Part shown: piece by piece, positions 1-21,752 of the stretch | How the letters are laid out: every line of letters starts with the position of its first letter | Position numbering within the stretch: the first letter of the stretch is position 1 | NCBI GenBank assembly: GCA_964247735.1 | Contig: CAXTVS010000054.1 | Location: forward strand, 1-21,752 | From: an uncultured Acetobacteraceae bacterium | Lineage (GTDB): Bacteria > Pseudomonadota > Alphaproteobacteria > Acetobacterales > Acetobacteraceae | DNA length: 21,752 bases | Direction of reading: 5' to 3' | The notes under the pieces: model-generated | Told to the model about the DNA's origin: nothing | Databases searched by the model: none | The model's input: only the letters and a program-made list of their open reading frames with translations | Program-made: the position numbers and the translations under genes

Positions 1-748
1 TTGATCGCCACCGCCATCCCAGCCTCCAAACCATGAAGGCCAGCGAGTCACGTCATGGAGCCGCTGGGAACCCAGCAGGGTCAGGGACCGCCGCCGTTGG
101 TATTAGCAGCGAAAGTCGAAGGGCGGGTGGCCGTGAGCACCGGATCGTGCTGCCCTGGCTGGCATCCTGTTCGTGCTGCGCACGGGCCTTCAATGGCACG
201 AGGTGCCGACCGAATTGGGCTGCTGCGGCAAGACCTGCTGGCGTCTGCTGGGCAAGTGGCATACAGCCAGAATGTGGGGCGGCTACACCGGGTGCTGCTG
301 GAACGCCTACAAGATGCAGAGGTTCTGGACTGGCGCCGCGCGGCGCTGGATGGCGCGACCCTGCCTCCTAGAGGGGACTAACGCATGGGTTGATCGAAGG
401 TCGGCCCCAACCCAACCGGTCGCTATGGCCGGGCACAAGGCGCCACTTGGTCATCGATGCCCGGGGCACGATCGACGGCACAGACCTTCGATCGGCGTCA
501 CGCTGAGTGGTGCCAACCGCCATGACAGCCGCATGCTCGCACCTACGCTGGACGCCGTGCCCAGCGTGCGGGCCAGGCACCCAGGGCGGGCTCGACGCCG
601 CCCGGCCAAGCTGCACGCCGACAAGGGCTACGATCACCGGCGCTGCCGCCGCGAGTGCCGCGCCCGCAGCATCCAGCCTGGCGGCCAGAAAGTACGGGTA
701 TCCATCTTGCCCAACGCGTCCATTCAGGTGAGGCAGTGCGATCTATGA
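1..748 (+). mobile_element. Decayed IS5-family (IS427/IS1031 subgroup-like) transposase. It is 5'-truncated by the window edge and broken by at least 3 frameshifts, so it is probably a non-functional IS remnant.
   Basis: Pieces of one transposase lie in three + frames. Frame 33 gives HRIVLPWLA, matching the HRRVLNGILWVLRTG orfA motif. Frame 173 gives LRTGLQWHEVPTELG and, later, VTLSGANRHD...PAKLHADKGYDHRRCRRECRARSIQP, which carries the IS4/IS5 DDE 'ADKGYD' signature. Frame 55 gives LHRVLLERLQDAEVLDWRRAALDGATLP, matching the LDWSRAAIDST orfB start. A fourth frame reads LVIDARGTI near 440-470. After ~670 the reading frame no longer resembles the transposase C-terminus. No terminal inverted repeat was identified. 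Confidence 0.8.
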
Positions 749-775
749 GTTCCTGTCGCTGCGCGATGACATCTG

Positions 776-2332
776 TCAGAACGGCTTCAGGCTGGTGCCC
801 AGCAGGCGACCAAGCGAGATGACGGCGAAGAAGCCTGCCTCGACCCCGCTGCTCGGGCGGGCATAGGGGGTGTTGGGCGGATAGTAGTTGTCCGGATTGA
901 TGAAGTACTCGAGGATCGGTCGGAACGCGACGGCCGGTGTCACCTGGATGTTCGCCACCGCCTCAAAGGAATAGGCGTCGCGTGGCTGGGTCGGGCCTCC
1001 GCCGGTGATATAGTCCCTGATGTCGCCCGTGACCAAGTCCTCGCGCGAGCTTTCGGCATTCGCCTCGATCTGGCTCAGGCGCTGATACCGGGTCTGGAAC
1101 TCAAGCACGTCGAACGGGCGTCCCGGAATGAAGCCGGTGAAGTTGACCCCGATCATGGCGTCGAGATCGATCGGCTGCGGCTTGTCCACCGACGGGTCGA
1201 GCGAGCCGTAGATGGCGATGTTCTGCGGCGGACCGACCAGGCGCCGCGGGCCGCGCCATATCACCTTCTCCCCCTGGAGGAAGATCACGCCGCCGCCCTG
1301 GTAGTCGGGTATCTGCAGCGGAAAGATCGCAGGGGCGCCGGTTCCCTTCAGGTTGTTGCGGCCGGTGCGGGTGTTCCACTCGAACCCCGCCTCAAAGTTG
1401 GACGGATAGGCTGAGTTGGTAAACTCGCTGCGCTGACCGATCTCGGCCAGGATCTGGGCACCGGACGCGTGGTTGTCGCCCAGCCGGTCGCCGTAGCTGG
1501 TGCTGTCGACGTAGTCGTCCTCGAAGGCGCCGCCCTGGAGATACCAGCTCGAGCCCAGCTTGTAGGTCGTCCTCGCGCCCCACACCGGATACGGCGTCGA
1601 GGCGAAGTCGCCGGTGACTTGGAAGGACGTGGAATAGTAGCTAAACGGGTCGAGGGAGTTCGGCAGCAGGAAGTAGTTGTAGGCGTTCGTGCGCCCGAAC
1701 TCGATCGACAGCTTGTTGTTCAACAGCCGCTGCTCATAGGTGAGTATGGAGACGATCGCGGTCTGCGTCGCCGGCGTTGTCTGGAACCCGTCGATCACGC
1801 CGCCGGTCTGGGTGATGACCTGCGGCAGGTCACTCCTGAGGCCGAAGAAGGTCATACCGAAATGAACGTAGCCGCCGGTCAGGCCGAGCAGCCGGCCGAG
1901 GTCTAGGTCGACCGCGGGCCGGAAGGCGGCGAGGTTCGAGGTTTGTCCGGGCTGCACGCCGGCGGTCGGGTTTGCCAGGAAGTGGTCGAAGACAATGCCG
2001 TGAATGTCGATGCCGTCGTTGAGCAGGGTCGCGCCGAACTCCGGGAACAGGCCGATATGCGGCGGCGCTGAGGTCGGCAACGGCGTGAACCTCGTCGTCT
2101 GGTCGCCGCTGGTGTTCTGGCTGGGGTGCGGCGACACGCCTTCAGGCCCGGTTGCCGCCGGGTTCTGGCTTGGACTGACGGATTGGCTGCCTGCGGAGGA
2201 TGCGGCCAGCGGAGCGGGCTGCGAGGAAAGCTGTGCAAGCTGGACAGATGATGGGTCGGCCGCGCGGGCGACCAGGGGCACGGCGGCCGCGATCAGAACC
2301 GTCGCCGACACCATGCGGACATGTAAACGCAT
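776..2332 (-). CDS. Secreted outer-membrane beta-barrel protein, putatively an OprB-like carbohydrate-selective porin, with an N-terminal Ser/Pro/Gln-rich low-complexity linker.
   Basis: This is a 518-aa ORF. It has a cleavable signal peptide (MRLHVRMVSATVLIAAAVPLVARA|ADPSS; AxA site). A ~80-aa S/P/Q-rich linker follows. The body shows the alternating amphipathic pattern of beta-strands and is Y/G/F/N-rich. The C-terminal residue is Phe (...LKPF), the usual outer-membrane beta-barrel signal. The RBS is AGGGAA, 8 nt upstream of ATG 2332. The family assignment is from memory of OprB-type porins in Acetobacteraceae-like genomes and is uncertain. Confidence 0.75.
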   Translation of the reverse strand: MRLHVRMVSATVLIAAAVPLVARAADPSSVQLAQLSSQPAPLAASSAGSQSVSPSQNPAATGPEGVSPHPSQNTSGDQTTRFTPLPTSAPPHIGLFPEFGATLLNDGIDIHGIVFDHFLANPTAGVQPGQTSNLAAFRPAVDLDLGRLLGLTGGYVHFGMTFFGLRSDLPQVITQTGGVIDGFQTTPATQTAIVSILTYEQRLLNNKLSIEFGRTNAYNYFLLPNSLDPFSYYSTSFQVTGDFASTPYPVWGARTTYKLGSSWYLQGGAFEDDYVDSTSYGDRLGDNHASGAQILAEIGQRSEFTNSAYPSNFEAGFEWNTRTGRNNLKGTGAPAIFPLQIPDYQGGGVIFLQGEKVIWRGPRRLVGPPQNIAIYGSLDPSVDKPQPIDLDAMIGVNFTGFIPGRPFDVLEFQTRYQRLSQIEANAESSREDLVTGDIRDYITGGGPTQPRDAYSFEAVANIQVTPAVAFRPILEYFINPDNYYPPNTPYARPSSGVEAGFFAVISLGRLLGTSLKPF

Positions 2333-2777
2333 GTGACTTGTTCCCTGTGCCGGACTGGTCTGTCGCCGTCTCGGCTATTCTCGTTACGTTTCCGTAAGCT
2401 TCACGTTCCGGTGCCGCCGTCAGGTGATCATGATCTGCTGTCCCCATGAGGTTTCGGACGCCGAAGGTTCTCGCCGCGACGGCGGATGCGGGATTCGGTG
2501 TGCGTCTGCGACGGAACCGGAATTACCCCGCGTGCCCGCGCCGTCCGCGCAACGTCCTCCAGCCATCCCACACCGTTATCCTGCGGCGCTTTCCATGCTC
2601 ATGCGCCGGATAAATCCACAGGTCAAACGAAAATGCATTTTCCTTGGGAATCGGTACGCCGCAGTTTCTTTGCTGCCACATGCGGCCACCGTGTCTCCGC
2701 AGTGCCGTCCCGGCGAAAGGCCTGGCGAGGCCGGAGCATGACCCGATCGACCGGGCGGTCCGATCGGGCGCGCGGAT

Positions 2778-3515
2778 CTAGGCGGCCTCGCAAGCGGCGG
2801 CGCGCCGGGCGGTCCGGCTCGTGGCGGCAGGAACATCCGGGCTGGCCCAGGCCTGCTCCAGCAGGATCCGCGTGGTCAGCTCGATGTGCTGGGTCAGCAG
2901 CATCCGCGCGGTACGCGCGTCCCGCGCAAGCGTGGCATCCACCAGCGCCTCGTGCTCCTGCAGCAGGTCGCGTGCGACCTCGGCCAGCGGCACCGATAGG
3001 CGGCGGTAGCGCTCGCTCTGGACGTAGAGGATCTCGCGCAGCCGCAACAGCCAGACGCTGTCGCAGGCGCCGACCAGCGCCCCGTGGTAGTCGGCATGCG
3101 CGACCGCCCACGCCTCGTTCATCCGCTCCGGATCCTGCGGATCGCGTTCCGAGGTGCGGGACAGGCGGTGGAAGCAGGCAACCAGCTGGGACTCCCAGGC
3201 GACGTCGCCGAGCGCCATGGCCCGCTCCAGGCACAGCCACTCGATCTGGATCCGAACCCGGGTGATGTCGCACAGGTCGGCGGCCGAGATCGGCGTGGCG
3301 CGGAAGCCGCGTTGCGGCTCCGCCACCACCAGACCCTCCGAGGTCAGCCGCGACAACGCTTCCCGCACCGCGCTGAGGCTGACCGAGAGGGTCTGGCACA
3401 GCTCGTTGATCTTGAGGCGGGCGCCCGGTCGCAGCCGGCACGCCAGGAGGTCGGCGCGGAGGCGCTCATAGGCCTCCTGCGTCAGGCTGGAAGTGGTAGA
3501 CTGGTTGCGAGCCAT
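2778..3515 (-). CDS. GntR-family transcriptional regulator, FadR/FCD subfamily. It is the likely regulator of the divergent aromatic operon.
   Basis: The N-terminal winged HTH reads LRPGARLKINELCQTLSVSLSAVREALSRLTSEGLVVAEPQRGFRA. The C-terminal domain is all-helical, as in FCD domains. The start is trimmed to the internal ATG at 3515 (MARNQSTT...). The 29-codon upstream extension in the ORF table (MHLESLSVNGSS...) would run into the intergenic promoter region. Confidence 0.85.
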   Translation of the reverse strand: MARNQSTTSSLTQEAYERLRADLLACRLRPGARLKINELCQTLSVSLSAVREALSRLTSEGLVVAEPQRGFRATPISAADLCDITRVRIQIEWLCLERAMALGDVAWESQLVACFHRLSRTSERDPQDPERMNEAWAVAHADYHGALVGACDSVWLLRLREILYVQSERYRRLSVPLAEVARDLLQEHEALVDATLARDARTARMLLTQHIELTTRILLEQAWASPDVPAATSRTARRAAACEAA

Positions 3516-3630
3516 GAAGACTCTGTAGCCGCTTTCCCCGCCTGCTGCCACGACTTTGCATATAATCGATGATCCATTGACTGATAGACTCTCCAGGTGC
3601 ACTTTCCCATGAGGTCACGGGAGGAGCACG
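3516..3630. promoter_or_regulatory. Divergent promoter/operator region between the GntR regulator gene and the FAH-dioxygenase-hydroxylase-decarboxylase operon.
   Basis: This 115-bp spacer is locally AT-richer than its surroundings. It holds a consensus TATAAT at 3561-3566 and a near-perfect 12-bp palindrome ATAATCGATGAT at 3562-3573. It also holds TTGACT at 3577-3582 and the palindrome GTGCAC at 3597-3602. A strong RBS, GGGAGGAG (3619-3626), sits 5 nt before ATG 3631. Which hexamers act as -35/-10 for each strand cannot be decided from sequence alone. Confidence 0.4.
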
Positions 3631-4527
<897 letters not shown>

Positions 4528-4600
4528 CCAGCGCAGCCCGTTCTTCCGACAAAGCCGGCAGGGCGTGGCAGGAGACGTGGGCCGACCGGAGGAAAACAGA

Positions 4601-5587
4601 ATGACGCAGATCGGACATTTCATTGCCCCGTCCCGGCGCACCAACGCGCTGGGGGTCCACTCGCTCGACCATTTCGCCCTCGTGGTGCCGGACCTCCAAG
4701 AGGCCAGGCAGTACTACGAGGCGTTCGGGCTGGACGTGCGTGAGGACGGCGCTGCGCTGCATCTCTACACGCACGGCCATCCGCACCGCTGGGGCGTGCT
4801 GACGGAAGGGTCCCGCAAGGCGCTGCAATATCTGTCGTTCGGCATCTTCGCCGACGACGTGCAGCGCTTCCAGGCCCACCTCCAGGAGTGCCAGATCGAG
4901 CGTCTCGACCCGCCGCCCGGCCACGAAAGCAACGGCTTCTGGTTCCGCGACCCGGACGGGACGCTGGTCGAGCTGAAGGTGGCGGAGAAGTCGTCCCCGA
5001 GCGCCAAGTCGCCGGCCACCCTGGACAGCGTTCCGGCGAACCGGCGCGGCGCGCCGATGCGCGGGCAGGCCATGCCGGTGCAGCCGCGGCGCATGGCGCA
5101 CGTGCTGCTGTTCGCACGCGAGGTGACGCGGGCCATCGCTTTCTACACCCGCGTGCTCGGCCTGCGCCTGTCGGACGAGGCGGGCGGCGTGATCGCCTTC
5201 CTGCACGGCGTGCACGGCAGCGACCACCACATGGTCGCCTTCGCCAAGTCGGACGGTCCGGGCTTCCATCATTGCTCGTGGGACGTGGGCTCGATCGGCG
5301 ACATCGGCGTCGGCGCGGCACAGATGGCCGACAAGGGCTTCAGCGCCGGCTGGGGCCTTGGGCGTCACGTACTCGGCTCGAACTACTTCCACTACGTCCG
5401 CGATCCCTGGGGCAGCTACTGCGAGTATTCCTGCGACATCGATTACCTCGCCGCCGACAGGGATTGGGAGGGCGAGTCGCACAACGTGGAGAACAGCCTC
5501 TATCTGTGGGGCCCCGAGCCGCCGCTCGACTTCACCTTCAACTATGAGGCGTCGCCGGAAGCGCAGCTCGTGGCGCGCCGACGGTAA
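4601..5587 (+). CDS. Two-domain VOC-superfamily (type I) extradiol ring-cleavage dioxygenase (catechol 2,3-dioxygenase / (chloro)hydroquinone dioxygenase-like).
   Basis: The product is 328 aa. It has two glyoxalase/VOC beta-alpha-beta-beta-beta modules (VHSLDHFALVVPDLQEARQYYEAFGL... and RMAHVLLFAREVTRAIAFYTRVLGL...). The C-terminal module has candidate metal ligands (H in HVLLF, H in FHHCSWD, E in YVRDPWGSYCEYS), in the order seen in type I extradiol enzymes. The start is set at ATG 4601 with GGAGG 8 nt upstream. ATG 4565 in the table has no RBS. Confidence 0.85.
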   Translation: MTQIGHFIAPSRRTNALGVHSLDHFALVVPDLQEARQYYEAFGLDVREDGAALHLYTHGHPHRWGVLTEGSRKALQYLSFGIFADDVQRFQAHLQECQIERLDPPPGHESNGFWFRDPDGTLVELKVAEKSSPSAKSPATLDSVPANRRGAPMRGQAMPVQPRRMAHVLLFAREVTRAIAFYTRVLGLRLSDEAGGVIAFLHGVHGSDHHMVAFAKSDGPGFHHCSWDVGSIGDIGVGAAQMADKGFSAGWGLGRHVLGSNYFHYVRDPWGSYCEYSCDIDYLAADRDWEGESHNVENSLYLWGPEPPLDFTFNYEASPEAQLVARRR

Positions 5588-5644
5588 GGGGCTGGTACTT
5601 GGCAACACGTCGAACACGATCGTCTCACGCCGGAGCAAGCAACG

Positions 5645-7279
5645 ATGCAGACTGAAAGCGTGTACGACATCGTCCAGATCGGCTACGGGCCGGTCAGCCA
5701 GGTGCTGGCACTGATGATGGCGCGCCTCGGTTACCGCGTTGCGGTGATCGAGCGCTGGACCGAGCCGTACAGCCTGCCCCGTGCGGTCTGCATCGACCAC
5801 GAGGCGGCCCGGATCCTGCGCGCGATCGGGCTGAGCGAGAGCCTCGCCCGTGTGTCGCAGCCGGCGCCGCGCTACCAGTGGTTCAATGCCAACTGGGAGG
5901 AGCTGCTCTGCATCGACTGGAGCGCGGAGTCGGTGTCCGGCGGACCCGAGTCCAACTTCGTGCATCAGCCCAGCCTGGAGGCGGAGTTCCGGAAGGCCGT
6001 CCGCACCCATCCGAACGTGGAGCTGAACCTCGGCTGGGACTATGTCGGGCATGTCGACCGGGGCGACCAAGTCGAGGTCTCGCTGCGCGAGGTCGGCACC
6101 GGCCGCATGCAGACCCTGCACACACGCTATCTCGTGGGTGCCGATGGCGCCAACAGCCTCGTGCGCGAGCACCTGGGAATTGAGCGCGAGAACCGCGGCT
6201 TCCAGGCTGACTGGCTGGTCGTGGACATGAAGCTCAACCCGGGCGTCGTTCTCGACATCCCGGCGTGCGGACAGTACTGCAACCCGGCGCGGCCGACGAC
6301 GATCGTCCCGGGCGGCATGCATGACGGGCGCGTGTGCCGACGCTGGGAGTTCATGCGCCTGCCGAACGAGACGCGCGAGGAGCTGCAGAGCGAGGAGAAG
6401 GTCTGGTCGCTTCTCGAAGCCTGGGTGACGCGCGACCAGGCGGAGCTGGTGCGCTATGCCATCTATACCTTCCGCTCGCTGATCGCCGAGTCGTGGAACC
6501 GCGGCCGGGTGCTGCTGGTGGGCGACGCCGCGCACGTGATGCCGCCCTTCATGGGACAGGGGATGTGCGCCGGCATCCGCGACGCATGGAACCTGCGCTG
6601 GAAGCTCGACACCCTGCTGCGCGGCCTTGCCGACGACCGCCTGCTCGACAGCTACACCGCCGAGCGCAAGCCGCACGTCAGCGCCGTTATCGACGCCTCG
6701 ATCTACCTCGGCAAGGTGATCTGCATTGCTGATCCGGCGGAGGCCGCAGAACGCGACCGGGCCTTCAAGGCCGGAACGGCGGATCCGCTGCCGCCGTTTC
6801 CGCATCTGACTGCCGGGCTGCTGGCGCATGGACCGGACGCGGCGCCGGCCGGGCTGCTATCGCCGCACGGTCGGGTGCGCCGCAACGGACAGACCGGCCA
6901 GTGGGACGACGTGGTCGGACTCGGCTTCGTGGTGCTGCTGCGCGGCGCGAACCCGCACGGCCTGCTGCGACCGGACCAGCTGCGCATGCTGGACTTGCTG
7001 GGTGCGCAGGTGCTGCAGCTCGATGGCGCTTCGGGCGTCGACGCGCTGTCGGACCTGGACAACAAGTACGGCGCCTTCCTCGATGCACATGGTCTCGCCG
7101 GCTTGATCATGCGGCCGGACTTCTACGTGTTCGGCGGCGTGTCGCAGATGCGCGAGCTCCCAGCTCTGGTGGACGAGTTTCTGACGGTCATGGTCGGCAA
7201 CGGCGTTCGCCTGTCTGCCGCCGGCGACCAGCCGATCGACCTGAGCCACGTGCTGCGTCAGGACCAGCCTGCCGCGTGA
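5645..7279 (+). CDS. FAD-dependent aromatic-ring hydroxylase (group A flavoprotein monooxygenase; MhpA/PheA/TfdB/PcpB-type, ~544 aa).
   Basis: The N-terminus has a dinucleotide-binding fold (DIVQIGYGPVSQVLALMMARLGYRVAVIER). The conserved GD/DG core reads RVLLVGDAAHVMPPFMGQGMCAGIRDAWNLRWKL followed by LLDSYTAERKPHVSAVID. From memory this aligns closely with E. coli MhpA ([34 protein letters not shown]...YQQERRDHAKAMID). The RBS is GGAG, 9 nt upstream. Confidence 0.9.
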   Translation: MQTESVYDIVQIGYGPVSQVLALMMARLGYRVAVIERWTEPYSLPRAVCIDHEAARILRAIGLSESLARVSQPAPRYQWFNANWEELLCIDWSAESVSGGPESNFVHQPSLEAEFRKAVRTHPNVELNLGWDYVGHVDRGDQVEVSLREVGTGRMQTLHTRYLVGADGANSLVREHLGIERENRGFQADWLVVDMKLNPGVVLDIPACGQYCNPARPTTIVPGGMHDGRVCRRWEFMRLPNETREELQSEEKVWSLLEAWVTRDQAELVRYAIYTFRSLIAESWNRGRVLLVGDAAHVMPPFMGQGMCAGIRDAWNLRWKLDTLLRGLADDRLLDSYTAERKPHVSAVIDASIYLGKVICIADPAEAAERDRAFKAGTADPLPPFPHLTAGLLAHGPDAAPAGLLSPHGRVRRNGQTGQWDDVVGLGFVVLLRGANPHGLLRPDQLRMLDLLGAQVLQLDGASGVDALSDLDNKYGAFLDAHGLAGLIMRPDFYVFGGVSQMRELPALVDEFLTVMVGNGVRLSAAGDQPIDLSHVLRQDQPAA

Positions 7280-7298
7280 GCAGTATCGGAGTCGTGCC

Positions 7299-8273
7299 TT
7301 GACTGAGCAGCCCTTCCTGCCGCGTGTGGATGTGCACGCGCACTACCTTCCGGCCGGCTACCGCCGCGCTGCGGAGGCGGCAGGCCACCAACACCCGGAT
7401 GGAATGCCCGGCCTGCCGCGATGGGACGTGGACGCCGCGCTCGGCATGATGGATGGACTCAACATCCGCAGCGCCATGCTGTCCATCTCCTCTCCCGGCG
7501 TGCATTTCGGCGACGACCATGCGGCGCGCGCGCTGGCGCGCGAGGTGAACGAGGACGGCGCCCGGGCCGCCTCGGACCATCCGGGTCGCTTCGGATTATT
7601 CGCTGCGCTGCCGCTGCCCGACATCGACGGCTCCCTGGAAGAAGCCGCCTACGCCCTGGACGTGCTCGGGGCCGACGGGGTCACGGTCGAGACCAACCAC
7701 CACGGCCTCTACATGGGCGACCCGCAGCTCGACCCGCTGTTCGCCGAGCTCAACCGCCGGCGCGCCGTGGTGTTCATGCACCCTACCTCGCCCAGCTGTC
7801 CGTGCTGCCAGACGCTGTCGCTTGGCTATCCGCGGCCGATGATCGAGTTCATGTTCGAGACGACGCGTGCAGTCGCCAACCTGCTGCTGACCGGCACGCT
7901 GGACCGCTTCCCGGACATACGGCTGATCGTGCCGCATGCCGGCGCGGCGGTGCCGGTCCTGGCGGACCGGATCGCCGGCCTGTCGCCTGCCCTGACGTTG
8001 CCGAGCCCGGTGGAGCCGGATCGGCTCTTCGCCACCCTGCGTCGGCTGTATTACGACTTGGCGGGCTTTCCGCTGCCGCGTCTGGCACCGGCGCTGCTGC
8101 AGATCGCCGATCCGGGACGCATCCTCTACGGCAGCGACTGGCCGTTCACGCCGCTGCCGATCGCGACGCGCCTGGCCGGCGACATCGACGCCACGCCGCT
8201 GTTCGACGCGTCGCTGCGCCGCCGCATCCTGCAGGACAATGCCCTCGACCTGTTCCCACGCCTGCGCGGCTGA
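7299..8273 (+). CDS. Amidohydrolase-2 (ACMSD-family) metal-dependent non-oxidative decarboxylase/hydrolase. It is like gamma-resorcylate, 2,3-dihydroxybenzoate, 5-carboxyvanillate or salicylate decarboxylases.
   Basis: The N-terminal VDVHAHYLP (HxH metal motif) and C-terminal YGSDWPF are characteristic of PF04909. The product is 324 aa, a typical size. The start is TTG at 7299, with GGAG 7 nt upstream. It lies 20 nt after the hydroxylase stop, so it is probably co-transcribed. Confidence 0.8.
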   Translation: MTEQPFLPRVDVHAHYLPAGYRRAAEAAGHQHPDGMPGLPRWDVDAALGMMDGLNIRSAMLSISSPGVHFGDDHAARALAREVNEDGARAASDHPGRFGLFAALPLPDIDGSLEEAAYALDVLGADGVTVETNHHGLYMGDPQLDPLFAELNRRRAVVFMHPTSPSCPCCQTLSLGYPRPMIEFMFETTRAVANLLLTGTLDRFPDIRLIVPHAGAAVPVLADRIAGLSPALTLPSPVEPDRLFATLRRLYYDLAGFPLPRLAPALLQIADPGRILYGSDWPFTPLPIATRLAGDIDATPLFDASLRRRILQDNALDLFPRLRG

Positions 8274-8337
8274 AGGAGAAGACCGGAGTCGAAGCGGATC
8301 GCTGCCAGGACCGACACCACGCCCTGGTTCACCGGTC

Positions 8338-8355
8338 GCCGCCGACCGGCCGGCG
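8338..8355 (+). terminator. GC-rich hairpin 65 nt downstream of the decarboxylase stop. It is a weak candidate terminator for the aromatic operon.
   Basis: CCGGTCG-ccgc-CGACCGG forms a perfect 7-bp stem with a 4-nt loop. No T-tract follows. Confidence 0.2.
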
Positions 8356-8385
8356 GCACTCCGGATCCCGTCGAACGGTTGCCAA

Positions 8386-8442
8386 AGATGAGGGAACGCG
8401 TTTCTTGAAACACTGGGCGTACAGCTTTGGCGCCAAGCAGGA
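8386..8442. promoter_or_regulatory. Cluster of perfect palindromes in the unassigned spacer upstream of the thiolase operon. It is a candidate multi-site operator or promoter.
   Basis: Within 57 bp there are three perfect palindromes. They are AACGCGTT (8401-8408), GTTTCTTGAAAC (8406-8417, which contains TTGAAA) and TTGGCGCCAA (8433-8442). In addition, TTGCCAAAG (8386-8394) is inverted against CTTTGGC (8431-8437). This stretch is locally the AT-richest part of the 570-bp spacer. Confidence 0.3.
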
Positions 8443-8624
8443 CGGCCAGGTCAGCGGCTTGCGCCTGCCGTGTCGCCTTCTGCGAGAGTGGAGAGCGCGG
8501 TCTGGATGCGCAAGGCGGCGAGGCGCTACGGCGGGTCGAGGGGGCAGTCGGCCTGTCCTTCGCCGATCCCGGACGTCTGCTTCTGGCTTCCGTGCAGACC
8601 CGAGCACGGAGGTGGAGGCCGGGC

Positions 8625-8759
8625 ATGATGGACACGATCCCGCACAGCCTTCCGGCCTCGCCAGGCGCCGCTGCCGGGGCGATTGCGTTCGGCGGCGCCG
8701 GCGGGGTGGAGCGCCGGGCCGACTCGGGCGAGGACGTGCATGGTATGCACGCGGTCTGA
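8625..8759 (+). CDS. Possible small ORF (44 aa, Ala/Gly-rich) with a strong RBS. It could be a leader peptide or small protein, or a chance ORF.
   Basis: A tandem GGAGG..GGAGG (8607-8618) sits 6 nt upstream of ATGATG. The product would be MMDTIPHSLPASPGAAAGAIAFGGAGGVERRADSGEDVHGMHAV. GC3 is ~80%. No recognisable domain is present. It lies in the spacer before the thiolase gene. Confidence 0.15.
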   Translation: MMDTIPHSLPASPGAAAGAIAFGGAGGVERRADSGEDVHGMHAV

Positions 8760-8845
8760 CGCTTACTGACTGCGGCAGTGATGGAGAAGGCGCGACTGCC
8801 GCTGTCCGTCATGGTCGGCTACCAGGACACTGAGGACGAACGGTA

Positions 8846-10024
8846 ATGGCTGACAGGGACATCGTGATCGTCGGCGCGGCGCGCACGCCGGTCGGCAGCT
8901 TCAACGGCGCCTTCGCGGCCACGGCGGCGCACCTGCTGGGTGCGGCTGCGATCGGCGCGGCGCTGCGGCGCGCCGAGGTGGCGCCGGCCGAAGTGGATGA
9001 GGTGATCCTGGGTCAGGTTCTGACCGCCGCCCAGGGCCAGAACCCGGCACGCCAAGCGGCTCTTGCCGCAGGGCTGCCGCAGGAAGCCACCGCCTGGGGC
9101 ATCAACCAGGTGTGCGGTTCCGGCCTGCGCTCGGTGGCGCTCGGCATGCAGCAGGTCGCCGCCGGCGACGCGTCGGTGGTTGTTGCCGGCGGCCAGGAAA
9201 GCATGAGCCTGGCGCCGCACGCTGCCCACATGCGGGCGGGGCGGAAGATGGGCTCGATGTCCCTGGTCGACACCATGGTCGTGGACGGGCTGTGGGACGC
9301 CTTCAACGACTACCACATGGGCAACACGGCGGAGAACATCGCCACGCGCTGGCAGATCGGGCGGGCGGAGCAGGATGCGTTCGCCGCGCGGTCGCAGAAC
9401 AAGGCGGAGGCGGCGCGGGCGGCGGGCCGCTTCCGCGACGAGATCGTGCCGGTGACGGTCGGCAGCCGGCAGGGCGCGCGGCTTGTCGACGAGGACGAGC
9501 ACATCCGGCCGGGAACGACGATCGACGGCTTGTCGAAGCTGAAGCCCGCCTTCGACGGGACGGGCACCGTCACCGCCGGCAACGCGTCGGGCCTCAACGA
9601 CGGGGCCGCGGCCGTGGTGCTGATGACGGCGTCCGAGGCGGCGCGGCGCGGCCTCCTGCCGCTGGCGCGGATCGCGTCCTGGGCGACGGCGGGGGTCGAT
9701 CCCGCCTTCATGGGCACCGGGCCGGTCCCGGCCTCCCGCAGGGCGCTGGAGAAGGCCGGCTGGACCGTCGACGACCTCGATCTGGTCGAGTCCAACGAGG
9801 CGTTCGCAGCCCAGGCGTGCATGATCAACCACGAGATGGGCTGGGACCCGTCGATCGTGAACGTCAACGGCGGCGCCATCGCCATCGGCCACCCGATCGG
9901 CGCGTCGGGCGCCAGGGTGCTGGTGACGCTGCTGCACGAGATGCGTCGCCGGGACGCGGCGCGCGGCCTGGTGACCCTGTGCATCGGCGGCGGCATGGGC
10001 GTCGCGATGACGCTGGAGCGTTGA
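8846..10024 (+). CDS. Acetyl-CoA C-acetyltransferase (acetoacetyl-CoA thiolase, thiolase II; PhaA/AtoB-type).
   Basis: The product is 392 aa. The N-terminus reads IVIVGAARTPVGSFNGAF. The catalytic-Cys region reads INQVCGSGLRSV. The motif GQVLTAAQGQNPARQAALAAGLP is of the biosynthetic/acetoacetyl-CoA type rather than the PcaF/PaaJ type. The C-terminus reads GLVTLCIGGGMGVAMTLER. GAGGA lies 9 nt upstream of ATG 8846. Confidence 0.92.
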   Translation: MADRDIVIVGAARTPVGSFNGAFAATAAHLLGAAAIGAALRRAEVAPAEVDEVILGQVLTAAQGQNPARQAALAAGLPQEATAWGINQVCGSGLRSVALGMQQVAAGDASVVVAGGQESMSLAPHAAHMRAGRKMGSMSLVDTMVVDGLWDAFNDYHMGNTAENIATRWQIGRAEQDAFAARSQNKAEAARAAGRFRDEIVPVTVGSRQGARLVDEDEHIRPGTTIDGLSKLKPAFDGTGTVTAGNASGLNDGAAAVVLMTASEAARRGLLPLARIASWATAGVDPAFMGTGPVPASRRALEKAGWTVDDLDLVESNEAFAAQACMINHEMGWDPSIVNVNGGAIAIGHPIGASGARVLVTLLHEMRRRDAARGLVTLCIGGGMGVAMTLER

Positions 10025-10093
10025 CCCGTCTTTTCCCCCAAGCCTGTCGCCGCCCCCGCCGGGGCCGAGCCGATGCCAAGGTCGGACTGCACC

Positions 10094-10804
10094 ATGATGA
10101 CCAAGACCTATCCTGACGCGGACGCGGCGCTCGACGGCCTGCTGTCCGACGGCATGCTGATCGCCGCCGGCGGCTTCGGGCTGTGCGGCATCCCCGAGCG
10201 GCTGATCGCCGCGATCGAGCGGGCCGGCACCAGGCGCCTGCGCATTGCCTCCAACAACGCCGGCATCGACGGCGTCGGGCTCGGCCGCCTGCTTCGCTCG
10301 CGCCAGGTGGCGATGATGATCAGCTCCTATGTTGGGGAGAACAAGGAGTTCGAGCGCCAGTACCTGGCCGGCGAGCTGGAGGTGGAGTTCTGTCCGCAGG
10401 GGACGCTGGCCGAGCGGATGCGCGCCGGCGGTGCCGGCATCCCCGGCTTCTACACGCGCACCGGCGTCGGCACGCTGGCCGCCGAGGGCAAGGAGCACAA
10501 GACGTTCGGGGACCAGGTCTGCATCCTCGAGCGCGGCATCTTCGCCGACCTCGCGATCGTCAAGGCCTGGAAGGCCGACGGGACGGGCAACCTGGTGTTC
10601 CGCAAGACCGCGCGCAACTTCAACGTTCCCGCAGCCATGTGCGGGCGCGTCACGGTGGCGGAGGTGGAGGAGATCGTGCCCACCGGCACGCTTGATCCGG
10701 ACGGCGTGCACCTGCCGGGCGTGTTCGTGCAGCGCATCGTCTGCGGCGCGCCCTACGACAAGCGGATCGAGTTCCGCACGACCCGCTCGAGGGAGGTCGC
10801 CTGA
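10094..10804 (+). CDS. scoA: 3-oxoacid (succinyl-CoA:acetoacetate) CoA-transferase, subunit A.
   Basis: The protein is collinear, from memory, with B. subtilis ScoA and other ScoA/AtoD proteins: [93 protein letters not shown]. The start is placed at ATGATG 10094 by N-terminal alignment. ATG 10073 is possible but has no RBS. The stop overlaps the next start (TGATG). Confidence 0.88.
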
Positions 10805-11448
10805 TGCCCTGGACCCGCGACCAGATGGCCGCGCGCGCGGCCGGCGAGCTGCGCGACGGCTACACCGTCAACCTGGGCATCGGCATCCCGACCCTGGTGG
10901 CCAACAACATCCCTGCCGGCATGACGGTGACGCTACAGAGCGAGAACGGCATGCTGGGGATCGGTCCGTTCCCCTACGAGGACGAGGTGGATGCCGACCT
11001 GATCAACGCAGGCAAGCAGACCATCAGCGAGCTGCCCTCGTCGTCCTACTTCTCGTCCGCCGACAGCTTCGCGATGATCCGCGGCGGCCACATCGACCTC
11101 ACCGTGCTGGGGGCGATGGAGGTGGCCGAGACCGGCGACATCGCCAACTGGATGATCCCGGGGAAGATGGTGAAGGGAATGGGCGGCGCCATGGACCTGG
11201 TCGCGGGCGTCAGGAAGGTCATCGTGGTGATGGAGCACAACGCGAAGAACGGCGAGCCGAAGTTCGTGCCGCGCTGCACCCTGCCGCTCACCGGTCTGAA
11301 CGTGGTCGACATGATCGTCACCGACCTTTGCGTCTTCCGGCGGCCCGACCGCACACGCCCGTTCCGCCTGATCGAGCTGGCACCAGGAACCACGCAGGAC
11401 GAGGTCGCCGCACGCACGACCGCGCATTATGAAACGAGAATTGGCTGA
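10804..11448 (+). CDS. scoB: 3-oxoacid CoA-transferase, subunit B.
   Basis: The protein matches the ScoB/AtoA family, from memory of B. subtilis ScoB: [71 protein letters not shown] and [14 protein letters not shown]. The catalytic Glu sits in LQSENG. The gene is translationally coupled to scoA. Confidence 0.9.
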
Positions 11449-11559
11449 CAGGACCTGATCCGCTGACGATACGGGCAATTTAGCCGCTCGTCCGCGTTCG
11501 GCCCGGCGGAACTCCGTACGCGTCAACTACCGGCCGAACTGACGCAGCCGTGTGCGAAG

Positions 11560-11598
11560 TTGAAAGCCGTCGACTGGTCGAGAAAGGATCATTATAGA
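11560..11598 (+). promoter_or_regulatory. Candidate promoter/operator patch upstream of the MFS transporter gene.
   Basis: TTGAAA lies at 11560-11565. The perfect 12-bp palindrome TCGACTGGTCGA lies at 11570-11581. An AT-rich TATAGA lies at 11593-11598. This is unusually AT-rich for this genome. The hexamer spacing is not canonical, so no precise -35/-10 assignment is made. Confidence 0.25.
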
Positions 11599-11632
11599 AG
11601 CTGTAACGATCAAAACAGGACGGGGAAGAACG

Positions 11633-12865
11633 ATGCGCGATGTCTTGATGACGGGAGCTCCGGGCGACGTCGCGGAGTTGGATCACGACTGGCTGGCGGT
11701 CATTGCCGCCTCGATCGGCCTGATTTTCAGCGCCGGCACCCTGACGATCTATTCCTTCGGCGTGTTCGTGCATCCTCTGCACGCGCAGTTCGGCTGGAGC
11801 CGCACCCAGCTCGGGGGCGCCGTCGCGATCTCGCAGCTTGGACTGGCGGTGGCATCGCCGCTGTGGGGCTCGGCGATCGATCGCCTCGGCCCGCGGATCG
11901 TGCTGCTGGTCTCGGTGGTAATGATCTCGCTCCTGATCGCATCGCTGTCGCTGCTCACCCCGCATCTGTGGCATCTGTATCTGGCGTACGGCGCCATCCC
12001 GTTCCTGGCGGCCGGCGCCTCGCCGCTTGGCTATTCCGCCGTCCTGATCCGGCGCTTCGAACGCCATCTCGGTCTGGCGCTGGGCCTGGCAACCATGGGC
12101 GTCGGTTTAGGCGCCACCCTGCTTCCTCTCATTGCGCAGATCCTGGTCGGAACCTTCGGCTGGCGCGACGCCTACGCGATCATCGGCGTGATCACCGTGG
12201 TGATCGGTATACCGGCCGCCCTGGTCACCACGCGTCACGTGCGCGGTCCGGTGGCGCGCCGGAGCGACGTCGCCGCGCCGCCGGTCATGCCGCTGATGCG
12301 GACCGGGACCTTTATCCTGCTGTGCACGGTGTTCTTCCTGCTAGGCATCACCACCGTCGGCGTGCTGGCGCAGCTGGTGCCGATGATGATCGACCGCGGC
12401 TTCTCTCCGCCGGCGGCGGCCCGGATGGCGGCCCTGACCGGCCTCGCGGCGCTGGTCAGCCGGGGCGGCATCGGCTGGGTGCTGGACCGGGCGCAGGCGC
12501 CGCGCGTGGTCGCAGCCATCGCGGTGCTGGCTGCCGTCTCCTTCCTGCTGCTGGTGTTCGGCCCGACCCACGGCGCGAGCTACTTCGCGGTCGTGCTGCT
12601 GGGGGGAGCCATTGGCGCCGAGGTGAACTTCATCGCCTACCTGACCCGCCGCCACTTCCCGCAGATGGTGTACGGCCGCCTCTACGGCGTCGAGTTCGGC
12701 ATCTACCTCGTCGGCGGCGGGATCGGGCCGCTGCTGCTCGGGCTGAGCTTCGATCACATGGGCGGCTACACCCCAAGCCTGCTGCTATTCACCGTTCTGG
12801 TCCTAATCGCGGCCGGCTTCGCGCTGCGGATCCCGAGGCATGGCCTCCTCGCCGGCTCGCGTTGA
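11633..12865 (+). CDS. Major facilitator superfamily (MFS) transporter, 12-TMS type. Substrate unknown.
   Basis: The product is 410 aa, with ~12 hydrophobic segments arranged 6+6 around a central charged loop (TTRHVRGPVARRSDVAAPPVMPLMRTG). An MFS-like motif follows TMS2 (GSAIDRLGPRIVLL). The RBS is GGGGAAG. Confidence 0.85.
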   Translation: MRDVLMTGAPGDVAELDHDWLAVIAASIGLIFSAGTLTIYSFGVFVHPLHAQFGWSRTQLGGAVAISQLGLAVASPLWGSAIDRLGPRIVLLVSVVMISLLIASLSLLTPHLWHLYLAYGAIPFLAAGASPLGYSAVLIRRFERHLGLALGLATMGVGLGATLLPLIAQILVGTFGWRDAYAIIGVITVVIGIPAALVTTRHVRGPVARRSDVAAPPVMPLMRTGTFILLCTVFFLLGITTVGVLAQLVPMMIDRGFSPPAAARMAALTGLAALVSRGGIGWVLDRAQAPRVVAAIAVLAAVSFLLLVFGPTHGASYFAVVLLGGAIGAEVNFIAYLTRRHFPQMVYGRLYGVEFGIYLVGGGIGPLLLGLSFDHMGGYTPSLLLFTVLVLIAAGFALRIPRHGLLAGSR

Positions 12866-12989
12866 GCGGAAGCCCTGCAGCGTGGGTCTGCATCATCGAA
12901 CCTCAGGGATCGAAGAAGACAAACGTGTTCACGACGAGCAGGGGTTCCGGCCGTTGACGATGCGGGCGCCTGGATTTTTGGAAGACAGA

Positions 12990-14600
12990 ATGGCAGAAAC
13001 GTCTAGTAGCTTTCGGAACGACCGGCCTACGGGGCGGCGCGGATGGCGTCGTTCGCTGCTCGCCGCCATGACCCTGGCCGCCGCTGCCTTCGTTCCGGTC
13101 GCAGCCCGATCGGCAAGAGCGGATGCGCCAGCAACTGTGGCCGGCGACTTGGTTCTGGACGGCGTCACGATCGTCGATACCCGCACCGGTGCGCTTGCGC
13201 CGAACATGGCGGTCGTGGTGTCGGGCGGCAGGATCGCGCAGATCCTGCGCGCGCCCGTCGCCGTCGGTGCCTCGACCAGGCTGGTCGAGGCACAGGGCAA
13301 GTTCGTGGTGCCGGGCTTCAACGACTTGCACGCCCATCCTCTGGGCGACCCCGACCCGTCGAGCAGCCTCATCATGCTGCTGGTCAACGGAGTCACCGGC
13401 GTCCGTCAGATGTCAGGATCGCCGGAAATGCTGATGGACCGGAAGAACGGCAAGCTGCCCTCCGCCGGCGCGGCACCGGAGATCCTGGCGATGCCCGGGG
13501 CCATCTTCACCCGCCAGAACGCGCCCACCCCGGAGGCCGGCGTCGCGGAGGTGGACAGGCAGAAGACGGAAGGGGCGGACTTCATCAAGGTGGTTGATGT
13601 CTCGCCGTCGACCTTCTTTGCCGTTGGCGCGGAGGCGAAGAAGGTCGGGCTGCCGTTCGAGGGACATCTTCCCAACGGGGTTGATGCGGTCAAGGCCGCC
13701 GCGGCGGGCTACCGCTCGATTGAGCATCTGGGACCGTTCGACACGCTGCTAATCTCGTGCTCGACCGACGAGGACGCAATCCGCGCCTCGGTCGCTAGGC
13801 TGCCGGTGGCCAGCATCCCGTCCTTCATCCCCGGCTTCATGGTGCGCAAGATCGTCCGTGCGGCGATTTCCGAGCCGCTTCTTGCACGGGTAAAGTCCGA
13901 CCCGACCACGATCTCCCGGCTGCAGCACGTCGTCGACACCTTCAGCGAAGCCAAGTGCCGCAAGGTGGTGCAGGAGCTTTCGGCCAGTGGAACCTGGCAG
14001 GCGCCGACCCTGATCCGCGACCGCACAATGGATTTCGGTGACGATCCGGTCTACCGCAACGACCCGAACCTCCGCTACGTGGCGTCGCCGACGCGCGAGT
14101 TCTGGTTCGGACTGGCCCAGCGCTACTCGACCACGATCACGCCAAGCGACAAGGCCACGCTGTCGCAGTTCTGGAACCTGCAGCTCAAGCTGCTCAAGCT
14201 GCTCGACCAGTCGAACACGCCGATGATGGCTGGGTCGGATCTGGGCGGACAATGGGAAATACCGGGCTTCAGCCTGCACCAGGAATTCGACCTGCTGGCA
14301 CAGAACGGCATCGCGCCATTGAAGGTCCTGCAGATGACCACCCTCAACGGCGCCAGGTTCTTCGGCCGCGAGGCGAGCATGGGCACCGTCGAGCAGGGCA
14401 AGAACGCCAACCTGGTGTTGCTCGATGCCAACCCGATGGAGAGCGTCCAGAACCTGCACAGGATCGACGGCGTGGTTCGCGCCGGGACCTACTATTCGCG
14501 GCACGATCTCGACGCGATGAAGCAGATGGTGGAACAGCGGCTGGCATCCGGCGCGCTCGACGCCCAGTCCGAGGCGATTCCGGGTGGTGACAGCCGATAG
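12990..14600 (+). CDS. Metal-dependent amidohydrolase-superfamily hydrolase (TIM-barrel, PF01979/PF07969-like), with a Tat signal peptide that probably exports it to the periplasm.
   Basis: The N-terminus carries a twin-arginine motif followed by a hydrophobic region and an AxA site: GRRGWRRSLLAAMTLAAAAFVPVAARSARA|DAPA. The amidohydrolase N-terminal beta-sandwich (VDTRTGALAPNMAVVVSGGRIAQIL) and the HxH metal motif (VVPGFNDLHAHPL) are present. So is the conserved C-terminal EQGKNANLVLLDANP. The start is set at ATG 12990 (MAETSS). ATG 12960 and ATG 12840 are in-frame alternatives. Confidence 0.85.
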   Translation: MAETSSSFRNDRPTGRRGWRRSLLAAMTLAAAAFVPVAARSARADAPATVAGDLVLDGVTIVDTRTGALAPNMAVVVSGGRIAQILRAPVAVGASTRLVEAQGKFVVPGFNDLHAHPLGDPDPSSSLIMLLVNGVTGVRQMSGSPEMLMDRKNGKLPSAGAAPEILAMPGAIFTRQNAPTPEAGVAEVDRQKTEGADFIKVVDVSPSTFFAVGAEAKKVGLPFEGHLPNGVDAVKAAAAGYRSIEHLGPFDTLLISCSTDEDAIRASVARLPVASIPSFIPGFMVRKIVRAAISEPLLARVKSDPTTISRLQHVVDTFSEAKCRKVVQELSASGTWQAPTLIRDRTMDFGDDPVYRNDPNLRYVASPTREFWFGLAQRYSTTITPSDKATLSQFWNLQLKLLKLLDQSNTPMMAGSDLGGQWEIPGFSLHQEFDLLAQNGIAPLKVLQMTTLNGARFFGREASMGTVEQGKNANLVLLDANPMESVQNLHRIDGVVRAGTYYSRHDLDAMKQMVEQRLASGALDAQSEAIPGGDSR

Positions 14601-14730
14601 GCGCGGACGTCGCGCGACTCGGCCGCAGGGGAAGAGCCTTATAAGGTCCGGCCAATCCGTCGCCGGCAACGCAGGGGCAACGCGATGCGACCACAGCCCG
14701 ACTGACCGACAACCCTGGAGGTTCGAGCCG

Positions 14731-16593
14731 GTGCGCTTGGCGACTTTGACTTCCCTCACCTTGGAAGGACGACAGGACCTCCGGCCCGCCGTTGCCACCG
14801 GGCTCGGAGGCGTCCTGTTCCTGGTTGCGGCCGCGGCATTCCGATCCGGCGCGGCAGGGGCGATGTCGGACAGTGTTGCCGCGTCGCTGGGCATCGCCAC
14901 CTCCGGATGTGCCGCCGCGGTCTTGATGGTCAGGGCGCGCGTCATCCTGCTTCGGGCGGAGCACGAGGCGGCGCCTGCTGCGGCTGCGAACCGGAGGGCT
15001 AAGGCGCTGCGCCTGCGCGCCGGCCGTCTGGGCGGCTGGCAGCAGACGGCGCTCGGCGGCCTGATCGCGGCTGCCAGCACCTGGGCTGGAGCGTCCGCTC
15101 TCCTTCACGACACGAGCTGGAATGGTGGAACGGGGCAGGCAACGGCCGGTGGGATCGCGTTGCTGGTGGGCTCCTTCGCGCTTCTGGTGGTCGAGCGCCA
15201 TCTCGCGGCCCTCGCCCCGGTCGTCCTGCCGGAAGCGCCTGTCCTCGCCTGCCTGATCCGGGTGCCGATCGCGGTATCGGCGCTTTGCGGCGTCGGCTGC
15301 CTGATGCTCGGTGCAGGGATCGGCCTCGGCCGTCATGCCGGCCCGGCCTCGGCGATTCTTTGCCTCCCTGTGGCCGCCGAAATCGTCATCCGCGCCCTGG
15401 CGACTATGTTCGTGCCGTTCCCGCCGCCGGACGAAGCCCGGATGACGGTCCGGAGCGCGATCGCCGGCGCGATCGCCCTGCGACGTCCGCCGCCCGACGC
15501 GATGCGCGACCTGTTCGGCATCGATCTGTCGTACAGTTGTGCGCTCGCGTTCGTCCGCGCAGCCCTCGTGCCGGTGACGGCGGTGCTGGCGCTGATCGGG
15601 TGGGCGCTGTCCGGCGTCGAGGCCCTGCACCTAGACCAGCGCGGCGTCTATGAGCGGTTCGGCCAGCCGGTCGTGGTATTCGGCCCCGGACTGCACCTCC
15701 ATCTGCCCTGGCCGATCGGGCGGCTGCGTCCGGTGGAGTTCGGCGTGCTGCACGACGTTCCCGTCGCGTTCGCAGCTGGCGGGGGTCCAGCCGCGACCAC
15801 GTCGGCCCCGCCGGCGGCGGAGGCGGATCCTGGGCCTGCCGAGGACCGGCTCTGGAACGGAACCCGCGCCTCCGAAAGCGCCTACCTCGTCGCCAGCCTG
15901 TCGCGCGGCCGGCAGAGCTTCGAGAGCCTCGACATCGGCCTGCGCGTGGTCTACCGCGTCGGCCTGTCCGACGCCGCGGCGCTGGAGGCTGCCTTCGCCG
16001 TCGGCGATCCGCAGCGCCTAGTCCAGGCCAGGACCAGCCGGCTGCTGGCGCGCTACGTCGCCCACCACACCCTGCCGGACATGCTGGGATCCGGCCGCGC
16101 CGGCTTCGCGCGCGACATCGCCACGTCGCTGCAGGACGGGCTCGATGCCAGCCGGACCGGCCTGCAGGTGATGGCGATCGTGGTCGAGGCGATCCATCCG
16201 CCGGCCGGTGCCGCTGAGGCCTATCACGCCGTGCAGGCGGCCGAGGTCAACCGCCACACGACCATCGCCGAGCAGCAGGCAGAGTCGGCGCAGGCCGAGA
16301 TCGATGCGAGGCGCGACGCGACCAATGTCGCCAACGCCGCCGCGGCGAACGCTCGCGACGCGGTAGTCGATGCCGAGGTGGGCGCCACCGCGTTCGCCGC
16401 CGACCGCACCGCGGACGCGCGCAGCCCGGCCTCCTTCATCCTGGAGCGCCGCCTCGACAAGCTCGCGAGCGGGCTCGCGCACCGGAGGCTGCTGATCGTG
16501 GACCATCGCTTGGGAACGGCCGGCGTGCTGCTCGACCTGCGCTCTTCCGGCGGCGGCGCGATGCTTCTGCCGCCGCGCAGCCGCGAGCCATAG
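14731..16593 (+). CDS. HflK/HflC-like SPFH (band-7) protein fused to a ~280-aa polytopic N-terminal membrane domain of unknown family (SPFH-A).
   Basis: The proposed start is GTG 14731, 10 nt downstream of GGAGG (14716-14720). Residues 1 to ~280 contain about 6 hydrophobic helices (for example GLGGVLFLVAAAAF, IALLVGSFALLVV, LIRVPIAVSALCGVGCLMLGAGIGLG, ILCLPVAAEIVIRALATMFVPF). GC3 is high in this frame only. Next comes the canonical SPFH anchor and entry, LVPVTAVLALIGWALSGVEALHLDQRGVYERFGQPVVVFGPGLHLHLPWPI. An Ala-rich coiled-coil follows, then an HflK-like C-terminus FILERRLDKLASGLAHRRLLIVD. Confidence 0.8.
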   Translation: MRLATLTSLTLEGRQDLRPAVATGLGGVLFLVAAAAFRSGAAGAMSDSVAASLGIATSGCAAAVLMVRARVILLRAEHEAAPAAAANRRAKALRLRAGRLGGWQQTALGGLIAAASTWAGASALLHDTSWNGGTGQATAGGIALLVGSFALLVVERHLAALAPVVLPEAPVLACLIRVPIAVSALCGVGCLMLGAGIGLGRHAGPASAILCLPVAAEIVIRALATMFVPFPPPDEARMTVRSAIAGAIALRRPPPDAMRDLFGIDLSYSCALAFVRAALVPVTAVLALIGWALSGVEALHLDQRGVYERFGQPVVVFGPGLHLHLPWPIGRLRPVEFGVLHDVPVAFAAGGGPAATTSAPPAAEADPGPAEDRLWNGTRASESAYLVASLSRGRQSFESLDIGLRVVYRVGLSDAAALEAAFAVGDPQRLVQARTSRLLARYVAHHTLPDMLGSGRAGFARDIATSLQDGLDASRTGLQVMAIVVEAIHPPAGAAEAYHAVQAAEVNRHTTIAEQQAESAQAEIDARRDATNVANAAAANARDAVVDAEVGATAFAADRTADARSPASFILERRLDKLASGLAHRRLLIVDHRLGTAGVLLDLRSSGGGAMLLPPRSREP

Positions 16594-16601
16594 GAGCGGA
16601 C

Positions 16602-17660
16602 GTGTCTGGACATCGTCACCATGACCATGAGCACATTCATGGCGATCACCATGGTCACCGGCACGCGGTGCCAGAGGACGTTCCGGCGCGGCTACGCTGC
16701 ACCGGCCCTTTGATCGTTGTAGCTCTGATCGCGCTCCTGACCTTTTCCGCCACCTGCCTGACCGTCGTGGAACCGGGCCAGGCGGTGGTGCTGACCGCAT
16801 TCGGCGCACCGGTGCGGGTGATGACCGAGCCGGGCCTGACGCTGCGCTGGCCAGCGCCGTTTGAGGCGGTCGTGCCAGTCGATGTCCGACTGCGCACCAC
16901 GTCCACCGGCCTGCACGACGTCGGCACGCGCGACGGCCTACGCATCCTGGTGCAGGCCTATGTCGAGTGGCGGGTGCCCCCGGATGCCGGCCGCGTCGTC
17001 CAGTACCTCCAGGCGGTGCGCAACGCGCCGGACGAGGCGGCCGAGCAGCTGCGCAGCTACCTGGGGTCGTCGCTGGAGATCGTGGCGGCGCGCTACGACC
17101 TGTCGCAGCTGGTCAACACCGATCCGTCCAGGGTGCGGCTCGACGCGTTCGAGGACGTCCTCAAGGCCCACCTTCAGGCGCAGGTGCTCGCCGGATATGG
17201 AATCAGCATTCTGCATGTCGGGATCGAGCGCCTGACATTGCCGGGCGACACGTTGGAGGCAACCGTCACGCGCATGACGGCGGAGCGCAACACAGTTGCC
17301 GCACGCATCAACGCGGAGGGCGAGCGGGCCGCGTCGGAGATCGAATCGGACGCCTCGCGCGACGCACGGATCGTGGCCGCCAACGCGCGCGCCGAGGCGG
17401 CGCGGGTGGAGGCCAGGGCGGGGCTGCAGGCAGCCGACATCTATGCCGCCGCCTATAGCAGCGCGCCCGGGCTCTACACTCTGCTGCGCTCGCTCGACAT
17501 GCTGGGAACGGTGGTCGGGGACAACACGCGGCTGGTGCTGCGGACCGATGCCGCGCCGTTCGGTGCCTTCGTTTCCGGTCCGTCCGTCATGGCCCCAGCC
17601 GCCGCTTCAGACACCGTGCCGGGCGCTGCGCCAGCTCCGGCGTCGGGCCGGAAACGCTAG
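16602..17660 (+). CDS. HflC-like SPFH (band-7) protein with a His-rich N-terminal cytoplasmic tail (SPFH-B).
   Basis: The GTG start is 9 nt after the SPFH-A stop, and AGGAG overlaps that stop. The N-terminus reads (M)SGHRHHDHEHIHGDHHGHRHAVPEDVPARLR, with 11 His in 18 residues. A single TM follows (LIVVALIALLTFSATCLTVV). The SPFH core reads VEPGQAVVLTAFGAPVRVMTEPGLTLRWPAPFEAVVPVDVRL. An Ala/Arg-rich coiled-coil follows (ERNTVAARINAEGERAASEIE...ARAEAARVEARAG). The C-terminus is HflC-like (PGLYTLLRSLDMLGTVVGDNTRLVLRTD). Confidence 0.85.
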   Translation: MSGHRHHDHEHIHGDHHGHRHAVPEDVPARLRCTGPLIVVALIALLTFSATCLTVVEPGQAVVLTAFGAPVRVMTEPGLTLRWPAPFEAVVPVDVRLRTTSTGLHDVGTRDGLRILVQAYVEWRVPPDAGRVVQYLQAVRNAPDEAAEQLRSYLGSSLEIVAARYDLSQLVNTDPSRVRLDAFEDVLKAHLQAQVLAGYGISILHVGIERLTLPGDTLEATVTRMTAERNTVAARINAEGERAASEIESDASRDARIVAANARAEAARVEARAGLQAADIYAAAYSSAPGLYTLLRSLDMLGTVVGDNTRLVLRTDAAPFGAFVSGPSVMAPAAASDTVPGAAPAPASGRKR

Positions 17661-17662
17661 GG

Positions 17663-18730
17663 ATGGCTTCGACCGCGGCTGGATCCATCCGTGCCTTGAT
17701 ACATGGACCTCGGGCGCAGGGACCTTGGACGCAGGCGATCCGGCTTGCCTTCCGGGCGACGTTCGGCCTCGTGCTGGCGGCAGCCCTGGCATGGCCGTTC
17801 ACCAACATCACCGAGGTCCAGCCGGACAGCCGTGCGGTGGTGCTGCGCCTGGGACGGGTGGTGCGGGTGCAGGGGGCCGGCCTGCTGCTCGCCTGGCCGA
17901 GGCCGTTCGAGCGGATCGTGCTGCTACCTTCCGCAGAGCGCCAGATCGAGTTCTCGTTCGACCCGCTTCGGTCGCCAAGCGGCCCCGGGGGTACGTCGAC
18001 GGAGTGGGCGGTGCAGGCCGACCCGCGGCAGAACGCCGCGTTCTTCATGACGTCGGACGGGGTGGTCCACCTGACCGCGAGCGTGTTCTACCACATCGTC
18101 GATCCGGCCGAGTACGTGCTGGAGACCGGCCGCGTGCCGGCGGCCCTCAAGGCGCTCACCATGGCGAGCGTGGTCGCCCTCGCGGCGGCGCGCGACACCG
18201 ACACCCTGGTCGTTACCCGTGGCGGCACCGACCTGACGCAGGCCGACCGGATGCGGCGGGAGCGGCTGCGCATCGACCTGGCATCGGCAATCAACCGGCA
18301 GCTGGCCGAGCTGCGGCGGCTGGATGCCGGCCTCGGCGTCGAGATCAGCCGGGTCGACGTCGGCACCGCGCTGCCGAGCGGCGCCAAGGCCGCCTTCGAG
18401 GAGGTGCTGACTGCCGCTCAGCAGGCCGACTCACTAGTCGCCGAGGCGCACAGCGTGGCCATCCGGATCGAGCAGACCGCGCAGCAGAACCGGACTGCCC
18501 TGTTGGCCGAGGCCAGGGCCTCGGCCGACGGGCGCGTCGCCGCCGCCATCGCCCGCACCGCCTCGATCCGTACGCTGGCGCGTCCGGCCGGCGGCCTCGC
18601 CGGGCTCGCGCTGCTGACCGGCATCTACAACGACCGCATGCGCGCCATCCTGCACCAGGCTGGATCGGTGGACGTGTTCGACCCTCATAGCGGCACGTGG
18701 CTGGTGCTGCCTGGCCAGACGGCGCGCTGA
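17663..18730 (+). CDS. HflK/HflC-like SPFH (band-7) protein, third paralogue (SPFH-C).
   Basis: The ATG is 2 nt after the SPFH-B stop, so the genes are translationally coupled. There is a short N-terminal cytoplasmic segment and one TM (FGLVLAAALAWPF). The SPFH entry reads EVQPDSRAVVLRLGRVVRVQGAGLLLAWPRPFERIVLLP. A coiled-coil follows (EAHSVAIRIEQTAQQNRTALLAEARASADGRVAAAIA). The HflK/C-type C-terminus reads LLTGIYNDRMRAILHQAGSVDVFDP. Confidence 0.85.
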   Translation: MASTAAGSIRALIHGPRAQGPWTQAIRLAFRATFGLVLAAALAWPFTNITEVQPDSRAVVLRLGRVVRVQGAGLLLAWPRPFERIVLLPSAERQIEFSFDPLRSPSGPGGTSTEWAVQADPRQNAAFFMTSDGVVHLTASVFYHIVDPAEYVLETGRVPAALKALTMASVVALAAARDTDTLVVTRGGTDLTQADRMRRERLRIDLASAINRQLAELRRLDAGLGVEISRVDVGTALPSGAKAAFEEVLTAAQQADSLVAEAHSVAIRIEQTAQQNRTALLAEARASADGRVAAAIARTASIRTLARPAGGLAGLALLTGIYNDRMRAILHQAGSVDVFDPHSGTWLVLPGQTAR

Positions 18731-18792
18731 GCGGTTTCGCTGCGATGGACAGCGCCGGCGGCAATGGCCCGACCCTGGCGAGGACGCGCCGG

Positions 18793-18813
18793 GGCGGTCA
18801 TGCCGCCTCATTT
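18793..18813 (+). terminator. Candidate intrinsic terminator after the SPFH operon.
   Basis: GGCGG-tcatg-CCGCC is followed by TCATTTGGG, a GC stem with a short T-rich tail. It lies 63 nt after the SPFH-C stop. On the other strand it sits between the convergent alpha/beta-hydrolase gene end and the SPFH operon. Confidence 0.3.
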
Positions 18814-19110
18814 GGGCGTCTCGGCGCCCCGCGATCGGCCACCGGCAGCAGCACGTCCGCCTCAGGTCCTGGACGCGGTCGCGCGCGTCGCAGCCGATTT
18901 CCCGAACGACGTCCCGACCACGATGACGGCACAGGCGATCCTGCTGCGTACGGCGGCGGTGGGGCCAGCCTGTCCTCAGGTCGGCGAAGCCCTCTGCCGG
19001 TATCCGAAGCCTGCTTGCTTCGGCCTCCTGTCCGCAGGCGGGCCGGCCGCAGCCGGCCCGTGCGGAGATTACCGGGACGAGCCTCGCGAGCTCAAAAGCC
19101 CTCTTCCCGG

Positions 19111-20082
19111 TCAGGGTGCTCCCTCAGGCGAGGACGAAGACGCGGCACGGTTCTCCACCTCGCGCATGAACGCGTCGACGACGGTGTTGAACTCCTCGGC
19201 ACTTGCTTGCTGCACGAAATGGTTGGACGCCCGAACGACGACGTAGCGGCCGCCGGTCATCTCGGCGACGACGCTGCCGACCGTGTCGAAGGACGAGCTC
19301 CAGCCGCCGCTGATGACCAATACCGGAATGCCCGACCTGGCAATCGTTTCCGCCGCCTGCTGCAACATTGGCGGCGGCGCCATGCGCCCCTGCAGCAGCG
19401 CGCATCCGACCCGCGTCGCCTGCTCCGGATCGTTCTGGAAGGCGGTGGTGACGGCGTTGGGCCCGTCGCCCTCGGTGCCCATGCCGCGCGCGAAGGCCAG
19501 GCCGTATTCGCCCGGCGTGCGGACCTCCATCATCAGCTTCATGATCTGGGCGCCGGCCATCTTGATGGCGGGGTCGGTGGCGGCACGCGGATGCACCATC
19601 AGCAGAGGGTGCAGCGCCGGCTCGATGAGGGTGAGGGAACGCACCGCCTCCGGACGGCGGCCAGCCGCCAGGAGCGCTTCCGCACCACCCCAGGAATGAC
19701 CGATCAGGTGGGCGCTCCCCCCCAGCATGTCGGCGATCCAGACCGAGTCGGCCTCCATGTCGTCGACGCCCCGGGACACGCTCCGGCCGAAGCCCGGCCG
19801 GTCGACCACTGCCAGTTGCCAACCCTTCTCGGCCAGCGGCTTCTGCTTGTCGAAGGTTCTCGGCCCCCCGCCCAGGCCCCCCTGCACGCCGCCGTGCACG
19901 ACCAGCACCGTAGGTCCGGTCGTTCCCCAATAGTTGACGTGGATCGGATGCTTGGCCGCTTCTTCGGGCGAGAGCCTCGGCGGCGGTGACGGGCACTGGG
20001 CCAGAAGGGCTGCCCGTTGCCTCGCGATCGCGGCACCAGGGCCGGCCGCCTCCGGCGCAGCAGGACTGGACTGGGACATCAT
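19111..20082 (-). CDS. Alpha/beta-fold hydrolase (Ser nucleophile; esterase/peptidase-like), downstream of and co-directional with the TetR gene.
   Basis: The nucleophile elbow reads HLIGHSWGGAEAL (G-x-S-x-G). The oxyanion region reads VLVVHGG. The product is ~324 aa, the usual alpha/beta-hydrolase size. The start is set at ATGATG 20082/20079, 4-7 nt after AGGAAGGA. The ATG at 20097 in the table has no RBS and overlaps the tetR stop. Confidence 0.85.
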   Translation of the reverse strand: MMSQSSPAAPEAAGPGAAIARQRAALLAQCPSPPPRLSPEEAAKHPIHVNYWGTTGPTVLVVHGGVQGGLGGGPRTFDKQKPLAEKGWQLAVVDRPGFGRSVSRGVDDMEADSVWIADMLGGSAHLIGHSWGGAEALLAAGRRPEAVRSLTLIEPALHPLLMVHPRAATDPAIKMAGAQIMKLMMEVRTPGEYGLAFARGMGTEGDGPNAVTTAFQNDPEQATRVGCALLQGRMAPPPMLQQAAETIARSGIPVLVISGGWSSSFDTVGSVVAEMTGGRYVVVRASNHFVQQASAEEFNTVVDAFMREVENRAASSSSPEGAP

Positions 20083-20096
20083 ATGATCCTTCCTCA

Positions 20097-20738
20097 TCAG
20101 GTCTTATGCAAATTCGAGGGATCAGGCAGCCCCTCTGAGAGCTGCTCCAGGGCCTCGCGCAGGAGCGGCACTAGCGGCACCGGTGGATCGGCCTTGAGGA
20201 ACGCATCGATTGCTACCTGAATTGTACCGGTCACCGCTGCTGCCACCAGCCTGGGGTAAAGGTCTTTGTCGATGTCAGTACTGCTGCGTCGGGCGACTGC
20301 TGCAGCGAAAGGGTTGTCCTCAGCGAAGCCTGCCTTCAGAACCTCCGCACGGACGGATGACGCTGCGAACAAGGTGCGCAACTCAGCCGCAGAGGCAGGA
20401 TTGGGTGCCGTGTGGCCTCGGGCCGCGTGGCTCCAAGGCGACATGACCGCATTGATGATCGCATCCCATAGCAGCTCGTCCGCCGGCCTGGCGTGCAGGG
20501 CATTGGCGACGTGACGCATCCTGCCGACGAACTGCGCGGTCAGCGCCTCATATTTGTTGGAGAAGTAGTTGTTAAAGGTCCGCACGGAGACATCCGCCTC
20601 GGCTGCGATGTCTTCTATACGTAGTGCTTCAAGGCCATGCCTCAGCGTCAAACGCATGGCCGCGGCAGCCAGAGCATCCCGAGTTGCCTGCTTCTTCCGC
20701 TCGCGTAGGCCGCGTCCGGCCGCTGTCAAATCGATCAT
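20097..20738 (-). CDS. TetR/AcrR-family transcriptional regulator.
   Basis: The N-terminal HTH reads RERKKQATRDALAAAAMRLTLRHGLEALRIEDIAAEADVSVRTFNNYFSNKYEAL. The C-terminal domain is helical. The start is trimmed to ATG 20738 (MIDLTAAG...) so that the promoter and palindrome upstream remain non-coding. The 51-codon extension in the table is poorly coded. Confidence 0.85.
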   Translation of the reverse strand: MIDLTAAGRGLRERKKQATRDALAAAAMRLTLRHGLEALRIEDIAAEADVSVRTFNNYFSNKYEALTAQFVGRMRHVANALHARPADELLWDAIINAVMSPWSHAARGHTAPNPASAAELRTLFAASSVRAEVLKAGFAEDNPFAAAVARRSSTDIDKDLYPRLVAAAVTGTIQVAIDAFLKADPPVPLVPLLREALEQLSEGLPDPSNLHKT

Positions 20739-20757
20739 GTCGTCACGCACACAAACA

Positions 20758-20787
20758 TACATACCCGTACTTTGCGCGACGCGCAAA
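20758..20787 (-). promoter_or_regulatory. Predicted tetR promoter overlapped by a palindromic operator.
   Basis: On the minus strand the sequence reads TTTGCGCG-T-CGCGCAAA (plus-strand coordinates 20771-20787). This is a perfect 8-bp-arm inverted repeat with a 1-nt centre. The -35 TTGCGC lies inside the palindrome. After a 17-nt spacer comes the -10 TATGTA (plus-strand complement at 20758-20763), and 20 nt further on is ATG 20738. This is the classic TetR autoregulatory arrangement. Confidence 0.45.
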
Positions 20788-20929
20788 CTTGCGTATAGTG
20801 CATAGCGGTTGGAGAGGCTCATACCGACGGCGGCGGCTCCTGCCTGTGCCATAATCTTTGGCGGCTTCATCATGAGGCGTTGGTATGCCAACCGGTTGAT
20901 CGGCTAGCATCGCCTGGTTGGGCTAGACG

Positions 20930-21170
20930 CTATGGATGCCGTTCAACGTACGGCTCGCCCCGTCTGCAAGAGGTCTGCCGCGACCGGTGTAACTTGCCAA
21001 TTGCGGCGACCATGGCAGTGACGTTCAGCAGCTCGATGCTTGAAATCCGGATCAGTAGCCGAGCTGCCTCGTCCATGTGGGCCTGCCGTGCAAACTCCTT
21101 GTCAGAGGCCAGGATCCGCCGGTCCAGGTCGCGCCACTCGTGAGGCGCTTGGGTTTGGTGGTCCAGACCC
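20930..21170 (-). mobile_element. Degenerate IS110-family transposase C-terminal remnant.
   Basis: The minus-strand translation reads WRDLDRRILASDKEFARQAHMDEAARLLIRISSIELLNVTAMVAAIGKLHR. From memory this resembles the IS110/Transposase_20 motif (L..QI..LD.EI......D..RLL.SIPGIGP.TAA.L.AEIG...RF). It is decayed and ends in a premature stop. The IS3-like fragment abuts it directly. Confidence 0.4.
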
Positions 21171-21174
21171 AGCG

Positions 21175-21565
21175 TTAGCTTCCGCCGGCCGTCAGACCCT
21201 TCGTCGCCGCGAAAGGCCCATAGTGCAATAGATATTCCTGTGGCGTCCTATCGCCGAGAGCCATGTGAGGCCGGCTCTCGTTGCAGTCCCGGCGCCACGC
21301 CTCGACGATGACTCTGGCCTCGGCCAGCGTGGCGAACCAGTGCAGGTTCTAGATCGACGCATGCATCGATCGTTCCGCAGCGAGCCGTTGAACGTCTCGA
21401 CAAAGCGCGTTGTCGGTCGGCCTGCTCGGGCGGGAGAAGTCAATCCGCAACCCGTGGTGGTGAGCCTACAGGTCGAACAGCTGCCTTGTGAACTCCGCCC
21501 CGTTGTCGACGAATAGGTATTTGGGCGTGCCGCGCTGCCGCACGAGCCGGTTCAGCACCTCGACT
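21175..21565 (-). pseudogene. IS3-family (IS407-subgroup-like) transposase orfB (integrase core, C-terminal half). It is frameshifted and interrupted by a stop, so it is inactive.
   Basis: Stitching three minus-strand frames gives RGTPKYLFVDNGAEFTRQLFDL*. This is followed by LRIDFSRPSRPTDNA(F)VETFNGSLRNDRC, then NLHWFATLAEARVIVEAWRRDCNESRPHMALGDRTPQEYLLHYGPFAATKGL* (stop at 21175-21177). These match the SDNGPEF and DNAFVESFNG...RPHSALG motifs of IS3/IS407 OrfB. In-frame stops lie upstream of ~21565, so the N-terminal half and orfA of this copy are missing or disrupted. Confidence 0.7.
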
Positions 21566-21644
21566 GTCCGCCGTCAGGGCTCATGAGACAGATCTGAGGA
21601 GTTGAGGAAAGGAGGGTTTCTGGCTGATCACGTTCAGAGAGGAC

Positions 21645-21752
21645 ATGCAGATGAACCAGAAGTCGTCCACCTCGCCATCGCCGTCCGAGCGGCTGGGCAA
21701 GGACATCCGCCGGGCAACCGGAAGCACTACTCGGCCGAGGACAAGATCCGCA
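21645..21752 (+). CDS. Start of an IS3-family-like orfA (HTH transposase N-terminus). It is partial and continues beyond the window.
   Basis: A strong RBS (GGAAAGGAGGG at 21608-21618, and GAGAGGA at 21636-21642) precedes ATGCAGATGAAC. The straight frame reads MQMNQKSSTSPSPSERLGKDIRRA... The +1 frame reads ...GNRKHYSAEDKIR, which matches the R-x-YSAE-K-I orfA signature of IS3-family elements. A single-base indel, or my frame choice, is therefore unresolved. The opposite orientation relative to the orfB remnant implies a second, nested IS. Confidence 0.45.
   Translation, partial: MQMNQKSSTSPSPSERLGKDIRRATGSTTRPRTRSA

Follow-up and report, generated by a model that had tools for sequence, protein, structure and literature searches.

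A trio of SPFH genes, probably orphaned from an HmtA-type heavy-metal ATPase operon, in an uncultured Acetobacteraceae bacterium

Contig CAXTVS010000054.1 of an uncultured Acetobacteraceae bacterium (assembly GCA_964247735.1; all 21,752 nucleotides were analysed and are called the window here) carries three consecutive genes for HflK/HflC-like SPFH proteins, which we term A, B and C, and raises the question of what such a set works with. To our knowledge, no bacterial SPFH cage other than HflK/HflC has a known client, which in that case is FtsH. The initial annotation had observed that neither FtsH nor NfeD is encoded nearby, and a Pfam scan of the window's open reading frames bore this out, finding no gene for FtsH, for NfeD or for any further SPFH protein. 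The answer that we consider probable is that the trio is a conserved SPFH set or scaffold which, elsewhere, shares an operon with an HmtA-type P1B ATPase and which has been orphaned in this genome.

Gene content and family assignment of the trio

The genes and the parts of their products that concern us here are as follows.

14731–16593, + strand: gene A, 620 aa, polytopic N-terminal domain followed by HflK-like SPFH and coiled-coil parts
14731–15504, + strand: N-terminal membrane domain of A (residues 1–258), six long helices
15538–15609, + strand: transmembrane helix 7 of A (residues 270–293), an HflK-type anchor, from a model and a hydropathy scan
16602–17660, + strand: gene B, 352 aa, an HflC-like protein of the SPFH type with a single transmembrane helix
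16602–16664, + strand: N-terminal, His-rich tail of B (MSGHRHHDHEHIHGDHHGHRH), with a predicted cytoplasmic location
17663–18730, + strand: gene C, 355 aa, an SPFH protein of divergent HflK-like type with a single transmembrane helix

The longest open reading frame of gene A begins at a GTG at 14584; we placed the start at the GTG at 14731, which is common to the homologues and has GGAGG 9 nt 5' of it. Three full HflK/HflC-type SPFH proteins, tightly packed and with different N-termini, had been described from the sequence, and this description stands: all three lie on the + strand, with gaps of 8 nt (A/B) and 2 nt (B/C), where the family mode is a 4-nt overlap, and A starts with about seven hydrophobic helices, B with its His-rich tail and C with a short, plain N-terminus. 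As had been expected, each protein matched Pfam Band_7 (PF01145; gathering cut-off, 23.6 bits), with 55.4 bits for A (E = 1e-14), 103.8 bits for B (E = 1.4e-29) and 57.3 bits for C (E = 2.8e-15), and this was the sole Pfam match in any of them.

The top NCBIfam models were hflK for A and C and hflC for B, but no member of the trio counts as a canonical HflK or HflC, as all fell far under the equivalog cut-offs (A, 59.4 bits, and C, 62.9 bits, against 159.4 bits for HflK, TIGR01933; B, 95.3 bits against 134.4 bits for HflC, TIGR01932). Among E. coli structures in the PDB, B matched HflC (E = 3.9e-17) and A matched HflK (E = 1.4e-8), making an alternating assembly of K-type and C-type subunits plausible; gene C found no match in the PDB by phmmer. 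Pairwise identity between A, B and C in local alignments is about 30% or less; they are old paralogues and not products of a recent duplication.

This architecture is not confined to the window. We found 180 homologues of gene A of 600–700 aa with the same length and architecture (one of them, P0001, is 100% identical to A), and A is 33–36% identical to Pseudomonas A proteins, with invariant motifs in common. The N-terminus of B has 10 His within its first 45 residues. Among 78 non-identical B proteins of Alpha- and Gammaproteobacteria, 68 have a His-rich tail with at least 5 His; judged by these sequences, the His-rich tail is conserved across the family. Searches for near-identical DNA in plasmids, and of PADLOC defence models against A, B, C and an amidohydrolase encoded upstream, returned no matches.

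The gene neighbourhood in other genomes and in the window

Relatives of gene A were found in at least 534 stretches of a one-genome-per-species collection, and the best 80 of these were retrieved for a survey of gene neighbourhoods. Where at least 2.1 kb of downstream sequence was available, the order A–B–C–P1B heavy-metal ATPase was present in 74 of 76 retrieved loci, with the ATPase directly following C. The absence of a partner, on which the initial annotation had placed weight, is thus peculiar to the window locus. C and the ATPase gene overlap by 4 nt in 58 of 71 loci, and the four genes are shown by their sequences to be spaced as for translational coupling. Assignment of the ATPase to the P1B type is clear (TIGR01525, 493–518 bits against a cut-off of 346), and the P1B ATPases adjoining the trio carry CPC in TM4 and HN in the last transmembrane helix.

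One retrieved Pseudomonas aeruginosa locus (L085) contains Band_7 genes of 666, 341 and 346 aa, followed by a 144-aa gene, a P-type ATPase gene and a DUF4946 gene, a layout by which it corresponds to the published PA2439–PA2434 cluster. A, B and C of the window take the positions of PA2439, PA2438 and PA2437: the N-domain motifs of PA2439-type proteins (F..LLV.ER, LPEAP and E...R..F.P) are present in window A, the second protein is HflC-like and His-tailed, the third is short and HflK-like, and the order is the same. By sequence, then, the window trio matches PA2439–PA2438–PA2437 gene for gene. The suspicion that the trio might turn out to be a widespread, already annotated hflK/hflC duplication was right in part, as to its spread (the at least 534 stretches) and its HflK/HflC annotation. 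The P. aeruginosa genes have been described before, but solely as members of the Zur regulon (PMC4542158, PMC8531726 and PMC11761036).

In other genomes, the module often adjoins zur and znuABC. Two of the closest relatives of the window locus (L003 and L086) have the order zur, S9 peptidase, znuA, A, B, C, ATPase and adjoin znuCB and a TonB receptor gene, and in another locus (L088) the module is flanked by znuABC, NicO/DUF1007 and HupE. A conserved CGTTATATCGTAACG box precedes A by about 100 nt in Pseudomonas loci. In P. aeruginosa, a znuA mutant showed 9- to 14-fold upregulation of PA2437–PA2439 (PMC4542158), the PA2439 promoter was shifted by Zur in vitro in an EMSA (PMC8531726), and levels of the PA2438 and PA2439 proteins rose on zinc depletion (PMC11761036). 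Co-regulation of trio and pump is nevertheless imperfect, as one study found hmtA mRNA out of step with the other Zur targets (PMC8531726).

Scanning with Zur-box patterns of the gamma and alpha types gave clear boxes in Pseudomonas and in two further loci (L022 and L034), and none in the window. What the window does have at about this position is the following.

14637–14646, no strand assigned: perfect palindrome CCTTATAAGG, unique in the window, 85 nt upstream of A

At least one match to this palindrome occurred in 8 of 100 shuffled controls. Two Acetobacteraceae relatives (L006 and L012) carry GCGTTATAACGTAGC at the matching position, and CCTTATAAGG may correspond, in degenerate form, to the CGTTATAACG box that lies upstream of A in these two genomes; it deviates at positions that the relatives' boxes have in common, and so does not make a convincing Zur box. 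No zinc genes were found in the window, a sigma-70 promoter scan of 14400–19200 gave no match, and terminator-like hairpins there were intragenic only.

Among retrieved loci, the window is the sole one with an intact trio but without the ATPase. A tblastn search of the window for ATPase fragments, taken to E = 100, returned only noise, and what can be recognised at the place of the missing gene is a single short feature.

18727–18752, + strand: probable 5' remnant of a lost P1B ATPase gene, the ~25 nt after C

In relatives the ATG of the ATPase overlaps the stop codon of C, and the window has CTG there. The remnant reads CTGAGCGGTTTCGCTGCGATGGAC in the window against ATGAGCGGTGCGGCGACGATGGAT in L003, and DNA similarity between the two loci stops 19 nt past the C stop codon. 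From this comparison the ATPase gene appears to have been deleted from the window locus, with a recognisable remnant of just ~25 nt. The window trio adjoins aromatic-catabolism genes instead. With neither ATPase, convincing Zur box nor zinc genes in the window, the function of the trio is not inferable from this locus itself.

The same losses suit a less favourable reading, which we regard as unlikely, that the window trio is the non-functional leftover of a disrupted operon, its open frames heading for decay. In its favour, nothing of the ATPase beyond the first ~25 nt can be recognised, the window is without a Zur-like box, transposase fragments lie at the end of the contig, and such disruption does happen, as shown by a locus (L019) in which C is truncated and the ATPase absent. 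The window proteins also have private substitutions in 10 columns with conservation of at least 95% (among them W270C, H379R, D403G and P599V in A, R36P and R137Q in B, and H157R and E290G in C), the highest count among intact modules. These could reflect relaxed constraint, although a locus that retains the ATPase (L040) carries a similar number, 9. Against decay, all three reading frames are complete over ~4 kb with no internal stops or frameshifts, and Shine–Dalgarno sites and coupling distances are preserved. Of the columns that relatives conserve to at least 90%, about 90% are retained (95 of 106 in A, 125 of 136 in B and 66 of 73 in C), and the window proteins have diverged from their own clade about as far as those of L009, a locus with its ATPase in place. 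The thought that one of the genes might be a pseudogene, named at the outset as something that would overturn the description of the trio, can be set aside on the same evidence.

What the trio might do

For the preferred reading, a scaffold operonic with an HmtA-type ATPase, the functional link between trio and pump is one that we infer solely from gene neighbourhood. A, B and C would assemble as a hetero-oligomeric ring or cage like that of HflK/HflC. Helix 7 of A would put the SPFH part in the periplasm, with the topology taken from the Arg-rich loop at residues 74–100, and the SPFH and coiled-coil parts of the cage would all face that compartment. Such a cage could corral, stabilise or gate the ATPase in place of FtsH. 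At the cytoplasmic side of the pump, the His-rich tail of B, itself cytoplasmic, might relay zinc or offer a docking site, and a conserved, cytoplasm-facing Glu/Arg cluster in the N-domain of A might do the same beside it. In the window, deletion of the ATPase gene and loss of the zinc-regulon context would have left an intact orphan trio, which may work with an ATPase from another site in the genome or be in early decay. A more specific proposal, possible though we doubt it, has a periplasm-facing cage surround a CPC/HN HmtA-type ATPase, with the CDF-like domain of A and the cytoplasmic poly-His tail of B forming the zinc relay, as the proteobacterial counterpart, for zinc starvation, of mycobacterial PacL/CtpC. 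On that proposal it would be the first bacterial SPFH cage to have a transporter, rather than a protease, as its dedicated client, and the orphan trio of the window would show a cage persisting and serving another client.

Several P. aeruginosa papers treat the trio as modulators of FtsH (PMC9431628 and PMC11761036), and it could accordingly be read as an alternative HflK/HflC set acting on this zinc metalloprotease under zinc limitation. The curated models that match best are hflK and hflC, the only solved structures matched are E. coli HflC and HflK, and the source annotations say ‘protease modulator HflK/HflC’. We nonetheless find this rather improbable, because the scores are so far short (59 against 159, 95 against 134 and 63 against 159), three genes, one of them with an additional membrane domain of 260 aa, stand in place of a gene pair, and the conserved neighbour is a P1B ATPase. 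The hfq–hflX–hflK–hflC context is missing, with hfq, hflX and ftsH absent from the window and from the six related loci with called genes; Pseudomonas also has a canonical hfq–hflX–hflK–hflC locus at a separate genome site.

The N-terminal domain of A invites another explanation, in which it is itself a CDF-type zinc transporter and the trio is self-sufficient without the ATPase. Its top structural matches are the membrane domains of CDF zinc transporters, in fold only: like YiiP and ZnT/SLC30 proteins it forms a membrane bundle of six helices, which correspond in sequential order over 170–200 residues, and both occur in a zinc-related context. The Foldseek E-values were not significant, however, with TM-scores of 0.35–0.41, and short helical bundles scored nearly as well with a second model. 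Sequence similarity to CDFs is nil: no Pfam match was obtained for the domain even at E = 10, PDB chains gave only a designed channel that matched by composition, a profile search of the PDB found no CDF, and hhalign against a provisional E. coli YiiP sequence returned a probability of 0.3%. The invariant residues (R70, F149, R156, E217, R221 and F227; window A retains all invariant columns of 16- and 59-sequence alignments) include Arg and Glu at helix ends, and no conserved Asp or His was found in the helices, so that the Asp/His pairs of the CDF metal site (site A, in TM2 and TM5) are missing. A also lacks the cytoplasmic CDF domain and, unlike CDFs, leads into a seventh helix and an SPFH protein; no CDF genes were found in the retrieved loci. 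Together these points make a CDF-type transporter very unlikely.

The remaining candidate partner, which the initial annotation had put forward as a caged client, lies directly upstream.

12840–14600, + strand: metal-dependent amidohydrolase, secreted and bearing an RR signal peptide (Amidohydro_1, E = 2.7e-15); membership of the system uncertain

That the trio cages or organises this Tat/Sec-exported enzyme is the least probable reading: an enzyme of similar size does lie directly upstream of A on the same strand in five Xanthobacteraceae-type loci (L011, L013, L014, L020 and L087), and the SPFH parts are, like the enzyme, predicted to be periplasmic, but the window and Xanthobacteraceae-type enzymes are just 24% identical, the gene is missing from the closest relatives (L003, L086, L006, L012 and L009) and from ~70 other loci (no Pseudomonas locus has it), and the enzyme is predicted to be soluble, whereas the SPFH clients known to us so far are membrane proteins. 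No Zur-like boxes were seen near the amidohydrolase gene of the Xanthobacteraceae locus L087.

If the preferred reading, an SPFH scaffold for a P1B ATPase, is true, the module would be a second widespread SPFH assembly, linked to a metal pump, and would widen the roles of such cages. It would account for three genes of the Zur regulon, in P. aeruginosa and many soil bacteria, that are now labelled FtsH modulators. It also bears on whether HmtA truly imports zinc, and on how a P1B ATPase could do so, as HmtA has so far been studied apart from its three conserved partners. For annotation, the window genes are best labelled as an orphaned trio of the PA2439–PA2437 type, neither hflK/hflC nor a system without a partner.

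Comparison with known systems

The nearest counterpart is the PA2439–PA2437 set. As in the window, its first protein is long, polytopic and of the SPFH type, the second is HflC-like with a His-rich tail, and the third is short and HflK-like; unlike the full PA2439–PA2434 cluster, the window is without the ATPase, the accessory genes PA2436 and PA2434, and a Zur box. With E. coli HflK/HflC–FtsH (7VHP, 7WI3 and 9CZ1) the trio shares an N-terminal transmembrane anchor, the SPFH domain, long Ala-rich helices and a C-terminal tail. It differs in comprising three paralogues instead of two, in the six-helix domain added to A and the His-rich tail added to B, and in adjoining a P1B ATPase gene and not hflX/hfq, with FtsH unlinked.

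The mycobacterial PacL1–CtpC ‘effluxosomes’ (PMC9374683 and PMC13043812) are the closest parallel for a scaffold beside a metal pump, and the resemblance is, from comparison of the two, a functional analogy only. PacL1 is a membrane-anchored, Glu/Ala-rich scaffold with a His/Asp metal-binding motif, operonic with a P1B ATPase, and both CtpC and the trio-adjacent ATPases have CPC in TM4 and HN in the last transmembrane helix. PacL proteins are, however, small DUF1490 proteins of Actinobacteria only and are non-SPFH (PMC9374683 and PMC13043812), and A, B and C have no Pfam match to DUF1490 (PF07371). The two systems also face opposite conditions, in that PacL counters zinc excess by efflux whereas induction of the proteobacterial module follows zinc starvation, and HmtA has been reported as an importer of zinc and copper (PMC10393844).

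An SPFH trio and its conserved neighbour

Three consecutive genes of the window, A, B and C, encode HflK/HflC-like SPFH proteins and are separated by only 8 nt (A/B) and 2 nt (B/C), in agreement with the initial annotation.

Genes of the trio
14731–16593, + strand: A, open reading frame, Band_7 above the Pfam threshold, best NCBIfam model hflK
16602–17660, + strand: B, open reading frame, Band_7 above the Pfam threshold, best NCBIfam model hflC
17663–18730, + strand: C, open reading frame, Band_7 above the Pfam threshold, best NCBIfam model hflK

The longest reading frame for A opens at GTG 14584, and the start common to all homologues is GTG 14731, with GGAGG 9 nt upstream; GGAG lies ahead of B. 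The N-termini differ as had been described, with about seven hydrophobic helices ahead of the SPFH part in A, one helix each in B and C, and the sequence MSGHRHHDHEHIHGDHHGHRH at the start of B. Of 78 distinct B proteins, drawn from both Alpha- and Gammaproteobacteria, 68 keep this His-rich tail, and the periplasmic half of A carries six nearly invariant histidines (H322, H341, H379, H489, H499 and H592). The three proteins share about 30% pairwise identity or less. Among solved structures, B and the C-terminal half of A have no relatives other than E. coli HflC and HflK, and phmmer found none for C.

Searching with A matched 180 proteins from Acetobacteraceae, Xanthobacteraceae, Bradyrhizobium and Pseudomonas, most of 600–700 aa with the same architecture; their names read ‘SPFH domain-containing protein’ or ‘protease modulator HflK’. 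Scanning a set with a single genome for each species for a pattern confirmed at least 534 stretches with an A relative. The trio is thus widespread and already annotated, as the initial annotation had allowed it might be. Its NCBIfam scores (A, 59 bits; B, 95; C, 63) fall below the curated cut-offs (hflK, 159 bits; hflC, 134), so the proteins are HflK/C-like, not HflK/C.

We surveyed the neighbourhood of 84 fetched loci by tblastn, querying with A, B and C and with the gene that lies downstream in two of the loci. A was followed by B and then C in every locus with room. Of the 76 loci that extend 2.1 kb or more beyond C, 74 have a P-type ATPase as the next gene; the window and one other locus (L019) were the two without it. 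A 4-nt overlap was the commonest spacing (B/C, 56/79 loci; C/ATPase, 58/71). The four-gene module is thus conserved, its genes spaced for translational coupling. In L019 (10516–13540), C is shortened to 265 aa and no Pfam-recognisable genes occur in the 2.2 kb after it.

By its TIGR01525 score (493–518 bits against a cut-off of 346) the ATPase is one of the P1B heavy-metal pumps; it has CPC in TM4, DKTGT, and HN conserved in its final TM helix (L003–L088, Pseudomonas loci). The window holds no counterpart of this CPC and HN ATPase, and FtsH and NfeD are likewise absent from its genes; that the system as a whole lacks a partner did not hold. Modulation of FtsH, which is what the annotations of the trio say, is disfavoured: the hflK/hflC scores are sub-threshold, there is one gene and one domain more, and the neighbourhood is a different one. 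The trio is a scaffold variant of HflK/C kind whose conserved neighbour is another gene.

Probable loss of the ATPase gene in the window

Other features of the window
173–748, left contig end: truncated IS4/IS5-type transposase reading frame
2778–11448: aromatic-compound catabolism cluster and acyl-CoA genes, none zinc-related (GntR/FCD regulator, FAA hydrolase, extradiol dioxygenase-type protein, FAD monooxygenase, Amidohydro_2, thiolase, two CoA-transferase subunits, in that order)
12840–14600: secreted amidohydrolase, directly upstream of A
18697–19989, + strand: 430-aa reading frame without family, antisense to the alpha/beta hydrolase gene
19111–20097, − strand: alpha/beta hydrolase, downstream of the trio
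Downstream of the trio, opposite strand: TetR regulator
Elsewhere outside the trio: OprB porin; MFS transporter

No ATPase was found anywhere in the window by tblastn up to E=100. DNA similarity to the closest loci spans C and ends 19 nt past its stop codon, where the window reads CTGAGCGGTTTCGCTGCGATGGAC and L003, of the closest clade, has the ATPase start ATGAGCGGTGCGGCGACGATGGAT. The CTGAGCGGTTTCGCTGCGATGGAC stretch looks like a remnant of a deleted ATPase gene: its first eight codons, with the start codon mutated. About 360 nt of non-coding DNA follow before the convergent hydrolase gene. The missing partner is probably a local loss. The transposase fragment suggests that the region has been rearranged. 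The 430-aa reading frame, the first codons of which take in the putative ATPase remnant, is most likely a GC-rich artefact.

A, B and C are intact, none of them a pseudogene, and keep about 90% of strongly conserved columns; they lie about as far from their clade as those of L009, which retains the ATPase. Ten private substitutions in the window copy fall on columns with at least 95% conservation, two His-to-Arg changes (A H379R and C H157R) among them. The family conserves both of these periplasmic histidines, and Arg replaces them in the window copy alone, where W270 of A is Cys; the changes could mark loss of a metal-related site after loss of the pump. Relaxed constraint is possible but not shown, because L040, with its ATPase retained, has nine such substitutions. 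We consider it unlikely that the window trio is a decaying remnant.

The amidohydrolase had been proposed as a possible caged client of the trio. Five Xanthobacteraceae-type loci (L011, L013, L014, L020 and L087) do share with the window a secreted amidohydrolase of about 570–590 aa directly upstream of A, but the window enzyme and theirs are only 24% identical, so the shared position lends the proposal a weak boost. Defence-system models gave no match.

Zinc genes and the Pseudomonas aeruginosa counterpart

The B protein of P. citronellolis, used as a query, led to a P. aeruginosa protein from a locus (L085) with the order SHMT, SdaA, GcvT, two genes, Band_7 genes of 666/341/346 aa, a 144-aa gene, a 660-aa P-type ATPase and DUF4946, which matches the published PA2439-PA2438-PA2437-PA2436-hmtA(PA2435)-PA2434 cluster. 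The P. aeruginosa group has this 144-aa gene in addition, between C and the ATPase at the PA2436 position (L085:9857–10291; also the C/ATPase gap of L081); it has no Pfam family. Zur regulation is documented in P. aeruginosa: PA2437–PA2439 rose 9- to 14-fold and hmtA 5.6-fold in a znuA mutant, with a weak Zur site predicted for the PA2434–PA2439 cluster (PMC4542158), purified Zur gave a zinc-dependent shift of the PA2439 promoter (PMC8531726), and zinc depletion raised PA2438 and PA2439 proteins (PMC11761036). All three studies label the three proteins HflC/HflK-type FtsH modulators.

Nearly all Pseudomonas loci (L031–L084 and others) carry a (C/T)GTTATATCGTAACG box ahead of A, about 100 nt away, with positions spanning some 90–180 nt; it is probably that weak Zur site and is nearly invariant over dozens of Pseudomonas species. 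L022 and L034 have strong Zur-like boxes. No Zur-type box was found ahead of A in the window. Only one element stands out there, CCTTATAAGG (14637–14646), a perfect palindrome that is not repeated in the window. It occupies the position of GCGTTATAACGTAGC in L006 and L012 and deviates where the GCGTTATAACGTAGC boxes agree with the znuC–zur intergenic boxes of L003 and L086.

The module adjoins zinc genes in several lineages other than P. aeruginosa. In the closest clade of the window (L003, L086) the operon runs zur, S9 peptidase, znuA, A, B, C, ATPase, divergent from znuC, znuB and a TonB receptor gene. Its Peptidase_S9 serine peptidase gene, between zur and znuA (L003:6450–9906; L086:7011–9849), may supply a zinc-independent stand-in for a metallopeptidase. 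On a Bradyrhizobium-type contig (L088:5870–9946 and 17672–20194) the module sits inside a metal island, with HupE/UreJ, DUF2946 and DUF1007–NicO upstream and znuABC downstream.

The N-domain of A and a possible pump scaffold

No family was found for the polytopic N-domain of A (residues 1–258): Pfam was negative, its profile matched neither a CDF nor any other natural protein among PDB entries (the sole match, by composition, was a designed channel), and a single-sequence search of 1.8 billion representatives recovered only proteins of the same architecture or their fragments. The AlphaFold model of residues 1–318 was confident (pLDDT 84.5, pTM 0.77), with six long helices, a linker and an anchor helix, and Foldseek independently ranked YiiP first for the N-domain, but only at E=0.23 with TM-scores of 0.35–0.41. 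The helices carry no conserved Asp or His, and hhalign against a YiiP sequence returned nothing; a ‘CDF-like fold’ is therefore only a lead from the predicted model, not family membership. Invariant R70, E155, R156, R177, E217 and R221 lie at helix ends that should face the cytoplasm, because of an Arg-rich loop at residues 74–100.

We propose that A, B and C may form an HflK/C-like ring, with B as the C-type subunit and A and C as K-type. The SPFH and coiled-coil regions would be periplasmic. Such a ring would enclose or stabilise the P1B ATPase, not FtsH, and the cytoplasmic B tail and the cytoplasm-facing motif cluster of A might work at the cytoplasmic face of the pump.

The closest functional analogy is the mycobacterial PacL1/CtpC platform, in which the P1B ATPase CtpC is stabilised by PacL1, a membrane scaffold that carries Glu/Ala repeats and a DLHDHDH motif (PMC9374683). 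The two differ in direction and regulation: under zinc excess CtpC acts as an exporter of the metal, whereas HmtA has been reported to import zinc and copper, a claim that a review says needs confirmation (PMC10393844). CtpC and the trio-linked ATPases both combine CPC with HN, a combination termed ‘P1B6-like’ in CtpC, which too depends on an operon-encoded scaffold (PMC9374683).

Follow-up and report, generated by a model that had tools for sequence, protein, structure and literature searches.

A six-helix membrane extension with a predicted CDF-like fold on an SPFH protein of the PA2439 type

The first of three consecutive SPFH genes in a 21,752-nucleotide stretch of DNA from an uncultured Acetobacteraceae bacterium (contig CAXTVS010000054.1, forward strand; referred to as the window) encodes a protein, A, in which a six-helix membrane domain precedes the usual SPFH anchor. 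This extension is coding and under selection; it is not peculiar to the window, and it defines the PA2439-type SPFH subfamily. It is probably a genuine CDF-like module of a PA2439-type SPFH operon, serving as an adaptor in an SPFH cage around a P1B ATPase. Gene A and the region 5' of it comprise the following features.

14637 to 14646, plus strand: perfect 10-bp palindrome CCTTATAAGG, within the 130 nt that separate gene A from the gene 5' of it
14717 to 14721, plus strand: Shine-Dalgarno GGAGG, read directly from the sequence, 9 nt 5' of GTG-14731
14731 to 16593, plus strand: gene A, 620 aa; six-TM N-domain, linker, TM anchor, HflK-like SPFH domain with coiled coil
14731 to 15405, plus strand: six-helix TM domain of A (aa 1-225), predicted CDF-like fold
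15406 to 15534, plus strand: predicted cytoplasmic linker of A (aa 226-268), with the motifs FVPFPP, S242/A245 and FGIDLSRSWA seen in alignments
15535 to 15624, plus strand: SPFH membrane anchor helix of A (aa 269-298), from both AlphaFold models and hydropathy (271-289)
15625 to 16590, plus strand: SPFH domain and coiled coil of A (aa 299-620), predicted periplasmic, with a ~45-aa family-specific insertion (aa ~338-385) and conserved histidines

In the ORF listing of the window, the plus-strand frame is open from 14584 to 16593, and the amidohydrolase gene 5' of gene A stops at 14600. The initial annotation had read the segment ahead of the SPFH anchor as a polytopic membrane extension, fused in frame and genuinely coding, that begins at GTG-14731. 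The fusion was confirmed by the ORF, the database call and the alignments. GTG-14731 is the best start for gene A: it follows GGAGG at the spacing given above, an exact look-up in the public record returned an identical 620-aa protein (P0001) for which the same GTG is called in NCBI/ENA, and the N-termini of homologues line up with it as M[RL]LA[ED]L. Throughout 14734-16593, the GC content of the gene A frame is 0.73-0.96 at the third codon position versus 0.43-0.69 at the second, and the ORF is unbroken, at 600-750 aa, in ~75 alpha- and gammaproteobacterial relatives, nearly all of the orthologous loci; together with residue conservation, these observations bear out the claim of coding. Two signs of a misplaced start were sought, namely initiation at the internal Met of MRDLFGIDL (M258) and frameshifts in the orthologous upstream segments. 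M258 lies within the conserved stretch containing FGIDLSRSWA and is replaced by V, I or other residues in homologues, and frameshifts were essentially absent, the only broken ORFs (L030 and L044) coming from assemblies in which the neighbour genes are broken too. That the extension is an annotation artefact, with the true start near M258 and a non-functional hydrophobic frame upstream, is scarcely tenable: spurious long ORFs are common in high-GC genomes and the initiation codon is GTG, not ATG, but this reading is effectively refuted by residue-level conservation spanning both proteobacterial classes, the ~75 loci with an intact ORF, the unconserved M258, the correctly spaced GGAGG and the confidently predicted fold.

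A scan of species-representative genomes found 551 loci with an A-type domain, and a full-length search returned more than 100 protein clusters of A relatives. When 1.84 billion representatives were searched exhaustively by HMMER with the N-domain, only the N-termini of ~600-700-aa SPFH proteins, or truncated or frameshifted fragments, were retrieved, and no convincing stand-alone domain was among them. Short matches considered as candidate stand-alone versions were dropped, all being contig-end truncations or frameshifted tails. With the N-domain alone as query, a word-indexed search came back empty, probably because Ala/Leu-rich words swamped its candidate list; the exhaustive HMMER and full-length searches did recover relatives. 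The earlier proposal of a fused client or scaffold therefore stands in part. A scaffold- or client-like module is reasonable, but descent of the extension from a once-separate neighbour gene is unsupported, since the searches retrieved no stand-alone homologues.

The remainder of protein A has the layout of an SPFH protein, with a single anchor directly before the SPFH domain and a long coiled-coil helix after it (AlphaFold helices 494-564 and 566-583). Pfam Band_7 (PF01145) matched aa 303-518 with 55.7 bits, above its gathering score of 23.6, and the structural matches of A were stomatin, HflK/C, prohibitin, erlin and flotillin. Both HflK equivalog models scored A below their cut-offs, TIGR01933 with 59.7 bits versus 159.4 and NF008181 with 33.8 versus 660. 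The database name "protease modulator HflK", which is carried by ~652-aa homologues of A, is an over-annotation because A falls below these equivalog cut-offs. Neither ftsH nor hflX turned up in the window or among the flanking genes annotated for L001-L003. A Pfam search detected no NfeD domain (PF01957) in A, B or C, Band_7 alone being matched, and the analogy with NfeD-SPFH fusions drawn in the initial annotation holds at the functional level only. No PADLOC model was matched by A, B or C, and a reading of the three genes as anti-phage defence was dropped on this basis.

Inspection of the AlphaFold model places the helices of the extension at 17-36 (TM1), 40-79 (TM2), 84-125 (TM3), 134-160 (TM4), 169-194 (TM5) and 198-225 (TM6), with two short helices between TM6 and the anchor at 269-298. 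The N-domain alone was modelled with a pLDDT of 84 and a pTM of 0.80, and pLDDT was 86-98 for this domain inside the full-length model. Kyte-Doolittle maxima lie at aa 19-37, 49-67, 136-154, 171-189 and 209-227, and at 271-289 for the anchor. The helices are in keeping with the original count of about six ahead of the SPFH anchor LVPVTAVLALIGWALSGV (aa 279-296). In alignments, the anchor falls on the one TM helix of E. coli HflK/HflC and on that of proteins B and C. Because the N-domain carries 16 K/R residues on the proposed cytoplasmic side versus 2 on the periplasmic side, as read from the sequence, the N-terminus, the Arg-rich loops and the linker are predicted to be cytoplasmic, and the SPFH body to lie in the periplasm like that of HflK/HflC.

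The whole N-domain is conserved across alignments of 31, 62 and 74 sequences, which draw on Acetobacteraceae, Xanthobacteraceae, Bradyrhizobium, Rhizobium, Dyella, Pseudomonas and Xanthomonas. Approximately 20 residues of the extension are near-invariant, and the near-invariant positions of A include R70, W103, F149, E155, R156, A169, R177, E217, R221, F227, S242, G263, D265 and A271; F227, S242, G263, D265 and A271 are conserved at 99-100%. A Glu/Arg cluster (E155, R156, R177, E217 and R221) appears, from its position in the sequence, to lie toward the cytoplasmic ends of TM4-TM6. The window copy reads FGIDLSYSCA where the family has FGIDLSRSWA: Y268 stands in place of a near-invariant R (at least 90%, alignments A1-A3), and C270 in place of a W found in 96% of sequences. 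At 115 highly conserved columns, window A departs from the consensus 11 times, W270C included, versus a median of 2, and several other divergent lineages depart 10-19 times. These 11 deviations could reflect a changed or relaxed function.

The predicted fold of the N-domain is closest to the membrane domains of CDF transporters. Foldseek ranked CDF zinc-transporter membrane domains at the top, the best matches being those of Zn2+/H+ antiporters in inward-facing states. Like CDF/SLC30 proteins (YiiP/FieF, ZitB and ZnT1-10), the domain is predicted to have six TM helices with both ends cytoplasmic, and A-type loci have a zinc-related setting. Sequence and profile similarity to CDF was, by contrast, undetectable. 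A lenient Pfam search (E<=10, 24 members) and a PDB profile search gave no match to the N-domain, and hhalign against FieF/ZitB/ZnT alignments returned a probability of 0.2-0.3%, although this is a weak test given a shallow CDF profile composed of FieF sequences at least 85% identical plus ZnT1/3/8 segments taken from PDB alignments. CDF transport requires an Asp/His quartet on TM2/TM5 (metal site A). This quartet is lacking in A. In the N-domain alignments, none of the helices keeps a His, Asp or Cys; the conserved residues of TM2/TM5 are G59, R70, R177, P179 and G187, of which R70 and R177 occupy places where CDF ligands are expected. The cytoplasmic C-terminal dimerization domain is also lacking, with no match to ZT_dimer (PF16916) in A, where TM6 runs on through a 43-aa linker into a seventh helix and then the SPFH domain.

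Since it lacks the residues of the CDF metal site, the module is probably not a canonical transporter. It is considered unlikely that the domain is a working ion pathway, i.e. a divergent CDF-type transporter or channel for Zn2+, H+ or another ion that is regulated by the SPFH part. The antiporter-like, inward-facing structural matches, the predicted N-in/C-in six-TM topology, also that of CDF proteins, the zinc operon setting and the conserved charged residues within TM4-TM6 would all suit such a pathway, but arginines stand at the expected ligand places, the CDF C-terminal domain and sequence-level CDF homology are wanting, and the conserved charges appear at the cytoplasmic helix ends and not along a transmembrane path. 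In the window, gene A is followed by two further SPFH genes.

16602 to 17660, plus strand: gene B, 352 aa, HflC-like SPFH; Band_7 103.8 bits; HflC model 95.3 bits versus a cut-off of 134.4
16602 to 16664, plus strand: His-rich, predicted cytoplasmic N-tail of B, opening MSGHRHHDHEHIHGDHHGHRH, with 10 His in aa 1-21
17663 to 18730, plus strand: gene C, 355 aa, HflK-like SPFH with a single TM helix; Band_7 57.3 bits

The three SPFH genes A, B and C lie consecutively at 14731-18730, in an order common to all related loci, with C always third. In every locus with enough downstream sequence (77 of 77), the order is A-B-C-P1B ATPase. The ATPases of the relatives possess a CPC motif and match TIGR01512/TIGR01525. 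The His-rich tail of B is kept in most related loci; those with a clean start assignment typically have 7-19 His among the first 60 aa. ZnuA or Zur genes lie near several loci (L001/L002, L005, L008, L012, L019/L021, L029 and L035). The window copy is atypical in having the three SPFH genes without a downstream ATPase: no adjacent ATPase, ZnuA or Zur was found in the window, nor any remnant of these genes (for the ATPase, even at E<=10), and the genes downstream of C, both on the minus strand, encode an alpha/beta hydrolase and a TetR protein. An ORF, "D" (18697-19989, plus strand, 430 aa), that overlaps the end of C was dropped as a fourth operon gene, being Arg/Gly-rich, devoid of a Pfam match and antisense to the well-supported alpha/beta hydrolase.

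Zur-box-like GTTAT...ATAAC palindromes occur upstream of A in Pseudomonas and Xanthomonas, as CGTTATATCGTAACG, and in some alphaproteobacterial loci; L007/L015 carry CGTTATAACG and L041 carries TGTTATATTATAACG. At the equivalent place in the window no canonical Zur box was found, and CCTTATAAGG stands alone. This palindrome is unique in the window, occurred in 0 of 100 shuffles and differs from CGTTATAACG symmetrically (G to C and C to G); it is possibly a degenerate operator. Because the window has no ATPase, ZnuA, Zur or canonical Zur box, a zinc and ATPase context can only be inferred for this copy.

The A-B-C operon matches the Zur-regulated PA2439-PA2435/hmtA cluster of P. aeruginosa, an equivalence that rests on the gene order of other Pseudomonas species and on the literature description. 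The PA2439-PA2434 products include those named "HflK family" (PA2439), "HflC" (PA2438), "HflC family" (PA2437) and HmtA P-type ATPase (PA2435). Pseudomonas relatives encode a long SPFH protein, a second and a third SPFH protein, an optional small ORF and a P1B ATPase, with a Zur-box-like palindrome 5' of the first gene. The window locus differs in having no ATPase, canonical Zur box or znu/zur genes, and window A shares only 35-40% identity with the proteins from Pseudomonas. In PAO1, the hmtA locus opens with PA2439, whose promoter Zur shifts in the presence of Zn (PMC8531726). Loss of znuA raises the transcript levels of PA2434, PA2435 and PA2437-PA2439 by 5.6- to 14.4-fold (PMC4542158), and Zn depletion raises the PA2435, PA2438 and PA2439 proteins (PMC11761036). 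The six-helix N-domain is not mentioned in the published accounts found of this cluster.

These features can be accommodated by the following model. A, B and C would co-assemble as a heteromeric SPFH ring or cage surrounding the ATPase, within which the six-helix module of A would be a membrane-embedded "pseudo-transporter" scaffold that holds or organizes the pump. The Glu/Arg cluster of A may form a contact or lipid-binding surface, and the His-rich tail of B may supply a cytoplasmic metal-binding element. Such a cage-and-client arrangement is suggested by analogy with HflK/C-FtsH, for which cryo-EM structures provide the precedent (PMC12048511), and with PacL1-CtpC (PMC9374683). A more elaborate version can be offered only tentatively and is, on balance, doubtful: the N-domain would be a former CDF transporter devoid of its metal site and an adaptor of a three-subunit SPFH cage enclosing an HmtA-type ATPase, with the conserved periplasmic histidines of A and the tail of B funnelling or buffering zinc on either side. 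If true, no earlier SPFH cage would have had a metal transporter as its dedicated client, and high-affinity zinc acquisition would have a new mechanism, shared by hundreds of proteobacterial species, pathogenic Pseudomonas among them.

A role as a lipid or membrane organizer, in which the additional helices and the Arg cluster bind anionic lipids and determine how large or how curved the SPFH ring is, no particular protein client being involved, is decidedly unlikely. SPFH proteins are established organizers of membrane microdomains (PMC12048511, PMC11260169), the Arg/Glu cluster appears from its sequence position to be near the cytoplasmic leaflet, and the window keeps A-B-C with no adjacent ATPase. 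The co-occurrence of a P1B ATPase in all 77 informative loci nevertheless indicates a specific partner, and a mere anchor needs neither ~20 near-invariant residues nor a conserved linker motif. That same linker, which joins the domain directly to the SPFH anchor helix, and the tail of B, which could deliver a metal signal, would fit a sensor of cytoplasmic or membrane zinc status, or of ATPase activity, that makes the SPFH assembly open and close, but a domain with no conserved metal ligands and no likeness to a known sensor fold makes this very improbable.

SPFH proteins, which include HflK/C, prohibitins, stomatins and flotillins, are now regarded as cages that enclose membrane clients. Apart from FtsH, their bacterial clients are, to our knowledge, poorly characterized. 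The A-type family offers a genetically hard-wired candidate, with a P1B zinc/copper ATPase encoded beside three SPFH genes, two of which bear unusual additions (the CDF-like six-helix domain of A and the His-rich tail of B). The zinc-starvation response of the P. aeruginosa operon is already known, but its SPFH genes have been mislabelled as FtsH modulators and ignored. Recognition of the N-domain provides a sequence signature for the family and a testable model of the atypical "importer" HmtA, and the domain may be a case in which a transporter fold has been turned into a scaffold. Gene A of the window is correctly called and belongs to this known, uncharacterized family, as a copy with no adjacent pump.

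NfeD-SPFH pairs such as QmcA-YbbJ differ in that the additional module of A is N-terminal, six-helical, of unrelated fold and without an NfeD domain. In the mycobacterial PacL1-CtpC system, the gene beside that of the P1B ATPase encodes a small membrane scaffold that bears a metal-binding motif on its cytoplasmic side; PacL1 is needed to gather the pump in membrane foci, a behaviour its authors liken to that of flotillin (PMC9374683, PMC13043812). The His-rich tail of B and the SPFH scaffolds parallel this arrangement, but PacL is a single-pass DUF1490 protein and not an SPFH protein, has no polytopic domain and serves efflux under metal excess and not a Zur-repressed starvation operon. With the HflK/HflC-FtsH system of E. 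coli, A shares the SPFH domain plus coiled coil and, by prediction, a cytoplasmic N-terminus and an SPFH body in the periplasm, and in both cases HflK-like and HflC-like paralogues are encoded side by side. In contrast to HflK/HflC, A and B score below the equivalog cut-offs, three paralogues are present instead of two, A adds six TM helices, the ~45-aa periplasmic insertion and A-specific conserved histidines, and the neighbour in the relatives is a P1B ATPase.

Gene A is real and its translation starts at GTG-14731, as proposed in the initial annotation. An ORF scan showed its frame to be open on the + strand from 14584 to 16593, with the upstream amidohydrolase gene ending at 14600. Translation from the GTG codon, which is preceded by a well-placed Shine-Dalgarno sequence, yields exactly the protein called in NCBI/ENA (P0001, a database protein identical to A). 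The features concerned are as follows.

14717-14721, + strand, Shine-Dalgarno GGAGG, 9-nt spacer to GTG-14731
14731-16593, + strand, gene A, SPFH protein of 620 aa
16602-17660, gene B, HflC-like SPFH protein, N-terminus MSGHRHHDHEHIHGDHHGHRH with 10 His
17663-18730, gene C, HflK-like SPFH protein

The rival internal start, M258 (MRDLFGIDL), is not supported, since most homologues have V or some other residue at this position, which lies inside a conserved stretch containing FGIDLSRSWA.

The single Pfam domain in A is Band_7/SPFH (aa 303-518, 55.7 bits), and residues 1-300 matched nothing in Pfam, NCBIfam or PADLOC. Hydropathy analysis and two AlphaFold models concur on long helices at residues 17-36, 40-79, 84-125, 134-160, 169-194 and 198-225, followed by a linker of 43 residues that includes two short helices and then an anchor helix (269-298) that includes LVPVTAVLALIGWALSGV. 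This bears out the earlier claim of a polytopic domain fused in-frame ahead of the SPFH anchor. That the extension is coding was likewise upheld by the GC content of the frame, which was 0.73-0.96 at third positions and 0.43-0.69 at second positions along the entire gene, and by its conservation among relatives.

A search with full-length A returned 402 relatives, of which the best 120 were mostly 600-700 aa long with query coverage of up to 100%. The six-helix membrane domain (N-domain, aa 1-225) was alignable throughout in sets of 31, 62 and 74 sequences. Invariant or near-invariant positions were R70, W103, F149, L152, V153, E155, R156, P167, A169 and R177, and, from aa 217 to 271, E217, R221, F227, P229, S242, A245, G263, D265, W270 and A271. 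Rather than being broken in orthologous loci, the long ORF was intact at 600-750 aa across 83 related loci, the two exceptions being assemblies that also break up the genes next to it. Residues 1-270, searched exhaustively with HMMER against 1.84 billion cluster representatives, gave 65 matches, all of them N-termini of ∼600-700-aa SPFH proteins or fragments (contig ends, frameshifted tails); the stand-alone homologues raised in the initial annotation were absent from these matches. The N-terminal extension is genuine on several independent lines, and the N-domain is common to the whole family, uncharacterised and without a Pfam entry.

The model of the N-domain alone had a mean pLDDT of 84 and a pTM of 0.80, with pLDDT values of 87-97 over residues 21-240. 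An independent Foldseek search ranked the cation diffusion facilitators (CDFs) YiiP, ZnT7, ZnT3 and SLC30A10 highest, at E-values of 0.25-1, probabilities of at most 0.87 and TM-scores of 0.3-0.43. No relationship to CDFs was detectable by sequence in Pfam, PDB profile or hhalign searches. Moreover, CDFs carry an Asp/His transport site on TM2 and TM5 that has no counterpart in the N-domain, in which conservation falls on Gly, Arg, Pro and Trp residues together with two Glu and three Arg, the latter five lying, as judged in the sequence, near the cytoplasmic ends of TM4-TM6. Given the weak fold scores, the lack of a sequence match and the missing metal site, the N-domain is termed CDF-like in predicted fold and not a CDF member. 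The N-domain may share descent with CDFs; within the literature searched, the predicted CDF-like fold is new.

Lys and Arg residues number 16 on the N-terminus, TM2-3 loop, TM4-5 loop and linker versus 2 on the other loops, which would place the N-terminus and linker of A in the cytoplasm. The SPFH body would be periplasmic, as in HflK/HflC, and the B tail cytoplasmic. The SPFH domain contains a family-specific insertion of ∼45 aa (aa ∼338-385; 15740-15890) in which an AE...DRLW motif is invariant and model confidence is low (pLDDT 32-46). Unlike E. coli HflK/HflC, this periplasmic part carries conserved histidines in GLHxHLPWP, HD[IV]P and EAIHPPxGAAxAYHxVQ (including aa 486-502, 16190-16230), which may form a metal site.

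In a scan that took a single genome for each GTDB species, 551 loci were identified. They occur in Acetobacteraceae (many of them lichen MAGs), Beijerinckiaceae, Xanthobacteraceae, Bradyrhizobium, Rhizomicrobium, Stellaceae, Dyella, Xanthomonas, a Rhizobium plasmid and many Pseudomonas species. When the 83 loci were mapped by tblastn, each of the 77 that extend far enough downstream showed the order A-B-C-ATPase. The pump is a P1B-type ATPase of ∼640 aa that contains a CPC motif and matches TIGR01525 and TIGR01512 best. Two loci with Pfam-annotated genes read as three SPFH genes followed by an E1-E2 ATPase, and one has, directly upstream, ZnuA, a Zur-like Fur-family regulator, ZnuBC-type ABC components and a TonB receptor. 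In a Pseudomonas locus (L036), the ATPase (12196-14160) begins with a His-rich tail, MSVHHHHGHAHHGHSHGH, which the translated ATPase of an alphaproteobacterial locus (L003) lacks.

The His/Asp-rich tail of B (aa 1-21, 16602-16664; 10 of 21 residues His in the window) is conserved across alpha- and gammaproteobacteria (B genes of L003-L083) and kept in most loci, typically with 7-19 His in the first 60 aa where the start is cleanly assigned. This tail could plausibly bind zinc on behalf of the pump, acting in trans.

A Zur-box-like palindrome, CGTTATATCGTAACG, is conserved just upstream of A in Pseudomonas loci (∼10-90 nt before the ORF), and CGTTATAACG or TGTTATATTATAACG occurs upstream of A in some alphaproteobacterial loci. 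Such palindromes lie at the following positions.

∼5486, locus L007
∼7687, locus L015
∼1984, locus L041

The only palindrome upstream of A in the window, CCTTATAAGG (14637-14646), is unique there, arose in 0 of 100 shuffles and is a symmetric variant of the relatives' putative Zur boxes.

The window retains intact A, B and C genes but, alone among 78 informative loci, has no P1B (HmtA-like) ATPase after them; no remnants of ATPase, ZnuA or Zur were found anywhere in the 21.7-kb contig. Of 115 alignment columns with ≥90% conservation, its A protein departs from the family at 11, against a family median of 2. Substitutions include near-invariant W270 to C, nearly invariant R268 to Y and, in the periplasmic part, H379R.

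15535-15543, codons including Y268 and C270
15865-15867, codon for R379

Behind the missing pump and these deviations may lie relocation of the pump, a change of partner or the onset of decay. The surrounding genes are as follows.

776-2332, minus strand, OprB-family porin gene
19111-20097, minus strand, alpha/beta hydrolase gene, downstream of C
20097-20891, minus strand, TetR gene

The porin gene adjoins a truncated IS4/IS5-family DDE transposase fragment near the contig start (173-748; weak DDE_Tnp_1 and DUF4096 matches). An ORF at 18697-19989 was rejected as antisense noise over the hydrolase gene. Long ORFs overlap on both strands at 4499-10711 (e.g. 4499-6829 and 8819-10711 minus, 5645-7279 and 7421-8833 plus), with no Pfam match in the frames tested.

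Strict co-occurrence with the ATPase in gene order supports a specific SPFH-pump partnership. In the most economical model, A, B and C would form a heteromeric SPFH assembly around an HmtA-type pump, with the six-helix module of A as a membrane-embedded adaptor and the B tail as a cytoplasmic metal acceptor or sensor. Alternatively, the six-helix domain could be an active divergent transporter, a lipid anchor or a sensor. The proposed assembly is modelled by analogy on the HflK/C cages around FtsH (PMC12048511) and on PacL1, whose scaffolds organise a P1B pump, CtpC (PMC9374683).

Homologues of 652 aa in Pseudomonas are labelled “protease modulator HflK” (e.g. WP_150812734.1, WP_223443661.1) or “hypothetical” in databases. 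A scores 59.7 bits against the HflK equivalog model, far under the 159.4 cut-off, and the HflK name is therefore an over-annotation. On this score of the window's representative, and with the genes adjoining a P1B ATPase, the label on Pseudomonas orthologues is probably a systematic mis-annotation.

In its arrangement the operon matches the P. aeruginosa zinc-starvation cluster PA2439-PA2434, in which PA2439 (“HflK family”), PA2438 (“HflC”) and PA2437 (“HflC family”) precede PA2435, HmtA. Pseudomonas relatives have the same order, one with a small PA2436-like ORF separating C from the ATPase (L036, 11623-12177; 184 aa, lipoprotein-like signal), and from this synteny in PAO1 congeners we infer that the A family is orthologous to PA2439. 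According to reviews, HmtA is an atypical member of the P-type ATPases, and cells overexpressing it contain more Zn and Cu (PMC10393844). In a znuA mutant, PA2434, PA2435 and PA2437-PA2439 are up 5.6- to 14.4-fold at the transcript level (PMC4542158). The promoter of PA2439, a gene described as heading the hmtA locus, is shifted by Zur in a Zn-dependent way (PMC8531726), and Zn depletion raises PA2435, PA2438 and PA2439 protein levels (PMC11761036). The literature found on the cluster does not mention the N-terminal domain of PA2439-type proteins. The operon is already known from zinc-starvation studies, yet its annotation is wrong and its SPFH proteins have gone unstudied.

Follow-up and report, generated by a model that had tools for sequence, protein, structure and literature searches.

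We find that the HflC-like protein encoded in a 21,752-nucleotide stretch of DNA (the window, by which we mean the whole stretch analysed) begins with a genuine and non-random His-rich tract. This tail is probably the hallmark of a zinc-starvation module of three SPFH proteins and a P1B-type metal ATPase, in which the SPFH proteins would form a cage that holds the pump and the tails would bind zinc, possibly also copper. Judged from profile matches and gene order, the module consists of a polytopic HflK-like protein, the His-tailed HflC-like protein, a further HflK-like protein and a CPC-type P1B ATPase. The features of the window that bear on this reading are collected in Table 1.

Table 1 Features of the window around the His-tailed HflC-like protein.
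Feature	Position	Strand	Basis
Amidohydrolase with Tat-like signal, upstream neighbour	12840..14600	+	Amidohydro_1/3
First module gene: six-helix polytopic N-domain, further TM helix and HflK-like SPFH domain, 620 aa (P0271)	14731..16593	+	profile matches
GGAG ribosome-binding site, 5 nt 5' of the GTG start	16593..16596	+	read from sequence
His-rich N-terminal tail, residues 1-21, MSGHRHHDHEHIHGDHHGHRH, 10 His	16602..16664	+	translation
HflC-like SPFH protein, 352 aa, middle module gene, orthologue of Pseudomonas PA2438-type gene	16602..17660	+	Band_7, E 1.4e-29
Linker with juxtamembrane Arg (..ARLR) and single predicted TM helix (~residues 33-55)	16665..16766	+	hydrophobic segment
Third module gene: HflK-like SPFH protein, 355 aa, C-terminus intact	17663..18730	+	profile matches
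Non-coding stretch where relatives' P1B ATPase gene begins by overlap; ATPase absent	18731..19110	.	sequence read

The tail is encoded by codons 16602..16664 (+), GTG TCT GGA CAT CGT CAC CAT GAC CAT GAG CAC ATT CAT GGC GAT CAC CAT GGT CAC CGG CAC. Its residues 4-21, HRHHDHEHIHGDHHGHRH, hold 10 His in 18 positions, specified by five CAT and five CAC codons; a preliminary description of this DNA counted 11. That such a tract is unlikely to arise by chance, as was also claimed, holds up: given that 2.4% of residues are His locally, its binomial probability is ~2e-12, none of 200 shuffles of the window exceeded 7 His per 18 residues, and the next-best 18-residue stretch across all six frames of the window has 5. 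The tract is in-frame and stop-free, and opens the 352-aa reading frame. The GGAG upstream of it shares a base with the TAG stop (16591-16593) that ends the preceding SPFH gene, the arrangement TAGGAG...GTG TTC/TCT GG(A/T) CA(C/T) is kept in five relatives (L001, L090, L091, L005 and L013), and the assignment of GTG at 16602 as the start codon is supported. Within its family the window's tail lies at the weak end, with 10 His, a longest His run of 2 (the family median is 5), and a core interrupted by Arg and Ile.

The tailed protein is clearly an SPFH protein, passing Band_7 (PF01145) at 103.8 bits against a gathering cut-off of 23.6 (residues 55-241), and it falls under the HflC equivalog cut-offs (95.3 against 134.4 bits for TIGR01932, 77.6 against 427 bits for NF008259). 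Among solved structures E. coli HflC is its closest relative (7vhp_G, E 3.9e-17), and the Pfam and NCBIfam matches of the tailed protein are SPFH/HflC-like only, with none to Ni/Co accessory families. Positive charge ahead of the membrane helix had suggested a cytoplasmic tail, and the family agrees, with a net charge of +2.8 over the 10 residues before the helix and +0.36 over the 12 after it. Because of this family-wide positive-inside bias the N-terminus is predicted to be cytoplasmic, and a tail that faces the cytoplasm is supported. We dropped a reading of the cluster as anti-phage defence, since PADLOC models matched neither the three SPFH proteins nor the amidohydrolase.

Although the preliminary description regarded such a tail as non-standard on an SPFH protein, it is instead standard in a large subfamily annotated 'HflC'. 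Comparison of orthologues showed the single TM helix to be preceded by a His/Asp/Gly tail in 118 of 120 homologue clusters and at 84 of 88 genomic loci, the tailed loci coming from Alpha-, Beta- and Gammaproteobacteria. Both untailed clusters have short or missing N-termini, and one of them is a truncated gene call. The family covers at least 565 species. Tails have a median of 12-13 His, and their cores are 60% His, 13% Gly and 13% Asp with essentially no Cys; sequence and length vary between relatives (cores of 9-37 residues) while composition is kept. Orthologues do not start at a downstream codon: GGAG and GTG are conserved and the tail is kept at those 84 loci. Nor does the tract look like a repeat free of selection, given the constant composition and the absence of a repeat array in the window. 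That the tail is translated and selected for its composition is supported. Ordinary HflC-like proteins (~30% identity) begin instead with a short Lys/Arg segment that holds 0-1 His. Some distant SPFH clades at ~30% identity are His-tailed as well (P0154, P0159, P0193, P0196, P0262 and P0270). Many Pseudomonas copies carry a His tail on both the HflC-like protein and the ATPase, and two loci (L043 and L057) on neither. Among the four untailed loci just one, on a Klebsiella plasmid, makes up for the lack with a His-rich N-terminus on its ATPase. We rejected the idea that one of the two proteins, HflC-like protein or ATPase, bears the tail in place of the other, as it fits that plasmid only.

The neighbours of the tailed gene are as constant as the tail. 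The first SPFH gene lies upstream at 80 of 81 loci, the third downstream at 86 of 88, and a P-type ATPase gene downstream at 83 of the 85 informative loci, with module stop and start codons overlapping or nearly so in the loci inspected. The partner is a P1B ATPase of ~640 aa (TIGR01525, 493-532 bits) with CPC and DKTGT motifs, for which the IB2 Zn/Cd subfamily is the best match among specific models; it has no HMA domain, and its N-terminus is His-poor in alphaproteobacterial copies. The window's trio has the same strand, tight spacing and family gene order, and all three proteins lie far below the HflK/HflC equivalog cut-offs. For the first of them the 620 aa are the call of the source record (the longest ORF begins at 14584), and an AF2 model gives its N-domain a pLDDT >90. 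Neither ftsH nor hflX was found in the window or in the loci inspected, and no NfeD partner is encoded in the window. The literature that we searched describes neither the tail nor an SPFH-ATPase partnership, including one of HmtA with SPFH proteins.

The closest known counterpart is the Pseudomonas locus PA2439-PA2438-PA2437-(PA2436)-hmtA(PA2435)-PA2434, which has the same SPFH gene order as the window. Against the copies of P. paraeruginosa ATCC 9027, used as reference in place of PAO1, the window's HflC-like protein shows 57% identity over 292 residues (E 3e-117), its first module protein 42% identity to the PA2439-like protein (E 3e-91) and its third 44% (E 1e-77); by these matches the window trio is orthologous to the PA2439-PA2438-PA2437 cluster. 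PA2438-type proteins of Pseudomonas have a tail of like kind (for example ..GHSHSHGHPDHHHDHDHDHDHDH..), and HmtA has a short His-rich N-terminus of its own, unlike the alphaproteobacterial ATPases. Unlike the Pseudomonas locus, the window lacks an ATPase, genes like PA2436 and PA2434, and a Zur-like box. In P. aeruginosa, PA2437-39 have been reported to rise 9-14x in a znuA mutant, their proteins to increase under zinc depletion, and Zur to shift the PA2439 promoter in a zinc-dependent manner; in one study, the level of hmtA mRNA itself was low and showed no repression by zinc. HmtA itself has been reported as a Zn/Cu importer, and cellular copper still rises when HmtA is over-expressed by itself in E. 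coli, so the pump is not strictly dependent on the trio.

Genomic context points the same way in other relatives. Genes for zur, znuABC and a TonB receptor lie near the module at five loci (L001, L006, L007, L090 and L091), a ZIP gene at L003, and SmtB and metallothionein genes at L006 and L007; by tblastn, a zinc gene occurs within 10 kb of the module at 20 of 89 loci. Sites resembling a Zur box (GTTATA-N-TATAAC, ≤2 mismatches) occur at 0.516 per kb upstream of the first SPFH gene against 0.029 per kb elsewhere (~18-fold), and at this threshold a site was found at 27 of 77 loci and not at the other 50. Genes of the hyp, ure, rcn or nik type for Ni/Co are absent from the window and from the annotated neighbourhoods. 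Nearby metal-responsive regulators and transporters, for which the preliminary description had suggested looking beyond the window, are therefore present in relatives; of its comparison with Ni/Co/Zn tracts, the metal-related role stands, in a zinc or possibly copper setting, and the Ni/Co part does not, as no such genes lie nearby. A metal-related role of the tail is strongly suggested by this context, which supports zinc, possibly copper, and not Ni/Co. From composition and genomic context we infer that the tail binds metal.

The window itself is an unusual member of the family. Among the 85 informative loci it alone has three intact SPFH genes without any ATPase; the other exception (L012) retains a partial one. 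A tblastn search of the window with the L001 ATPase, at E up to 10, gave no match and no remnant. Searches for GTTAT-N3-ATAAC, GTTATA-N-TATAAC (≤2 mismatches) and exact CGTTATA found no Zur box in the window, although these are crude patterns and a divergent site could be missed; zinc regulation of the window's copy is accordingly unsupported. Because both the ATPase and a recognizable Zur box are missing, we regard the arrangement as derived, with the trio either orphaned by rearrangement or served by a pump encoded elsewhere. The upstream amidohydrolase, which the preliminary description paired with the tailed protein, is an incidental neighbour: it adjoins the module at 1 of 89 loci, the window alone, and the conserved partner is the P-type ATPase.

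SPFH proteins (HflK/C, stomatin, prohibitin, flotillin) build membrane cages and have few known clients in bacteria, which include FtsH and NfeD. By analogy with the HflK/HflC cage around FtsH, the three SPFH proteins of the module would form a ring or cage holding the ATPase, and its many His tails would present a multivalent, moderate-affinity surface for Zn(II), possibly Cu, at the cytoplasmic face of the pump. Such a surface could accept or buffer metal, or could sense it and thereby tune the pump; the ATPase would in this way have a metal-binding domain supplied in trans. We hold this general reading to be the probable one. A more specific version is possible but doubtful: a heteromeric cage dedicated to a P1B ATPase that lacks its own metal-binding domain, with a His crown that receives or senses zinc in trans, in which the poly-His tails, at least twelve of them below the cage, would pull metal off the pump or gate it.

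Known systems resemble the proposed module in part. The E. coli HflK/HflC cage around FtsH (PDB 7VHP, 7WI3, 9CZ2) has two subunit types where the module has three, its HflK lacks the six-helix membrane domain of the first module protein, and its partner is FtsH, whereas the genomic partner of the module is a metal ATPase and not ftsH or hflX. Structural matches of the SPFH proteins also include QmcA-YbbJ (8Z5G) and stomatin-aquaporin 1 (9ZD2), SPFH oligomers with specific membrane partners, one of them a channel, that have neither a metal-binding tail nor a P-type ATPase client. His-rich metal-binding segments occur in the ZnuA loop, in cytoplasmic loops of ZIP and CDF proteins and at the N-termini of some P1B ATPases. 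The tail is like these zinc-transport segments in combining His with Asp/Glu/Gly and no Cys, in its association with zinc-uptake genes and in its predicted cytoplasmic location, and unlike them in being a putative metal-binding tail on a scaffold subunit present in many copies per assembly. It shares high His density within a short, probably disordered segment with the HypB N-terminus, the UreE and SlyD tails and the RcnA loop, and differs from them in zinc context, protein family and membrane location.

The alternatives to a pump-holding module concern either the client of the trio or the standing of this particular copy. The trio could be an alternative set of HflK/HflC-type proteins, made in zinc starvation, that modulate the zinc metalloprotease FtsH; the tails would then serve FtsH and not a transporter, for example by supplying or sensing zinc for its cytoplasmic protease domain. 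The closest solved relatives are indeed HflC and HflK as they occur in FtsH cages, publications on Pseudomonas interpret PA2437-39 as FtsH modulators on the basis of annotation, and the window's trio, intact without an ATPase, may for that reason have a pump-independent function. We nevertheless find this distinctly unlikely, in view of the equivalog scores of all three proteins, the polytopic domain foreign to HflK, and the linkage to the P1B ATPase, often through overlapping stop and start codons, and never, in the loci inspected, to ftsH or hflX. Somewhat different is the suggestion that the window's trio alone is an orphaned remnant, left by a rearrangement that took away the ATPase and the zinc-responsive promoter; its tail would then be a relic under drift that no longer has a metal role. 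The closest relatives, at 76-78% identity, retain zur-znuABC and the ATPase, a transposase fragment lies in the window at 173..748 (Pfam matched no mobile-element remnants at the 3' end), and to the window's unique lack of a pump and of a Zur-like box is added a short, atypical tail with His runs ≤2 and Arg/Ile interruptions. Against this, none of the three ORFs is shortened, all residues invariant in the family are kept, the tight spacing and ribosome-binding site are intact, 10 His in 18 residues remains extreme, and the window spans only 21.7 kb, so the ATPase may sit elsewhere in the genome. We rate the remnant reading as unlikely.

Two further proposals concern the tract itself, and we give both very little credence. 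A Ni/Co tract of the HypB/UreE/SlyD/RcnA kind would suit a His-rich composition, which is generally compatible with Ni/Co binding, but the window and the annotated neighbourhoods lack hydrogenase, urease, rcn and nik genes, it is zinc genes that recur near the module, and the partner ATPase has a CPC motif with a Zn/Cd model as its best specific match. It is just as improbable that the tract lies outside the functional protein, either because the in-frame GTG at codon 23 is the true start or because the tract is a functionless, slippage-prone low-complexity spacer. Its wide variation in length and sequence and the HG/HD dipeptide repeats of relatives, which suggest slippage, would fit; the conserved GGAG and GTG at 16593-16604, the open frame, the His-richness across three proteobacterial classes and the lack of a tail on HflC-like proteins outside the subfamily speak against it. 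Tandem Repeats Finder returned no DNA-level repeat array in the window, on which ground we also dropped the reading of the tract as a simple-sequence repeat.

The gene order ties a widespread SPFH trio (at least 565 species, with copies in Pseudomonas, Burkholderia and Bradyrhizobium and on plasmids) to a zinc-starvation P-type ATPase, and one subunit of the trio bears a conserved poly-His tail. HmtA-type P1B ATPases belong to an exporter family. If the tails do bind metal for the pump, the trio would become the first known example of an SPFH scaffold with a chemical part in transport, and this could help to explain HmtA-type import in zinc starvation. In the literature on HmtA the pump is regarded as stand-alone and the neighbouring genes as 'FtsH modulators'. 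A metal-binding scaffold would, if real, revise the view of this uptake route, which is relevant to how P. aeruginosa acquires zinc when the host withholds it. The name 'protease modulator HflC/HflK' is probably misleading for the family. As a minor point of annotation, gene callers sometimes clip the His tail.

The His-rich N-terminus in the window belongs to a 352-aa Band_7/SPFH protein (E = 1.4e-29) and is real, although the preliminary description had counted 11 His where the 18-residue stretch holds 10 (five CAT and five CAC codons). Every other 18-residue stretch in all six frames has ≤5 His, the His maximum per 18 residues never exceeded 7 in 200 shuffles of the window, and the binomial probability of the tract at the local His frequency of 2.4% is ~2e-12. 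Given this non-random His content, the absence of a repeat array at the tract with Tandem Repeats Finder, and the conserved ribosome-binding site and GTG layout (GGAG 5 nt before the start, partly shared with the TAG stop of the gene upstream, with TAGGAG...GTG-TTC/TCT-GGx-CAY kept in five relatives), the observation is confirmed, and both its improbability by chance and the proposed GTG start are upheld.

The 352-aa protein is HflC-like, falling below the NCBI HflC equivalog cut-offs (95 versus 134 bits), and its closest solved relative is Escherichia coli HflC from FtsH cage structures (E = 3.9e-17). Its gene lies between two same-strand SPFH genes, with gaps of 8 nt and 2 nt, and this trio is intact, retaining every family-invariant residue. 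The N-terminal membrane domain of the first protein has no Pfam match; an AlphaFold model (mean pLDDT 76, N-domain >90) predicts six long helices, then a seventh transmembrane (TM) helix, ahead of the SPFH domain, and charged residues that are invariant or near-invariant in the family (E155/R156, R177 and E217-x3-R221) lie within its hydrophobic helices.

Features of the window around the His-tailed gene
Feature	Position	Strand	Remark
Transposase fragment, IS4/IS5-type (DDE_Tnp_1, DUF4096)	173..748	+	Window 5' end
OprB porin, FAD monooxygenase, CoA-transferase subunit, MFS transporter	776..12865		Apparently catabolic and unrelated to the module
First SPFH gene, HflK-like, 620 aa	14731..16593	+	Source-record call; extra N-terminal membrane domain
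Antisense ORF	16224..16664	-	Starts MPVTMVIAMNVLMVMVTMS, a Met/Val-rich mirror of the His codons
His tract	16602..16664	+	MSGHRHHDHEHIHGDHHGHRH, residues 1-21 of the 352-aa ORF
His-tailed HflC-like SPFH gene, 352 aa	16602..17660	+	Band_7
Third SPFH gene, HflK-like, 355 aa	17663..18730	+	Complete to C-terminus
TetR regulator and alpha/beta hydrolase		-	Downstream of trio

Rather than an oddity of this protein, the tail is a family hallmark. Between start and TM helix, 118 of the 120 best homologue clusters (55–78% identity) carry 5–19 His, and one of the two tail-less clusters is a truncated gene call whose upstream open frame reads VFGHHHHHHGDDAGHDKHGHGHDGHGHGHHHH. Among loci with complete 5' ends, the open frame read from DNA has ≥5 His in 84/88 (median 13), and an exhaustive search over 1.84 billion cluster representatives showed the tail in most full-length relatives at ≥44% identity (P0132 was tail-less; P0126 and P0130 were not scorable). 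Orthologues thus do not start downstream of the tract, as the preliminary description had allowed they might; nor does the tract behave as a drifting simple-sequence repeat, since His-richness is maintained even as tails change in sequence and length, probably because HG/HD units slip. The tail core, 9–37 residues long with a median longest His run of 5, is 60% His, 13% Gly and 13% Asp, with practically no Cys. The window tail ranks among the weakest of the family: its His runs are ≤2 and Arg and Ile interrupt its core, which may be a sign of relaxed selection. Ordinary HflC-like proteins (~30% identity) start with few Lys/Arg and 0–1 His. His tails have also been gained by a small number of distant clades (P0154, P0159, P0189, P0193, P0196, P0262 and P0270; ~27–35% identity), of which the 721-aa P0189 may be a fusion. 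Across the family, net charge is +2.8 just N-terminal of the TM helix versus +0.36 C-terminal of it, a bias predicting a cytoplasmic tail, the orientation of HflC, in line with the earlier prediction. Gene callers clipped the tail in some homologues (locus L090; proteins P0011 and P0013); in L090 a spurious 40-aa gene (7827..7949, − strand) was called opposite the His-codon run, next to the call at 8001..8960 (+).

Relatives occur in at least 565 species (scan of one genome per species), the nearest being uncultured Acetobacteraceae, including a Lichenicoccus MAG, followed by Xanthobacteraceae, Rhizomicrobium, Bradyrhizobium, many Pseudomonas, Burkholderia/Paraburkholderia and Marinomonas. Over 89 non-redundant loci, the His-tailed gene is preceded by a polytopic HflK-like gene in 80/81 informative cases and followed by a second HflK-like gene in 86/88, after which comes a P-type ATPase gene in 83/85, its start codon usually overlapping the preceding stop. 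In Burkholderia ubonensis and Klebsiella aerogenes, plasmid copies occupy IS- or Tn3-flanked segments. The complete four-gene module is on conjugative plasmids there (pMSMB2035 and pYD-K10_1, respectively), bracketed by IS5/IS110/IS66 or Tn3 transposases, and therefore appears to be transferred horizontally in one piece. In two MAG loci (L012 and L021) the third SPFH gene is fragmented, with the ATPase also broken in L012, which could be module decay or assembly/frameshift errors.

The partner ATPase (~640 aa) is a P1B heavy-metal pump (TIGR01525, 493–532 bits) with CPC and DKTGT motifs, its best specific model being the IB2 Zn/Cd subfamily. It has no HMA domain, and its alphaproteobacterial N-terminus, with 0–3 His, is not His-rich either. 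A short His-rich ATPase N-terminus (7–13 His) occurs in the P. putida group, P. paraeruginosa, Marinomonas, some Paraburkholderia and the Klebsiella plasmid (L032–L041, L045, L052, L059, L076, L084 and L009). Although the Klebsiella copy, one of four tail-less loci, pairs such an ATPase with a tail-less HflC-like protein, either-or compensation between the two proteins fails, as Pseudomonas, Marinomonas and some Paraburkholderia ATPases have a His-rich N-terminus as well.

In the annotated loci of relatives, the neighbours of the module are zinc genes: a Fur-family regulator with ZnuA/ZnuB/ZnuC and a TonB receptor (L001, L006, L007, L090 and L091), a ZIP transporter straight after the ATPase (L003 and L004), and SmtB with bacterial metallothionein (L006 and L007). 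The putative metal-binding role first proposed for the tail fits this context, with zinc or copper as the metal, not nickel or cobalt. Zur-box-like elements (GTTATA-N-TATAAC, ≤2 mismatches) precede the first SPFH gene in 27/77 loci, at 0.516 per kb versus 0.029 per kb elsewhere, and are consistent with both the 17-bp palindromic Zur motif of Pseudomonas and the site GCGTTATAGTATATCAT defined by EMSA. Perfect sites also lie ~7.5–10 kb downstream of the module in Pseudomonas loci (P. syringae, P. cichorii, P. capsici, P. viridiflava and others; L042, L063, L064, L066, L068, L070, L072, L075, L077, L079, L080, L081, L085 and L089), suggesting that other Zur-regulated genes cluster nearby.

Judged by sequence, the module corresponds to P. 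aeruginosa PA2439-PA2438-PA2437-(PA2436)-hmtA, whose gene order is the same in P. paraeruginosa ATCC 9027 (L052); the window's first, His-tailed and third proteins share 42%, 57% and 44% identity with the L052 copies (E = 3e-91, 3e-117 and 1e-77). At the PA2436 position, L052 has a 144-aa ORF with a signal-peptide-like start (12076..12510, +); L059 has a gap of similar size, and alphaproteobacterial loci have overlapping genes and no gap. In P. aeruginosa, PA2437-39 are up 9–14-fold in a znuA mutant, their proteins rise on zinc depletion, and Zur gives a zinc-dependent shift of the PA2439 promoter. HmtA is reported as an importer of Zn and Cu. The literature searched treats it as a stand-alone transporter and its neighbours, from annotation, as FtsH modulators; we found none linking HmtA with SPFH proteins, and the only match for all three of SPFH, P-type ATPase and histidine-rich concerns Asgard archaeal transporters.

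On the model of HflK/C, which surrounds FtsH, and of other SPFH–client assemblies, the trio would most likely assemble into a ring or cage with the ATPase held within. Each HflC-like subunit having one His tail, the tails would together present a multivalent surface for binding Zn (or Cu) at the cytoplasmic face and, given the bare alphaproteobacterial ATPase N-terminus, could serve there in trans as the pump's metal-binding domain, whether acceptor, buffer or sensor. Obligate coupling of pump and trio is disfavoured: HmtA by itself, over-expressed in E. coli, raised copper content, and one study saw no repression of hmtA mRNA by zinc. The module is apparently an SPFH scaffold specialised for a metal pump, and its family is large and includes pathogens.

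The window has no ATPase gene; after the third SPFH gene come 380 non-coding nt and then an alpha/beta-hydrolase gene in convergent orientation, and no Zur-like box was found. Since the closest relatives (76–78% identity) keep the full zur-znuABC-trio-ATPase arrangement, this layout is derived. The exported amidohydrolase previously paired with the tail adjoins the module in the window locus only, the conserved partner being the P1B ATPase. Peptidase genes adjoin the module repeatedly, namely an S9 prolyl-oligopeptidase-like gene between zur and znuA (L001, L090 and L091) and M1 aminopeptidase (L007 and L091), M28 (L001) and S46/M23/M16 (L003) genes, the window's neighbour likewise being a hydrolase, the amidohydrolase with its Tat-like signal; these associations may be due to chance or belong to a zinc-starvation response.
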